A stretch of 49,520 nucleotides of DNA. It comes from an uncultured Pseudobdellovibrionaceae bacterium. GTDB lineage: Bacteria; Bdellovibrionota; Bdellovibrionia; Bdellovibrionales; UBA840. Position 1 is the stretch's first letter. Each line of letters opens with the position of its first letter. Positions 1 to 49,520 of this stretch are shown in pieces. A model generated the notes under the pieces. That model was not told where the DNA came from. It did no database searches and was given only the letters and a program-made list of their open reading frames with translations. Both the position numbers and the translations under genes were made by a program. The stretch lies in contig CAZZCP010000009.1 in the NCBI GenBank assembly GCA_964653235.1, forward strand, positions 1 to 49,520, given 5' to 3'.

Positions 1-65
1 GTGATGACAATGCTCCGAGCGACAACTCTGGTGAAAGATTAAGAACAACGAATATTGAAAGCATT

Positions 66-935
66 GTGGCTAGCTCTAAAGGTGAAAATGCACAGGGCGA
101 GAAAATTTCTCAAGTTCGGGTTACAAACTCAAGAGATGAAGTGGTTTTTGATGAAGAAGTCATATTGATTGATAACCTGCTTCTACAACATCGAAAGTAT
201 TTTTTACTTATACACAAAGTCTACCTTGAAGACCAAAACGAAATTCAAGAACTTGGAAGAGACTTTCGAATACAGATAGATGCTTTCAACTCTGCCGGTA
301 TAAAACTCAATGTGCCCGAAGACATTGATAGTTTACAAGAAGATGCTATTTACAGCTCTGACAAGATTATAGCTCTTCGCTACAATGACTCTGAAAGTAA
401 GCCAAGAGTCTATATCACTACCTATCAAAATCGGGTTATTTTAGATCAAGAAGACAATCTTTTAAACATAGGATTGTTTCCTGATTACATTTACTATACT
501 ACTGAAACCAATGATGGCGTTAATTTTGTCGCGGTCAACTCTTCTTCTAAAGTAATTCTTGATGTTGAAGTTACAGGCCCTATTGATGATAGCATACAAG
601 CGAAGACCAATATTCTTTCTGTAAAAGAGAAGGTCGAGGGAGAAACCCAAATCCGAGTTTTAGATAAAGATGGAACCGAAATCTTAAAGCATATCGGTGA
701 GCCAACAAAATTTAGTTTGAGTGGCTCTATGGCCGTAGTTCAAGTAGATCGAGACGGAGCAACTTTTATTACTGCCTCAAGCTACAATGCAAAAATTCGA
801 CGCCAAGGTGATGAAGAAATTAAAACCTATATAATCTTAGAAGAGAAAGCCTATCCTCTTGGAACTACTTTTGAATTGGATGATTCGGGACTCAGAATCA
901 GCCATTCTTCAGGATTTGAGCTCTACGAACCTTGA
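66..935 (+). CDS. hypothetical protein; may be the 3' part of an ORF entering from upstream of the window
   Basis: 289-codon ORF from GTG 66. The same frame is stop-free back to base 3, so the true start may lie outside the window. No motif recognised. Confidence 0.5.
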   Translation: MASSKGENAQGEKISQVRVTNSRDEVVFDEEVILIDNLLLQHRKYFLLIHKVYLEDQNEIQELGRDFRIQIDAFNSAGIKLNVPEDIDSLQEDAIYSSDKIIALRYNDSESKPRVYITTYQNRVILDQEDNLLNIGLFPDYIYYTTETNDGVNFVAVNSSSKVILDVEVTGPIDDSIQAKTNILSVKEKVEGETQIRVLDKDGTEILKHIGEPTKFSLSGSMAVVQVDRDGATFITASSYNAKIRRQGDEEIKTYIILEEKAYPLGTTFELDDSGLRISHSSGFELYEP

Positions 936-998
936 GATAATTTTAACCCCTTTTAAGTCTTTATGCGTCATACATAAGGAAGCACGAAAGGGGAATTT

Positions 999-1628
999 AT
1001 GTTTTCAAGGCTCTTTATTATTTTATTGGCATTCACATTCTTAAGCGCATGTTCGGATGATGATCTCAGTCCTTTAGGTGAGACTCCTGGCACAACAGAC
1101 AATGGTCCTGGAGATCCCGATCTTCAAGATCCACCTGGAGATCAAACCGAGGATCCTCGCCCTGTATTAGCTGAAAGTATTATTATAGAGGCAAGCAAGT
1201 CCTACAATCCTTCTAATTGGAATGATGCAGAGATTCTTTTTGAAGATACGGTCTATGCTCGGCTTCCCGAATATGCTGATGTGCTACAAGGTCAATCTGG
1301 CAATCATTGGATCAGTGTTTACCTAGGTCATGTATCTGGTAAACAATGGACTTGTATTTATAAAGGCCTTGGCTCAAGAAGCAAAACTACAAATTGCCAG
1401 AACAATGGATCTCGTTATGAATTCTCTTATTGTGCCGAAAGCATCGACTATGCAGCTGAGGGCTGCGGGTCGAATCCTTTTCGTGATACCTGTAAACAGA
1501 GTATTGCTTTAAATCATGGCATGAGACTTCCTATCAATGATATTCAGGTCAGTGTGAACAATGGCGATCGTTGTGATACAACTGTCATAGAACTCGAAAT
1601 TACTGATTTAGAATATAAAAATCCATAA
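999..1628 (+). CDS. Cys-rich lipoprotein, tandem paralog A (unknown family)
   Basis: Signal peptide plus lipobox FLSAC. C-terminal domain shares QGQSGNHWISV, CIYKGxGSRxKT, NNGxRYxFSYC, GCxxNPFR, VSVNNGDxCxTT and DLEY with the next ORF. Confidence 0.7.
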   Translation: MFSRLFIILLAFTFLSACSDDDLSPLGETPGTTDNGPGDPDLQDPPGDQTEDPRPVLAESIIIEASKSYNPSNWNDAEILFEDTVYARLPEYADVLQGQSGNHWISVYLGHVSGKQWTCIYKGLGSRSKTTNCQNNGSRYEFSYCAESIDYAAEGCGSNPFRDTCKQSIALNHGMRLPINDIQVSVNNGDRCDTTVIELEITDLEYKNP

Positions 1629-1737
1629 GTGATTTCATGGTTTTAGTCTGTATCAATAAGATACAATTATCGACAATAACCAATATCATCTTTTTAACTC
1701 GTTCAGATCATATGTAGATTAAGACTAAAGTAATAGA

Positions 1738-2340
1738 ATGGAAGTAAGGGGTAATATGAAGCTTTCATTCTTTTTCTTTTTCATTGCATTTATTATTGCT
1801 TGCGGCGAAGAGGAGCAAGCACAAGACTTAGAGCTTCCACCAGTAAGTCCTCCACCGAATAACCCTGAGCCACTGCCCGTCTTAGATCAAGTTGTATCGA
1901 TCTATGCGCAAAAAGAGTATTCACCAAGCCGCTGGACAGATGCAGAGCTAGAGTTTGAGGCGCCGGTACGATTTCAATTGCCTACTCAGGTTTTTCTAAC
2001 ACAGGGACAATCAGGAAATCATTGGATCTCGGTGTTTCTGTTCTCTGAAAATGAAGAAGATCGAATTTGTATTTACAAGGGCAATGGCTCAAGAAACAAG
2101 ACTAGCCCTTGTGAAAACAACGGCGATCGCTATATTTTTTCTTACTGCACTTATGTCGAGGACTACGATGAACAAGGCTGTAATCAAAATCCCTTTCGTA
2201 GCGACTGCAAAGAGGATTTAGCACTTAACATTGATGACCGAATCTCAGCTTTAGGGCTAGAAGTGAGTGTTAATAATGGTGACTCTTGCGCCACCACCGA
2301 AGTGGAGTTCACACTTCGAGATTTAGAATATGAAAACTGA
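1738..2340 (+). CDS. Cys-rich lipoprotein, tandem paralog B (unknown family)
   Basis: Lipobox IIACG and the same conserved Cys-containing motifs as 999..1628. A more likely start is ATG 1756 (MKLSFFFF), preceded by AAGGGG. Confidence 0.7.
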   Translation: MEVRGNMKLSFFFFFIAFIIACGEEEQAQDLELPPVSPPPNNPEPLPVLDQVVSIYAQKEYSPSRWTDAELEFEAPVRFQLPTQVFLTQGQSGNHWISVFLFSENEEDRICIYKGNGSRNKTSPCENNGDRYIFSYCTYVEDYDEQGCNQNPFRSDCKEDLALNIDDRISALGLEVSVNNGDSCATTEVEFTLRDLEYEN

Positions 2341-2351
2341 GTTTAGGTCTA

Positions 2352-3497
2352 TTGAATTTAGCTAGGCTTTTACCGAATACATCTTATCGGGAGGCAAGCT
2401 TGAAGACCTGGATGCAAAAATTCTTAGATGGCTTAGAAATCAATTCAGATGATAACAAGGCTAAAGATAAGGTTGTCGAGCTTTCTGAAGATCGAGCCAC
2501 CCTTTTGTTTATGATTGATACCTATAGCAAGCATTTGATTGACCTTGATCAACACCCTCTTCGAAAAGTTCGTAGCACACTAGATCAATTCGCAAAAGAA
2601 TTGGTAAGTTCTGACCCAAAAGTTTTAGAGAGATCTTTGTTTCGCTTTCGTCAATTTTTCTCTAGCTACCGAATTGCAGAGTTTGCCTACATTGAAAAAA
2701 CAATGCTCGATTTTCGCAATATCATTTGGGATTTTGTGGAGCAAATGAGCGAAGATATCAAAGTAGATGAAGCCGAAGATTCTATTAAAGCCAGCTTTGT
2801 TCAGTTGAGAAATGCAGTGGAGTCAAACTCCATTGAAGATTTGAGAAACTCCTCTCGGCAATTTATTGACTCGTATATGGAACATCAATACCGAAGAGAT
2901 GCTCGCAAATCAGAAAAGCTCACTAGCTTTCAAAAAAATCTAAAAAGTGTGAAAAAACAATTGGTCGAAGCCAACGAGAGTATGAATAAAGACCATCTCA
3001 CCAAGGCCTTCAATCGCAAGAGCTTTGATGAACAAATCATGAATGAATGGAAGTTCTTTCAAGTCTCTAAAGAACCTGTGACTTTATTGATGCTCGATAT
3101 CGATCACTTCAAAAAGGTCAACGACAACTACGGTCATGCCACTGGTGATGCGATTTTGATTGAGTGTGTACGCCTGTTGCAAGAGAGTTTTGCTTTTGAA
3201 GGCAGTTTTGTCGCACGTGTTGGTGGTGAGGAGTTTGCAATTCTTCTTCATAACTGTGGAGTCAACAAAGCGGCACACCTTGGCAACAAGTGCCGCGAGA
3301 AGATTTCAAAAGAAGTCTATGTCGATGGCCAAGATCAGATTCGCTTTACCATTTCGATGGGCGTGGCTCAGCTTGAGGCCGAGGAGAGCATCGATGCCTG
3401 GATGAAGCGAGCCGATGAAGCTCTTTACTCATCTAAAAATACGGGACGCAATAAACTTACTATTGCAGAACACCGAGACCTTGAAATTGCTTCTTAA
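2352..3497 (+). CDS. GGDEF-domain diguanylate cyclase with an N-terminal helical domain
   Basis: C-terminal LMLDIDHFKKVNDNYGHATGD ... VARVGGEEFAILL ... ADEALYSSKNTGRN. Alternative starts are TTG 2400 (after GGGAGG) or ATG 2412. No RxxD I-site is visible 5 residues before GGEEF. Confidence 0.85.
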   Translation: MNLARLLPNTSYREASLKTWMQKFLDGLEINSDDNKAKDKVVELSEDRATLLFMIDTYSKHLIDLDQHPLRKVRSTLDQFAKELVSSDPKVLERSLFRFRQFFSSYRIAEFAYIEKTMLDFRNIIWDFVEQMSEDIKVDEAEDSIKASFVQLRNAVESNSIEDLRNSSRQFIDSYMEHQYRRDARKSEKLTSFQKNLKSVKKQLVEANESMNKDHLTKAFNRKSFDEQIMNEWKFFQVSKEPVTLLMLDIDHFKKVNDNYGHATGDAILIECVRLLQESFAFEGSFVARVGGEEFAILLHNCGVNKAAHLGNKCREKISKEVYVDGQDQIRFTISMGVAQLEAEESIDAWMKRADEALYSSKNTGRNKLTIAEHRDLEIAS

Positions 3498-3833
3498 ATT
3501 AACTGCTCATCAATGTACTCTTGCCTTTATAGAAGTTGTTAAAGTATCCGCATTTCCACCCGCCGAAAGCCCACCCTATTCTTCTAAACTGGAAATTCAG
3601 GAACTTTGCATTCCACTTTTTGAAGGTTAGAGCTTGTTGAACTTTCTTTTTCGATCAGGACCAGAATTTCTCAATTTGAGATTTTCGTGTCGAACTTGTC
3701 GACAAATGAAGCCATTCTGCCTTGATTTTAATTTCATCTGCAAGCTAGAGGCACATAAGTTGGTCTAATAGCTGCAATAAAAGATTCTACAAATTACGAG
3801 TACGTAATATCCCCAAACCACTAACAGGAGGTA

Positions 3834-4898
3834 TTGCGTAGGATGAGAAATTCATTCGCACTCTTAGTTTTATTCGTTGCTCAAACCAGCCTTGGAGCCA
3901 TTCAAGGAGATCTACTTTGGGAGAGTCAAAAACCTAAAACTCGCCTGAACTGGGCCCTCAAAAAAATCAAATCAGAACAAGCATGGAAAATCAGCGAAGG
4001 CAAAAAAGACATTGTCATTGCGGTTATCGATACCGGCATCGACACTGAACATCCTGATTTAAAAGAAAATCTTTGGTTCAATCCTGGTGAAATAGGCAGA
4101 GATAAAAACGGAAATGATAAATCATCAAACGGAATTGATGACGACAAAAATGGTTTTGTCGACGATATCCATGGATGGAACTTTGTTCGCAACAACAATG
4201 ATGTGAAAGACTATCACGGACATGGCACCCATGTATCTGGTATCATCGCAGGAAGAGGCATTAAAAACCCCGCCTTTCGCGGCGTTGCCCCCAATGTCAA
4301 GATCATGACTCTGAAGTACTATGACAAAAAAGGCGCAAAAGACAAATCGGTCGAATATACAATTCGCGCGATTCAATACGCTATTCAAATGAAGGTACAA
4401 ATCATCAACTACTCTGGAGGCGGTACGAGTCAAAGTTTCTCTGAAAAAATTGCCATTCAACAAGCGGCAAAGGCAGGAATTCTTTTTGTCGCCGCCGCTG
4501 GAAACAAGGGAGTAAACTCAGACCTAATGGGATTTTACCCTGCAGGTTATGCCCTTGATAACATCATCTCAGTGGGTGCAATGAATGAGCAGAATCAAAT
4601 TTTAAAATCGAGCAATTTCGGTGCAAGTGCTGTTGATATCGCAGCCCCTGGAGAACATATTCTCTCAACCCTACCAGGCGGAAAATATGGCTTCATGACA
4701 GGAACCTCTCAAGCGACAGCTTATGTAACAGGGGTTGCCGCTTTGATTCTATCTGTAAAACCCAATGCCAAGCGCCCTGACCAGCTCATTCGCCACATTC
4801 TCGCCACTGGCGATAAAGAACTCTCTCTCATAGGAAAAACCAAATCCTACTCTCGTCTCAATAGCCACAGAGCACTGGCTATGGAACTCAAGAATTAA
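3834..4898 (+). CDS. secreted subtilisin-like serine protease (peptidase S8)
   Basis: Signal peptide. Catalytic motifs VIDTGID (Asp), HGHGTHVSGIIAG (His), GTSQATAYVTGVAAL (Ser), plus an Asp-rich insert IDDDKNGFVDDIHGWNF. Alternative start ATG 3843. Confidence 0.9.
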   Translation: MRRMRNSFALLVLFVAQTSLGAIQGDLLWESQKPKTRLNWALKKIKSEQAWKISEGKKDIVIAVIDTGIDTEHPDLKENLWFNPGEIGRDKNGNDKSSNGIDDDKNGFVDDIHGWNFVRNNNDVKDYHGHGTHVSGIIAGRGIKNPAFRGVAPNVKIMTLKYYDKKGAKDKSVEYTIRAIQYAIQMKVQIINYSGGGTSQSFSEKIAIQQAAKAGILFVAAAGNKGVNSDLMGFYPAGYALDNIISVGAMNEQNQILKSSNFGASAVDIAAPGEHILSTLPGGKYGFMTGTSQATAYVTGVAALILSVKPNAKRPDQLIRHILATGDKELSLIGKTKSYSRLNSHRALAMELKN

Positions 4899-5497
4899 TT
4901 CTTCTTGTTCCAACACATATTGTGCTTCGCATGTTTCTCTTTTGTTACTAAATATTTCTGATTGTGAACGTTCGCATGAACCGCAGTACTTAAAACCTCA
5001 AGAATCTCAATTTGATTTTCTTTGAGTTGCTCTACCTTATCGGGATTATTGGTGAGGATTCGAATTTTTGTTGCCTGCAAAACTTTTAACATCTCGGCAG
5101 CAACTTTGTAGTTTCTCAAGTCTTTCGCAAATCCTAGTTCTTCGTTAGCTTCAAAAGTATCTTTTCCTTCGGCCTGTAAAGCATAGGCATCTAATTTATT
5201 ATAGAGACCTATTCCCCTACCCTCTTGCCTTAGATACAATAGGTAGCCCCCCTCTTTTTGAATTCTCTTTATCGACTCATCCAATTGGTAACCGCAATCA
5301 CATTTGAGCGATCGAAAAACATCCCCAGTTAGACATTCAGAATGAATTCGCACTAATGGAGTATCGGTTTTAGGGCCAAGTCCAATGGCAATATGTTCTT
5401 TCTCATCACTTAAATGATGAAAACTAAAGAACTGTGCATTTTCTGAGATCTTATCTAAAGGGATTTCAACCAGATTTCTAAGACTTGGATTTGCCAT
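4895..5497 (-). CDS. ribA: GTP cyclohydrolase II
   Basis: RIHSECLTGDVFRSLKCDCGYQL, YLRQEGRGIGLYNKLDAYALQ and ILTNNPDK are RibA signatures. The stop codon overlaps the convergent S8 protease stop by 4 nt. Confidence 0.9.
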   Translation of the reverse strand: MANPSLRNLVEIPLDKISENAQFFSFHHLSDEKEHIAIGLGPKTDTPLVRIHSECLTGDVFRSLKCDCGYQLDESIKRIQKEGGYLLYLRQEGRGIGLYNKLDAYALQAEGKDTFEANEELGFAKDLRNYKVAAEMLKVLQATKIRILTNNPDKVEQLKENQIEILEVLSTAVHANVHNQKYLVTKEKHAKHNMCWNKKN

Positions 5498-5526
5498 ATA
5501 ATGATACTATCTATAATCTACCACGT

Positions 5527-5712
5527 ATGGAAGAAGAAGTTTTTTTTCAATGCCCCTACTGCTGGTCAGACATTTCAATGCTTTTTGACTCCTCGGTCAA
5601 AGAACAAACTTATATTGAAGACTGTGAGGTCTGCTGCCGTCCGATTGAAGTGCACTATCATGTAGTAGAAGAAAAAGTAGAATTGGTCGATATAAACCAA
5701 GCACAAGATTAG
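5527..5712 (+). CDS. CPXCG-motif cysteine-rich small protein
   Basis: FFQCPYCWSDISMLFD...YIEDCEVCCRPIEV matches the CPxCG...EDCxVCCxPI pattern. ATG 5527 is preferred over TTG 5485, which would overlap ribA. Confidence 0.7.
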   Translation: MEEEVFFQCPYCWSDISMLFDSSVKEQTYIEDCEVCCRPIEVHYHVVEEKVELVDINQAQD

Positions 5713-5784
5713 TTTTCAGAAAGTGGAATCCACTCATCTTCATCCAATGTTTTACCAAATAAAAAAATTAAAAATCGATTTCAA

Positions 5785-8700
5785 CTAAGGGGTGATCTCA
5801 TAGATCGTTCCATTGGCTTTACGATCGGTAAAAACCAATTTACCATCAGATCGAATTCCGATATCAGTGATACTCAGGTTATCGATACCACCTAAATCTA
5901 AACTGTCTACTGTATCATCAGAAAGATCACCAACTACTCCCGAACCCAAGTGATAACGATAAATGTTAGAGTCACCAGTAACATAGTAGATATAACCGCT
6001 TGTGGCATTGCTATTGATATTCGTAGTTAGGGCAAAGCTGCGAAGACCTGAAATTGTGTCTGTTACATCGTGAATGGTCCAAGTGCTTGGGTCGGATGGA
6101 TTGACTCTTTTGATTATGCGAATACGTTCATCGGCATGAACAAAAATTTCACCCGATGCTGTGGCACTTAGGTTTTCTTTCATTTGTCCAGTGATGGCGG
6201 CAAAATGAAAAGATTGTGATGATTGTCCTGTAGCTAATATTGGCGATCCAGCTGGGGCACCAGATACCCCTGCAACATGTTCTACATTGCCCACAGCCCC
6301 AGTTGCCGGATTGTAGGAAAATCTTTTGATAAAGATATCGGCGGTACCACTACAGCCGTCTGGATCAAAAACAGTGTTTGCATAGCCTGAGAGATAAATA
6401 TAGCCATCAGTATGATGCAAACCTCTTTGGTAATTGGCATACCAATTTAGCTCACGCGGCCAATTGGCAAGATTCGCTGCAACTCCATCTGTAGGTGAAA
6501 TATTGCAAATTGAATCATTACCAATAATTTGTTGAGAGCCTCCGTCATGAAAGTGGTGATGGCGACTAAAAGTTGAAATAAAACCACCTGCAGTTGAAGG
6601 AAACAAAAGACTTGAGGTTGGATTGCGAGAATACATCACGCCGAAGCTTGTGAGTGAGTCAATGATCTCAGTTACGGAGTCAATCACCCGCATTTCTCCC
6701 GACCAACTCCAACAGCAGCTAACTCCCTTCGGAACATAGAGATTGTCGGCATCAGGAGCATTCGCATGTCCAACAAGAACATGTCCAGGATCATTTAGAT
6801 GAGCTTCGGCAGCAGGACCTGTATCGCCAGAATCAGCTAAGACTCCTGCAATAATGGCAACAGTACTCGAATCATCTTGCGGCATGCCCCAATTGTGCGC
6901 ACCTGTAAAAAACGTTGGATTGGCGATCAATTGTTTGATTTGCCCATTTGAATAATAGTAAAGATCTCCAGTCAATGGATCTTCATCGTAAATTCCCACA
7001 GCAACTGTAGAAACACTATTATTGAAATATCGATAGTAGGTGATACCAAAAACTTGCTTTTGGTCTGGAAAATCTTGGAACTCTAAAGTTCCAGTAGCTC
7101 TTCGGTAAATGATATATCGAATATTACAACCTGATACATTTCCATTCTTTGGGCAATTGTCTCCAAAATATACATCTCCGTTTTGATGAACAGCAAACCT
7201 CTGCCATCTTGAGCCACTGCAAGAGCTTTTAGCATCATTCGGGTGAAAAGAATAGCAATCATCCGTTGTTCCTGAGGCTGGTGAACCATTAAAGGCAACG
7301 TGGGTTACTGTGCTGCCATCATAATAATAAAGATTGTTGCTATTCTCAAAATATAAGCGACCGGGCTGATTTCGCCAAGCCTGAATGGTTCGACAAGGAT
7401 TGCTTAGAAACAAATCCCATACTTCTGTATTTTCGTTCCAAGTGAAAATTCCATTTTGATTGCAACCATAGACCACGCCAAAGTTATCACGATCTACTGT
7501 GCGAACAGGGTTTCCTCCCGCAAGAGGAGCAAGTTCAATCACGCCCGTTGCACCATCTATGGTCCGCAAACCTTGGTTAAAATCTCCTAGAAAAATACGG
7601 TTGGTCTGCGGATTTCTTACAAGATTTGCCAATGACCCTTGAAAGATTTGCTTGGTATTGAGCATTGTAAAGCGAGCTGAAATTCCGTTGGCATCACTCA
7701 CTCCCCCTGCGAGAACTCGAAGATTGCTGAGATTATAAATAGAACTGGTTTTTTGTACCGAGTTACCAGCGGCATCTCTAGCTGTTATTTTGAAAATGAC
7801 ACCTTTACCAGAAACACTGCCCGGTACAGAACTCCAATTATATGATAGGGTCTCAGTAGTCATATTACTGCTATTTGTATGTGGTGTTAGAGAGGAGGAA
7901 AGTAGATTCCATGTTTGTTTGTTGTCTATTGAATATTCGAGTTGAACTGAATTGCTCGGCATAGCTGATTCATTGTCGTGTACATGTATACTTAAAGTAA
8001 ATGGATCTGTAATTGCACTTCCTGCAGATGGTCCTAAGAAAGCAACTTGCGGAGGAGTGCCGCTGTCGAGCTGTATACTTAAGTTGGTTGAGGCTAAATT
8101 GCCGGCATCATCACGAGCATAGAAATAGATTGTATGAGTTCCTTGAGTGATACCCATAGTAAAGGGAAGGTTGGATTGAAATGGAATCCAGTTTGCAGGA
8201 TTAGGGGTAGTTAAACCATCCGTAGCCTGAATCTCTAAATTGGTATCAAAGTTGTCTGCAACATTTGAAAGCAAGTTCACAAATGCCGTACCAACGGGAC
8301 TCGTTTGCTGAAAAGCGACACTATTTATAATCGGGGCAGTGGTATCGAGCCGAACTGTCACGTTTGAAGAAATTGATGAGATATTTCCTGCTGAATCTTT
8401 AACCCAAAGACTAATTCTTCGATCTCCTTCGGCACCAGAAAGAGTGAAGCTATGAGCTTGATTGTTGGCGTTTGTACAATCAATCGTATAGGCCGAATCG
8501 AGTAAGGGGGGTAGATCAGCCCCAGCGGCATCACTCTCTACAATGGCCATCTTTTCAAAACTTCGGCAGTTCAGCGGACGAGCATCTAAGAGGGCTCCAG
8601 TTACAATTTGCAACGAAATATCGGTATCATTGGTGTAAGTATCAGATAAAAGTTGAAGACTTGGAGCATTGGCAGGAACCAAATCATAGACATTTATATT

Positions 8701-9570
8701 AAAAGACCTTTGAGCATAAGGCTTTGAGGTATCAATCTTACCTTCACCATCATCATTGCCAACAAAAACTTGCAATGTATATGGCCCTTGAGCATTTGCA
8801 TTGGGGGTGAAAGTAAAACTAGGTGAATTTGAAATTTCATTGCCGTTGAGTCTCCAACTTATAGCAATATTGTAACTCAATGACCAATGGCTTGTTAGAA
8901 CACTAAGACTATGACTTTGTTCTTCGCCAAAAGAATTCGGTAGAATTATTTTTCGAATCTGCGGAGCTGAATTCATCAAACGACTGGGCTCGATTCCAAA
9001 CATATCACGAAATCGAGATCGTAATGAACTAGATGAAGTAAAAGTTGAAAAAGCAGCTGTCAATGAATCTGTATCTTCAATTGCATCGTAGATTTCAGCA
9101 AGACTACTGGCATCTTTTGATCGAAGGTTTTCACTCGATTCTGAGTTTCTTAGATAACTCAAAATACTGTTTCCCTTAGAGAGTTTTTGTTCACTCTCAC
9201 CTGTTACAAATCTTTCATAATAATCTGTGCTACAGTTTAGATAAACGAGATAATTCACCTTTTTAAACGAGTTCTGATTTAAACCATAAGCATTTAAACC
9301 AGTAAAAAGATAGCTACCATCTGCTTTGAGAGGAGTGGAGGCAATCAAATCACTTTTATTGCCAAAATCATCAATTGCATAAAGATAAACATTTTCTCCG
9401 GTGCAAGAAGAAGACTTTTGCAAGCTCGCAGAAAAAAATTCTACAACACTACCTGAAAGACTCAAGGACTCATCGCCATTGAATTCGAGTTTCTTATTAC
9501 CACAAGAAACCAAGGCTAGACTTATTATTAAGACCAATATCTTACGAAATTCGTAAATAACGTTCATCAT
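5785..9570 (-). CDS. giant surface lipoprotein with Ig-like repeats and a probable C-terminal beta-propeller
   Basis: Lipobox LALVSCGN. Repeated Ig-like segments carry DxAGN motifs (VKDSAGN, ARDDAGN, ARDAAGN). The C-terminal ~600 aa is rich in Gly, Asn and Tyr. No exact family assigned. Confidence 0.75.
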   Translation of the reverse strand: MMNVIYEFRKILVLIISLALVSCGNKKLEFNGDESLSLSGSVVEFFSASLQKSSSCTGENVYLYAIDDFGNKSDLIASTPLKADGSYLFTGLNAYGLNQNSFKKVNYLVYLNCSTDYYERFVTGESEQKLSKGNSILSYLRNSESSENLRSKDASSLAEIYDAIEDTDSLTAAFSTFTSSSSLRSRFRDMFGIEPSRLMNSAPQIRKIILPNSFGEEQSHSLSVLTSHWSLSYNIAISWRLNGNEISNSPSFTFTPNANAQGPYTLQVFVGNDDGEGKIDTSKPYAQRSFNINVYDLVPANAPSLQLLSDTYTNDTDISLQIVTGALLDARPLNCRSFEKMAIVESDAAGADLPPLLDSAYTIDCTNANNQAHSFTLSGAEGDRRISLWVKDSAGNISSISSNVTVRLDTTAPIINSVAFQQTSPVGTAFVNLLSNVADNFDTNLEIQATDGLTTPNPANWIPFQSNLPFTMGITQGTHTIYFYARDDAGNLASTNLSIQLDSGTPPQVAFLGPSAGSAITDPFTLSIHVHDNESAMPSNSVQLEYSIDNKQTWNLLSSSLTPHTNSSNMTTETLSYNWSSVPGSVSGKGVIFKITARDAAGNSVQKTSSIYNLSNLRVLAGGVSDANGISARFTMLNTKQIFQGSLANLVRNPQTNRIFLGDFNQGLRTIDGATGVIELAPLAGGNPVRTVDRDNFGVVYGCNQNGIFTWNENTEVWDLFLSNPCRTIQAWRNQPGRLYFENSNNLYYYDGSTVTHVAFNGSPASGTTDDCYSFHPNDAKSSCSGSRWQRFAVHQNGDVYFGDNCPKNGNVSGCNIRYIIYRRATGTLEFQDFPDQKQVFGITYYRYFNNSVSTVAVGIYDEDPLTGDLYYYSNGQIKQLIANPTFFTGAHNWGMPQDDSSTVAIIAGVLADSGDTGPAAEAHLNDPGHVLVGHANAPDADNLYVPKGVSCCWSWSGEMRVIDSVTEIIDSLTSFGVMYSRNPTSSLLFPSTAGGFISTFSRHHHFHDGGSQQIIGNDSICNISPTDGVAANLANWPRELNWYANYQRGLHHTDGYIYLSGYANTVFDPDGCSGTADIFIKRFSYNPATGAVGNVEHVAGVSGAPAGSPILATGQSSQSFHFAAITGQMKENLSATASGEIFVHADERIRIIKRVNPSDPSTWTIHDVTDTISGLRSFALTTNINSNATSGYIYYVTGDSNIYRYHLGSGVVGDLSDDTVDSLDLGGIDNLSITDIGIRSDGKLVFTDRKANGTIYEITP

Positions 9571-9721
9571 ATCTCTATTCGGTTATTTAGAGGCTGCACT
9601 TTAGTCGCAATAGAAAGATTCTCAGACTGAGTCAAAAGCAATCAGTACTTGGCTAACAATAGCTAAGCCTTTAAAATATTTATGTTTTTCAGTGAAATCA
9701 TAAAACTTTACAGAAAAAAAC

Positions 9722-9749
9722 TTGATCTTCAATAGCGGATACGTATTAT
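9722..9749 (+). promoter_or_regulatory. candidate sigma70-type promoter for tRNA-His
   Basis: TTGATC (9722-9727), a 16-nt spacer, then TATTAT (9744-9749), about 18 nt before the tRNA 5' end. Confidence 0.3.
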
Positions 9750-9766
9750 TAGAAGCCAAATTCGAT

Positions 9767-9843
9767 GGCGGCCGTAGCTCAGTTGGTAGAGCCCCGGATT
9801 GTGATTCCGGTTGTCGCGGGTTCAAGCCCCGTCGGTCGCCCCA
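9767..9843 (+). tRNA. tRNA-His (anticodon GTG) with encoded G-1 and CCA
   Basis: Cloverleaf folded by hand: extra 5' G (G-1) opposite discriminator C; acceptor GCGGCCG/CGGTCGC; D-arm GCTCAGTTGGTAGAGC; anticodon arm CCGGA-TTGTGAT-TCCGG; T-arm GCGGG-TTCAAGC-CCCGT; 3' CCA encoded. Confidence 0.95.
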
Positions 9844-9883
9844 TTTAACCCGCTACATTTTTAATCAAATTTAAAGGCTGCTA

Positions 9884-9921
9884 GTTACCAGACCTCTTTG
9901 GTAACATTGGCAACCAATTTT
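9884..9921 (+). terminator. possible terminator after tRNA-His
   Basis: Hairpin GTTACCA-gacctctt-TGGTAAC, then a small TTGG-caa-CCAA hairpin followed by TTTT. The stems are weak. Confidence 0.25.
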
Positions 9922-9945
9922 AAAAAAGAAAAAAACCTATCGGTT

Positions 9946-10197
9946 CTACTCGGCCTTTTTAAACACATTCCAAAGTCGCTCGATGTCCTCTTTCAAAAGC
10001 TTGCTCAAAAATGAAGTGTAAGGCAAACCTTGAGCCGCGGCCAATTTCTTCGCCTTTTCTAGAGTGTCCTTTTTCAATCGCATATTCACTTGTTGAGACT
10101 TTAACAGCGGAACATCGGTTCGAGCTTCAGCCCGTTTTTCTATTTCAAGTATTTGCTTCTTCGCTATAGTTTCCAGTTTCGATTTTTTCTTCTTCAT
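9946..10197 (-). CDS. ribbon-helix-helix, BrnA/CopG-like antitoxin
   Basis: MKKKKSKLE...QVNMRLKKDTLEKAKKLAAAQGLPYTSFLSKLLKEDIERL resembles the BrnA/CopG C-terminal pattern (MRL...G.PY.S.L...L). It starts 13 nt after the stop of the upstream small ORF. Confidence 0.6.
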   Translation of the reverse strand: MKKKKSKLETIAKKQILEIEKRAEARTDVPLLKSQQVNMRLKKDTLEKAKKLAAAQGLPYTSFLSKLLKEDIERLWNVFKKAE

Positions 10198-10210
10198 AAT
10201 TAAAACCTCG

Positions 10211-10531
10211 TTACTTCTTCTTAGTTTTTCGGCGATACACGCTGACCACACCTAAAACTTCCAATTTTTCACCCTCGAAAAGCCAGATCAGACGATAAAC
10301 CTTAACGGGCTCTCCCCACTCAATGTCGGCAGCAAAATACTCAAGCCCTTCAGTTGTAGAATCCACCGGGAAGTTTCCACCGTCGAGAGCCGTCACAAGT
10401 TCTAAGATGATTTCGTCATTCAAGTAGCTGCTATGCTTTTCAAGATAGTGACGACCAATAAGCACCATTGATACTTCATGACCATTCACTGTGATCTCGA
10501 GCTCATATTGAGTGGGTTTAGAGTCCGCCAT
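10211..10531 (-). CDS. toxin-like small protein of unrecognised family (upstream partner of the RHH antitoxin)
   Basis: 106 aa. HYLEKHSSYLNDEIILELV and a C-terminal YRLIWLFEGEKLEVLGVVSVYRRK are faintly RelE/ParE-like. A decayed paralog lies at 13043-13260. Confidence 0.45.
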   Translation of the reverse strand: MADSKPTQYELEITVNGHEVSMVLIGRHYLEKHSSYLNDEIILELVTALDGGNFPVDSTTEGLEYFAADIEWGEPVKVYRLIWLFEGEKLEVLGVVSVYRRKTKKK

Positions 10532-10723
10532 ATCCTATACATCATATATTATAAACAACTGTAAATACACACTTTTTATTTTTATATATATAGTATTTTT
10601 GAGTTACATTCTTCTTTGAGGTCAGATTGGTTGATTTAGTAAATTTATGATTCCTTTTAAATTGCGCAAAAAAAGTGAACCACCATGTTTAAAGAAATAC
10701 TCAATCTGAGTCGCTACCGAGAC

Positions 10724-10786
10724 TGCCACTTAGGTGCCGCTGACCACCTAAGCCCTTGAAAAATTCAGGTTGGGTCGGTCGCCCTA
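10724..10786 (+). repeat. structured ~63-nt direct repeat, copy 1, with a tRNA-His 3'-end-like tail
   Basis: About 90% identical to 14597-14660. Contains hairpin CTTAGGTG-ccgctgac-CACCTAAG and a second imperfect hairpin CCCTTGAA..TTCAGG. The last 23 nt match tRNA-His 9821-9843 at 17/23. Confidence 0.8.
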
Positions 10787-10802
10787 TTATACCATTATAT
10801 GG

Positions 10803-10829
10803 TTGATATTTACCAATAAGTGGTATATA
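10803..10829 (+). promoter_or_regulatory. candidate promoter with extended -10, giving a near-leaderless mRNA
   Basis: TTGATA (10803-10808), a 15-nt spacer containing TGG, then TATATA (10824-10829). ATG 10838 is only 8 nt downstream, with no SD. Confidence 0.3.
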
Positions 10830-10837
10830 ACTTAAAC

Positions 10838-11170
10838 ATGCTAGAAGGTGTATTTGGCAATAAAACGGCAGAAAAAGTTCTTCTCCACATATTTCATTAT
10901 GGGGAGTCTTATGCATCTGCTATTTCAAAAGATTTTGAAACAGCATTAAATCCTGTTATTCAACAACTCAATCGTTTTGAAGTTTCAGGAATTTTGGTTT
11001 CGAAAACAGTGGGCAGATCAAGAGTTTATATCTTCAATCCAAAATCTCCTCTTGTAGGCCCGGTGAAGGATCTCATTGAACTCGCTTATGAGTCTATTCC
11101 TCTGAAAGAGAGACAGAGGATCTTTAAAGCCCGTCGTCGGCCGCGTCGAAAAGGCAAACCTGTCACATGA
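10838..11170 (+). CDS. winged-helix DNA-binding protein (AbiEi-like or ArsR/MarR-like), putative antitoxin
   Basis: AEKVLLHIFHYGESYASAISKDFETALNPVIQQLNRFEVSGILVSKTVGRSRVYIFN has a wHTH pattern, followed by a basic tail RRRPRRKGK. ATGA overlap with the next gene. Confidence 0.55.
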   Translation: MLEGVFGNKTAEKVLLHIFHYGESYASAISKDFETALNPVIQQLNRFEVSGILVSKTVGRSRVYIFNPKSPLVGPVKDLIELAYESIPLKERQRIFKARRRPRRKGKPVT

Positions 11171-11703
11171 AAGAACCAAATTGGGAGAACTGCACAGAGA
11201 AAGATGTCTGGGAGTATGTCGGCTGGCATTTAGCTAAAAATGGTATAAACACCATCTTGGTTGGCGGAGCAGTTTGTGCCATATACTCTGGGGGAGCCTA
11301 TCAATCAGGAGACTTAGACTTCGTTGAGCTTACTTACCAAAAAGATGCGGTTCCTCAAATCATGGAGTCGATCGGTTTTAAAAAGACATTAGGTCGTCAT
11401 TACATCCATCCTAAATGCAATAAATTTGTCGAGTTTTGTGCGGGTCCCGTTGGGATTGGCGATGACATCAATATCAAACCTGATGAAAAAAAAGTTGCGG
11501 GGCAAACTCTATATATATTCTCGCCAACAGATTGCATTCGAGATAGATTGGCTTCGTATATCCATTTCAAAGCCCGTGAATGTTTGGACCAAGCAGCTTT
11601 GGTAGCAAAACGCCTTCCATTTAATCGTTCGAAAGTGAAGGAATGGTGTAAAAAAGAAGGTGCTCCACATGCCTATGATGAGTTGCTAAAGAAGCTAAAG
11701 TGA
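11167..11703 (+). CDS. small nucleotidyltransferase-fold protein (AbiEii-like or minimal NTase-like)
   Basis: ILVGGAVCAIYSGGAYQSGDLDFVE fits the Pol-beta NTase signature G[GS]x(9-16)DxD. Translationally coupled to the wHTH gene. Confidence 0.5.
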   Translation: MKEPNWENCTEKDVWEYVGWHLAKNGINTILVGGAVCAIYSGGAYQSGDLDFVELTYQKDAVPQIMESIGFKKTLGRHYIHPKCNKFVEFCAGPVGIGDDINIKPDEKKVAGQTLYIFSPTDCIRDRLASYIHFKARECLDQAALVAKRLPFNRSKVKEWCKKEGAPHAYDELLKKLK

Positions 11704-11976
11704 TCACTCATATACTTCTTTTCGATGAGCAATTTGAATTACAATCACTTTTTCTAAATTTTCATCAATTTTATAAATGATTCTGTAGTCTTCTACCCGA
11801 AGTCTTCTTAATCCTTTGAGTGAATGCCTGAGTGGTTTTCCGAATCGAATGGGATCGACTTGCAATTTCTTTTCAATCGCTTTTTTTATTTTTCTTTTTA
11901 CAGGTAAAGATAGCTTGGGTATCTGATTTTTTACAACATCAGGAAGATATAGAATCTCATACATATTTATGACCAA
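11704..11976 (-). CDS. RelE/ParE-family type II toxin
   Basis: LRRLRVEDYRIIYKIDENLEKVIVIQIAHRKEVYE is a classic RelE/StbE C-terminus. Alternative start ATG 11964 (MYEILYL). Confidence 0.85.
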   Translation of the reverse strand: MVINMYEILYLPDVVKNQIPKLSLPVKRKIKKAIEKKLQVDPIRFGKPLRHSLKGLRRLRVEDYRIIYKIDENLEKVIVIQIAHRKEVYE

Positions 11977-12212
11977 GCATCATCATGTTCAATCAGGTTC
12001 TGCTCATCCATTTCATCGATTGCTTTATCACCATGCTTTGAAAAATATAGGTCTTCTTGCATTTCAAGAGCCTCTTCCACAAGATCATGAGTCAGAGAGG
12101 AAACAGAGACCCCTCTTTTCTTTGCCAATTTATCGAGCTCTTTATGAACTTTGTCAGAAACAGGGATCTGGATTCTTTTTTTTGATGTAGGCAATTTAAA
12201 ACTCCTTTGCAT
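11967..12212 (-). CDS. ribbon-helix-helix antitoxin (RelB/CopG-like), partner of the RelE/ParE toxin
   Basis: RIQIPVSDKVHKELDKLAKKRGVSVSSLTHDLVEEAL is an RHH pattern, with an acidic C-terminus. Lies directly upstream of the toxin. Confidence 0.75.
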   Translation of the reverse strand: MQRSFKLPTSKKRIQIPVSDKVHKELDKLAKKRGVSVSSLTHDLVEEALEMQEDLYFSKHGDKAIDEMDEQNLIEHDDAWS

Positions 12213-12214
12213 TA

Positions 12215-12231
12215 GTGTACCAAAAGTACAC
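12215..12231. promoter_or_regulatory. palindromic operator candidate upstream of the RHH/RelE operon
   Basis: GTGTAC-caaaa-GTACAC inverted repeat immediately 5' of the antitoxin start codon. Confidence 0.3.
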
Positions 12232-12281
12232 CACTAAGTAAAGAAATAACCTACTGTGTGTCATTAGGGAGAGCAATACAA

Positions 12282-12311
12282 GCTGTGACTGACAACCTAA
12301 AGCCTTGAAAT
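12282..12311 (+). repeat. degenerate partial copy of the islet repeat
   Basis: GCTGTGACTGACAACCTAAAGCCTTGAAATG versus GGTGCCACTGACCACCTAAGCCCTTGAAAG in the full copies. The 3' tRNA-like tail is missing. Confidence 0.5.
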
Positions 12312-12438
12312 GCTAAAGATGTTCGAAGCATCCTATTTCGGATTTTTATGTCCGAGAATCCTTTTTTCGGATTTGTTAACGAATTTAGATGTAGATGAAT
12401 TTGGCTTGATCATTGCTAAACATAAACTAGGAGGATTT

Positions 12439-12798
12439 ATGAATAGTAGAAGTTCGAATTACAAAATTAGATTAATAAAGAAATCAAAAATAAATTTATC
12501 AATAGAAGATAGAATACAGAAATTAGAAAAAGAAATTGAAAAATTTAATAAGAAATCAAAATTTAAAAAAATCAGTAAAGATTCAATAGAATGCAAGACA
12601 GAGATAATGGCCTATTGTGGTGAAAGTATTGAAGGAAAACAAAGATTTGTTGAAATATATGGTGAAAACAGAGGTTTTGAAATAGCTGTGCCTACGTCTA
12701 TTTTAAATTTTCTATCTTATGGCGATACTTTCTTAATGACATTCGGACGAATAAATCTTTTTTACGAATTACTTTTTTGCAGTAAGCCCTATCAATAA
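12439..12798 (+). CDS. hypothetical protein, very AT-rich orphan
   Basis: Strong SD AGGAGG (12429-12434) before ATG 12439. Lys-rich N-terminal half. No motif recognised. The upstream extension to 12310 is unlikely. Confidence 0.45.
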   Translation: MNSRSSNYKIRLIKKSKINLSIEDRIQKLEKEIEKFNKKSKFKKISKDSIECKTEIMAYCGESIEGKQRFVEIYGENRGFEIAVPTSILNFLSYGDTFLMTFGRINLFYELLFCSKPYQ

Positions 12799-12890
12799 AT
12801 TCTTGTTTGATCCAATATTTGTAGCCGTTTGATTTTCAAAGAGAACTAAGAATAGATTTTTATCTGAATTTGAAAATACTCAATACTTAT

Positions 12891-13085
12891 TTAGGAAACC
12901 TTTAACTTAATTTTATGATCTGGTCTTACTTGACTGAGTAAACCTAGAAGACGGTCGGTACTTATGCCATCAATTCGGTGATGAAAAATTCGACTAAGAT
13001 CAGCTTCTGGAACACTCAAAGTTTCTGCAAGTTCGACATTCTTTAATTCATTCTCATGTTTATAGGCAAGAAGAGCTTGTAGTAT
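12891..13085 (-). pseudogene. XRE-family HTH antitoxin fragment lacking a start
   Basis: My own minus-strand translation gives ..NVELAETLSVPEADLSRIFHHRIDGISTDRLLGLLSQVRPDHKIKLKVS*. It is bounded upstream by an in-frame TAA (13086-13088), with no ATG, GTG or early TTG. Confidence 0.55.
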
Positions 13086-13260
13086 TTAGCTCTCAAAAGC
13101 AGCCTATTTGTCGCAAAGTATTCGTATCTACCAATTCACTTCTCGGGTTCAGCTCTATAACCATCCAGAAGCTTACAAGTTCTAGTTTAAGTTCATCATT
13201 TATAGTGTCGCTGTGTTTTTCTTCATAATGGGAGTCAATAATGACTTTTTCAAGTATCTT
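13043..13260 (-). pseudogene. 5'-truncated, frameshifted paralog of the toxin-like gene 10211..10531
   Basis: The minus strand reads KILEKVIIDSHYEEKHSDTINDELKLELV. After a frameshift it reads KLLDGYRAEPEK*IGRYEYFATN...KYYKLFL. This parallels RHYLEKHSSYLNDEIILELVTALDGG...LEYFAAD...KVYRLIWL. Confidence 0.5.
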
Positions 13261-13264
13261 TCAA

Positions 13265-13954
13265 TTAACCCGTCAGTTTTTCTAAGTCTGGCACAGCTTC
13301 AAGAGACTTCCAGATCCGAGTGGCCGTTGAAGTGTTACAGCCAGCAATTTTAGCTGCTTGATAAGCCGTTCTAGCATTCTCTGATGATTTTAGGTAGATG
13401 ATATCTGACCGATAATTCGAGCCAATCATTGCCCTAAGTTTTAACCAGGAGTGATTTTTTAGTATTCTTTCTAGGGTAAAAAACTTTTTAGGTGGCACCT
13501 CGTAAAATGCCCTTGTTTTAACTCCAAAGTGTAACAATGCGGGTTCAGCTCCCCACTGCTTTATAAGTGAGGCATGGCACTCACTTTTAGGTGGATTTGT
13601 CATTTTAAGGCGCGGCTTATGGAGTTTTTTAAATGCTAATTTATAACGGTGGTCTCCCATTTCGACAAACTTTTCGCAAAGAGCTATCAACAACACCAAC
13701 TCATCAGATGTTAAGAAGGAGTTTTGAGCCAAACTAATTAACCGCTCCACATGAATCAAGCTTGAAAGTCGGTGTTTTAAAAGAGAATACGTCATAAAAA
13801 ATATATCATTGTATTCCCAATAAAAACGAAGGCTTTCTAAAATAAACTTTTCAGGATCAACGGGTTCTATTACCTTTTTAAAATTAAAAGCACAGCCAAG
13901 CGAGGTCAATTTTTCTATTATTTCATCACTATGATACCTACCTGCCACGTTCAA
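13265..13954 (-). CDS. hypothetical protein with a C-terminal helix-turn-helix, downstream partner of an NTase
   Basis: C-terminal ENARTAYQAAKIAGCNTSTATRIWKSLE looks like an HTH. One Rx5H string (RLSSLIH, residues 62-68) is only weak HEPN-like evidence. Overlaps the upstream NTase gene by 17 nt. Confidence 0.5.
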   Translation of the reverse strand: MNVAGRYHSDEIIEKLTSLGCAFNFKKVIEPVDPEKFILESLRFYWEYNDIFFMTYSLLKHRLSSLIHVERLISLAQNSFLTSDELVLLIALCEKFVEMGDHRYKLAFKKLHKPRLKMTNPPKSECHASLIKQWGAEPALLHFGVKTRAFYEVPPKKFFTLERILKNHSWLKLRAMIGSNYRSDIIYLKSSENARTAYQAAKIAGCNTSTATRIWKSLEAVPDLEKLTG

Positions 13955-14543
13955 TGCTCCTCGATTGCTCTAAGACCTCTTTGAAGCAAAGATCGACAAA
14001 ATCCTTATCTGGTGGTTTTTTAAGGCTTAAAATCCAGGTTCTAGAAAACTCAAGCTCAAGCTCAAGCTCAAGCTTGTTAGGCTTAAGGTCGATGAGATCA
14101 TCTTTATCGACTTGAGTGTGCCTTGTGCAATAGGCATTAAATTTAGTAGCTATAATATCTTTTCGCCCTAAAGATTTAACGATTATGGCCTCGCCCTTAA
14201 AAATCTCTATGCTTCGTTTTTGCCAGGCCTCGGGAAAGCTTCTTGAAAGGATACGGCCGGCACTATTGAGCCAAGTCAGGTCCATTCCAAATTCTTCACC
14301 AATTTCACCAGCTATCGACTGCAAAGTAGTATCCATTTCAGGTTCTACAAGGTCAATATCGATCGTTGAGCGGTCTTTACGAGCGATTCCCTGGATGATG
14401 AGGGAGCCGCTACCAAAAATGGTAAATTCCTGAGTTATACCCTCATCTTTAAGTTTCTTGTCTAAAATGCTAAATAGTTCGTGAATATTCGTCCTATCAA
14501 TCATATTTCCCAGTTTATCATAAATATGTGTATTATAAAGCAT
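13938..14543 (-). CDS. minimal nucleotidyltransferase-fold protein (MntA-like)
   Basis: FTIFGSGSLIIQGIARKDRSTIDIDLVEP fits GSx(n)DxD. DIDLVEP resembles DLDFVEL in the NTase at 11167..11703. Confidence 0.55.
   Translation of the reverse strand: MLYNTHIYDKLGNMIDRTNIHELFSILDKKLKDEGITQEFTIFGSGSLIIQGIARKDRSTIDIDLVEPEMDTTLQSIAGEIGEEFGMDLTWLNSAGRILSRSFPEAWQKRSIEIFKGEAIIVKSLGRKDIIATKFNAYCTRHTQVDKDDLIDLKPNKLELELELEFSRTWILSLKKPPDKDFVDLCFKEVLEQSRSIERGR
14049..14072. repeat. hexanucleotide tandem repeat (CTCAAG x4) inside the NTase gene
   Basis: Four perfect copies, in frame, encoding (EL)n: KLELELELEF. Confidence 0.9.
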
Positions 14544-14596
14544 ATTCTAGTTGCATATAATTGATCTCACAAATTCACCGTGGTCACTATTGGGAG

Positions 14597-14660
14597 TGCC
14601 ACTTAGGTGCCACTGACCACCTAAGCCCTTGAAAGAATTCAGGGTGGGTCGATCGCCCCA
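14597..14660 (+). repeat. structured ~63-nt direct repeat, copy 2, with a tRNA-His 3'-end-like tail
   Basis: TGCCACTTAGGTGCCACTGACCACCTAAGCCCTTGAAAGAATTCAGGGTGGGTCGATCGCCCCA. Same two hairpins as copy 1. The last 23 nt match the tRNA-His 3' end at 17/23 and end in CCCCA. Confidence 0.8.
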
Positions 14661-14779
14661 ATAAATTAACCAGCATGAAAAAATAGTGAAGAATCTATTC
14701 TGAACGAGGAGTCCCGCAGCCAAAGGCTGCTAATTGCCAAATTTTTACACCTACATCCGTGAATAACTAAACTAAGTCA

Positions 14780-14807
14780 TTGACTTACTGTGCCAATGAC
14801 TTACACT
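14780..14807 (+). promoter_or_regulatory. candidate brnTA promoter with a direct-repeat operator
   Basis: TTGACT (14780-14785), a 16-nt spacer, then TACACT (14802-14807). TGACTTAC occurs twice (14781 and 14796). ATG 14813 is 5 nt after the -10, with no SD. Confidence 0.3.
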
Positions 14808-14812
14808 AGGTT

Positions 14813-15106
14813 ATGAAATTTGAATGGGACTCTAAAAAAGAAAAGCAAAATTTAAATAAACATGGAATCTCATTTGATGAAGCATCCAAGATTTTTAAGG
14901 GGCGAGCTGATTATTTGGAATTTTATGATGAGTCTCGTTCTGAAGATGAAGATCGCTTTATTGCCATTGGATCAATCGCAAAAGGGCTCATAGTTGTTGT
15001 TTATGTAGAACGGGATTTTGATGTTATTCGTATTGTTTCGGCAAGAAAAGCAACTCGGTCTGAAGTGGTTTTATTTAACGATTTTAAACGAGGAAAGAAT
15101 AAATGA
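14813..15106 (+). CDS. brnT: BrnT-family (DUF497) toxin
   Basis: MKFEWDSKKEKQNLNKHGISFDEASKIF...DEDRFIAIG...VVVYVERDFDVIRIVSARKATRSE matches the BrnT pattern. Confidence 0.85.
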   Translation: MKFEWDSKKEKQNLNKHGISFDEASKIFKGRADYLEFYDESRSEDEDRFIAIGSIAKGLIVVVYVERDFDVIRIVSARKATRSEVVLFNDFKRGKNK

Positions 15107-15384
15107 GAGAATTGACTAAAAATGATTTTAAACGAGCTATATCTGGGAAATTACGCAGAAAAATTGCCGCCGGTAAGATTGAATCTGGCAAAGACATTGC
15201 TCAGTTGCGAAAGTTTGTTGATCTTACTCAGGCTGAGTTTGCTGATGCAATGGGGATTAGCGTGTATACCTTAAGAAACTGGGAACAAGGAAGACGCGTC
15301 CCTGTAGGGCCGGCTCTTGCTCTTTTACGTATTGCTGCACGACACCCCAGGATTATCCGAGCGAATTTAAATACAGTGGCTTGA
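15103..15384 (+). CDS. XRE-family HTH antitoxin, partner of BrnT
   Basis: LTQAEFADAMGISVYTLRNWEQGRRVPVGPALALLRIAARHP. ATGA overlap with brnT. Confidence 0.8.
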   Translation: MRELTKNDFKRAISGKLRRKIAAGKIESGKDIAQLRKFVDLTQAEFADAMGISVYTLRNWEQGRRVPVGPALALLRIAARHPRIIRANLNTVA

Positions 15385-15486
15385 TAATCTTCTTTAAAGC
15401 AAGCATCCCTTCAAGGTACAAGGGGTCATTATGAAAAAGTCTTTTTTAGACTTAAGTATAATTTTGAGACAACCGATAGTATCAAT

Positions 15487-17364
15487 ATGAGATATTTTAT
15501 AGTATTTCTAATTTTTACAAACATTTGCATGGCTCAATCAAGACCTACTGACTCTGCAAGATTGACAGACTCTCGTGGAAATTTAGTTTCTATCGATTTA
15601 CCCGGTAATGAAGAAATTAGGCTTTCTGCTGCAAGAAGAACTCACTACATCGAACGTTGCCAAAGAAAGAGAGAAAGACAAAATTGTGACATCCCTGCTC
15701 TGCGGAGCGCACCGATAGCTACTCGTGAGCCCAGTTGTAAGATTAACTCTTATGATCTTGCTCAAATCAAAGATCGATTCATATGCCAATCAGAAACATC
15801 TCTGTTAGCATGTTCTGGCGGAGCAATGGGTGCGATTCTAGCTGGCCGTAGGGCTGGAGCCAATCACCTTGATGATATTACTCGAAAAATTACGACCGAC
15901 GCCAATCGAGCCTTAGACTTTGCAGAGGACTATCATAATTCTTCACTCACCAAAAAACCAAAGGTAGATGATCGTGCTACTCTTCTTTCAACCTTAAAAA
16001 AAGAATACAAGGAAATTGCTTCTGCATTGCGTATGGAAGCTTATATGAATGACTTGATCAGTGAACATAATGAATTGCAAAGTGAATTAGGTCGCCTAAG
16101 AGAGGCCTATTCTGGAGGAAAGGCAATAGAAACACCTAGGGCTAATGATATTCAGAGAAAAACTGAACGCCTAAAACAACTCAAAGCACATCTTGAAAGA
16201 TATTATATTACCCCAAACAATCTCGATGGAAGCATAGATAGGGGCGCAATTGCAGATGCCCGAAAGAAACTAGATGCTTTTAAAATCTATTTTGAGGAAC
16301 TTAAGGAAAAGCCAATTTTAAGAAAACCAATTATTGATTTTGAATATAACCCCAGAACTAAAACCTATCGACTCTTTGATGTTAACAATCACAGATTCTC
16401 TGAACTGCCCGAGAATGCTAGAATCAAAGTTACTGAAAATGCCACAGCTACCCTTAAAAATGCCTTAGCTAGAGTTAAACGAGCAGGGGGCAATATCAAA
16501 GATGCTATAAAAAATCTCAACCCAGCCTTAAGAACAGCGATTCAAAGCTCTTTAAATCATGCAGATGATGCAAAACCTAAACCTGGGAAAGTGAAATCAA
16601 GATTTAAAGCTCCCCGTACTCCTCCAAGGGTTTCCGCTCGCCTAGTGGGAAGACAGGCCTCACAATTTCTTACCCGTGGTGTCGCATTGGGAGTTGGACT
16701 AAAAGTTTTAGGAACTGGACTCAGCTTAGTAAGCACTGAAAGTGCATATGCAGCCTGCAGCGTAGAGCCAATTGATACTTATATCAATTCACCCGACGGC
16801 TGTGGAAAGAAAGGCCCACTACAATTGAGTGATGGCGTTTTGGCTTTTTTAGATCTAGATCAACAAGAGCAAGATTATTTATTAGAGGATAACGCACAGG
16901 TATGTGCGTTTTATACCGAATTGTTAGAAACAACTGAAGTTACTGATCGATTTCAAAATCCTTCTTGCAATGGTAACAAAGCCTCTCTTGAAGTTCAAAA
17001 CTCGCAGGGTGAGTATGTGCCGGTAGAATTGAATATCAGAAACAGTGGTAGCGCTGATTGGAGCATTCAACGGATTGCTTTTTACCCTGGCAGAGCAGAA
17101 GAATTGAGCGAAGAGTATGATCAAGAATTCAATCAAACTAAAATTAAATTTCCAGATTTAAGCAATACTGGCTCAAGAAGTGAAGGAGAAAGAATAATGA
17201 GAACGATTGACAGATCTTCTCATATGATCTCTCGTCTTCGGATGTACGCACATGAGTTCGCTCAATGTTGTCAATCTTCAAACCAACAGAGCTGTCTTCA
17301 AGACTTTGGCTCATCTTCTCGTAGCAGAAGTGATCGATCAAAAAGACGTCGTGGTAGCAGATAA
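15487..17364 (+). CDS. secreted hypothetical protein with coiled-coil segments and an Arg/Ser-rich tail
   Basis: N-terminal signal peptide, a central heptad-like region, one hydrophobic segment (GVALGVGLKVLGTGLSLV), a Cys-containing C-terminal domain and a tail SSSRSRSDRSKRRRGSR. No family recognised. Confidence 0.6.
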   Translation: MRYFIVFLIFTNICMAQSRPTDSARLTDSRGNLVSIDLPGNEEIRLSAARRTHYIERCQRKRERQNCDIPALRSAPIATREPSCKINSYDLAQIKDRFICQSETSLLACSGGAMGAILAGRRAGANHLDDITRKITTDANRALDFAEDYHNSSLTKKPKVDDRATLLSTLKKEYKEIASALRMEAYMNDLISEHNELQSELGRLREAYSGGKAIETPRANDIQRKTERLKQLKAHLERYYITPNNLDGSIDRGAIADARKKLDAFKIYFEELKEKPILRKPIIDFEYNPRTKTYRLFDVNNHRFSELPENARIKVTENATATLKNALARVKRAGGNIKDAIKNLNPALRTAIQSSLNHADDAKPKPGKVKSRFKAPRTPPRVSARLVGRQASQFLTRGVALGVGLKVLGTGLSLVSTESAYAACSVEPIDTYINSPDGCGKKGPLQLSDGVLAFLDLDQQEQDYLLEDNAQVCAFYTELLETTEVTDRFQNPSCNGNKASLEVQNSQGEYVPVELNIRNSGSADWSIQRIAFYPGRAEELSEEYDQEFNQTKIKFPDLSNTGSRSEGERIMRTIDRSSHMISRLRMYAHEFAQCCQSSNQQSCLQDFGSSSRSRSDRSKRRRGSR

Positions 17365-17525
17365 AATATTATTTAGATTTTAAGTATTTCAAACTTGAAA
17401 GGATAAATATAAGACCACCACGATTCACATTGGATAACATCTCTAATCTTAGAAGTTAAAAATTAATTTTCATTCAATGTGAGAAAAAATATCAGCAAAA
17501 TATAAATAACGGCATTGAATCATCA

Positions 17526-18017
17526 TTAAAACAATTTCCAGCTAACACTCAAAAGTCCCGCATCAATAAAATTGGTGGTGGGTTCACCATTTGCTTCTGT
17601 GATATCGATGAAACGCACTTCTAAATTTAAAAAAATATCTGAAGCAATCTCACCACCCAGACCGAGCTTCATGCCTTTGCCAGTATATTCGGTTTCGTTG
17701 CCACCCGACTCAATCACAAGGCTGGAGGAGAGCAAATGGGTGTACCAAATGCGCCATTTATTAATAATTCCACCAATGGCAACTCCCATATTGGTTTGAG
17801 TCGAGGTTGGAGTATTGCCTAGTTGCAGGTCATGATAACCAACATCTGCAGCGACAAAGAACTTGCTACCCTCAATGCCAAGTTTTGCCGTAAGTCCGAT
17901 TCCCTGTAACTTGCTACTGCCAAAGTGACCTCGATTGTAGCCAATCCCTGTCTCCATCATAAAGGCATGTGCATTGAATGATATGAATATAATACTCAAT
18001 AGTAGAATTACTTTCAT
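17526..18017 (-). CDS. small outer-membrane beta-barrel protein
   Basis: Signal peptide, alternating hydrophobic pattern, Gly-rich turns and a C-terminal ...SWKLF aromatic terminus typical of OMPs. Confidence 0.6.
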   Translation of the reverse strand: MKVILLLSIIFISFNAHAFMMETGIGYNRGHFGSSKLQGIGLTAKLGIEGSKFFVAADVGYHDLQLGNTPTSTQTNMGVAIGGIINKWRIWYTHLLSSSLVIESGGNETEYTGKGMKLGLGGEIASDIFLNLEVRFIDITEANGEPTTNFIDAGLLSVSWKLF

Positions 18018-18155
18018 TTAATAAATATCGGTATTTCGTAAATACTTTTAAACTCGACCAAAGATCAAGTAATTACTAATAGATATTAAAATGGTTTTAA
18101 AATAAGTTTAAACATTAAAGTTCAATTGACTCTGAATAGTGATTTTCAGATTTTT

Positions 18156-18597
18156 TTAATGTCTTACATCGTCTTGCCAATACTTAGGTCTTCCATAATA
18201 ATCATAAAGTCGAACTTCAAACTCTTTATTTATCGGTTTTGTCTCATCAAATTTAGGAGCACTTTTTAAATCTTCTTTACTTAAATTAAACTCAAACCTT
18301 TGCAAAACCCAATCTATATTTTCAACCCAATCTATATTTTCAACCCAATCTATTGGAAGCAATACAGTATCACCTGCAAGAAAAAAACGATTTGTTTCTA
18401 CAACCAAATATAGAATTCTCCAAGTTTCATCATCAAAAATAAAATCTTTAACAGATCCAAATTAATCATGATCTGCATGTAGTTTGTAAGTTTTTACCTC
18501 ATTGAGAGATCTTAAATTCGTATCCACAGGAAAGACCTCACAAATCTCTCTATAATCACCACTGATTAACTCATAAGGATAAGACGAAAAGCCCCAT
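18156..18597 (-). pseudogene. PRC-barrel domain gene, disrupted
   Basis: The minus strand reads ..YKLHADHD*FGSVKDFIFDDETWRILYLVVETNRFFLAGDTVLLP...RLYDYYGRPKYW (PRC-barrel pattern). It has an in-frame TAA at 18462-18464, and the only ATG (18597) is out of frame by 1 nt. Confidence 0.6.
18308..18356. repeat. 18-bp tandem repeat (2.7 copies) inside the PRC-barrel pseudogene
   Basis: CCCAATCTATATTTTCAA x2 plus a partial third copy. In frame, giving IDWVEN-IDWVEN-IDWV. Confidence 0.9.
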
Positions 18598-18609
18598 ATA
18601 TATCGACCT

Positions 18610-20763
18610 TTATTTGCTAATGGTTTTTACTATTTTTTTAACGTCTTTTTCAGAAATAAATGCTCCCTGCACTCGTTCTAAAGATTTACCATTTGGCATA
18701 AAGAGCATATCGCCTTTTCCTAAAAGCTTTTCAGCACCAGCTGTATCTAAAATGGTCCGAGAATCAATACCAGATGAAACTTTAAAAGAGATGCGAGTTG
18801 GAAAATTGGTCTTAATCAAACCTGTTACAATCTCAGCACTCGGTCTTTGCGTTGCAATAACAAGATGAATTCCCGCAGCTCGGGCTTTTTGAGCAATGCG
18901 AGTAATAGGAATTTCAACTTCTTTACCTTGTGTGATCATCAAGTCAGCCAACTCATCAATCACGATCACGATATATGGCATGTGTTGCCACTTCCAATCA
19001 AGCTCTCTACGGATTCTACGCTCTGTAGTTTTCTTATTGCCCTCTTTAATGCTTTCATTGAAAGACTCAATGTTTCTAGCACCAATATCACTAAATTGTT
19101 GGTAGCGACGATCCATTTCTTGCTCGGCCCACACCAGGAGGTCTTTGGCCTCGACAACATCGGTAACTACTGGCTTTAAAAGATGTGGAATTCCATTGTA
19201 AGGACTCAACTCAATCATCTTTGGATCGACCATTAAAAATCGAAGCTCTTTTGGCGACTTATTAAAAAGTAAGGATGAAATCAAGGTATTGATAAATACC
19301 GACTTGCCAGAACCAGTGGTTCCTGAAACCAAAAGGTGCGGCATGCTTGCAATATCTGATATCACAGGTTGATTGTATACATCTTGGCCAAGTACAATCG
19401 GCAAGGCCATCTCTTTTCTTTTTTCGACTTCTTTTAAAAGAGATTCAAAAGCAACGGGTGAGCTTTGTTTGTTAGGAACCTCAATACCAACAGTCATTTT
19501 ACCAGGAATCGGCGCCAAAACTCGAATGGAACTTGCACCTAAGACAAGAGCCAAATCATTGGTGAGCCCAGTAATTTTAGAGAGTTTCATTCCAGGAGCT
19601 GGTTCAAACTCATACATAGTTAAGCTAGGTCCAATGTGTGCAGCTATGACTTTACCTTTAATTTGAAAGCTTTCCAAACGCTGTTCAAGTTCAGAACATT
19701 GTGTTTCAATTTGTTGTTGACTTGGAACTTTGGCTTTAGGTGTTTTAGATAAAAGATCAATATCAGGTTTAATATATTTTCCTATAAAAGACTCAACCTT
19801 GATTTCATCCTCTGTCTCTTCTTGCTTCTCGACCATTTTATCCGGATTCTCTAAATTTTGAATGCTTTGCTTTGTTCTCTGTGCTGCCTTTTCATTAACT
19901 TGTGACTTTTCTACTTTCTGCTGAAGCTCACCAATTTGATTTTCAAGCTTTGAAATCATATCCACTAGCTTTGTATCTTGTTCAATAGAAGCTTCGCGAT
20001 TGAATCTTACCCCATTCAAAGTAAATACATCTTTTTCATTAGAAGAAATTGAATCCATTTCTAAATTACTACCTTCAGCGACAGCAAAATCTATAAACTG
20101 ATAGTTAGAATCGAGATACAAAAGAAATTGATGATACTTCTTTTTTCCCCATCCGATGAGCTTTCGAATAACCTTATAAATACTATGTTTCACCGCTGTT
20201 AACAGTCTCAAAATTTGCTCTTGCAGAAATAAAGACCAGTCTACTAAATGAATAAATCCTGCAGCGATTCCTACAATAATGAGCATTGAACTGAGCAAAG
20301 CAAGAGAACCATAAATACCAAAATAATTATAAGCATTGCCACCTATTAATTGACCAAATATTCCCCCGCTGCCTTCTATCAGTTGCTTGTGAGGAGTAAA
20401 TTGATAAAAACTCTGAAGAACGCTTAAGAAGCTCGATAGGGTAATAACAAAAAACAAATGAAGAAAAGTTTGGCCTATAAGATTTTTAAATTCTTTAAGA
20501 ATTGCAGAAGGGCAGGTCATTCTAGGCAACAAATATCTACCAACAAGAAAGAATGCCAGGGCAAAGTAGATTACAGAATAACCAAAACTTGAAAACAAAA
20601 ATTCAAAGAAGGCAACACCCCAAACGCCAGACATTTGAGCTAGCTCTTGCGCCTCAAAGAATAGGTAAAATCCAGACCCGGCAAGCATTGAGATAGAGGT
20701 CACCAAAGTGAGCCATAGGCAAACTTCTTGAGTAGAACTTTCGATGTCTCGAATCGGTAACAT
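18610..20763 (-). CDS. ftsK: DNA translocase FtsK/SpoIIIE
   Basis: N-terminal multi-TM region, a low-complexity linker, then the motor domain with Walker A VSGTTGSGKSVFINT, Walker B IVIVIDELADLM, and RAAGIHLVIATQRPS. Confidence 0.92.
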   Translation of the reverse strand: MLPIRDIESSTQEVCLWLTLVTSISMLAGSGFYLFFEAQELAQMSGVWGVAFFEFLFSSFGYSVIYFALAFFLVGRYLLPRMTCPSAILKEFKNLIGQTFLHLFFVITLSSFLSVLQSFYQFTPHKQLIEGSGGIFGQLIGGNAYNYFGIYGSLALLSSMLIIVGIAAGFIHLVDWSLFLQEQILRLLTAVKHSIYKVIRKLIGWGKKKYHQFLLYLDSNYQFIDFAVAEGSNLEMDSISSNEKDVFTLNGVRFNREASIEQDTKLVDMISKLENQIGELQQKVEKSQVNEKAAQRTKQSIQNLENPDKMVEKQEETEDEIKVESFIGKYIKPDIDLLSKTPKAKVPSQQQIETQCSELEQRLESFQIKGKVIAAHIGPSLTMYEFEPAPGMKLSKITGLTNDLALVLGASSIRVLAPIPGKMTVGIEVPNKQSSPVAFESLLKEVEKRKEMALPIVLGQDVYNQPVISDIASMPHLLVSGTTGSGKSVFINTLISSLLFNKSPKELRFLMVDPKMIELSPYNGIPHLLKPVVTDVVEAKDLLVWAEQEMDRRYQQFSDIGARNIESFNESIKEGNKKTTERRIRRELDWKWQHMPYIVIVIDELADLMITQGKEVEIPITRIAQKARAAGIHLVIATQRPSAEIVTGLIKTNFPTRISFKVSSGIDSRTILDTAGAEKLLGKGDMLFMPNGKSLERVQGAFISEKDVKKIVKTISK

Positions 20764-21098
20764 GAGGTATCCTTTTTAATTTCAGGCTTAATACTGCGAA
20801 ACTGATGCCATCCCAAGTTCAATCTAAGCTGCATTCTTCTGAATAAAATTTAAACACTGACAAAAAATGTCGGTCTAGGTCTAAAATGGAAATACGAGTC
20901 TGTATTCACTGCCAGAATCGAAATGAAAGAGTCACTTACAAAGCAAGTGATCATCCATATAAGAGACATAATTACTGTAATTATTCTGCTCCCAATACAT
21001 CAGAGATAATCTGATACGAAATTGGAATCTTTTCTCGTAGGCACTTATATGCCAATAAATAACTTCATAAATATACTAAGATCTGTTACATCCTGAAT

Positions 21099-21590
21099 AT
21101 GAAATACATTTTTTTATTTATTGGTTTTTTGTCTCTAGCTGAAGAACTTCGTTTTGAGTTTCAAGAACACTATACAAAGGCAAATTATGTTGTCGAGACA
21201 AGTGCTTTTAATGCTATAAACTCGAAATTAAAATTGAATGTAATAGCATTAAAATCGAATCAAGATACTCAACGATGGACAGGAAGCTTCAGCTTAGAAC
21301 TTAATGGCAAAATACAAAATCTAGGCAACCAAGGAATCCCTTCATTTCTCAAAGAACTTGGAGTTCAATATTACGCTGGTTTTTCGAGTATATACCCTTT
21401 AGATGCCAGTAATCGCTGGAACCAAATTCATTTTTATGATTCAGAAAAAACAAAGATTCTTGCCGGGCTCTATTCAACTCAAAAAGAAAAGGGATCTCAA
21501 TTTGAGTTAAAGATGAAAACAGTTGACGAAGACGTTAGTAAAAACACCTATCCCAATGTTTTCGTATTTAATACTTGCAAGAAACAATAG
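21099..21590 (+). CDS. hypothetical secreted protein
   Basis: ORF with an N-terminal signal-like segment MKYIFLFIGFLSLA. No motif recognised. Confidence 0.45.
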   Translation: MKYIFLFIGFLSLAEELRFEFQEHYTKANYVVETSAFNAINSKLKLNVIALKSNQDTQRWTGSFSLELNGKIQNLGNQGIPSFLKELGVQYYAGFSSIYPLDASNRWNQIHFYDSEKTKILAGLYSTQKEKGSQFELKMKTVDEDVSKNTYPNVFVFNTCKKQ

Positions 21591-21691
21591 TAAGCTTTTG
21601 ACTGTATATTTTAGTCGTTTATTTTATAAAAATAGAAGCTCTTTATGAATCAAGAGCTCTTCACTAAATACATTAATGGATAGAGGTTTTT

Positions 21692-22691
21692 TTGAGACTG
21701 CTGCTGTTACCCTTTTCATTTCTATACATCTTAGCCATTAGCTTTCGCAACTTACTCTACAATTTAGGGGCTTTAAAAACTCACAAGGTGAACGTTCCAG
21801 TTTTAAGTGTGGGAAATCTCACAGTCGGAGGAACTGGAAAAACTCCTTTTGTCATGCATATAATTCAATTCTTATTAGAAAAACAGAAAAAAATTGCCGT
21901 ACTATATCACTCCTCTATTCAAAAAGACAAGCAAGTGGGAGAAGGTGAGCTCTCTTGATACTGTAAAATATGGAGATGAAGCTTGTCTGATCTTTTCAAA
22001 ATTTTCTCAAGTCGATATATTTGTAGGACTCGATTTAGTGATGATTGCTAAAGAGATTCAAAACCTGAAAAGCTATGACTTAATCATTCTTGATGATGCT
22101 TTTCAACACAGAAGTCTTCATCGAAACATGGACATTGTCTTGCTCGATGCAAGCGCACCTTTATGGCACTACTATCCACTACCAGTTGGCAAAGCTCGTG
22201 AATTGGTCTTTTCATTATCTCGAGCTAATTGGATTGTGAAAACAAAAACCAAAGAAATTGCCAGTGTTAATAGTAAAGTTTTACATTTTCACTATGATTT
22301 GATTTACTATTATTCACTTCAACAGCCAGAAAAGATGCAAGAAATAAAACTCTTTATAGATAAGGAGATCATTCTTCTCACATCCCTGTCTCGACCAGAA
22401 GTCTTTGTTGAACAAATGAAAGAGCTAAATTTTAAAATAAAAAATCATTTTAATTATGAATCGAGTTACCAATTTACTGAAAAAGACTTAAACCTTATCC
22501 TTGAAGAAAGCAAATCGACTCCTATATTTTGTACTGAAAAAGATGCTGTAAAACTCAAAGCCTTGTCTAATATTCCTGAGAATATTTACTCTGTCTTTTT
22601 AACGACAGATCTAACTGGACCCGTAGATCAATTTTTTTCAGAAGTATTTTCACTTAGATTAAAGAGTTTTTTAGAACCATTACTAAAATGA
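21692..22691 (+). pseudogene. lpxK: tetraacyldisaccharide 4'-kinase LpxK, split into two overlapping frames
   Basis: ORF 21692..21958 carries the P-loop SVGNLTVGGTGKTP. ORF 21894..22691 (+1 frame) carries GDEACLI, ILDDAFQHRSL and YPLPVGKARE. The frames must switch within 21895-21958, and an A7 run sits at about 21888-21894. Confidence 0.75.
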
Positions 22692-22705
22692 GTAGAATTA
22701 ATAGA

Positions 22706-23149
22706 CTAAACTGATTGGCAACAATCTTTACAAAGCCCAAAAAATTCGAGTTTGTGACTGATTTCGGAGTAGCCCATTTTTGCAACTGCAGCTTCAAGGG
22801 GCTTTAATTGACAAACATCAAGAGCATCTACTTTCTTACACTTTCTGCAAATCACATGGTGATGGTGCTCTTGGCTTGAACCATGATATTCATAGCGTAG
22901 ACCACCCTCGGCAAAGTCGATGGTCTGCAACAGCTTCATTTGCTCAAAGGTTGCTAAACTACGATAGATCGTAGAAAGATCAATCTGGGTCACATCAAAT
23001 ATCTCTTCAGCTGAAAATGGACTTTTAAAACTAAGAATCGCTTGAATCAGTTTTTTTCTCTGCTCTGTAATTCGATTGCCATTTTCACTCAAAGTAGAAA
23101 GAAAAAACTCATATTCTGTATGGCGATCAAAATCATGACAATGCTTCAT
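22706..23149 (-). CDS. Fur-family metalloregulator (Fur/Zur/PerR type not resolved)
   Basis: RITEQRKKLIQAIL...EEIF...STIYRSLATFEQMKLL (wHTH), then HHHHVICRKCKKV...CKDCC metal sites. ATG 23149 was chosen because the longer ORF overlaps the receptor gene, whose stop is 7 nt upstream. Confidence 0.8.
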   Translation of the reverse strand: MKHCHDFDRHTEYEFFLSTLSENGNRITEQRKKLIQAILSFKSPFSAEEIFDVTQIDLSTIYRSLATFEQMKLLQTIDFAEGGLRYEYHGSSQEHHHHVICRKCKKVDALDVCQLKPLEAAVAKMGYSEISHKLEFFGLCKDCCQSV

Positions 23150-23156
23150 AAACCCT

Positions 23157-25271
23157 CTATATTTCTGCCTGAAAAGATAAAAAATATTCTCTCCCTCGAT
23201 TGGGCCCCCATGTGTGAAGGCCATCATAGTGTGCATGGTCAAAGTGCCAATGCCACATCGAAGGGCTATCCCCATATTTCACTTGTATTTCGTTAAGCAA
23301 ATTGGAAATTCCAAAAGTGAAAGTATAGTTTTCTGCTACAAGGTAGCTGATTGAAGTATCTAATATATAAAAACTCGGAGCTTTTTGATCTTTGACTTCA
23401 TCACCCCTTCTCTCTGGGGGAGGAAACTGTTTGCGATCAACAAGATGGTCAGGGTATCGACCGTAGCGGGCAAGATCGCGGGATCCAACAATACGAGCTG
23501 CAAAATTATGCGTCCAATTTCCAGTCTTGTAATTCGATTGCAACTGGTAGCGTCTTTCAATTGCTGCCGTGGGAAGCTTTTTGGTATATCCATCTTGGTA
23601 GCGAAAAAACTCAACACTCGCCTCTAACATCCAATTAGGACTGATTTGGTAGCCTAAGAGTAAGTCATGAGCCCAAATTTCATAATCTTCATTTGTATTG
23701 CGATAAAAAATGGGTTGTCCTTGTGACTCAAAACCAAAAGCCATATTCTGTAAATAAACATAGTGATTGCCAAAAGTAATGTAGTACTCAGGGTTATTGT
23801 AACTCAATGAATACACTGCTGAATGGGCTTTTTCAAGATCAGTGATATCAATCACATAACCACTTTCTTGGTTGCCGTGTTGAGACTCAAAAAAAGTAAG
23901 AGGAGCCCGGTAGCCTAAACCGTAAGAAAATCTCTGAGATAGATGATCCGTAAAATCTTGCCGCAGCTGAAGACGTGGTGCTGGTACAAACTCATTGATC
24001 TCATTGCTAAGATCGAGCCAGTTGATATAGACTTGATCGAGCCGAAGGGCAAAATCAATTTCTACTTTCTCAGATAGCATATAGGTATATTGAGCATAGA
24101 TCGCATTTGAATTGTGATTGAAGTCATCTTTCGGCAAGGCGAGCTGACCAAAGAGGACATCTGATTGAGAGCGCAAAAATTGCGACTTATGAAAAAGCCC
24201 CACTGTAAAAAAATGTGAGTCACCAAGATAGGTTTCATAGCTAAAATCTGAAACCAAAAGATTGTCATTGTGGGCGTAATCAAAGCCGTGCTGGTAGATC
24301 GCATCTTGGGCTTGGTGAGCATAACCCGTATTCCAGTTCAGGGTGCTCTTTTGACTTAAAAAATGGGTCCAATGTGCAGCTGCCTCGTATCTTTGAAGTG
24401 AAATCCAATCGGTGATTTTAAGCGGATCTCCGATAAAGTCTTTTTCTACATTACCGTCCACAAAGTCGGTTTCTAATGCAGAGATCTCTCTAACTCCATC
24501 TGGTTTTCTAGGATTTTCTGGTCCACCCAATATGGTGAGATCAGATACCCCTAAGCGAAAGCGAAGATCATTCTTGGCATTGGGTAAATAACGAGCCTTG
24601 AAAAGACCACTGATATTGTCTCTCTCTGGAGACTCGGCCACTCCATTTTCATCTTCATCCCATGTGTTTTGCTCGGTGTATTGAGCGCCAAAACTGAGTC
24701 CAAAATTCTTTTCGTTATTTGCTGTACTCACCAAAAAAGAATGATTGTTGGCAGTGCCATTACCGAAATCATCGATGCTCAAAGATGTTGAATAGATTTG
24801 CTTTTTGATCAAAGGATCGACTGTTAAGAGATCAAGGCTTCCACCAATTGCCTCGGGATTGCTAAGTGAAGCACCCGTACCACGCATCACTGCGATATCT
24901 TCAATGCCATTCACAGGAATGCTATCGACTCCATAAAAACTAGAAATGGCTGAATGCAGAGGTAGGCCATCGACTAGTATTGAAGTATGCTCGCCTTTCA
25001 AACCATTGATCGTTAAGCGCTTGGCTCCACAATTGGCACAATAGGTTTGTGCTTCAACACCCACCTGGTCTTTGACCAATTCAGACAATGTCTGTCTTTG
25101 TGCTTGTTTGAATTTTTCTTTCGATACCTTCTCTACTTTATAGGTCGAGTATTCTTCAATTGGTGATTTAAGTTGAGATTCGGTATCAATCAGAACCGTA
25201 GGGACCATTTCATCTGCTAAAGCAAGAGAGCAATTGAGTAAAAAAAGGCAGATGAAATAGTTCTTAAACAT
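23157..25271 (-). CDS. TonB-dependent outer-membrane receptor
   Basis: Signal peptide. Plug region YCANCGAKRLTINGLKGEHTSILVDGLPLH...AVMRGTGASL, then a ~550-aa barrel with alternating pattern. The C-terminus ...SFQAEI is not aromatic, which is slightly atypical. Confidence 0.85.
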   Translation of the reverse strand: MFKNYFICLFLLNCSLALADEMVPTVLIDTESQLKSPIEEYSTYKVEKVSKEKFKQAQRQTLSELVKDQVGVEAQTYCANCGAKRLTINGLKGEHTSILVDGLPLHSAISSFYGVDSIPVNGIEDIAVMRGTGASLSNPEAIGGSLDLLTVDPLIKKQIYSTSLSIDDFGNGTANNHSFLVSTANNEKNFGLSFGAQYTEQNTWDEDENGVAESPERDNISGLFKARYLPNAKNDLRFRLGVSDLTILGGPENPRKPDGVREISALETDFVDGNVEKDFIGDPLKITDWISLQRYEAAAHWTHFLSQKSTLNWNTGYAHQAQDAIYQHGFDYAHNDNLLVSDFSYETYLGDSHFFTVGLFHKSQFLRSQSDVLFGQLALPKDDFNHNSNAIYAQYTYMLSEKVEIDFALRLDQVYINWLDLSNEINEFVPAPRLQLRQDFTDHLSQRFSYGLGYRAPLTFFESQHGNQESGYVIDITDLEKAHSAVYSLSYNNPEYYITFGNHYVYLQNMAFGFESQGQPIFYRNTNEDYEIWAHDLLLGYQISPNWMLEASVEFFRYQDGYTKKLPTAAIERRYQLQSNYKTGNWTHNFAARIVGSRDLARYGRYPDHLVDRKQFPPPERRGDEVKDQKAPSFYILDTSISYLVAENYTFTFGISNLLNEIQVKYGDSPSMWHWHFDHAHYDGLHTWGPNRGREYFLSFQAEI

Positions 25272-25273
25272 TT

Positions 25274-25969
25274 TTAGTCGTGATCGTGGTCTTCACCAAT
25301 AAGAAAACTGCTTTCAACAACTTCTTGAGTTTGAAATTGATCGCACTCTAAATCGTGCCCATGGTTGCCATGTATCGTACGAAGCACCATATAAATAGCT
25401 TGATCCAATACTCCCGCTTCAGTCGTTAATGTACTCTCACCATGAAGAACTTTATGCAGACTCTCTTCGAAATCCTCTGAATCTGTAGAATTAAAATCAA
25501 TGCGAATGAACTGCTCTAGATTTCCTGTTTGCTCATAAACTGTTAAATCATTCGGGTTCGCTTCGCCCTCTGATTCCTCTAAGTCGATCGAAACCAAAGA
25601 GAGATTTGTATTGGGTTGATTGCTGTCTGCCGCAAAATACTGGTTTCTTCTTTCGTTAAACATGAAAAAATAAGCTTCTTCGACACTAGGGCTATGTCCA
25701 TCAGCAAACGGATAGTCTACTTTTATCAGGAGCTCATGCTCAGCGCCATGTTCTTCACCTTCTTCGTGAGTATGCTCTTCTTCGTATTCGGCAATATAGA
25801 AACTACAAGAATTTCCATCACCATCTTTTCCAGTGTATTTTAAGGCATTTAGAATTACTTCTTGGCCTCTAGGACCATCATTAGGCCTTGGATTGGAATC
25901 ACTTTGACTACAAGCAGAAAAGTAGAGCATTGAGGATAAGACTAAAAAAAACTTCATCAAGACATTCAT
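25274..25969 (-). CDS. His/Glu-rich lipoprotein, first gene of the receptor operon
   Basis: Lipobox YFSACSQ. Metal-binding-looking clusters EEEHTHEEGEEHGAEHE, HGNHGHD and a C-terminal EDHDHD. Confidence 0.7.
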   Translation of the reverse strand: MNVLMKFFLVLSSMLYFSACSQSDSNPRPNDGPRGQEVILNALKYTGKDGDGNSCSFYIAEYEEEHTHEEGEEHGAEHELLIKVDYPFADGHSPSVEEAYFFMFNERRNQYFAADSNQPNTNLSLVSIDLEESEGEANPNDLTVYEQTGNLEQFIRIDFNSTDSEDFEESLHKVLHGESTLTTEAGVLDQAIYMVLRTIHGNHGHDLECDQFQTQEVVESSFLIGEDHDHD

Positions 25970-25988
25970 TTTGACTCCCTTACTTATT

Positions 25989-26007
25989 GCGAATGATTTG
26001 CATTAAG
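25989..26007. promoter_or_regulatory. candidate Fur-family box in the divergent intergenic region
   Basis: GCGAATGATTTGCATTAAG matches the 19-bp Fur consensus GATAATGATAATCATTATC at 12/19 by eye, with an AATG..CATT inverted core. It lies between the lipoprotein and TonB starts. Confidence 0.4.
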
Positions 26008-26055
26008 ATGATTTTGGGTTATAGTGTCATAGCCGCTGAGTTGCAAGGGCTTTTT

Positions 26056-26658
26056 ATGAAATTTAACAAATACTTACTATTGAGCTTGCTCTTTCATTTG
26101 CTGTTTTTTTCACTTTTCTTTTTTGAGAAAAAAAACCAAAAAATGGCCACTAACAGCTATGTTTTTGTTGAACTCACTTCTGGTTCTCTACCCCCTAAAA
26201 CCGCTTCAAAAAAACAAAAGACAAAAGCAATACCCGATTTACAGCAAGGAATAAAAGTAAAAACCAAAAAGCTGGTGACAAGATCTTCTTCCATTTCAAA
26301 AGAAGCTGCCCGAAAAGGAATAAAGAGCAATTCTTTTTTAAAAGAGCAAATAGGTCGTCAATCTGCTCAATCTTACTCTGAAGAACTGAAAGTTTTTCTC
26401 GAACAAAACAAAAAATATCCAAGACTTGCCCAACGACTCAAGCAGAGTGGTACGGTTACTCTAAGAGTAAAGATTTATGCCGATGGACGCTTTGGAAATG
26501 TTGAAATCTTAAATGAATCGCCTTTTGATAGTCTCAATCAAGCCGCTGTCGATCTTTTAAAATCACTGGGCCGTTTCAAGCCTTTGCCGCAAAGTTTTGA
26601 ATCTGAAGAAAACTTTGTAATCCCGATTGCCTACCGCATGGATGCAAGCAGAATATGA
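26056..26658 (+). CDS. tonB: TonB-family energy transducer
   Basis: N-terminal TM (LLLSLLFHLLFFSLFFF), a Lys-rich linker, and a C-terminal YPRLAQRLKQSGTVTLRVKIYADGRFGNVEILNESPFDSLNQAAVDLL typical of the TonB C-terminal domain. Confidence 0.75.
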   Translation: MKFNKYLLLSLLFHLLFFSLFFFEKKNQKMATNSYVFVELTSGSLPPKTASKKQKTKAIPDLQQGIKVKTKKLVTRSSSISKEAARKGIKSNSFLKEQIGRQSAQSYSEELKVFLEQNKKYPRLAQRLKQSGTVTLRVKIYADGRFGNVEILNESPFDSLNQAAVDLLKSLGRFKPLPQSFESEENFVIPIAYRMDASRI

Positions 26659-27071
26659 AACTTCTTTTTCTCTTTTTTTTGCCTAATATTCTATTTGCTG
26701 ATGTCTATGTGAAAAGCTTAACGAGTGCTGAAACAAAGAAGCTTTCTAGTTTGCAAAAACCACCGAGTCTAATTCTTTTGTTTCAAAGCAATTGTCAGGC
26801 CTGTAAGAAGCAAATTAAAGACTTGTATTGCCTTGAAGATAAAATCCGCATCCAGCTTTTTGCAAGCCAGGGAAGTGAAAAAGAGCTTCAAAGAGAATAT
26901 TTGGGCTTTCATGTAGATTATCCTGCTTTCTATGCTAGTGAAGACATTTTAAAGGCTCTAGATATCCGAGAGGACTCTACCCCACAAATCTTATATCAGG
27001 GAGAAGACAAGAAAATGAGATTTTTGGGCTACCAAAGCTGCATATCGCTTCAAAAAGCCATGGGGATTTGA
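26655..27071 (+). CDS. secreted thioredoxin-fold protein (CxxC)
   Basis: Signal peptide, then LILLFQSNCQACKKQ with a CxxC motif. ATGA overlap with tonB. Confidence 0.55.
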   Translation: MKLLFLFFLPNILFADVYVKSLTSAETKKLSSLQKPPSLILLFQSNCQACKKQIKDLYCLEDKIRIQLFASQGSEKELQREYLGFHVDYPAFYASEDILKALDIREDSTPQILYQGEDKKMRFLGYQSCISLQKAMGI

Positions 27072-27174
27072 ACAAATTATCAATCCTTGTCGAAATTCCA
27101 GAGTAGCAATCTTAGCTTTTTTCTATTTCTGAAAAAAAAGATGAAATGCCATTCAAATACAGATTAATGAAAGT

Positions 27175-27765
27175 ATGAAATATCTTTGCCTACTATTTCT
27201 TAGTCTTTTTAGCTCAAATGTGACGGCGAGCTGTAATGAATACTTCTCTAAGTTGAGAACCCCTTTCTTTCACATTCTGCAAGGAAAGTTTGATTATATT
27301 CATCTTAAGAATTTACCGCTAGAAAAGCGTGAGTTTCAGGCCGTGATTGAGGGCAATCGAATTAAAATTCTTGATCGCTATCGAAAAGTTCAGGCTTATC
27401 ATTTGCTCGAGTCCTCTGCTCAAAGACTCGTTCTCTTAGAGTATCGCTTCGCAGGAATACACACTCAAGTAGCTGGTAGAAGAAAGCCTGAAACCATGAA
27501 CCTCTTTTTGGTTATCACTGAAAAAGGTTTTGAAATTTTTCAGTTGAACAGTCTTGGAGCTTTAGTAAAGCTCGATAAAGACTTTGACTCCAATATTGGT
27601 AGAATTCGAGATTTTGGAATGACGCTCTACTCATGGTCTCATCCTTCCGCAAAGGGAGTCTATGGCAGCCGTGAGGTTTTACTACTTCATATGGAAGATG
27701 GTCGAGTGTATTTATTTGAACCCATTGAAGCGAAACTAAGCTTAGAAAACCAACCGGAAGCATAG
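27175..27765 (+). CDS. hypothetical secreted protein
   Basis: ORF with signal peptide MKYLCLLFLSLFSSNVTA. No motif recognised. Confidence 0.5.
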   Translation: MKYLCLLFLSLFSSNVTASCNEYFSKLRTPFFHILQGKFDYIHLKNLPLEKREFQAVIEGNRIKILDRYRKVQAYHLLESSAQRLVLLEYRFAGIHTQVAGRRKPETMNLFLVITEKGFEIFQLNSLGALVKLDKDFDSNIGRIRDFGMTLYSWSHPSAKGVYGSREVLLLHMEDGRVYLFEPIEAKLSLENQPEA

Positions 27766-27788
27766 AAAAGGAGGCTCATCCTTGAGCC
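27764..27788 (-). terminator. candidate rho-independent terminator for the S8-protease/lipoprotein operon
   Basis: On the minus strand, GGCTCA-agga-TGAGCC is followed by CCTTTTCT, about 20 nt after the stop at 27811. Confidence 0.4.
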
Positions 27789-27810
27789 CGGGGGGGGAAA
27801 AATGAAATAC

Positions 27811-28761
27811 TTAGTTGCAAATATCCAAGTCAATATCTCGAACATTGCCATTGATATCCAATGTTGCGTCACCACATGCATTGAATGTCAAACTTCCAGA
27901 GCCACTACGGCTACCAGTTACATCTAAAGTCATACTACCACCAATGGGATGACAACAGCTGCTAGTCCATTGAAGATTATTGGCTGCGATTACAGCTGTG
28001 TACTGAGCTGTGTTGTGGTTCACTTCTAAAACTCCGCTGCGCAATCTCAGGTCTCTTTGTTGAATATCACCATCGATTACAATTGGTTGTTCTAAAGTTC
28101 GCGAAGAAACTTCGATAGGATCATTCTCTCCTTTGTCTAATTTGTCTAACAAGCGATGATCTCCTAAAATTTCAATTTCATAACCTGTGTTTGTTCTAGT
28201 GAGCATTCCGCCGCCACCATAAACTTCTCCACGGTAATCAGCTTGATCAGCACTACTTGCTTCTAAGCGAATATTTCGACGTGTGCTAAGAAAACTCACA
28301 TCATAAGTTCGAACTACTTGATCTCCTGCATTTTGAATTCCACATGAAGTATTAGAAAAATCGAGACTGATGTTTCCAGAAATTTCAACACGGCCTAAGA
28401 CATTACAGTTGGAAAAGTTCATCTCTTTAACACCATTGTTACAAGCTTGCATAAAGGCAGGGGCACATGTTGGTGACATTGCTCTTTGCATGCTAAGACC
28501 GCTTGCTCCCAATGAGCTCTGTGATTGAAGACCAAGCCTTGAGCCAGATCGAAATTCATCCATCATAGAACCCATGCTTGTGACTGCCGCTTCTACCGAA
28601 AGCTCTGCTTCCGCTTGGCTGAGTGTTGTTGCTTCTTGACTAGGGTTGTTAGGGTTATTGGGACTCAGTGAAGCTTGCCCTACCTGAGCATCAAGGCTTT
28701 TTTGTGAACAGTTTGCAAGTAACAAACTCATTAAAATTACACTTATCTTTAAAGTCTTCAT
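27811..28761 (-). CDS. lipoprotein of unknown function, co-transcribed with the S8 protease
   Basis: MKTLKISVILMSLLLANCSQ contains a lipobox. Starts 17 nt after the protease stop. Several paired Cys residues. No family recognised. Confidence 0.65.
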   Translation of the reverse strand: MKTLKISVILMSLLLANCSQKSLDAQVGQASLSPNNPNNPSQEATTLSQAEAELSVEAAVTSMGSMMDEFRSGSRLGLQSQSSLGASGLSMQRAMSPTCAPAFMQACNNGVKEMNFSNCNVLGRVEISGNISLDFSNTSCGIQNAGDQVVRTYDVSFLSTRRNIRLEASSADQADYRGEVYGGGGMLTRTNTGYEIEILGDHRLLDKLDKGENDPIEVSSRTLEQPIVIDGDIQQRDLRLRSGVLEVNHNTAQYTAVIAANNLQWTSSCCHPIGGSMTLDVTGSRSGSGSLTFNACGDATLDINGNVRDIDLDICN

Positions 28762-28778
28762 AAATCCTCCCATGAGAC

Positions 28779-30389
28779 TTAGTTATTTTTATTTCTTTTT
28801 CTTAAGTAAAAAAGACTGGTTAAAGGCATTTGCAAAATCAAAAGAAGCAAAAAGAGATTTCCGGTACTGGCTTGGGATTGCCCTTTTGAAGACATTCCGC
28901 AACCACCAAATTCTGCCAACTGGCTGCCGGCCGCTGTTCCTGAAGCGGCACATGGCTCACCTTCATTACAGCTTGGTAGCTCAATACTACCTCCCGTATC
29001 ACCTGGATTACCGCCTCCACCACTTGGTGGTGGTTGACTGACTTGTACACTAGCCAAAGCTCGTCCGACATTGATGCGAGGATAGGTAAATTGAGATCGG
29101 CTTGAATTCGCAGCACGAACATCTACGAGATCTCCTGTATCACGTATCACATCCATGACTTCTTCTGCTGAAAGATTTGGATCTTCACTTAATATTAAAG
29201 TGGCAAGTCCAGCAACTTGGGGTGAGGCCATGCTCGTTCCTCGAATCGCCTCATAAAGATTGTTTGGAAAGCTTGAAAGTATGTTTTCTTCTATTCCTAA
29301 ACCTTGAGAACGACGATCTCCTCCTGGCGCAATAACATCGACAATGCTGCCAAAATTACTAAATGTAGCTAATTCATCTCTTGAGTTAGATGCACCCACA
29401 GTCAGCGCTCTTGGCACGTTTGCAGGAACAAAATTTCGAGCATCTACAGTGTCATTTCCTGCAGCAAATACAGGAACAACCCCTCTTTGAATCGCGTAAT
29501 CAACTAGGTCACTGTAATTTCGATCTACACCTGAGCGAGTTGGGCCACCAAAGGAACCATTGATTACCCTTGCTCCATTATCTACAGCATAGTAAAGACC
29601 ATTTAATAGATCTGAATCACGACCACCTTGAGCATTATCACCAAAGCCTTTGACTGCCATGATTTTGGCATCCCATACAACACCGACAACTCCAGTATTG
29701 TTGTTTCCTTTTGCCGCTACTGTACCTGCAACATGGGTCCCATGAATTCCCGTTGGCATTGGGTCACCATCTCGGTCGGCAAAATCATAACCATAGATAT
29801 CGTCAACTTGTCCATTGCCGTCGTCATCAACACCCGCTTGACCGTTTAACTCGGCATCGTTGGTCCACATGTTATCTCTTAAATCTTCGTGATTGTAGTC
29901 CACTCCATCATCAACTACAGCAACGACAACATCTGTACCAGTTTGAATATCCCAACCTGCTTCAGAATTCATTACTTGGTGATGAAACATCTGACTATAA
30001 CGACTATCATTAGGAACAGCACTTAAAAATCGATAGCAATCTTGCTCAAGAGATTCTATGCGCTCATCTTGCATTAAAGAATCTATAAAGTCTTGATCTT
30101 CTGATTCAATATGAAGAAGGCTAGAGGGTACATCCATTTTTGCTGAAAGTGATAGTGTTTGTGCTCTCGCAGTCACCTGATTGTGAATCACTTTTAATTG
30201 AGCATGCTGACGAATTTGATCGAACAAATCATCTTGCTCAGAATGTGCTTGCAGGCTTACCAAACTATGTGATTGAAGTTTCACAATATAAGAACCTTTA
30301 ACCTTATGCGATTCAGGGCAATTTGCTTTTGCATGCAATTGAAAAAAGAAAATCGTAAAAAATAAGATGTTTAAAATTAGTACTTTCAT
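28779..30389 (-). CDS. subtilisin-like serine protease (S8) with an N-terminal propeptide and a C-terminal Cys/TM/basic sorting-type tail
   Basis: VAVVDDGVD (Asp), HGTHVAGTVAA (His), GTSMASPQVAGLATL (Ser). An I9-like propeptide region is present. The tail is GGCGMSSKGQSQASTGNLFLLLLILQMPLTSLFYLRKRNKNN. Confidence 0.9.
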   Translation of the reverse strand: MKVLILNILFFTIFFFQLHAKANCPESHKVKGSYIVKLQSHSLVSLQAHSEQDDLFDQIRQHAQLKVIHNQVTARAQTLSLSAKMDVPSSLLHIESEDQDFIDSLMQDERIESLEQDCYRFLSAVPNDSRYSQMFHHQVMNSEAGWDIQTGTDVVVAVVDDGVDYNHEDLRDNMWTNDAELNGQAGVDDDGNGQVDDIYGYDFADRDGDPMPTGIHGTHVAGTVAAKGNNNTGVVGVVWDAKIMAVKGFGDNAQGGRDSDLLNGLYYAVDNGARVINGSFGGPTRSGVDRNYSDLVDYAIQRGVVPVFAAGNDTVDARNFVPANVPRALTVGASNSRDELATFSNFGSIVDVIAPGGDRRSQGLGIEENILSSFPNNLYEAIRGTSMASPQVAGLATLILSEDPNLSAEEVMDVIRDTGDLVDVRAANSSRSQFTYPRINVGRALASVQVSQPPPSGGGGNPGDTGGSIELPSCNEGEPCAASGTAAGSQLAEFGGCGMSSKGQSQASTGNLFLLLLILQMPLTSLFYLRKRNKNN

Positions 30390-30715
30390 TTTAACCTCTA
30401 TCCTTGTGTTGAGTTTTCTAACAACACTAAAGTCTATCGGTCAAAATTTGGAACACTTTAGAAAAAAATGAATAATTTTAGTATGTTAAACTAGTTCGCT
30501 AATGTCTATTTTCTAGTCACTCGAAGATCTTTGTATCGTTTTGAAACAATTCAATTTCAAAGACTGTTCGAATTGTAGTCAGCTGTTTTTGAACTGATCA
30601 GATATTGATCACTATGTACTCTCATTTGGTTACTTAAGTCTTTAGAATCATTCATTAATCGATACTTTTAAAAACTTGGACTCATTTTTGCTTCTCTAAG
30701 AATTGGGAGACAATT

Positions 30716-32317
30716 ATGGGTAAAATAAAATTACTATTTCTAACATGCTTTCTTTTTCTTTTTAATGCATGTTCGGATGTGAACTTATCTGCACCTGAAG
30801 TAGAATTAGCATCTACTCGCTCTATTGGCGGATTTTGTATCAGTCCTCCAGATGAAACTCAAAGATTTACCAAGTTTCTTTTTGTAATGGATAAATCTGG
30901 GTCGAACGATACCACAGACCCTGGGGCAAATAAAAGAGCAGGAAATTTTGAACAATTTTATAACGACAATAAAGATAATGATTTTTTTAAATGGGGTATG
31001 ATTGATTTTCATCAAGGTCAAAGTGAAGCTTTTATTATTAATCCCTACTTTACTCAAGATGAACCAACTGTAAGAAATGCAGTCAATCTATTAAGGGCTA
31101 TAGATGTGGGGAGTACTCCTTATAGAAGTGCACTGAGCTTAACTCTTGAAGCAATTCAATCTGATATGATTGAATTTCCAGAAGAAGATTCCATCTATCA
31201 AGTTTTCTTTATATCTGATGGTGGACCAACAGATACAAAAAGTGTGAGTGAGCTTCGCAATAGAGTAAGAGATATTATTAATTTACAACCGGGAAGAGTC
31301 TTTTTGAGTACCGCCTACTATGGACCTAATAATTCAACCAATATCAACTATCTAAGACAAATGGCAGACGAAGGACGAGGAGCATTTATAAACTTTGAAA
31401 ATTCAGATGAGCTCGACTTTAATGACTTGATCGTTCAACCCGAAAAAGAACCTTGGCAACTCAAGCGCATGATGACATTTAACACCAATGCAGGTTTTTG
31501 TTTAGATGGCTCGGTAGACACTGACTCTGATGCCGATGGACTTTGCGATAAAGATGAAATCGCAACCAATGAAAAATATGCAGATTTTATTGCTAACAAC
31601 AACTTACAGCCCCTAGATCCGGCAAAACATTTTAGCCAAACTGGGGAGCTATCAGGCTACAAAGACTACTTTATTTGGCGACACCTTGTTTTTGGTGAAA
31701 TTTTGCAGCCTTGTGAAGATCGAACAGATGAAGACTTTGATCTATTGACTCCTTGTGAAGAAGCCTATCTACAAAACGATCGACCAAGAGGTACTGAATT
31801 CTTCTCTGGAGACCAAAGAAACCCAGATACCGATTTAGATGGTTTCTTAGATGGTATTGAGATCTTAACCTTCAAAGATAAGGGCTCTGCCAATGATGAT
31901 CAAAATATTACAACAAGCTTTGATGGTGAAGAAGAAGATGCAGGAACCCAAATGCTTGAGCACAGAAACCCTCTGTTCTTTGATCCGCAGCAAATTCGCT
32001 ATGATATGCGAGTAAGACCTGATGGGATCAACTTAGAAGGTCAGAATTGCTACACTTTTCAACAAAATATTTTGCCTACCTACCCTACTTTAGAGGTACT
32101 TGCAGAAGACACACTGCCAGGCCTTGAGCATGGAGCTGGAGGGAATATTGTTTACCTCTATTACATTCAAACACCACAGTCAGACAAAGACGGACCTGGA
32201 GTTTTAAAATATAGCTTTCAAGAACTGATCAATGATGGAAGACGAGATGATTTTATTTTCGGTTTGCAAGTCAATGATGATGTCTTTGGAACTTATGTAG
32301 TACCAGAAGATTTATAA
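30716..32317 (+). CDS. vWA-domain lipoprotein with thrombospondin-type-3-like Ca-binding repeats
   Basis: Lipobox LFNACSD. MIDAS motif FVMDKSGSNDTTD. DTDSDADGLCDKDE and NPDTDLDGFLDG are Asp-rich repeats. Confidence 0.75.
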   Translation: MGKIKLLFLTCFLFLFNACSDVNLSAPEVELASTRSIGGFCISPPDETQRFTKFLFVMDKSGSNDTTDPGANKRAGNFEQFYNDNKDNDFFKWGMIDFHQGQSEAFIINPYFTQDEPTVRNAVNLLRAIDVGSTPYRSALSLTLEAIQSDMIEFPEEDSIYQVFFISDGGPTDTKSVSELRNRVRDIINLQPGRVFLSTAYYGPNNSTNINYLRQMADEGRGAFINFENSDELDFNDLIVQPEKEPWQLKRMMTFNTNAGFCLDGSVDTDSDADGLCDKDEIATNEKYADFIANNNLQPLDPAKHFSQTGELSGYKDYFIWRHLVFGEILQPCEDRTDEDFDLLTPCEEAYLQNDRPRGTEFFSGDQRNPDTDLDGFLDGIEILTFKDKGSANDDQNITTSFDGEEEDAGTQMLEHRNPLFFDPQQIRYDMRVRPDGINLEGQNCYTFQQNILPTYPTLEVLAEDTLPGLEHGAGGNIVYLYYIQTPQSDKDGPGVLKYSFQELINDGRRDDFIFGLQVNDDVFGTYVVPEDL

Positions 32318-32328
32318 GGAGTTAAATC

Positions 32329-33084
32329 ATGAATACATTTAAAAAACTATTAATTGGTGTAGCGAGCTTGATAATAGTGCTTACTTTTCAAAATTGCAGC
32401 CAGAGTGATACAAGCCAAACCAACTCAAATCCATCCCTGATTGGTAATGATGACAGCAACACAAACACTGATGGCGAGACTCAAACCACAACTAATCTGA
32501 TAACAAAGTATTTATTTGTGATCGACAAATCTGGATAAAATAACAACACAGATCCTGATTCACTTCGAAGATCTGTAAATATTGAATCTTTTTATAACCA
32601 AAACCAAAGCGACCCGCAATTGAGATGGGGAATAGTATACTTTAATCGTGAATACGCTGAATCCCTTATTGAGCAAGCCTTTACTCATGATGAAATCTTG
32701 ATCAGAAATGCAATTGAGCGTTTAAGAGTTGAGGAAGATAATGGAGCAACACCTTATAGAGCTACATTATCATTGGTTCAACAAGTCATTGAGGATGATA
32801 TCTCTGCAAATCCAAACGAAGCTGCAGCTTACCAAGTTTTCTTTTTATCGGATGGACTTCCAGTTCCTGAAATTAGCCTATCCGAGGCACGACAAAGGGT
32901 TTCAGCAATTACAGCAATCAATCCTGCAAAAATATTTCTTAGCACAGCTTTCTATGGCGGTGATACACGAGGTAAAGTTTACCTTGAGCATATGGCTATT
33001 GAGGGTAATGGTAGATTCATTAATTTTGAAGCCACTGGAGTTCTCAGTTATCGACAGTTAATAGCCCCAGACCTAATAAAGTAA
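32329..33084 (+). pseudogene. vWA lipoprotein paralog interrupted by an in-frame TAA at the MIDAS serine
   Basis: ORFs 32329..32538 and 32620..33084 are in the same frame. The read-through gives FVIDKSG*NNNTDPDSLRRSVNIESFYNQN...RWGIVYF, parallel to FVMDKSGSNDTTDPGANKRAGNFEQFYNDN...KWGMIDF in the neighbour. Lipobox FQNCSQ. Confidence 0.7.
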
Positions 33085-33275
33085 TCAAGCTCTTCTCTTA
33101 TTCACCACTGCAAAAGAGTATTGAATCATTGAAGAAGAGTCATTAATTACATTTCGGCTGCCTTCGGGTGGCCGATCTGTTGAAGAAGAAACTTAAAATT
33201 GATCGCTGATAGGATACAATGATTCAAATTCAAAATATCGAAGTGAGCGAATCCCAAAGAGCTGTCATTTTAGCT

Positions 33276-34496
33276 CTAGTAATAGATCATCGAAGTAAGC
33301 AAGAGACTTTGCGTATTTCTGTAGTTATTGCCATCAAATCCTGTTTCTATTAGATTGCTATCTCTTTTGGTGAGATCATAAAAAAGACCTAGGCGAATAT
33401 TGTGCCCCTTCATATACCAATTCAAGCCGAAAACAGTTGAAGTCAAACTAAAATTATCTGCTTGATGAAAGCGGTCCCACTCTTCATAGCGAAAGTAAGG
33501 CGCTAAGTAAGATAGCGAAGTGAAAACATACTCCCCTTCAAGATAAAAACCATCTGAGCTTCCGTAATTGAGACTGGTAGCACTCATATCTTCAATTGCA
33601 CCTTCAAAACGAAAATACTCGCCTTGAAGTAAAAGAGATTTGTAGTGAAAACTGATCTCTCCATTCCAGAGAGTGCGGGTGATTTCATTGTCGTTTGATA
33701 AACCATCGGTAAACTTGATGTTGGAGGTTTGAAATACACCTCCACCAAATGAAAAATGCTTTCCTTTACCAAAATAGGTATCACGAACCTTTTTGTCTTC
33801 CCAGCCCTTGAAAGGATAAATACGAAGTTTTGTACCGATCATAAAATTTTGTGCTGTAATAGAATCCGCTTCATCTCCGTTGGCATCGGTTAAGTCGCCA
33901 CTGTAAACCCCGTCACCAGCCACCAATTGAAAATAAAAATAATCATAAAAACCCAAAAGCTGAACATTGGTGGCACGTCGATTTTGGTTTACAAAATCAG
34001 AGGCTTCTTCGGCAATGTGAGCCCGCTCAAGAAAAATCAATTTTGACGAACTAACGGTTTGTGAGCGTGAGACATCGACTTTTGCTCTAAGAAAACGAAA
34101 CTTTAGTTTTTCTTGGCCAAAGACATTAGCCACTTCAAAGTAGGCATCACCGACATTGAAATCTTTCTCGCCTTTATCTTCTTTATTGGCTTTATCATTT
34201 CGAATATCCATATAAAATCTAAAGTCTTCTTTATAAGAGGCCTCTACCTGAAAGCGTGTTCGACGAATAAATGCATCTTGCAATTGAAGGTCACTGTCTG
34301 CGTCAGTAGCCCCAATTTTCTCTTGATGCTTCGCTATTGCTTGAAATCGGGTTCCGATTCGAAATTGAATGGGCGAATCTTCTGGTACCGGAATCGCAAC
34401 ACCCCACTCTTTTCGTTCTTTTCCCAAAATATAATCTTGGGCATAACTATAATAGCTTGAGGTAAAAATAAAAAATAAGATCCAAAACAATTTCAT
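33276..34496 (-). CDS. outer-membrane porin-like beta-barrel protein
   Basis: Signal peptide and a 400-aa alternating-strand pattern. Possibly OprO/P-like (FRIGTRFQ, RRTRFQVE), but this is not verified. Confidence 0.5.
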   Translation of the reverse strand: MKLFWILFFIFTSSYYSYAQDYILGKERKEWGVAIPVPEDSPIQFRIGTRFQAIAKHQEKIGATDADSDLQLQDAFIRRTRFQVEASYKEDFRFYMDIRNDKANKEDKGEKDFNVGDAYFEVANVFGQEKLKFRFLRAKVDVSRSQTVSSSKLIFLERAHIAEEASDFVNQNRRATNVQLLGFYDYFYFQLVAGDGVYSGDLTDANGDEADSITAQNFMIGTKLRIYPFKGWEDKKVRDTYFGKGKHFSFGGGVFQTSNIKFTDGLSNDNEITRTLWNGEISFHYKSLLLQGEYFRFEGAIEDMSATSLNYGSSDGFYLEGEYVFTSLSYLAPYFRYEEWDRFHQADNFSLTSTVFGLNWYMKGHNIRLGLFYDLTKRDSNLIETGFDGNNYRNTQSLLLTSMIYY

Positions 34497-34659
34497 AGTA
34501 GATTCGATTTTAGGCTTAAAAACTCAGTATGCATACTTTTATGATGCTGCTTAATTTGTCAATCTTATGTTTAAGAACTTATAAACTGTTTACTGAAACT
34601 CTGACCTAAAACTAATAAAAGATTTTTTATAATATCAGAATTTCTAAATTGTGAAATTT

Positions 34660-34761
34660 TAGCTGCTCCCTTTTATTTCACTTCGGACGTCCGTCCGCGA
34701 GCAATAAGTATTGATAATATTTCGTGTATCCGGTCCGCGGTGGCTGAAAATTTGGTGCAGC
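34660..34761 (+). mobile_element. MITE-like repeat, short or truncated copy
   Basis: 34660-34697 (38 nt) is identical to the reverse complement of 39662-39699. The next 64 nt match the reverse complement of the 39.5 kb element at 42/64, ungapped. No convincing second terminal repeat. Confidence 0.65.
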
Positions 34762-34862
34762 TCTCAGCCTCTGAATTCGATAATCTATTGACTCCCTTGG
34801 ATGAGGAAGCAAAAGCTAAGATCGGCGATGAAGTTTACTTTTGCTCTTTTGATTTAGACTAA

Positions 34863-35396
34863 TTAGTAAGAATCAAGGCACATTTGTCTTTGCTCTTCTC
34901 TTTGCGCAGCATTTAGATTTGAGAAATTGATTATTTCTTGAATAGGTGAACTGTATTCGGGGGTTTCATTTGACCCGATAGTCCAGCGTAGAGTCCAACA
35001 TCCTGGCATGGATTGCAAATTGAGTTCTCGAAGCAAATACTTGTTTGAATCTGCTTGAAAGAAAAACTGAGAATTGGCTCCGTGGCTATGTCCATGCATC
35101 ATCCACATCCATGGAAAAACCCGAAAGCCATCTATTGCAAGCAAAGTTTGTTTGGGATCTTCACTTAGCCAAATCGAAATTTCAGCTTGTGAAAAAAGGC
35201 GATCACGCGAGCTTGTAGAATTTGGGTTCAGAAAGGGCGAATCTTGGTTGCTCAAATGAAACATCCCTCTTTGCCTCTTCTCTGCTTTGAGCCACTCGAT
35301 CTGCATACAATATGTATCGCCCTCTACCTGAAACGAATAGGGACAATTCGCATTTGCTAAAAATGGTATTAGAATTAACATAAAAAACTTCTTCAT
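34863..35396 (-). CDS. periplasmic YtkA/FixH-like protein with a Met/His cluster
   Basis: Signal peptide and the motif FRVFPWMWMMHGHSHGAN. Last gene of a five-gene operon. Confidence 0.55.
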   Translation of the reverse strand: MKKFFMLILIPFLANANCPYSFQVEGDTYCMQIEWLKAEKRQRGMFHLSNQDSPFLNPNSTSSRDRLFSQAEISIWLSEDPKQTLLAIDGFRVFPWMWMMHGHSHGANSQFFFQADSNKYLLRELNLQSMPGCWTLRWTIGSNETPEYSSPIQEIINFSNLNAAQREEQRQMCLDSY

Positions 35397-35408
35397 TCTC
35401 TCTCTCCT

Positions 35409-36299
35409 TTAAAATATTTCATAGCCAAAGTTAAAGTTCATACTGCGATTTAAAATACTGTTTTTTGCCGGACCAATCAAAGTTTGGTCTGAATAGTTCA
35501 GCCCTACAGAAATAGATTCATCAATCGATTTTTGTAATCCCAAAAGCAAAGTAAAGTTTTGCGAAACTTCTGATTCTCGATTGACTGGCTGAATTTTTCT
35601 TGGGCTTAAATGATTGAAGGTCAGGCCAGAATTAAAACCTAGGCCCCAAAGATTACTAGCATAATTCATCAATACGGCGGCAGAGGAATCATAGAAGTTC
35701 GATACATTTGTATCGCCAAAATCTCTTGCAAAAATCCGCAGGCTTCGAAGCTGCAAAGTAAGTGAAAATGGAAAGTAGACTTTGCGAAAGCTTAGTCCGA
35801 CTCCCGTACCCCACTGGTTGTGACCCGTGACATCTGCTCCCTCTCCCAATTCATTTGTTTGAAAAATGGATTTGCCAGTAGGAAGATTGAGAAGAGCTGA
35901 AATGTATATGATGGGCTTCCAGTAGGAAAAAGAGTATTCAGGTAGAAGTTCAAAATTGTAGCCAACAAGAGTATCTGCCCAATGGGTAGAATAAGAATCC
36001 ATGCTTAGATCTTGGTAGTGCCCCTGTAGATAGGAGCTGTTCAAAAAGTACTGATGCCTTTCGCCAATACTGCCTGCAATATTTAAGTTGATCGATTGTA
36101 TTTCGCGCACACGATCATCCCACAAGTAAAAAGCATCACTTGCTAAAATTCGGCCCTCGGCACGCAAAAAAGCATAGCTGGTATTTATGCTCAGTTTTTG
36201 CTGCATTTGCAATACAGTAAAACTGGCAGGACTTTGCCCGCAGCAAGAGTTGGCCTCAGCTAAAGACAAACTAAAAAGAATTAAAAAAACATAAACCAT
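35409..36299 (-). CDS. outer-membrane beta-barrel protein with an N-terminal Cys-Cys
   Basis: Signal peptide ...SLAEA, then NSCCGQSP. Alternating strand pattern and a terminal ...NFGYEIF. The start overlaps the upstream gene by 19 nt. Confidence 0.6.
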   Translation of the reverse strand: MVYVFLILFSLSLAEANSCCGQSPASFTVLQMQQKLSINTSYAFLRAEGRILASDAFYLWDDRVREIQSINLNIAGSIGERHQYFLNSSYLQGHYQDLSMDSYSTHWADTLVGYNFELLPEYSFSYWKPIIYISALLNLPTGKSIFQTNELGEGADVTGHNQWGTGVGLSFRKVYFPFSLTLQLRSLRIFARDFGDTNVSNFYDSSAAVLMNYASNLWGLGFNSGLTFNHLSPRKIQPVNRESEVSQNFTLLLGLQKSIDESISVGLNYSDQTLIGPAKNSILNRSMNFNFGYEIF

Positions 36300-36715
36300 T
36301 CGACCTTCTCTATAATATTGGAATCGAGATCAATGATTCGAACTTCATTGAGCCAGTCTCGAGGCATATTGAATTTGATATTTCGATTGATATAAATACC
36401 CTTACTCTCTCTCTCAAACCAACCTTCATCTTCCATTGGGTGGCCCATGCTAGGCATTGTAGACCAGAATTCTAATTCTAAATTTTCACCAAGATCTTTA
36501 AGCTCACCAGCCTGATGCAAGATGACCATTAAAGTATTATTGGTTTTAGGATTGCCGTAAGGGCCATCCAACCATATGGCCTTGACCTGTAAATTATTTT
36601 TTTGAAAACTGAGTTTAGATTGAGAATTGGGATTACTCTCAGTATCACCCTCAATCCGATGATTCATTGGAGAGTCACAAGCGATCAAAAAAAACAAAAA
36701 GACAAGATATTTCAT
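36281..36715 (-). CDS. YtkA/FixH-like lipoprotein with a Met/His motif
   Basis: Lipobox LIACDSP and the motif FWSTMPSMGHPMEDEG. TAATG overlap with the upstream thioredoxin-fold gene. Confidence 0.55.
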   Translation of the reverse strand: MKYLVFLFFLIACDSPMNHRIEGDTESNPNSQSKLSFQKNNLQVKAIWLDGPYGNPKTNNTLMVILHQAGELKDLGENLELEFWSTMPSMGHPMEDEGWFERESKGIYINRNIKFNMPRDWLNEVRIIDLDSNIIEKVEWFMFF

Positions 36716-37233
36716 TAAAATCTCCTGATGTAACAGCCTAGACTTCGACCATGTTTATAAGGAAGATCTCTACCTTCAAAAAGCGCCAAAAGATTTTCTT
36801 GCAAATAGCGCCTACTTGATTTTGAAAAATCTCTCTGATTCGATAATCCCCCTTCATAGAGTCTTTTGTATTTGCCATTGGATTGTCTTTTTAAAAGAAC
36901 AATATGAGGGGTTTTTAAAGCATTAAAGTCTCTTATTAAAACTTGCTGAGGGTCTTTGAGAAGAGAAAATGAAAATCGATCGGCTGTAAAGTAGTCTTGA
37001 ATTAGCTTTTGATACTCTACACTATCAACAATAACCCCATGAAAAGAGACCTCTTTATATTTTTCTTGTAGATCATTGAGATGCTCGACATGGCTTCTTG
37101 AGCAAGGGCATAGCACCGATAAGAAAACAATGACTTTATACTCAGACCTATTGGCATAAAAAGACTCAGGAGCCTGATAGCTCATCGCCCATAAACATGT
37201 AGAATAAAAAAGCAGAAAAATACTTTTCACCAA
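36715..37233 (-). CDS. secreted thioredoxin-fold (TlpA/AhpC-TSA-like) protein
   Basis: KVIVFLSVLCPCSRSHVEHLNDLQEKY...TPHIVLL...GRSLGCYIRRF resembles redoxin-family proteins that end in GCxIK-like motifs. The active site reads CPC. Confidence 0.6.
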   Translation of the reverse strand: MVKSIFLLFYSTCLWAMSYQAPESFYANRSEYKVIVFLSVLCPCSRSHVEHLNDLQEKYKEVSFHGVIVDSVEYQKLIQDYFTADRFSFSLLKDPQQVLIRDFNALKTPHIVLLKRQSNGKYKRLYEGGLSNQRDFSKSSRRYLQENLLALFEGRDLPYKHGRSLGCYIRRF

Positions 37234-37263
37234 AACTCCTATAAAAATGAAAGAAACAACGAA

Positions 37264-37662
37264 TTAAATGAAAAGGCTAAAAGGTGGTGCGCGTCCCCGG
37301 AATGCCTCTCTTAAAAAAGAGAAAAACTGCTCCTCGTAAACAAGTCTAAAGACTTGAGCTTTTAGAATAGAGAAGAGTGAATCTGTCTGAAAACTTACAG
37401 ACTTATGCTTTTTTAGATTTTGATGTAAATTCAATAAACTTACTGCAAAGTCGGAACAAAGACTGGTTTTTGGTAGTTTCAGCTTGGCCTCAGCAAAAGT
37501 GATGCAATCTAAATCATTTGACTCTGTCGAGCCAGACAAGAAAACATTTTGGTAATACCACTTTTCTGCAAAGTCAGAGTAAGAAAGAAGATTTACTCCT
37601 AAAAGCAAAAAGAAAATGAGCCATAGGCCTTGGGGTATAGTTTGTTTATTCTTTGTTTTCAC
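37264..37662 (-). CDS. small single-pass membrane protein, first gene of the operon
   Basis: 132-aa ORF with one TM (GLWLIFFLLLGVNLL). No motif recognised. Confidence 0.45.
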   Translation of the reverse strand: MKTKNKQTIPQGLWLIFFLLLGVNLLSYSDFAEKWYYQNVFLSGSTESNDLDCITFAEAKLKLPKTSLCSDFAVSLLNLHQNLKKHKSVSFQTDSLFSILKAQVFRLVYEEQFFSFLREAFRGRAPPFSLFI

Positions 37663-37756
37663 TAGCCTGAGAATTAGATCATATCACCCAAATTGTCTAG
37701 AGAAATCCCGATTTTCGGCCAGCAAAGTCTTTTTTGCAGAATACCGATCTACTAGA

Positions 37757-39526
37757 GTGACGTATTACCTTGTAATTTTAGCTCTTTTTTTAAACTCTTG
37801 CGGCTCTGGTATTGGTGGGGGGTCAAGCTCATTTGTTGAGATTGTTGACAACACACCCGCTCCGACTTCTTTGAGTTATGCTCGATCGCGTTATACCCTT
37901 GTTTCTGGTGAAGTCATGAATCCAATTGCTCCAATTTACTCTGGAGAACCTGCAAACTTTTCGGTAAGCCCTAGTTTACCTACTGGTATTGATATTGACA
38001 CACAAACGGGAGTGATTTCGGGCACTCCCTTGCCAGGGGGCGAGTCGATTGTGCCAACATCCTACACAGTGACTGTTAGCAACTTAAAAGGAAGCTTAAG
38101 CTTTAATCTAGATATACGAAAACTAAATGGCTATGTAGTCAATAGCACATTAGACACAAGTGATTTTGCCAATGACGGGCTTTGTGATGATGGTGCGGGA
38201 AACTGCAGTCTTCGCGCTGCTGTTGAACAAGCAAATCTGAGCCCGGGCACACAGGCGATTTTAGTTCCTTCAGGAACCTATAATACAACGAGTGTAATCT
38301 TAATTGATAGTTTGATGGTGATCTACGGCGAAAACGATGGCACAGCAACAACAATTGACGGAAACGGGAACCCCATCTTTGAAGTTTCAAATCCTATAGC
38401 AGGTGCGCAATTTGAATTTCTAAGCCTTCGAGCCGGCAACCCGATCTTCAAATTTAGCAATACGGGCAACTTTTTTATGAACAATCTTGAACTGCAAGAC
38501 TCAAGTTCATCAGGTGAATCAGCAGCTATAGAAATTACCCAAGGCCTTGATTTAAGTATTGTATCTAGCCTTTTTTCAAATCTAACTGCCGCCAGTACCG
38601 GTGGAGCTGCGATTCGTATCGGAAATGCTGCCGCCAATGTAAATCTGGATACATGTAGTTTTAAAGGCAACTCAACCACAACGTCTGGCGGAGGAGGTGC
38701 CATTCGAAACGATGGAACACTCTCTATTCAGAATAGTTTTTTTCAAAACAATATTTCTGCAGCTTCAGGTGGAGCGATCTTTAATACCAGCAGCCTCACT
38801 ATTGAAGAGACAGAGTTTTACAATAACCAAAGTGCAGCTGGGTCTAGTGGTGGAGCTTTGTATTGCGCTGGAACAAGCTGTTATGTTACCACAAGTACAT
38901 TTGTCAACAATACCGCACCTGAGGGAGCTGGCATCAATGCAAATTGCGGAGTTGGAACTTGCATTATTGATAGATCTTATTTTGCTGGCAACAATGCCTC
39001 ATTAAATGGAGGTGCTATTCTTGCTGTCTCAGACTTAAATGCTACTAACAATCTTTTTTATGCCAATTCAGCAGTGAACGGAAGTGCCATCTATGATGAT
39101 GGTTTTAATGTAGCGCTATTCTACAATAGCTTTGTGCAAAACAATACTTCGACCGGTGGGGCTGTAGAAGCACAAGGTGGATCAGCAAACATCGATCTTG
39201 AAGGCAATCTTATGGTTTCGCAAATTGGAGATGATTGTGCTTTGGGTGGCGGTGGATTCATTTTAAACACTGGAGATAATGTATTTACAAGTCCAGCAAC
39301 GGCTTGCAGTCCTATTGGTAGCGATGCAACTTCTGCTACAGTCAACTTTGAATCAGGCTTAATCCCTGTAGACAATGGGGGCCCCACTTTAAGTTTTCGC
39401 CTCGCTCCAGGATCTGATGGTGTGGATCACCGCACAAGCGGATCGAATTGTCCCTCGCAGGACCAGCTTGGAAACCCGCGCTTTTTGGGTTTGGAGTGTG
39501 ATGCAGGTTCTGTGGAAAGCCACTAG
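37757..39526 (+). CDS. beta-helix lipoprotein with Pmp-like GGAI/FxxN repeats and an N-terminal Ig-like domain
   Basis: GTG 37757 gives VTYYLVILALFLNSCGSG (lipobox). Also present: SVSPSLPTGIDIDTQTGVISGTP (putative Ig), CSLRAAVEQAN, and repeated GGAI/GGAL plus F..NN segments. The stop codon TAG lies on the MITE boundary. Confidence 0.7.
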   Translation: MTYYLVILALFLNSCGSGIGGGSSSFVEIVDNTPAPTSLSYARSRYTLVSGEVMNPIAPIYSGEPANFSVSPSLPTGIDIDTQTGVISGTPLPGGESIVPTSYTVTVSNLKGSLSFNLDIRKLNGYVVNSTLDTSDFANDGLCDDGAGNCSLRAAVEQANLSPGTQAILVPSGTYNTTSVILIDSLMVIYGENDGTATTIDGNGNPIFEVSNPIAGAQFEFLSLRAGNPIFKFSNTGNFFMNNLELQDSSSSGESAAIEITQGLDLSIVSSLFSNLTAASTGGAAIRIGNAAANVNLDTCSFKGNSTTTSGGGGAIRNDGTLSIQNSFFQNNISAASGGAIFNTSSLTIEETEFYNNQSAAGSSGGALYCAGTSCYVTTSTFVNNTAPEGAGINANCGVGTCIIDRSYFAGNNASLNGGAILAVSDLNATNNLFYANSAVNGSAIYDDGFNVALFYNSFVQNNTSTGGAVEAQGGSANIDLEGNLMVSQIGDDCALGGGGFILNTGDNVFTSPATACSPIGSDATSATVNFESGLIPVDNGGPTLSFRLAPGSDGVDHRTSGSNCPSQDQLGNPRFLGLECDAGSVESH

Positions 39527-39703
39527 CTGCTCCCTTTTATTTCACTTTTTTCTTAGAGTTCTTTTTTGCTTTCAATGACTTGCGATACTTGTCCGAAAAT
39601 GTATCAAAATTTCAAGCTCTTCGGACAGAATATTCCAATTATTTTATATACTTACCGCTCTCGGACGGACGTCCGAAGTGAAATAAAAGGGAGCAGCTAG
39701 TGG
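39520..39703. mobile_element. MITE-like element with 28-bp perfect terminal inverted repeats
   Basis: CCACTAGCTGCTCCCTTTTATTTCACTT (39520-39547) is the exact reverse complement of 39676-39703. The ~130-bp interior is non-coding, with a CGGACGTCCG palindrome and CGGAC motifs. A possible TA target duplication flanks GCTGC...GCAGC. Confidence 0.75.
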
Positions 39704-39764
39704 TATTTTTTCATCCATCAAAAGCAATATTGGTGCTCGCAAATAAAGCTGATAGAAAAGCCCT

Positions 39765-41957
39765 ATGCTAAAACTTTGGGCTTTTGTTCTCGTTCTTATC
39801 ACTTTGCATGCGAAAGCAGGCTACGAGCTTTCTTCGGCCAACGTGATCGGAACCTGTCCTTTTTTTCAAAAAGACCAATACAGTTTTGATCCGATTTTAA
39901 GTCAGATTCGAGATCATTTAGATACAAAAGTTGAGCAAAACGAAGAGTGCATTCGCGCCTATCGCGGAATTCTTAGCTCTGCAGAACATATCGATCGCCT
40001 GTTTGCTTCGCGCAAAATACCTGGGTTGCAAGAAGAACTCTTACTCGACTTTAACTCACAAAGAGTCACTGAGATCGAAATTGAATTAAGAACTTTAGAC
40101 CCTACAAATGAGAATAACAGCTATCAAATTCAAAGCTTGCAAGATCAGCTTTTGGCTTTGCAAGCGGCAGAGCCCGCTTTGACTGCAGATGCTCTTTTCA
40201 ATCAAAAGTTTTTTCAAGAAAACCGCAATGCCTACTTTCACTCAGAAATGGTGAAGAGTCTAAATACCCTATATACCCGACTGGGATCATTGAGCCCTCT
40301 TTGCGCCGATAAAATTGGTGGGCAAAATGTGATTCTACCCAGTATTCTGCATAGTACTTCTTATCTCAGCGGAGCAAGCACTTTTGCCCATGCCGATCTT
40401 ACAGGTGGTCTGATGCAGCTCTTTGGTTCATTAAATCTAATGCTTGCAGATCAGACTGTAAAGAGAGCAAGCCTTGATCTCACTCAGGTCAATAACAAAA
40501 GAATTTTGGCTTGTAGCTATCTCGCCATGCAAAGAAATATATGTGATCTCAGACAAAGCCTTCGCCATCGCAATGAAACTGAAAAAATATTAAGATTGAT
40601 TGGCAGAGAATATAGCCCTGGTAATTTCGGGGAATACGAACAGTTAGCTAGACTTACGGCTGCTAAAAAAGAATTTGAAAGATTTTTTAATCTTATTGCA
40701 GAGAGTGGTTCGATTTTTTCTGTCGATTTAAATGGTCTTAAGGAATATCTCGATGCAAAAGTTCTTAACCCTGAGGGCTTTTTAGCCTCTGACCCAGGAC
40801 CAGATGCTGGTAATGAAGTTCTTGATTCATGGCTGCGGGGCATTCGCCAAATTGGGGTTGTGAATATACCTGAAAGAGATTTTAATGGAGCGATAATTGC
40901 TTTTCCTGAACAAAGAGAAAACGCAATTGCCGTACTTGAAAATCGCCAAACTCTTATCGATTCGACCGAATTGAGCATTTTAAACAGTTTGGTTTTTAAA
41001 GATATAAGAGCAGATTCTGATGTAAATTCCCCTGAGTTCTATTACACAGTAGTTGATCTGATTGCTTTTTTAGAAAAATTCATAGAAGACCAATTGGTAT
41101 CAGATCGCAGAAGACATATAATCAATGATGCTCTCTATGTATTGTATGAGGTCAAAGCCTTTTTAGATATTATGAACCCGAATGATCATGATGCTTTTCA
41201 AGATGAACTTTCAGAACAAGGAGCGAAGCTTTTTAAAATCATGGCCTATGGCACCATCCCGCAGCTGAGCAATCAAACCGTCATTTTCTTACCACAAAGA
41301 GTAGTAGCTAGAATCGATAGGGCACTCAATTTGGCCGTCCAAGAGTTTTATGATAGAGACATTGAGCAAAACTCTTGTGATTTTGTGCGCTTTCAAAGAC
41401 AAGAGACGATCCGCGCCTTTGTGATTGAAAACTATATGCAGTACCGACCTGACAGAAATGTTTTTCGTCAAGATGTGATCGATACTACGGTGCAAAGCTT
41501 TCACCGCGGTTTTCGACAAGAAATCCTGCAAACACTCGAAGATGTACTCAATGACAATACTAAGCTCAGCAATATTCCTGAGTTAGACGGACTCAGCAAA
41601 AGCCATCTTTGCGCTCTCTATGCCCCCTTACTCAAACAGATGCTGGCCGACCCAAAAAATCGAAAAAAAAACAAAGCAGAAACACTTCTTAACAAATGCA
41701 TAAAAAGTGCAGCAGAAATTGAATTGGAAGCTTTACTTTCTGTTTTAACCAATAGCCAAGATGATTCTACTCCTGTTTGCACGGCTCTGTCAGAAAAATC
41801 GCAACTCTCTGGCAATGCATCCCCACCCGTCTTTGAGGCAAGTCTAGTCATTGATTATGATGACCCATGCTTTTATCCAGAATATATTGAGCTTCTTGAG
41901 GTGCAAGAGTTTGTCACTCAACAACTATTTCGAAAAAACTCATCTGCCCGACCTTGA
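39765..41957 (+). CDS. hypothetical secreted, mostly helical protein
   Basis: 730-aa ORF with signal peptide MLKLWAFVLVLITLHAKA. No motif recognised. Confidence 0.6.
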   Translation: MLKLWAFVLVLITLHAKAGYELSSANVIGTCPFFQKDQYSFDPILSQIRDHLDTKVEQNEECIRAYRGILSSAEHIDRLFASRKIPGLQEELLLDFNSQRVTEIEIELRTLDPTNENNSYQIQSLQDQLLALQAAEPALTADALFNQKFFQENRNAYFHSEMVKSLNTLYTRLGSLSPLCADKIGGQNVILPSILHSTSYLSGASTFAHADLTGGLMQLFGSLNLMLADQTVKRASLDLTQVNNKRILACSYLAMQRNICDLRQSLRHRNETEKILRLIGREYSPGNFGEYEQLARLTAAKKEFERFFNLIAESGSIFSVDLNGLKEYLDAKVLNPEGFLASDPGPDAGNEVLDSWLRGIRQIGVVNIPERDFNGAIIAFPEQRENAIAVLENRQTLIDSTELSILNSLVFKDIRADSDVNSPEFYYTVVDLIAFLEKFIEDQLVSDRRRHIINDALYVLYEVKAFLDIMNPNDHDAFQDELSEQGAKLFKIMAYGTIPQLSNQTVIFLPQRVVARIDRALNLAVQEFYDRDIEQNSCDFVRFQRQETIRAFVIENYMQYRPDRNVFRQDVIDTTVQSFHRGFRQEILQTLEDVLNDNTKLSNIPELDGLSKSHLCALYAPLLKQMLADPKNRKKNKAETLLNKCIKSAAEIELEALLSVLTNSQDDSTPVCTALSEKSQLSGNASPPVFEASLVIDYDDPCFYPEYIELLEVQEFVTQQLFRKNSSARP

Positions 41958-42048
41958 GTCAGTATTCAACCAATACTCAATTACCTGCTTTTGGTCTAAA
42001 ATCAGCTCTGGCTCTGTTTTTTAGGACTTATTCTGCTACACTAAAAAG

Positions 42049-43152
42049 GTGGAAAAGGACAAATACCAAATCAAAGATATTGTGCTTGATGCTGCAGATG
42101 ATGAACAGGCGATTGAAGTACTTGAGCATAAATTGCAGCATACGCAAAGTGTTTTGCAACAGTATACGAACTCACTCAATGAAAACTACAAGAAATTGCA
42201 ATTTCGCTTTCAACGTGAACTTGAGTTTGTAGAAAAAGCCTACAAAGAAAAAATAGAAATGCTCGAATATCGACTTGAAGAAAAAGAAAAAGAGCACAGC
42301 AATGACTTAATTCAGCTTAACAAGCTAAAAAAAGAAAATGAAAAATACCGTGGTCAAGCCGATGTTCGTGAGGAATGGAAAAAGTACTACAACGATAGCA
42401 TCCACAATCTTAAAAATTCCATCGACGAGAAAAATAAAGAAATCGAGGGCTACCAAAGGCAAATGCAATCATTAAAAGCAGAGCTTTTTTTAGTTCGTGA
42501 AGAAAATGCCAAATCAAAGACAGCCCATCAAGAACAATATCTGCAGTGGCAATCTGAGAAAAAAGAGATCTATCATCAATTAGATAAAATCAAAAGAGAG
42601 CAGTACAAAAGCTTTGAAGCCAATAACGAGCTTTGCGAGCAAATCAAAAGGCTCCAAGAGCTAGAAGTTCAATTAAGAGATGAGATGCAAGATCGTGAGA
42701 CTCATCTTCGAGAAGAGATGCAAGAGAACGAGAATCAACTTCGAGCTAAGTTTCAGAGCGAGCATTCAAAACTGAGCAAAGAATTTAAAGAGAAATTAAG
42801 CGCAGCTCATCTAAGAGAAGATGACTTGCAAACACAAGTCAAAGCTCTAGAAAAACAAGCCATTCACTTTGAGAGAGAGCTTGAACACAAGCAGGTGACA
42901 GTAGAAGATCTGACCCAAAGAAACATCTATCTTGAGAAGAAAAACCGTTATCGTGACTCTGAGATCGAAAACTATGTATCTGAAACTCAAGCCTTAAAAC
43001 AAAAGATTCTCTCCAATGAGCATGAGCACAAGTTTGAAATCAAAAAATTAGAATTTGCGTCTCAAAATGAGACCGATAAACTTAAAGAAAAAGTAGAAAA
43101 GCTCGAGATCAACAATCGCCACCTGCAACTGCAACTGCAAAAAAAATCTTAA
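42049..43152 (+). CDS. coiled-coil protein (Glu/Lys/Gln-rich)
   Basis: Heptad-like E/K/Q/L composition throughout. GTG start. No enzymatic motif. Confidence 0.6.
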   Translation: MEKDKYQIKDIVLDAADDEQAIEVLEHKLQHTQSVLQQYTNSLNENYKKLQFRFQRELEFVEKAYKEKIEMLEYRLEEKEKEHSNDLIQLNKLKKENEKYRGQADVREEWKKYYNDSIHNLKNSIDEKNKEIEGYQRQMQSLKAELFLVREENAKSKTAHQEQYLQWQSEKKEIYHQLDKIKREQYKSFEANNELCEQIKRLQELEVQLRDEMQDRETHLREEMQENENQLRAKFQSEHSKLSKEFKEKLSAAHLREDDLQTQVKALEKQAIHFERELEHKQVTVEDLTQRNIYLEKKNRYRDSEIENYVSETQALKQKILSNEHEHKFEIKKLEFASQNETDKLKEKVEKLEINNRHLQLQLQKKS

Positions 43153-43280
43153 ATTGAGAAACTTAAAATTTGCAGAATCATCTTTATCAATATGAGATAC
43201 TTAGCTTAAGTTCGACAATTTTTATCTAAAAGTCTAAGTTTAGCCTACCGATAAATATGTGATTTGTACGGTAGGTGGTT

Positions 43281-46200
43281 ATGTCTATGAGAAAAGTATC
43301 TCTTAGTCTTTATATTCTTATGTTGTTTGTTTTCACAGCCTGTGAGGACAACTATCAAGGTGGTAACTTGGAGTCTGAGTTTCAAGGACTACTCACTGCC
43401 ACTTCAATTTCGCCATACACTGTTCATTTGACTTGGGAGAAAGAGAGTGACAAATTTATTTCTTTCAACATTTACCAAAGTGGAATCAACGACCCTATTC
43501 GCAACGAAACCTTTGCAAGAGCGAACATCGGATCATTACAGCCCAACACAAGTTACAATTTTACAGTAACTGCAATCAAATCAGACGGAATCGAAGAAGG
43601 TAGAGTTGACAATATTCGAACTGCAAGAACCTTCCCTAAATTTGAGGGTCTTGATACTAATGCTCTTACAGTTGTTTCTGCAACTCGAATTGATATGGAT
43701 TTTTTTGTACAAGATCCTAGTGTTGAGTACAAGATTTATGTACGCAAAGAGGGGGAGACTTGGGATTTTCTAACGCCAAATCTGATTTACAACGAAGAAA
43801 ATCGATCGCTCTTTGTCACTGGTTTAGAGGGAGGTACAAAATACTGCTTCTATGCTACGGCCACCTATTTAGATGGCGTGACTGAGCCTGCTACTGATGA
43901 TGTTGCAAGGGTAAATGCCAATGCACCTTGTGCGACCACCAACTCCTCACTTCTTAACATCCCTGCTGTATCGATCAACAATGTAACTCCCGGGCGCTTT
44001 CCTTGGTTTGCGGCACGAGCTGGAGACCCAACCTATACAATTGAGGTCTTTGATCGCTTGAATGATCTCAGGGTGGCTTCTAGAATCGGAAACGGAAATT
44101 TTCGCTCTTTTGAAACCATCACTCCAGGAGTGAAAGACTATTATGCTGTTGTACGAAGTCCAGATGGAGAACAGGCAACTATTGATGTAACACTTTCTGG
44201 AACCTCAACAGAGAAAACCCAAACTCGTTATTATGAGAGTTCTGGTACAAATGGCCCCAATTATCCAATATTACAAGGAAATGGTCGGGGACAACAAAGG
44301 CTAGGGCAAAATGTTGCTCGCGGCGACTTTAACTGTGATGGTGTTGATGATTTAGCTGTTGCCGCACCCAATGCGACTCCATACATTACCCCGCGAAATA
44401 ATGATCGCGTCGGTGCAGTTGTGGTTTACTACGGAGTGGACCCTCCTTTTGACCCGATCACATTGACCAATCCACCACCCTTTTTAGACACTTCAGGAAC
44501 ACCCACTGAGGCTGCGATTGCGCCGAATCCTCAATTGATTTATTTTCCTGTTACTTTTAATGACGTTAGTTTGGGACGAAGACTTGCTGTAGGAAACGTC
44601 AACGGCGATTGCCGAAGAACCAATGCAAGCCCTACAACTGGCAACTGCGATACTATTTTAGCTGCTACTTTTAGCTCTGATTACCCGACAATTCACTCAT
44701 GTGATGATCTTGCGATGACCAATGATCGAGGCGAAGTTTTTGTTGTTTTTGGAGACCCACTTTCGGGACTGGTTTCTGGCTCTGGAGGAAACAACTTTGG
44801 TATCAATGAGACAACTTGTTCTTCTACTTGTAGAACCGTTAGACTTACGCCGCCCGCAGACTATTCTGATTATGGCCGATCTATCGCTTTTGGAGATTAT
44901 AACAATGATGGCTATGATGACTTAGCAATCTATGCATTCAATGATCTCAGTGGCTATCCTGAAATACATGTTCTGCGCGGCTCAGCTCAAGGAGTTACGC
45001 CTTTTGGGCTTAGCTCTAATTTTCCGACAATTCGATCTGAAAGTGCTGCTCAATTTGCTTTTATTGATGGTGCCGTAACTACAAATGATGACTTTGGTTT
45101 TTCAATAGCTACTGCCTACAACTCTCGTGATTGTTTGATTTCGAATGGCTTTCGTCCTGGTATTTCTTCGGCTGATTTAGGCTATGATGAGCAAAAATGT
45201 GATGATTTGGTCATTGGTGCTCCGTCTCGCTCTACAGATCGAGGTTCTATCTTTACCTGCAAAGGCGAATTTACGGGTATAAACTTAGATGATTGGACAT
45301 GTGTTGAACACTATCCCGCAGAGCTAGAGACCCCGACACGCATTACTGCAAATTATGGATGGTCAATTCTTGGTGTTGAAAACCAAAATGGCTATCCTCT
45401 TGACAATGTTACAGGTGCACCTAATGTGGGAGATATCGCTGGCGCCCTTTTTGTAGGTGCCCCAGGAGCAAATGTAAGCGGTGAAGATAATGCCGGAAAA
45501 GTCTATGGCTATTATGTGACTCCTACATCTCAGGGCCAAACTGCGGGTGGAATTCAAGGAATACTAGGAGCTGCTCCACACGATATCAATGCCCCCAATA
45601 TGATTCCTTGTGATGCTGTAAACAAAAACGTGAGCTCTACCGCCGGACTACATTGTCACCACCAAAGTTTGATCGCTTCACCTCCTGAAGAAAATGCACA
45701 ATTTGGATATTCATTGGCGAGTATTCCTGATGTCGAAGATGGTGCCCGCGGCTTACCTTCTCTTGCAGTTGGAGCCCCCTTTAAAAACCAGTTTAGTCCA
45801 GGTGGCGGAACTATCAATAATGCCGGAGCCATCTATCTATTTCGGCCAGATACTTCTACTTTTGGTATTGATAGCGCAAGCCAAGTGACGCAGACCATTC
45901 GAACTGCAAATACCAATATATCTTGCAACTCTGCAGCGAGCCCCTTGAATTGTACTTGGTATAGCGGTGGTGTGAGTCCATTTGGTCCTTCGATTGTTTA
46001 TCCATTAGACCTCAATAGCGACGCCAACTTTGGTTTATCTATTGCTGGTGGTGATTTTAATGGTGATGCTCTGGGAGATATCATGGGTGCAGCACCTGGT
46101 TTGACTGAAGTCACTTCGGACAACGGCGCACTCTACAGCTTTTTCTCAATTGGAAACTTTGGTGCAGTCGTAAATAATGAAGATTTAAAAGTCGATGAAA

Positions 46201-47819
46201 ATATCTCAAAAGATCTTGGTTATCAATACCAAATGGCTAGAGTGATAGGCGATATCAATGCCGATGGTTTTGATGATGTTGTAAGCAAAGTCAGTTGGGG
46301 TAATGCGACTCAGTTGATTTTGTTTTATGGATCTATTTCAGGTTTGATCACAACGCCAGCCCCAAGCATCAATCCGATTGGACTTAGCCCTCTTATTATT
46401 AACGTAAATGCAGATAACAATGCTGGAGAAGAGTTCTTTCCTGCCGGCTCTATCAATGGTGATGCCTATGATGACATTCTTTTGTTTGGCGATGATGGTG
46501 CTTATATTTACAATGGCTCTTTCTCTGGTCTGGTTGCGGGCATTCAGCCTAGTATACAACCAATCGGAAACAATCCTCTTTTCTTTGCTAGATGGACTGA
46601 CGCAACAGGTGTCTATTTAAGACCAAGTATTGGCAACTTCAATGCATTTAATAACTCTTATAATTACTCTATGCATAGAGTTTCACATGGTGATTTTAAT
46701 GGTGATGGTTTTGAAGATCTTGCCATCGGCATGGATCACAATCTTGTCTTGCCTGCAGATGCCAATCCAGATGCCTTGGATTACTCTGCTGCCAATGATG
46801 GCCGTGTCTACATTCTCTATGGCTCTAAAGATGGACTGCAGGTTCCTAGAAACTTTGGGACTATTCAAATCTCTGATGGCTCGACCGATACAGCATATGA
46901 TGTGGTTTCAAAAAACCCCTGTACACCAGGTGCCGATCCGGTCTGTAAAGTACAAATGATTGCCGAAAATACTGGTAATGGTGAGCTTTTTGGCTTTAGC
47001 CTTGCTGCCATTGAATCTTTTGAGTTTAGCTCGGGTGAATTTTTTGATGAATTGGTTGTTGGTGATCCGAATCACTCTTCAAATGATGGCCGTGTTTTCT
47101 TATACAAAGGTACACCTCTTGGGTTAAATCCTGCAAGTTTACAAACCTTAGTACCCAAATTTAGTGACAATCAGTTTGGTCGATCGATCGCTTATGCCGG
47201 AGACATCAATAGAGATCTCTCTCCTGATATCGTAATTGGCGCGCCAGCTGACCCTGGATATGCCTATGTCTTTTACTCTGGTACAGTCGGAGGCCAAACT
47301 GCATTTTTTGGCGAAAGTGGCTTAAATGCCGGTGACTTCTGGGCCAGTGTCGGGCTCAACCAAATGCATGCTGACTTTACTCAACCTCACCCACAGGTAT
47401 TACAAAATTTTGGAGTGACTGATGTCGAAAACTTTGCTGAGGCTGTGGCTGGAGTACAAGATTTCAATCAAGATGGCTACAATGACATCATTGTTACTGC
47501 TCCACGAGGACTTTATAACAATGAAGTGACTCAAGCAGAAGTTGGCTACTCCATTCTTTACTTTGGCTCTGATCTTGGTGTACAGAGCCTTACTACTGCT
47601 TCTGAAACACCTCTCTGTGTACTTGGTGCAAGTCTTATTTGTGATCCATTTTTAATTTTTCTGCCTGATCGAGAAGAATTCGAAACCATGTATCTTTCAC
47701 CAAGCCCTTCTGGGGATATCAATGGTGATGGTATTCCGGAACTTATTCTCGGCGGTGTTGGAAGATCACACCCTAGCGGACAAGCTTTTGCTGTAGGAGT
47801 CTTTTATGTTATGTACTAA
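43281..47819 (+). CDS. giant lipoprotein with N-terminal FN3-like domains and multiple FG-GAP (integrin-alpha-like) repeats
   Basis: Lipobox VFTACED. FN3-like segments (SPYTVHLTWEKE..., TSYNFTVTA). At least 9 repeats of the GDFNGDGxxDLxxGAP type (GDFNCDGVDDLAVAAP, GDYNNDGYDDLAI, GDINADGFDDVV, GDINGDGIPELILGG). Confidence 0.85.
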   Translation: MSMRKVSLSLYILMLFVFTACEDNYQGGNLESEFQGLLTATSISPYTVHLTWEKESDKFISFNIYQSGINDPIRNETFARANIGSLQPNTSYNFTVTAIKSDGIEEGRVDNIRTARTFPKFEGLDTNALTVVSATRIDMDFFVQDPSVEYKIYVRKEGETWDFLTPNLIYNEENRSLFVTGLEGGTKYCFYATATYLDGVTEPATDDVARVNANAPCATTNSSLLNIPAVSINNVTPGRFPWFAARAGDPTYTIEVFDRLNDLRVASRIGNGNFRSFETITPGVKDYYAVVRSPDGEQATIDVTLSGTSTEKTQTRYYESSGTNGPNYPILQGNGRGQQRLGQNVARGDFNCDGVDDLAVAAPNATPYITPRNNDRVGAVVVYYGVDPPFDPITLTNPPPFLDTSGTPTEAAIAPNPQLIYFPVTFNDVSLGRRLAVGNVNGDCRRTNASPTTGNCDTILAATFSSDYPTIHSCDDLAMTNDRGEVFVVFGDPLSGLVSGSGGNNFGINETTCSSTCRTVRLTPPADYSDYGRSIAFGDYNNDGYDDLAIYAFNDLSGYPEIHVLRGSAQGVTPFGLSSNFPTIRSESAAQFAFIDGAVTTNDDFGFSIATAYNSRDCLISNGFRPGISSADLGYDEQKCDDLVIGAPSRSTDRGSIFTCKGEFTGINLDDWTCVEHYPAELETPTRITANYGWSILGVENQNGYPLDNVTGAPNVGDIAGALFVGAPGANVSGEDNAGKVYGYYVTPTSQGQTAGGIQGILGAAPHDINAPNMIPCDAVNKNVSSTAGLHCHHQSLIASPPEENAQFGYSLASIPDVEDGARGLPSLAVGAPFKNQFSPGGGTINNAGAIYLFRPDTSTFGIDSASQVTQTIRTANTNISCNSAASPLNCTWYSGGVSPFGPSIVYPLDLNSDANFGLSIAGGDFNGDALGDIMGAAPGLTEVTSDNGALYSFFSIGNFGAVVNNEDLKVDENISKDLGYQYQMARVIGDINADGFDDVVSKVSWGNATQLILFYGSISGLITTPAPSINPIGLSPLIINVNADNNAGEEFFPAGSINGDAYDDILLFGDDGAYIYNGSFSGLVAGIQPSIQPIGNNPLFFARWTDATGVYLRPSIGNFNAFNNSYNYSMHRVSHGDFNGDGFEDLAIGMDHNLVLPADANPDALDYSAANDGRVYILYGSKDGLQVPRNFGTIQISDGSTDTAYDVVSKNPCTPGADPVCKVQMIAENTGNGELFGFSLAAIESFEFSSGEFFDELVVGDPNHSSNDGRVFLYKGTPLGLNPASLQTLVPKFSDNQFGRSIAYAGDINRDLSPDIVIGAPADPGYAYVFYSGTVGGQTAFFGESGLNAGDFWASVGLNQMHADFTQPHPQVLQNFGVTDVENFAEAVAGVQDFNQDGYNDIIVTAPRGLYNNEVTQAEVGYSILYFGSDLGVQSLTTASETPLCVLGASLICDPFLIFLPDREEFETMYLSPSPSGDINGDGIPELILGGVGRSHPSGQAFAVGVFYVMY

Positions 47820-49520
47820 AAGATATTTGCTTTTATTACTGACTTCTTTTTTGCTTACCTCTTGTGAAGAAGGTGTTAAAAATGGATCTCTCGAAGCAGA
47901 GTTTTCGGGTTTGCAAACTGTTACGGCTCTTTCGCCCACCCAAGTGCGCTTGGCTTGGTCACTAGAAGAGGGCTATTCGGGCTATGAGATTTACAATACA
48001 GATATTCCTGAACCTATTCAGACCATTATTTTTGATAATATCACCCTAACTGATTTAACGCCCGATCATGAATACACTTTTAGTGTGCTTGCCGTCAGCG
48101 GTGCAGGAAAAGAAGGTGGAGACCGTGCTCTTACAGTGAGAACCTGGCCTCGCTTTCAAGGTATCGAAACAGCAGCACTTGATGTTGATGGCAATATTGA
48201 ACTCACATGGAACTATGATTTTCCGGTTCGCGAATTTTTGATCTTTTACCGCAAAGACGAAGCACCAACTGCTGCCAATACAAACAACTGGGAGATACCC
48301 GACGCAACCACTACCAATAACAGTATTACTTTTGAAGATCTAGACGGTGCATCCAATTACTACTTTGTAGTTCAAGCACGCTATACCGAAAATGAATACG
48401 AAAGAAACACCAAATCTTTAAATGCTCTTACTCCCTCAAACTTTCCGACACCCAACTTTACCTTGGCACCTATGAGTATTGGAGCGCTGCCTTTTGTGAT
48501 CTCAAACCCTATTGTCAATGCTCAGTACCCTGCTGCCAACTACACAACTCAGGTTTTTCGCAATGGCTCCCCCATTTCAAACCCATTGATTGGCCCAGGT
48601 ACAGTTTTGTTTTCTGACTCTATAGGCTTAAAACCAGGATTGGTTGATAATATTAGTGTTCGCTTTACCTACAATGATGGAACAATCAATGAGACCTTCG
48701 TATTCGCAGATCAACAAACCTATATTAAAGATCAAACGCAAAAGGTCGATCTTCCGCCCATTAACACTGACATTGGAGGTATTGCCAATTTTGGAACAAG
48801 CATGGCAAGTGGTGACTTTAACTGTGATGGATTTGAAGATTTAGCGGTCGGCCTGCCCCAGGCCTCAATCGGGATTTTAGGAAGTAGAAACTCAGCCACT
48901 GGCGCAGTCTATGTGTATTATTCGGCAGAAACTGCCCCCAGTAGCGGTATTTTTAGGTTGAAAACCAGTCCCGAACCCTTGCAAGAACCTGTAGAGCCCG
49001 GAATTGACCCACAAATTATTGCTTTTGATGATATGACTGCTAATGCGCAGTTCGGCTCCAGCATGGCAGCAAATGGCAATCTCAATGGCGACTCCCGTGC
49101 GGGTAACAGTTGTGATGACTTAATCGTTGGTGCCCCAGGGCAAGATAACCGCGGAGCGGCTTATGTCTTTTTTGGTTCAAGCATTGGCTTGGTTGCACCA
49201 AAGCATGAGCGCGACTTTTCCGTAAATGTCGAGACCTGCGACGGTAAAGTAGAAGATGCTACCTGTAGCCCAGTAAAACTCACAGCAGATCATGATCTCT
49301 TTGATATTCCCCTGGGTGGAAATTATGTAAGTTTTCAAAACCTGAACGGTGGTAATGATTCTTTTGGCAGTTCAGTTAGTTTTATCGGCGACTTTAATGC
49401 CGATGGTTCAACAGATATCGCCATCGGAGTGCCCTATGGAGATTGGGATGGCTATGCCAACAATGTTGTTTTAGACATCAATCGAATTTACAATGTCGGC
49501 TATGTCGCTCTTTACTCGGG
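47806..49520 (+). CDS. second FN3 + FG-GAP lipoprotein (paralog), 3'-partial at the window end
   Basis: Not in the ORF track because there is no stop. My own translation from ATG 47806 is MLCTKRYLLLLLTSFLLTSCEEG... (lipobox), then SPTQVRLAWSLEEG (FN3), GDFNCDGFEDLAVGLP and GDFNADGSTDIAIGVP. The frame is open to base 49520 and overlaps the previous gene by 14 nt. Confidence 0.8.
   Translation, partial: MLCTKRYLLLLLTSFLLTSCEEGVKNGSLEAEFSGLQTVTALSPTQVRLAWSLEEGYSGYEIYNTDIPEPIQTIIFDNITLTDLTPDHEYTFSVLAVSGAGKEGGDRALTVRTWPRFQGIETAALDVDGNIELTWNYDFPVREFLIFYRKDEAPTAANTNNWEIPDATTTNNSITFEDLDGASNYYFVVQARYTENEYERNTKSLNALTPSNFPTPNFTLAPMSIGALPFVISNPIVNAQYPAANYTTQVFRNGSPISNPLIGPGTVLFSDSIGLKPGLVDNISVRFTYNDGTINETFVFADQQTYIKDQTQKVDLPPINTDIGGIANFGTSMASGDFNCDGFEDLAVGLPQASIGILGSRNSATGAVYVYYSAETAPSSGIFRLKTSPEPLQEPVEPGIDPQIIAFDDMTANAQFGSSMAANGNLNGDSRAGNSCDDLIVGAPGQDNRGAAYVFFGSSIGLVAPKHERDFSVNVETCDGKVEDATCSPVKLTADHDLFDIPLGGNYVSFQNLNGGNDSFGSSVSFIGDFNADGSTDIAIGVPYGDWDGYANNVVLDINRIYNVGYVALYS

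Follow-up and report, generated by a model that had tools for sequence, protein, structure and literature searches.

A tRNA-His-linked array of small toxin-antitoxin-type modules and tRNA-like repeats in a Pseudobdellovibrionaceae bacterium: a possible product of serial integration

Gene modules downstream of tRNA-His

The window analyzed here is a 49,520-nt stretch of contig CAZZCP010000009.1 from an uncultured Pseudobdellovibrionaceae bacterium (assembly GCA_964653235.1). The 5.5 kb that follow its tRNA-His gene (positions 9844-15384, termed the islet) carry small genes only, as an earlier reading of the sequence alone (the sequence-only reading) had stated; the longest stop-to-stop frame in this interval is 234 codons. 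The islet consists of five intact two-gene modules of toxin-antitoxin type, one decayed pair and one orphan. The genes are:

9768-9843, plus strand: tRNA-His (GTG), intact, with encoded CCA (ARAGORN; Rfam RF00005 tRNA, 63.9 bits)
9946-10531, minus strand: cargo of cassette A, a toxin-like protein and a CopG/BrnA-type antitoxin
9946-10197, minus strand: CopG_antitoxin (Pfam PF12441)
10211-10531, minus strand: 106-aa toxin-like protein, no Pfam match
10838-12212, both strands: cargo of cassette B, wHTH plus nucleotidyltransferase-like, then ParE/RelE plus RHH (Pfam, NCBIfam and PADLOC)
10838-11170, plus strand: wHTH (PADLOC PDC-M05A, 7e-7)
11167-11703, plus strand: nucleotidyltransferase-like protein, 178 aa, assigned via its relatives (DUF2204)
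11704-11976, minus strand: ParE/RelE (Pfam)
11967-12212, minus strand: RHH_5 antitoxin (Pfam)
12439-14543, both strands: cargo of cassette C, the orphan, the decayed pair, and a DUF6036 nucleotidyltransferase with its partner
12439-12798, plus strand: orphan, 119 aa, in the kilobase where GC is lowest in the window (0.315)
12894-13085, minus strand: decayed pair, HTH_37-like (1.4e-5, 25.2 bits)
13096-13260, minus strand: decayed pair, toxin fragment homologous to the 106-aa protein
13265-13954, minus strand: 229-aa partner of the DUF6036 nucleotidyltransferase, all-alpha plus wHTH (predicted fold, pLDDT 93)
13938-14543, minus strand: DUF6036 nucleotidyltransferase (Pfam)
14813-15106, plus strand: segment D, BrnT toxin (Pfam PF04365, 1.8e-25)
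15103-15384, plus strand: segment D, XRE/MqsA-type antitoxin (MqsA/HTH_3; PF15731/PF01381)

These assignments agree with most of the module calls made in the sequence-only reading, i.e. a BrnA-like RHH beside a toxin-like gene, RelE/ParE with RHH, an AT-rich orphan, a decayed toxin-like/XRE pair (its HTH_37-like member scores slightly below the 27-bit cut-off), a nucleotidyltransferase with an HTH protein, and BrnT with XRE. For the proposed wHTH plus nucleotidyltransferase module, the wHTH was recovered, and support for the nucleotidyltransferase comes only from its family, where DUF2204 is matched by 11 of 32 relatives of the 178-aa protein and a G33-G34...D49xD51 motif is kept. The 106-aa protein has a predicted fold (pLDDT 85) whose best matches, HigB2, MqsR and RelE, are weak.

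The modules resemble type II/IV toxin-antitoxin systems (ParE/RelE-RHH, BrnT-antitoxin, AbiE-like nucleotidyltransferase plus wHTH) in being bicistronic, in having Pfam-recognized domains and in that start and stop codons often overlap. They differ in the partners. BrnT has an XRE/MqsA-type antitoxin in place of BrnA; the CopG/BrnA-type antitoxin goes with the 106-aa protein, which belongs to an undescribed family; and the partners in both nucleotidyltransferase modules have no family assignment.

Related modules in other genomes

No close relative of the source organism was found in the collections examined; the closest relative of RibA, encoded on the same contig, displays 62% identity. Two islet modules are conserved bicistronic units elsewhere. 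The 106-aa protein is paired with CopG in every other genomic context retrieved. This operon shows 81%-82% protein identity to Pseudobdellovibrionaceae proteins (other Bdellovibrionota), and DNA similarity ends at the operon edges. The 82% identity in other Bdellovibrionota, against at most 62% for RibA, indicates horizontal movement of this module. The DUF6036 nucleotidyltransferase and its 229-aa partner recur together at three loci (L019, L020 and L036).

Elsewhere, modules of the islet type are found without the islet's ~85-nt repeat described below, and without a nearby tRNA except for one copy 1.15 kb downstream of tRNA-Ser (L034). In another lineage, homologous modules form arrays whose punctuating repeat is unrelated and 165 nt long.

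A repeat with a tRNA-like tail

The repeat copies occupy intergenic gaps. They are listed here together with the proposed attachment core in the tRNA and a 15-nt motif, GGYTGMTANTTRCCA.

9831-9850, plus strand: proposed attB/attL core, the final ~13-20 nt of tRNA-His (core repeat family)
9876-9890, plus strand: motif copy 1, 30-33 nt past the tRNA end, a candidate P′ arm element
10710-10793, plus strand: repeat copy 1, a 64-nt arm, then core GTCGGTCGCCCTATTATACC (17/20 against the tRNA 3′ end)
10801-10815, plus strand: motif copy 2, 13-15 nt past the core of repeat copy 1
12260-12343, plus strand: repeat copy 3 (decayed; 57-60% identical with the other two copies)
14583-14667, plus strand: repeat copy 2, arm, then core GTCGATCGCCCCAATAAATT (15/20 against the tRNA 3′ end, CCA kept)
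14725-14739, plus strand: motif copy 3, 62-65 nt past the core of repeat copy 2

The unit is 84-85 nt long, and copies 1 and 2 are identical at 71 of 85 positions (83.5%). The sequence-only reading had described a ~63-nt same-orientation repeat with a tRNA-like tail; orientation and tail stand, the length does not, and the decayed third copy had been missed. This copy was detected in the whole window by nhmmer (E = 0.011), which gave no fourth copy there. Its local alignment score was reached by 0 of 1000 shuffles; both core and hairpin are eroded. All three copies lie on the tRNA-His strand.

The final ~20 nt of the repeat are a copy of the tRNA-His 3′ end. The core GTCGGTCGCCC matches it at 11/11 positions in copy 1 and 10/11 in copy 2, and with at most one mismatch is present three times in the window, always on the plus strand, versus 0.16 expected. 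Alignments of the repeat tails to the tRNA give p = 0.002-0.003 against shuffles. The match extends into bases past the CCA, and similarity stops a few bases beyond the tRNA end. Alignment of the arm, which precedes the core, to the tRNA body is not significant (p = 0.24-0.99). A search for the core in 185,579 species genomes, JGI metagenomes, IMG/VR and plasmids gave no match.

The blocks between repeats are about 0.9, 1.5 and 2.2 kb (0.9-2.3 kb). It had been claimed that the repeats separate the modules. Copies do lie between cassette-sized blocks, but several blocks comprise two or three modules and no internal repeat. The GC content is 37.5% in the islet, 39.4% in the contig and 51-55% in the repeats.

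The 15-nt motif recurs only 3′ of the tRNA and of the cores of repeat copies 1 and 2. The flank behind the tRNA aligns with the one that follows repeat copy 2 at p = 0.009.

A site in front of the wHTH gene, seen by eye but missing from the list of the promoter scan, has a -35-like TTGATA that shares bases with motif copy 2 and is followed 17 nt later by TATAAC.

The arms of copies 1 and 2 contain a perfect 8-bp hairpin, CTTAGGTG-N8-CACCTAAG. DNA folding beats shuffles in copy 1 (z = -1.4 and -2.2) and in copy 2 (z = -2.7 and -3.9). The repeats are not tRNA pseudogenes (ARAGORN gives no call even at 80% thresholds), have no match to an Rfam family, and are not integron attC sites, as the R″/L″/L′/R′ architecture and the single long imperfect hairpin are missing. 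The hallmarks of a MITE (target-site duplications, terminal inverted repeats) were not seen at the repeats.

Search for a recombinase

Pfam searches gave no integrase, resolvase or transposase domain in any tested open reading frame of the islet or the rest of the contig, and the predicted fold of the 229-aa protein, the largest islet open reading frame, has no recombinase match. This bears out the earlier statement that the interval encodes no integrase or recombinase. Neither an integrase-bearing parent element nor a free attP was found, and there is no terminal repeat or attR distal to the BrnT module (segment D) in the window.

Origin of the array

The best of the readings considered, about as likely as not, is that the islet is a tandem array of integrase-less mini-elements accreted serially at the tRNA-His 3′ end. 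The array would have at least three elements, probably four. The repeats most likely mark repeated site-specific insertions, with the recombinase gene located off this contig.

An incoming circular element would carry an attP-like site, P-O-P′, where P is the ~64-nt arm with its stable hairpin, O a core of ~15-20 nt with the sequence of the tRNA-His 3′ end, and P′ the downstream flank bearing the 15-nt motif. Recombination between O and the 3′ end of the tRNA would be carried out by a site-specific recombinase that targets tRNA genes, most likely a tyrosine integrase whose gene lies elsewhere. This exchange would restore the tRNA and shift older elements outward, the outcome being tRNA-O-P′ / A / P-O-P′ / B / P-O-(decayed) / C / P-O-P′ / D. 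The addiction properties of the toxin-antitoxin-type cargo would favor keeping the array. The anatomy, the repeat statistics, the lack of a recombinase on the contig and the horizontal mobility of at least one module are observed, whereas we infer this mechanism, its trans-acting recombinase and any present activity of the sites.

An intact tRNA followed by same-orientation junctions, each with an element-derived arm and a tRNA-copied core, represents the remains expected of serial integration and supports this origin. With the decayed copy included, no clear intergenic gap between cassette-sized blocks is without a repeat, which makes the pattern stronger, and an element-derived P arm would be expected not to align to the tRNA body. 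The GC-rich, hairpin-bearing repeats and the horizontal movement of cargo also speak for this origin. Against integration, the blocks are smaller than the 3.5 kb of the smallest autonomous tRNA island in a Klebsiella survey (10.1101/2020.11.02.365908), and each would therefore have been without an integrase from the start or have shed it later. The core-to-motif distance is variable (roughly 13, 30 and 62 nt), unlike a rigid attP, the GC content of the islet is close to that of the contig, no attR was found distal to BrnT, the core turned up in none of the collections searched, and the modules occur elsewhere without this repeat. The serial integration suggested in the sequence-only reading is partly supported: the anatomy, the 15-nt motif and the lack of an integrase favor it, but no integrase-bearing parent element or free attP was found.

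A local duplication is unlikely, although it would account for several observations. Here the ~85-nt unit would be an ordinary intergenic element (regulatory, insulator or MITE-like) copied by segmental duplication or homologous recombination, the tail would come from the tRNA-His 3′ flank without a recombinase, and the modules would have arrived independently. There are only three copies, all inside 5 kb, and the repeat is in no other genome searched; the motif past the cores could be a remnant of a formerly longer duplicated flank. There is also a precedent at L020, where part of the nucleotidyltransferase module has clearly been duplicated in tandem to give one repeat-flanked unit. However, the cargo differs from block to block, and therefore the repeat was not accompanied by a segmental cargo duplication. 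The arm derives from neither the tRNA body nor the tRNA upstream flank, all copies have the tRNA orientation with a similarity that stops near the tRNA end, as att cores do, and a MITE-like element would be expected to show the hallmarks that were not seen.

It is less probable still that the repeats are incidental and that the region beside tRNA-His is a hotspot defined by its flanks, with toxin-antitoxin and defense modules exchanged by homologous recombination via conserved flanks or by illegitimate insertion. The modules are found elsewhere as solitary, self-contained operons between housekeeping genes (L006, L019), and both the blocks of two or three modules and the unremarkable GC content would fit, but three oriented, structured, GC-rich repeats ending in the tRNA 3′ end are left unexplained.

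Least likely, and quite improbable, is a functional structured element (a tRNA-like RNA or folded single-strand DNA site acting as processing signal, small RNA or regulator of adjacent modules) in which the 5′ segment would pair with the tRNA-like tail (GCTACCGA / TCGGTCGC) and enclose two hairpins: the fold z-scores, the 7/8 pairs between 5′ segment and tail in copy 1, the closing helix in its DNA minimum-energy fold, a G to A core change in copy 2 matched by an opposite C to T, and the discriminator base and CCA kept in copy 2 are in its favor, but the covariation is one event, since only two sequences are informative, the three-copy consensus fold loses closing helix and hairpin, the Rfam and ARAGORN searches were silent, and the scan finds no promoter in or directly upstream of copies 1 or 2 on the repeat strand.

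Comparison with known arrays

Serial integration as proposed here is not new in kind, because cis-mobilizable elements and accretion have already been described. A “fossil array” and an array “mobilized in trans”, both offered in the sequence-only reading, would fall within this concept and appear reasonable. Such scars are known in kind, and the form seen here is unusually miniature.

CALINs are clusters of attC sites without an integrase. The islet resembles these and chromosomal integron arrays in its small, often toxin-antitoxin cassettes, its same-orientation structured repeats, which are alike within one array, and a recombinase that is possibly not local. Unlike them, it lacks attC-type repeats, has genes on both strands with their own promoters and operons, and begins at a tRNA 3′ end, not at attI.

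CIMEs of the Streptococcus thermophilus ICESt1/ICESt3 family keep att junctions and have no integration or transfer genes; they are thought to form when an integrated element decays and another then integrates at the att site that was kept, can be mobilized by a recombinase in trans, and stand in tandem at the 3′ end of the target gene (PMC5704250). The islet is similar in its att-like junctions, its lack of integration and transfer genes and its tandem position. It differs in that known CIMEs can be recognized as deletion derivatives of a particular ICE or IME, whereas the islet has no known parent and its units are only 0.9-2.3 kb with cargo solely of toxin-antitoxin type.

In Dehalococcoides, arrays at ssrA (the tmRNA gene) have a 20-bp direct repeat and a conserved upstream motif that is not alignable to ssrA; many islands encode a large serine recombinase, and 15 without integration modules were read as cis-mobilizable elements (PMC3146451). 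Those islands span many kb and include reductive dehalogenase genes, with variability shown across many strains. The islet shares with them tandem units past a small stable-RNA gene, a ~20-bp repeat of its 3′ end, and an additional conserved sequence upstream of the repeat with no alignment to the target gene.

The tRNA-His locus and its gene modules

Analysis of the window confirms and sharpens the observation made in the sequence-only reading, i.e. that there is a tRNA-anchored islet of toxin-antitoxin-like genes without an integrase. The islet starts at position 9844, directly 3′ of an intact tRNA-His gene, and extends to about position 15400. Its genes are all small; the longest stop-to-stop frame in the 5.5 kb that follow tRNA-His is 234 codons. 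Domain searches and homolog contexts show the gene list first drawn up from the sequence to be largely right.

The tRNA-His gene and the gene modules of the islet
9768–9843, + strand: tRNA-His (GTG), 63.9 bits, found by ARAGORN/Rfam; intact, CCA encoded
9946–10531, − strand: 106-aa protein, no Pfam match, and CopG antitoxin (Pfam CopG_antitoxin, PF12441)
10838–11703: wHTH protein (PADLOC candidate PDC-M05A, 7e-7) and 178-aa protein
11704–12212: RHH and ParE/RelE proteins, a canonical pair (ParE_toxin 3.5e-9; RHH_5 1.2e-8)
12439–12798: orphan open reading frame with a good ribosome-binding site, in the lowest-GC kilobase of the window
12894–13260: decayed pair, an HTH_37-like frame and a fragment (13096–13260, − strand) clearly homologous to the 106-aa protein
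13265–14543: DUF6036 nucleotidyltransferase and 229-aa partner (13265–13954, − strand); the pair recurs in other genomes
14813–15384: BrnT (BrnT_toxin 1.8e-25) and XRE/MqsA-type antitoxin (MqsA/HTH_3)

By domain criteria, the modules at 11704–12212 and 14813–15384 are classified as type II toxin-antitoxin systems. The HTH_37-like frame of the decayed pair has an E-value of 1.4e-5 and a score of 25.2 bits, slightly under the 27-bit cut-off.

The 106-aa gene and the antitoxin gene form a real module: in all of the other genomic contexts that were retrieved, a gene for a CopG/BrnA-type antitoxin follows directly. The 106-aa family has no Pfam model and consists of 58 clusters, mostly from Bdellovibrionota-type MAGs, with invariant residues H28, Y29, H33, D39, D57 and R80. 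An AlphaFold model (pLDDT 85) has weak best PDB matches to members of the RelE superfamily, namely HigB2, MqsR and RelE (probability ~0.9, TM ~0.5, E-value at least 0.16). The 106-aa protein is a candidate for a new toxin family.

At the protein level, the 106-aa/CopG operon reaches 81%–82% identity with other Bdellovibrionota, as against a maximum of 62% for the contig's RibA, and DNA similarity of the operon stops at the operon edges. These properties lend some support to horizontal movement of the cargo. A homologous module, encoding a 103-aa protein and CopG, is found within positions 8756–10574 of locus L034 (MAG GCA_964490895.1), 1.15 kb downstream of a tRNA-Ser gene and near the contig end; a direct repeat of the tRNA-Ser 3′ end was not found in the 290 nt left before that end.

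The 178-aa protein gives no match by itself in domain searches. Its family has 954 representatives with a conserved GG...DxD motif, and 11 out of 32 members match the nucleotidyltransferase family DUF2204. The 229-aa protein is modeled with high confidence (pLDDT 93, pTM 0.90) as an all-alpha structure with a C-terminal wHTH. Comparison with PDB folds shows no significant match beyond this wHTH of ~50 residues, which resembles wHTH regulators, and none of the matches is recombinase-like. The model suggests that the protein may represent a new antitoxin or regulator fold. The 106-aa putative toxin and the 229-aa partner of DUF6036 are two uncharacterised families with a clear module context.

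Genomic setting and host lineage

The window is one complete contig of 49,520 nt. Its neighbourhood is chromosomal, with genes for RibA, FtsK, LpxK, TonB and Fur. The GC content is 37.5% in the islet vs 39.4% in the contig, and the orphan region alone is clearly AT-rich. Best matches of the islet proteins have names such as Pseudobdellovibrionaceae, Bacteriovoracaceae and Bdellovibrionales (all Bdellovibrionota), so that the lineage probably belongs to this phylum or is close to it. Exact-protein look-ups for close relatives returned the same organism only, in short Logan contigs of run SRR7048222.

In a set of 5.8 billion clustered proteins, no relative of RibA (4895–5497, − strand) exceeds 62% identity, and many large open reading frames of the contig, e.g. 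15487–17364, 30716–32317 and 33276–34496, have no Pfam or NCBIfam match at the thresholds used. Judged by sequence comparison, the source organism belongs to a deep, barely sampled lineage.

The repeat sequences

The islet carries two good copies of a repeat unit, which are identical at 71 of 85 positions. The unit is 84–85 nt long and not ~63 nt as was originally estimated. Its GC content is 51%–55%, inside an islet of 37.5% GC. Each good copy displays a perfect 8-bp hairpin (CTTAGGTG-N8-CACCTAAG), a second short hairpin and a tRNA-like tail. The tail is termed here the core, and the part upstream of it the arm.

The cores, at positions 10774–10793 (17/20) and 14648–14667 (15/20), match the tRNA 3′ end in the same orientation. 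The tRNA sequence is GTCGGTCGCCCCATTTAACC, that of copy 1 is GTCGGTCGCCCTATTATACC and that of copy 2 is GTCGATCGCCCCAATAAATT; the likeness extends past the CCA. Alignments of tail and tRNA have p = 0.002–0.003 vs shuffles, which bears out the earlier view that the tail mimics the tRNA 3′ end. When one mismatch is allowed, an 11-nt core is present three times in the window vs 0.16 expected, always on the + strand. The arm is unlike the tRNA body when aligned and compared with shuffles.

A search of the whole window with an nhmmer profile of copies 1 and 2 shows a third, decayed copy (E-value = 0.011) in the gap that separates the orphan from the ParE module. It has 57%–60% identity to copies 1 and 2, and its alignments with these score higher than all of 1000 shuffles. 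All copies are on the tRNA-His strand, so that the same-orientation arrangement proposed earlier stands. With the third copy present, the islet is cut into four blocks.

Repeat copies and the blocks between them
9844–10709: block A
10710–10793, + strand: copy 1
10794–12259: block B
12260–12343, + strand: copy 3, decayed
12344–14582: block C
14583–14667, + strand: copy 2
14668 to ~15400: block D

A 15-nt motif, GGYTGMTANTTRCCA, is found on the + strand at positions 9876–9890, 10801–10815 and 14725–14739 and nowhere else in the window. Each site is 13–62 nt downstream of a tRNA-like core, and the spacing is variable.

At the tail of the decayed copy 3, positions 12319–12374 contain a tandem 29-nt direct repeat, ATGTYCGARNATCCTWTTTTCGGATTT, which includes a terminator-like hairpin with a T-run after it (12336–12357). 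A promoter and terminator scan gave counts at chance level.

Comparison with known repeat and recombination elements

An Rfam scan of positions 9000–16500 at E ≤ 10 matched only tRNA-His, and the repeats are not assigned to an Rfam family. They were also rejected as tRNA pseudogenes: ARAGORN at 80% thresholds is silent, there is no Rfam tRNA match at E ≤ 10, and the 5′ parts cannot be aligned to tRNA.

An integron attC site has R″-L″...L′-R′ boxes (RYYYAAC...GTTRRRY) and one long imperfect hairpin. By inspection, GTTGGGT is present in copy 1 only (GGTGGGT in copy 2) and has no RYYYAAC partner, and the repeat folds as two short hairpins and not as one long stem; attC was rejected. Integron/CALIN cassettes are mostly co-oriented, promoterless and consist of a single open reading frame, whereas the islet genes are on both strands and in operons. 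An integron array is headed by intI and attI; in contrast, the islet is headed by tRNA-His, with no intI. Around the repeats, no dif-like site of Xer/dif-type modules was seen by eye.

Search for a recombinase and for further copies of the repeat

All islet open reading frames were searched with Pfam, NCBIfam and PADLOC, and 32 of the 33 other contig open reading frames of at least 120 aa with Pfam and/or NCBIfam. No Phage_integrase, Resolvase, DDE or transposase match was found in any of those tested, in agreement, for the islet, with the sequence-only reading that no integrase is present.

No further copies of the repeat are found in the 49.5-kb contig. A search of 185,579 GTDB species genomes gave three chance matches only and IMG/VR one chance match; JGI metagenomes gave 0 matches, plasmids none, and nhmmer scans of all fetched loci none. 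A related element carrying the repeat was thus not found among genomes, metagenomes, viral contigs or plasmids.

Proposed integration at the tRNA-His 3′ end

The islet may be the product of successive site-specific integrations at the tRNA-His 3′ end, which would make it a known kind of structure in unusually small form and limited to toxin-antitoxin modules. This reading is plausible, and we give it about an even chance of being correct. The preserved tRNA, together with same-orientation junctions that consist of an element-specific arm and a tRNA-copied core, is the signature of serial integration. The footprint of serial integration had been proposed from the sequence; its junction anatomy is now supported, and the process itself is plausible.

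In the proposed mechanism, an attP-like site would consist of arm (P), core (O) and downstream flank (P′), and the tRNA would supply the B side. Internal junctions between related tandem elements would be expected to have the form P-O-P′, and copies 1 and 2 show the corresponding order arm-core-motif. For the junction next to the tRNA, the expected form would be B-O-P′, which agrees with the observed tRNA-core-motif. Action of an integrase in trans, and current activity, are steps that we infer.

As in tRNA islands, there is an intact tRNA at the insertion point and a distal direct repeat of the tRNA 3′ end; the integrase or recombinase that such an island has of its own is missing here. As in a CIME, candidate att junctions are kept and the recombinase is absent. 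The pattern of arm and core in integrase-less units is shared with the Dehalococcoides ssrA arrays, where a conserved sequence upstream of the direct repeat cannot be aligned to the target and many members are without an integration module (PMC3146451). The general route that has been reviewed runs from integration through decay into a cis-mobilizable element to the accretion of a further element (PMC5704250).

Several properties argue against integration, however. The spacing of core and motif is not constant, there is no distal attR that closes block D, and the GC content of the islet is close to that of the contig. In size, the blocks are also well below autonomous tRNA islands; in a Klebsiella survey, the smallest tRNA island with an integrase is 3.5 kb (10.1101/2020.11.02.365908).

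Should integration be correct, tRNA-targeted accretion would occur at the scale of a single toxin-antitoxin operon (about 1–2 kb) with the recombinase wholly in trans, and the islet would be intermediate between genomic islands of the classical type and the cassettes of integrons. For predatory or environmental lineages that are poorly sampled, it would also help to explain the accumulation of toxin-antitoxin and defence genes beside tRNA genes. If the repeats are merely decayed scars, the locus would be an example of ordinary, though tidy, island decay.

Other origins of the islet can be considered. Local duplication of an intergenic element, as the source of the repeat copies, is an unlikely explanation. 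A hotspot defined by its flanks is unlikely. That the repeat is a functional structured RNA is improbable. Its 5′ segment can pair with the tRNA-like tail, with one compensatory change between copies 1 and 2, but consensus folding does not keep this helix, and consensus RNA folds of the three window copies show no convincing conserved structure.

Arrays with a 165-nt repeat in another lineage

Another lineage has homologs of the 229-aa protein (63%–67% identical) in arrays divided by a same-orientation repeat of ~165 nt. These are in ENA samples ERZ25068282–ERZ25071132.

Array loci with the 165-nt repeat
L022: 6133–20183
L020: 204–3629
L036: 9173–13969
L021: 10688–10757

L022 has six copies of the repeat, 80%–91% identical, one after each cassette. 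Its cassettes are the 229-aa gene, a 130-aa gene, AbiEi/AbiEii, a 110-aa gene with a methyltransferase, HicAB with an ankyrin protein, and a Schlafen-like gene. The full copies are preceded by one that has only the 3′ part of the repeat (7721–7770), and upstream of this is a fragment from the 5′ part (6133–6200). The 20.7 kb of L022 show no tRNA, recombinase or Rfam match.

The same repeat flanks modules in L020, L036 and L021, and L020 and L036 each have a transposase gene. Over these arrays, the cassettes include AbiE, HicAB, ParE, a Schlafen-like gene and a methyltransferase. Fold analysis shows the 165-nt repeat to be unstructured, and no conserved structure is convincing in a consensus RNA fold of the L020 repeats; the 165-nt repeat holds ACGGGAT / ATCCCGT inverted and direct motifs. 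These arrays may constitute an undescribed cassette system.

The window repeat has no similarity to that of L020 and L022 and is unrelated to it. Cassettes of toxin-antitoxin or defence genes that are separated by a lineage-specific repeat, without a local recombinase, do recur, which proves nothing about the window. This recurrence keeps alive a reading in which the islet is a working integron-like capture platform: toxin-antitoxin and defence modules would move as mini-cassettes with lineage-specific sites of 85–165 nt, a recombinase whose gene lies elsewhere would carry out their insertion and excision, and the tRNA-His 3′ end would act as attI. The arrays of L022, L020 and L036 fit such a platform, which is nevertheless an improbable explanation of the islet. 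If it were correct, the window and these three arrays would be instances of an undescribed general architecture.

Other loci that share the tRNA-His

Eleven metagenome loci have the same tRNA-His 3′ half and show no flank homology to the window; their downstream sequences differ, and flanking genes are unrelated in the two loci sampled. These 11 loci and two viral contigs that share the tRNA-His display no second core and no island. They are fragments of T4-like phages, or unrelated chromosomes with ordinary genes downstream.

Among the T4-like phage contigs with tRNA-His are L016 (2180–2255) and L017 (1721–1796), where the tRNA-His is that of the window over the full 77 nt, and L024, L025 and L027, which were matched over the same 48-nt 3′ half. 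The T4-like contigs encode a Gp59 helicase loader, a late-transcription coactivator, a lysozyme and an amidase. Based on the tRNA sequences, a phage-host link between the T4-like contigs and this lineage is possible.

Follow-up and report, generated by a model that had tools for sequence, protein, structure and literature searches.

A conserved envelope operon of the Bdellovibrionota as a candidate copper or soft-metal relay

Results

Organization of the operon

The window studied here is a 49,520-nt stretch of DNA from a microbial-mat metagenome. We identified five minus-strand open reading frames, designated g1 to g5, at positions 34863-37662 (Table 1). The original prediction had described five tightly packed genes, and we recovered all five with the coordinates, spacings and motifs it reported. 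Genes g1 and g2 are separated by 30 nt, the g2/g3 junction reads TAATG, with one base common to both genes, and g3 and g4 overlap by 19 nt and are translationally coupled. The 12-nt gap between g4 and g5 includes AGGAGA, 5' of g5.

Table 1. Genes of the operon and the conserved motifs that they encode
Feature	Position	Strand	Description
g1	37264..37662	-	132 aa; small single-pass membrane protein
g2	36715..37233	-	172 aa; secreted thioredoxin-fold protein, PRX-like1/DUF6436 type
g2 motif C42-P-C44-S-R-S-H48	37090..37110	-	C42, P43, C44, S45 and H48 invariant (35/35)
g2 C-terminal G166-C167	36733..36738	-	invariant (35/35); aligns with GC of PDB 2cvb and 2ywi
g3	36281..36715	-	144 aa; lipoprotein, divergent YtkA-like beta-sandwich domain
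g3 lipobox L-I-A-C13	36677..36688	-	followed by the conserved tether C-x-S-P-(M/L)-x-x-H
g3 motif M87-P-S-M-G-H92-P-M	36434..36457	-	M87 38/41, P88 39/41, H92 39/41
g3 motif N-M117-P-R-D-W121	36353..36370	-	M117, G119 and W121 each 37/41
g4	35409..36299	-	296 aa; 12-stranded outer-membrane beta-barrel, FapF/COG4313 superfamily
g4 mature N-terminus N-S-C19-C20-G-Q	36234..36251	-	after signal-peptidase I site AEA|; CC is the family signature
g4 motif N-L-P-T-G-K-S	35868..35888	-	P140, T141, G142 and S144 invariant in the narrow clade
g5	34863..35396	-	177 aa; secreted beta-sandwich protein, paralog of g3
g5 motif P-W-M97-W-M99-M-H-G-H103-S-H105-G	35079..35114	-	M97 and M99 27/27, H103 25/27, H105 26/27
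g5 motif M130-P-G-C133-W134	34995..35009	-	M130 and W134 27/27; counterpart of g3 NMPxxW

The membrane protein and the thioredoxin-fold protein

The g1 product contains a single hydrophobic segment (residues 8-32), in agreement with its predicted single-pass topology. One Cys and a (S/R)G(L/R)(S/A)PP motif at the C-terminus are conserved, but overall conservation is weak and g1 occurs in some clades only; within the narrow clade, an ORF of about this size always lies upstream of g2.

The g2 product is a secreted thioredoxin-fold protein with an invariant C-P-C-S-x-x-H motif and a C-terminal G-C. As anticipated from the sequence, it has a signal peptide and a CPC site (C42-P-C44). The window protein matches Pfam AhpC-TSA marginally above threshold (26.9 bits against a cut-off of 26); the same protein matches DUF6436 with an E value of 4e-5. 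The family consensus scores above cut-off on four thioredoxin-type Pfam models (42.9, 34.7, 34.3 and 33.8 bits), and the family profile matches PDB 2cvb (E 1e-12, with CP, TP and GC aligned) and 2ywi (E 4e-9). In fold, g2 resembles the PRX-like1 proteins of unknown function (PDB 2CVB, 2YWI and 3U5R), with which it aligns at the first Cys (CP...), the cis-Pro (TP) and the C-terminal G-C-x-I-K/R motif. It differs from them in the extra Cys of the CPC motif, in the invariant His six residues on, and in being secreted and encoded in a cassette. The segment C42-P-C44-S-R-S-H48 is a candidate metal or redox site. Assignment of g2 to the Sco/SenC family was rejected, as there was no match to PF02630 at E<=1 and the motif is C-P-C-S-x-x-H rather than CxxxC...H.

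Two related Met/His-rich proteins

The g3 product has a lipobox (LIAC) and the motif MPSMGHPMEDEG. Its tether is strongly conserved (C13 40/41, S15 39/41, P16 40/41), and the Met/His loop together with N-M117-P-R-D-W121 may form a putative Met3-His(+Trp) site. Three distant variants have HQHPQQCC, HHRCEIECC or MPSGCCG where the loop would be, other soft ligands in the same position, and g3 of L047 and L048 has His/Cys instead of Met. The g5 product carries the motif PWMWMMHGHSHG and four Cys, and is soluble, having a signal-peptidase I signal in place of a lipobox. Its AF2 model is a compact sandwich (pLDDT 93.6) for which we did not find a close solved structure. A His-rich C-terminal tail is present in many g5 orthologs, and is absent from g3 and from the g5 of the window; a Cys pair is carried by g5 and by most g3 proteins of the wider family.

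Both proteins had been predicted to be YtkA-like. For g3 the lipobox and motif were confirmed, but neither window protein matched Pfam YtkA (PF13115; gathering cut-off 25.9 bits) even at E<=10, and the YtkA assignment of g3 holds for the family rather than for the window protein itself. Sub-threshold similarity was detected in 11 of 23 narrow-clade g3 orthologs, reaching no more than 17.6 bits in the ten scored individually. The family consensus scored 24.6 bits, and g3 proteins from wider cassettes scored 36.2 (L042, above cut-off), 25.7, 25.5, 24.2 and 24.0 bits. These comparisons support the placement of g3 in the YtkA/CtaK domain family, at family level only. Alignment of the g3 and g5 families by hhalign (probability 97.8%, E 1e-12) identifies g5 as a paralog of g3, so that the second YtkA-like protein is upheld as a relative of the first, with a link to YtkA that runs only through g3. 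The two share the same YtkA-type beta-sandwich domain and a conserved Met-x-Met...His...Met-x-G-x-Trp constellation.

The outer-membrane barrel

The predicted 296-residue beta-barrel with the mature N-terminus NSCCGQ was corroborated by structure prediction and by the cleavage site AEA|NSCCGQ. The AF2 model of g4 (pLDDT 80, pTM 0.76) is a 12-stranded beta-barrel, which Foldseek matched to FapF (E 1.4e-13, TM 0.69-0.72) and to the COG4313 channel 4rl8 (E 7e-9). A wide-family profile (A7) matched the FapF sequence with an E value of 4.4e-16 (62 bits), whereas the narrow-clade profile (A1) alone gave no FapF sequence match. The g4 family and FapF have in common the motifs DRWQ, GD..YEFL.E, PTG and TG.G.W. 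We therefore place g4 in the FapF/COG4313 superfamily; it is not an orphan barrel, as had earlier been pictured, but has a relative detectable by sequence. The window protein has no Pfam match, PF13557 (Phenol_MetA_deg) included, and one relative matches PF13557 weakly.

After signal-peptide cleavage, practically all members of the family begin with X-X-Cys-Cys. The pair lies two residues past the A-x-A signal-peptidase cleavage site and was found in 204 of 208 full-length members, the four exceptions being N-terminally truncated ORF calls. It provides the only Cys residues in 187 of those 204 barrels, and g4 of the window likewise has no other Cys, and in a diverse 38-sequence alignment the only invariant non-initiator residues are the CC pair and one Gln. 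About 19 mature residues precede strand 1. Residues 1-24 have pLDDT <50 in the AF2 model and the CC segment is unplaced, so its location in the barrel lumen is proposed by analogy only.

Conservation and distribution

The order g2-g3-g4-g5 is identical in every related Bdellovibrionales locus that covers it (22-23 non-redundant loci), and 19 of 22 loci retain the 19-nt overlap of g3 with g4. The fixed gene order, the recurring overlap and the invariant or near-invariant motifs together indicate an arrangement beyond chance: the five-gene operon is genuine, tightly packed and conserved across the predatory phylum Bdellovibrionota. Distant relatives with only 20-30% identity still keep g2-g3-g4. 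This core is the conserved unit; g5 is frequent, being absent from several core cassettes (for example L028 and L053), and g1 is confined to some clades. The Met/His and Cys-Cys motifs on which the original prediction hinged are thus conserved among homologs, and its five-gene unit survives as the core with g5, g1 being the part that is not generally retained. Clustering at 50% identity divides the wider g4 family into 407 clusters, whose named members all come from Bdellovibrionota. Nothing like this cassette has been described or annotated.

Genomic context

In the window, the neighbourhood of the cassette contains no copper gene and no NosDFYL machinery for copper-centre maturation was found; within ~10 kb there is no P-type ATPase, multicopper oxidase, RND pump, PcoB/CopB, CusF, MerT/P/A or dedicated regulator. 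We rejected a cop, pco, cus or mer operon since none of the hallmark genes of these systems occurs within that distance, as the original prediction had held. Its remark that an ATPase and a regulator are lacking is true of the window but not of all relatives. In L001, a MerR-type regulator and an HMBD P-type ATPase adjoin g5 as a separate divergent unit. In L028 and L029, genes for NosL-like, NosD, ABC ATPase and ABC-2 permease proteins are followed by g2-g3-g4, in the same direction, tightly spaced and as one operon; NosF/NosY-like genes adjoin g4 in L041; and an HMA P-type ATPase, NnrS and COX1 are encoded upstream in L005.

Across ~40 loci, no uniform set of genes flanks the cassette, and only a minority of the neighbours are related to copper. 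Fur-family genes are the most recurrent regulatory neighbours, one being adjacent to the cassette in L016 and one overlapping the g4 stop codon in L047. In L005, L006 and L024, ZnuABC genes (ZnuA and ABC transporter genes) and a Fur-family gene lie a few genes downstream. We know of no Fur-family member that senses copper. Redox-related neighbours include glutathione peroxidase (2 loci), Pyr_redox_2 (2+2), Rrf2 (2), globin (2), rhodanese (3) and GST (1). Catabolic genes are not consistently linked to the cassette across the loci of relatives.

Discussion

Comparison with known systems

One close parallel is the CtaK-Sco pair of Bacillus subtilis CuA assembly, of which PCuAC-Sco(-TlpA) is the functional analogue in Proteobacteria. 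YtkA, after which the domain family is named and which founded it, is the copper chaperone CtaK. This lipoprotein has conserved His/Met residues, ends in -EEEHSHHH and works with the thioredoxin-fold copper chaperone Sco in CuA assembly (PMC9145763, PMC13344008). Outside CtaK and YcnJ, no YtkA domain has been studied experimentally (PMC12362106). The cassette shares with this pair a lipoprotein (g3) that is tethered to the membrane and has conserved His/Met in a YtkA-type domain, a His-rich C-terminal tail (HHHH-type in most g5 orthologs), and an extracytoplasmic thioredoxin-fold partner with Cys/His. Unlike CtaK-Sco, however, it is Gram-negative, has a dedicated, translationally coupled outer-membrane barrel and two YtkA-type paralogs, includes a PRX-like1/DUF6436 protein with CPC...H...GC in place of the CxxxC...H of Sco, and shows no link to genes for cytochrome oxidase other than a loose one in L005.

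The barrel itself has two structural precedents. FapF, of Pseudomonas functional-amyloid secretion (PDB 5O65), shares with g4 the 12-stranded barrel, sequence homology, the PTG and other barrel motifs and, by analogy, an N-terminal element entering the lumen, where FapF has a plug (PMC5557850). The COG4313/Phenol_MetA_deg channel Pput2725 (PDB 4RL8) is likewise a monomer-sized 12-stranded barrel, and channels of this type are occluded from the periplasmic side by their own N-terminal ~14 residues (PMC4493636), an arrangement that g4 may share by analogy. The g4 N-terminus is a short X-X-C-C-G, with no coiled coil, linker or helical plug as in FapF. COG4313 channels do not have the invariant Cys-Cys, the window g4 does not match PF13557, and its context is not catabolic. 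The cassette was rejected as a Fap amyloid secretion system, since these FapF elements, the FapA-E partners and a C39 peptidase are absent and the partners are instead thioredoxin-fold and YtkA-like, the latter putatively metal-binding.

In its proposed job, outer-membrane copper passage combined with Met/His periplasmic carriers, the cassette resembles PcoB/CopB, the TonB-dependent OprC/NosA and CusF/CopC. NosA offers a precedent for a copper channel in the outer membrane that goes with nos accessory genes. There is no sequence or Pfam relationship to any of these proteins, the cassette is not TonB-dependent, and the proposed g4 ligand is an N-terminal vicinal Cys pair, whereas those proteins use Met/His tracts or a Cys-His-Met2 site.

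Proposed function and alternatives

The combination of a CC-tipped channel with Met/His-rich kin of a copper chaperone leads us to propose an undescribed envelope route for copper or a similar soft metal. Specifically, the operon may encode a relay in which a thiophilic metal ion, Cu(I) being the likeliest one, passes between outer membrane and periplasm, a reading to which we assign somewhat less than an even chance. In the periplasm, Cu(I) and Ag(I) are classically bound by Met-rich sites, as in CusF, CopC and PCuAC, and g3 and g5 alike have conserved Met/His/Trp positions. The soft-metal/thiol role originally predicted is partly supported, with the family-level YtkA/CtaK affiliation of g3, the paralogy of g5 and, as evidence from context, the Nos-like or MerR plus heavy-metal P-type ATPase neighbours of relatives pointing toward it.

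By analogy with FapF and the COG4313 channels, g4 would have its short N-terminal segment folded into the barrel lumen, where the two thiolates would bind a soft metal or gate the pore. At the periplasmic mouth of the barrel, the g3 lipoprotein would dock and exchange Cu(I) with the CC site through its Met/His loop, and g5 would buffer the metal or hand it onward, assisted in most orthologs by the His-rich tail. The g2 protein might be a metal carrier itself, Sco-like in its use of Cys/Cys/His, or, like TlpA, it might maintain the exposed cysteines in the reduced state; g1 would be an accessory membrane anchor in some clades. We favour metal supply to periplasm-facing cuproenzymes over detoxification, given the housekeeping-like conservation across the phylum in variable contexts and the lack of a consistent efflux-gene link, and this is the weakest step of the proposal. 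Several observations count against the relay: g2 has CPC and not the CxxxC of the Sco family, FapF, as the closest characterized relative of g4, exports unfolded polypeptides and not ions, the CC segment is unplaced in the AF2 model, and, as regards copper, copper-related neighbours are in the minority across loci, the window has no copper neighbour and Fur-family genes are the most recurrent regulatory neighbours among relatives.

The same machinery could serve another cargo, such as Zn(II), Ni(II)/Co(II) or another borderline metal, whose uptake it would mediate when expressed in response to metal scarcity. We consider this improbable, although the Fur-family genes of L047 and L016, the Znu, ABC transporter and Fur-family genes downstream in three loci, and the His/Cys-bearing g3 of L047 and L048 all point in its direction. 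The His-rich tails and the g2 Cys/His cluster (C42, C44, H48, C167) would fit Zn or Ni, and an N-terminal X-X-C-C could make an N2S2 planar site. Met is, however, an unusual ligand for Zn or Ni, and three Met are conserved in g3 (37-38/41, at least 90%) and g5 (27/27). The only characterized members with YtkA domains, CtaK and YcnJ, serve copper handling, the NosDFY and CopA contexts favour copper, and the Znu genes occur in only three related genomes, with unrelated genes between them and the cassette. That g4 is a sequence-detectable relative of a polypeptide channel also raises the alternative of protein export, in which g4 would export g5 and/or g3, or display them on the surface, to capture metal outside, and g2 would hold their cysteines in reduced form and the chains in an unfolded state for passage. 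The profile match to FapF, the common motifs and the agreement in fold argue for this, as do the long conserved tether of g3, the conserved thioredoxin-fold partner and the Cys pair found in g5 and in most g3 proteins of the wider family. The substrates of FapF come from genes of its own operon and pass through in an unfolded state (PMC5557850). We nevertheless see only a small probability of export, as none of the N-terminal elements of FapF (coiled coil, linker, helical plug) occurs in g4, there is neither a FapD-like C39 peptidase nor an amyloid-type repeat protein, g5 is missing from several core cassettes, and its model is a compact, confidently folded sandwich. Export would also give the invariant CC pair no role.

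A non-metal system for envelope thiol or redox chemistry, in which the CC pair is a redox switch serviced by g2 and the Met-rich proteins are oxidant sinks or sensors, or in which reactive sulfur is handled, strikes us as quite improbable. The peroxiredoxin/TlpA type of g2 and the redox genes near some loci are compatible with it, and the adjacent Fur-family proteins could be PerR-like, but redox neighbours are no more consistent than metal ones. Furthermore, a CxxC is missing from g2, and the position of its invariant His, one helix turn past CPC, suggests a ligand and not a catalytic dyad; the replacement of the Met/His loop by Cys-Cys, the His-rich tails and the YtkA homology are hallmarks of metal sites. 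We regard as very unlikely indeed that g4 is an ordinary COG4313-type channel taking up a hydrophobic small molecule, with the lipoprotein as periplasmic receiver. COG4313 channels have been implicated in such uptake (PMC4493636), and the match in fold to 4rl8 and the weak Phenol_MetA_deg match of one relative would agree with this. It leaves unexplained the CC pair, the Met/His/Trp sites, the His-rich tails and the thioredoxin-fold partner, and the absence of consistent linkage to catabolic genes also opposes it.

Returning to the metal relay, a more specific form of it is possible but rather unlikely: that the cassette is an unrecognized, TonB-independent outer-membrane uptake system for copper or soft metal, found across Bdellovibrionota, in which a FapF-type barrel gated by an N-terminal vicinal-Cys plug passes metal directly to the coupled YtkA-type lipoprotein, from which a thioredoxin-fold carrier receives it. 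If this is true, g4 would be the first outer-membrane partner for the YtkA/CtaK domain, and the FapF/COG4313 barrel scaffold would have been recruited for metal-ion selectivity.

Operon organization

The five open reading frames (ORFs) put forward as an envelope operon in the original prediction are real, lie on the minus strand and have exactly the predicted boundaries. Direct reading of the sequence also upheld the proposed spacings: g1 and g2 are separated by 30 nt, g2 and g3 have a TAATG in common, g3 and g4 overlap by 19 nt, and g5 is preceded by 12 nt with AGGAGA. All of the motifs quoted earlier for the five proteins are found in them. The genes are coupled as a compact operon, which is present once in the window. 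A promoter and terminator scan of this cassette was uninformative. The best 8-mer upstream of g1 (one mismatch allowed) was found in 13 of 19 loci as against 11-14 in shuffled sequences; there is therefore no operator signal. In a search for RNA evidence, the only runs matching the window sequence were microbial-mat metagenomic DNA. Pfam and NCBIfam recognised g2 alone among the five proteins, with no family in either for g1, g4 and g5 and no Pfam match for g3. Database annotation of the five proteins and of their relatives goes no further than 'hypothetical'.

Window coordinates of the cassette genes and of an ORF downstream of g5
Feature	Position	Strand	Length	Remarks
g1	37264-37662	minus	132 aa	single-pass membrane protein (predicted)
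g2	36715-37233	minus	172 aa	thioredoxin-fold protein (predicted)
g3	36281-36715	minus	144 aa	YtkA-like lipoprotein (predicted)
g4	35409-36299	minus	296 aa	outer-membrane barrel (predicted)
g5	34863-35396	minus	177 aa	paralog of g3
OMP-like ORF	33276-34496	minus	406 aa	signal peptide, C-terminus ...MIYY; 366 nt downstream of g5

Conservation of the cassette

A scan in which each GTDB species was represented by one genome yielded 20 loci, all in Bdellovibrionales or Pseudobdellovibrionaceae. The exact g4 sequence had no database record on look-up. Within the narrow clade of close Bdellovibrionales loci, g4 has 73 homologs (41-60% identity), all unannotated, and the named ones derive from Bdellovibrionales MAGs. 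The order g2, g3, g4, g5 is constant in every narrow-clade locus covering those genes, and g3 overlaps g4 by exactly 19 nt in 19 of the 22 loci. Upstream of g2, every narrow-clade locus has an ORF of 118-168 aa, which is beyond the reach of tblastn, yet alignable. Beyond g1-g5 the neighbourhood varies.

A g4-family profile searched against 1.84 billion representative proteins matched 407 clusters at E<=1e-3 and 292 at E<=1e-10, and most of the 150 matches listed are full-length (~300 aa). The neighbourhoods of distant g4 members (20-30% identity to g4) again contain the cassette, as g1-g2-g3-g4-g5 at locus L027, g2-g3-g4-g5 at L030, g2-g3-g4 at L053 and g3-g4-g5 at L054. Metagenomes were scanned with a six-sequence alignment subset, and iterated HMMs were used to annotate 21 loci. 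In nearly all of these loci that cover the region upstream of g4, the gene directly before g4 is of the g3 type (L038 alone differs, with g2 and then a g4 ORF extended to 408 aa); in eleven of them g2 lies upstream of g3. Because of the gene content at distant and metagenomic loci, we regard g2-g3-g4 as the conserved core, with g5 frequent and g1 confined to some clades. Co-conservation of the genes across Bdellovibrionota, on which the original prediction hinged, holds for g2-g3-g4 even among distant members. Named members all belong to Bdellovibrionota: a Bdellovibrionota MAG, a Pseudobdellovibrionaceae MAG and Bacteriovorax sp. BSW11_IV (WP_021272310.1), so that at least one carrier is a cultured strain.

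The g4 barrel and its Cys-Cys tip

The AlphaFold2 model of g4, built from a 27-sequence alignment, is a 12-stranded barrel (pLDDT 80, pTM 0.76) with residues 1-24 unplaced. Foldseek ranked FapF first (E 1e-13, TM about 0.7) and the COG4313 channel Pput2725 next. At the sequence level, too, the wide-family g4 profile finds FapF (E 4e-16), and the motifs DRWQ, GD..YEFL.E, PTG and TG.G.W are common to both; because of this match and these motifs, we regard the relationship as one of homology, beyond mere fold likeness. FapF has a coiled coil and a helical plug, whereas g4 lacks both and has ~19 mature residues before strand 1.

Mature g4 starts with NSCCGQ after AEA and has no Cys other than this vicinal pair (C19-C20). 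In a diverse alignment of 38 sequences, the two Cys and one Gln are the only invariant residues besides Met1. The expected conservation of the Cys-Cys motif among g4 homologs was borne out in 204 of 208 full-length members, the remaining four being N-terminally truncated calls, and 187 of the 204 have no further Cys. The residues ahead of the pair are A-x-A and then (A/S/N)(S/A/P), so that signal peptidase I would cleave two residues before it. A lipobox at the g4 N-terminus was considered and rejected because Pro is common at -1 and Asn at -2, with the A-x-A site two residues upstream. The lumen of COG4313 channels is occluded by the first ~14 residues, which fold into it (PMC4493636), and FapF has a plug in its lumen (PMC5557850). 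By analogy, the X-X-C-C-G segment of g4 would occupy the pore.

The putative YtkA-like proteins g3 and g5

The g3 protein has the lipobox LIAC and MPSMGHPMEDEG. Sub-threshold matches to YtkA (PF13115), in register over the Met/His region, were obtained for 11 of 23 g3 orthologs, and wider-cassette g3 proteins scored 36.2, 25.7 and 25.5 bits (cut-off 25.9). From these scores we predict that g3 is a divergent YtkA-like lipoprotein. Positions at least 90% conserved across 41 sequences include the lipobox Cys, S15-P16, W48, M87, P88, H92, M117, G119 and W121. Three distant variants have HQHPQQCC, HHRCEIECC or MPSGCCG in place of the MPSMGH loop. We take this exchange of one soft-ligand set for another at the same position as strong evidence that the loop is a metal site. 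Right after the lipidated Cys, a tether (residues 13-21, window 36653-36679) has the family-wide pattern C-x-S-P-(L/M)-(L/N)-x-H, and could serve in docking to the barrel or in sorting. Its +2 position is often Asp or Glu, residues that in E. coli constitute an inner-membrane retention signal at this position.

The g5 protein has PWMWMMHGHSHG and four Cys, and its AlphaFold2 model is a very confident beta-sandwich with a C-terminal helix (pLDDT 93.6). Foldseek found no close solved structure for g5, only generic Ig-like matches (TM <=0.36), and PDB sequence searches with g3 and g5 gave no match. A word-based search with the single g5 sequence returned one relative, and an alignment query was needed for more. 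The two families are paralogous: hhalign on wide alignments gave a probability of 97.8% (E 1e-12), pairing M-x-M...H of g5 with M..MGH of g3 and M-x-G-C-W with NMxGxW. An earlier comparison of narrow-clade profiles was weak (probability 22%). C18, C30, W35, M97, M99, M130 and W134 of g5 are invariant, and H103 and H105 nearly so. Most g5 orthologs have His-rich C-terminal tails (for example GHHHH, HHDHSHH, SGHHHHH and GHNHGH); the window protein ends in ...CLDSY (34863-34880), without such a tail.

The g2 and g1 proteins

With its signal peptide and C42-P-C44, g2 is predicted to be a secreted thioredoxin-fold protein. Its closest solved relatives are the uncharacterised PRX-like1 structures 2CVB, 2YWI and 3U5R, in which the CP, the TP (cis-Pro) and the C-terminal GC align. 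S39, C42, P43, C44, S45, H48, T108, P109, G166 and C167 are invariant in 35 of 35 sequences, and conservation of H51 is confined to the narrow clade. We also considered g2 as a Sco protein and rejected this assignment. One hydrophobic segment (residues 8-32) is present in g1, and narrow-clade g1 ORFs have in common the transmembrane segment, one Cys and a C-terminal SGLSPP-like motif. This motif, (S/T)GL(S/A)PP, occurs in otherwise poorly conserved orthologs and reads RGRAPP in the window copy (37264-37290).

Genomic context in relatives

At the related loci L028 and L029, genes for a NosL-like protein, NosD, an ABC ATPase and an ABC-2 permease precede g2-g3-g4, with gaps of 3-16 nt or overlaps. 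This gene group (132-3929 in L028, whose contig begins just upstream of it) starts with the NosL-like gene, in whose product the NosL-like domain follows a multi-helix membrane region at the N-terminus. NosF/NosY-like genes adjoin g4 in L041, a MerR-type regulator and an HMBD P-type ATPase adjoin g5 in L001, and an HMA P-type ATPase, NnrS, Rrf2 and COX1 lie upstream in L005. Such neighbours with a link to metals are in the minority. When 115 and 90 flanking proteins were pooled for Pfam scans, no family was dominant, none occurring in more than four members, and the cassette therefore has no fixed partner outside itself. Redox neighbours (glutathione peroxidase, Pyr_redox, rhodanese and GST) are sporadic.

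Proposed function

YtkA, now named CtaK, is a lipoprotein of B. subtilis that has conserved His/Met and ends in -EEEHSHHH; together with the thioredoxin-fold Cu chaperone Sco it assembles CuA, a role that PCuAC has elsewhere (PMC9145763; PMC13344008). YtkA-type domains have been studied experimentally in two Bacillus proteins only (PMC12362106). The cassette matches the CtaK-Sco pairing in its predicted YtkA-type lipoprotein, His-tailed paralog and Cys/His thioredoxin-fold protein, but has an extra outer-membrane barrel. Periplasmic Cu(I)/Ag(I) ligand sets are typically Met-rich (CusF, CopC, PCuAC). We propose that the Cys-Cys N-terminus of g4 would lie in the pore and bind Cu(I), and that g3 would dock at the periplasmic mouth of the barrel and exchange the ion through a Met3-His(+Trp) site. 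The g5 protein would buffer or forward the ion, and g2 may be a Sco-like ion carrier or a TlpA-like keeper of reduced thiols.

The substrate is probably a thiophilic or borderline metal of some kind; that copper in particular is the metal, and that it passes through the g4 barrel, is a more tentative proposal that could readily prove wrong. Fur-family regulators recur near cassettes, adjoining in L016 and, in L047, overlapping the g4 stop codon by 13 nt where g3 has a His/Cys variant loop; further Fur-family genes occur with ZnuABC in three related loci. As we know of no copper-sensing member of the Fur family, at least some cassette variants may serve a metal other than copper. Variant cassettes with a Cys-Cys/His g3 instead of MPSMGH (L047 5364-7828, L048 4150-6324 and L040 5343-8180) also have, upstream, a gene for an unannotated coiled-coil protein of 246-308 aa in which an H-x-x-L-H motif is conserved; this gene takes the place of g2 in L047 and L048 and sits before g2 in L040.

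Alternatively, the cassette may be a secretion or surface-display system, as the homology of g4 to a polypeptide exporter would allow. If the cassette does handle metal, we would tentatively see it as supplying periplasmic cuproenzymes rather than as detoxifying, since it occurs throughout the phylum whatever the genomic context and has no tie to efflux genes.

How copper crosses the outer membrane to periplasm-facing enzymes is poorly understood for most bacteria; the recognised routes are a few TonB-dependent receptors, and PcoB/CopB are debated. In searches of the literature on Bdellovibrio copper, YtkA, DUF6436 and COG4313, no account of a cassette like this one was found. Copper chaperone relays in the periplasm and barrels of the FapF/COG4313 kind are already known; what appears to be new is their combination and the Cys-Cys barrel signature, with a function predicted from sequence. 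A predatory phylum carries throughout a compact, unannotated module with a strictly conserved ligand pattern, consisting of a putative Cys-Cys-tipped channel, two candidate Met/His carriers and a Cys/His thioredoxin-fold protein. If the proposal is true, it would represent a new type of outer-membrane metal channel and give the CtaK-Sco pathway a Gram-negative counterpart.

Neighbourhood in the window

None of the cassette's neighbours in the window points to a function; they include a divergent upstream PMP-repeat/choice-of-anchor-Q lipoprotein, unannotated proteins and an S8 peptidase. The OMP-like ORF downstream of g5 has no Pfam or NCBIfam match and was rejected as a sixth cassette member, as it never adjoins the cassette in other genomes. 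The divergent gene (37616-39526, plus strand) encodes 636 aa with He_PIG, Chlamydia-PMP repeats, CSLREA and choice-of-anchor-Q domains, and as listed overlaps the start of g1 by 47 nt; the lipobox inside it (...FLNSCGSG) points to a true start codon further downstream. A TonB-dependent receptor with TonB lies about 10 kb from the cassette. This region (23157-27071) comprises the 704-aa receptor, a 231-aa lipoprotein upstream, and an adjoining TonB C-terminal-domain protein and small CxxC protein. The same lipoprotein and receptor pair is directly beside the cassette and the Fur-family gene in L016. A run of short paired ORFs (80-230 aa) at about 9900-15400 is apparently the toxin-antitoxin islet mentioned in the original prediction.
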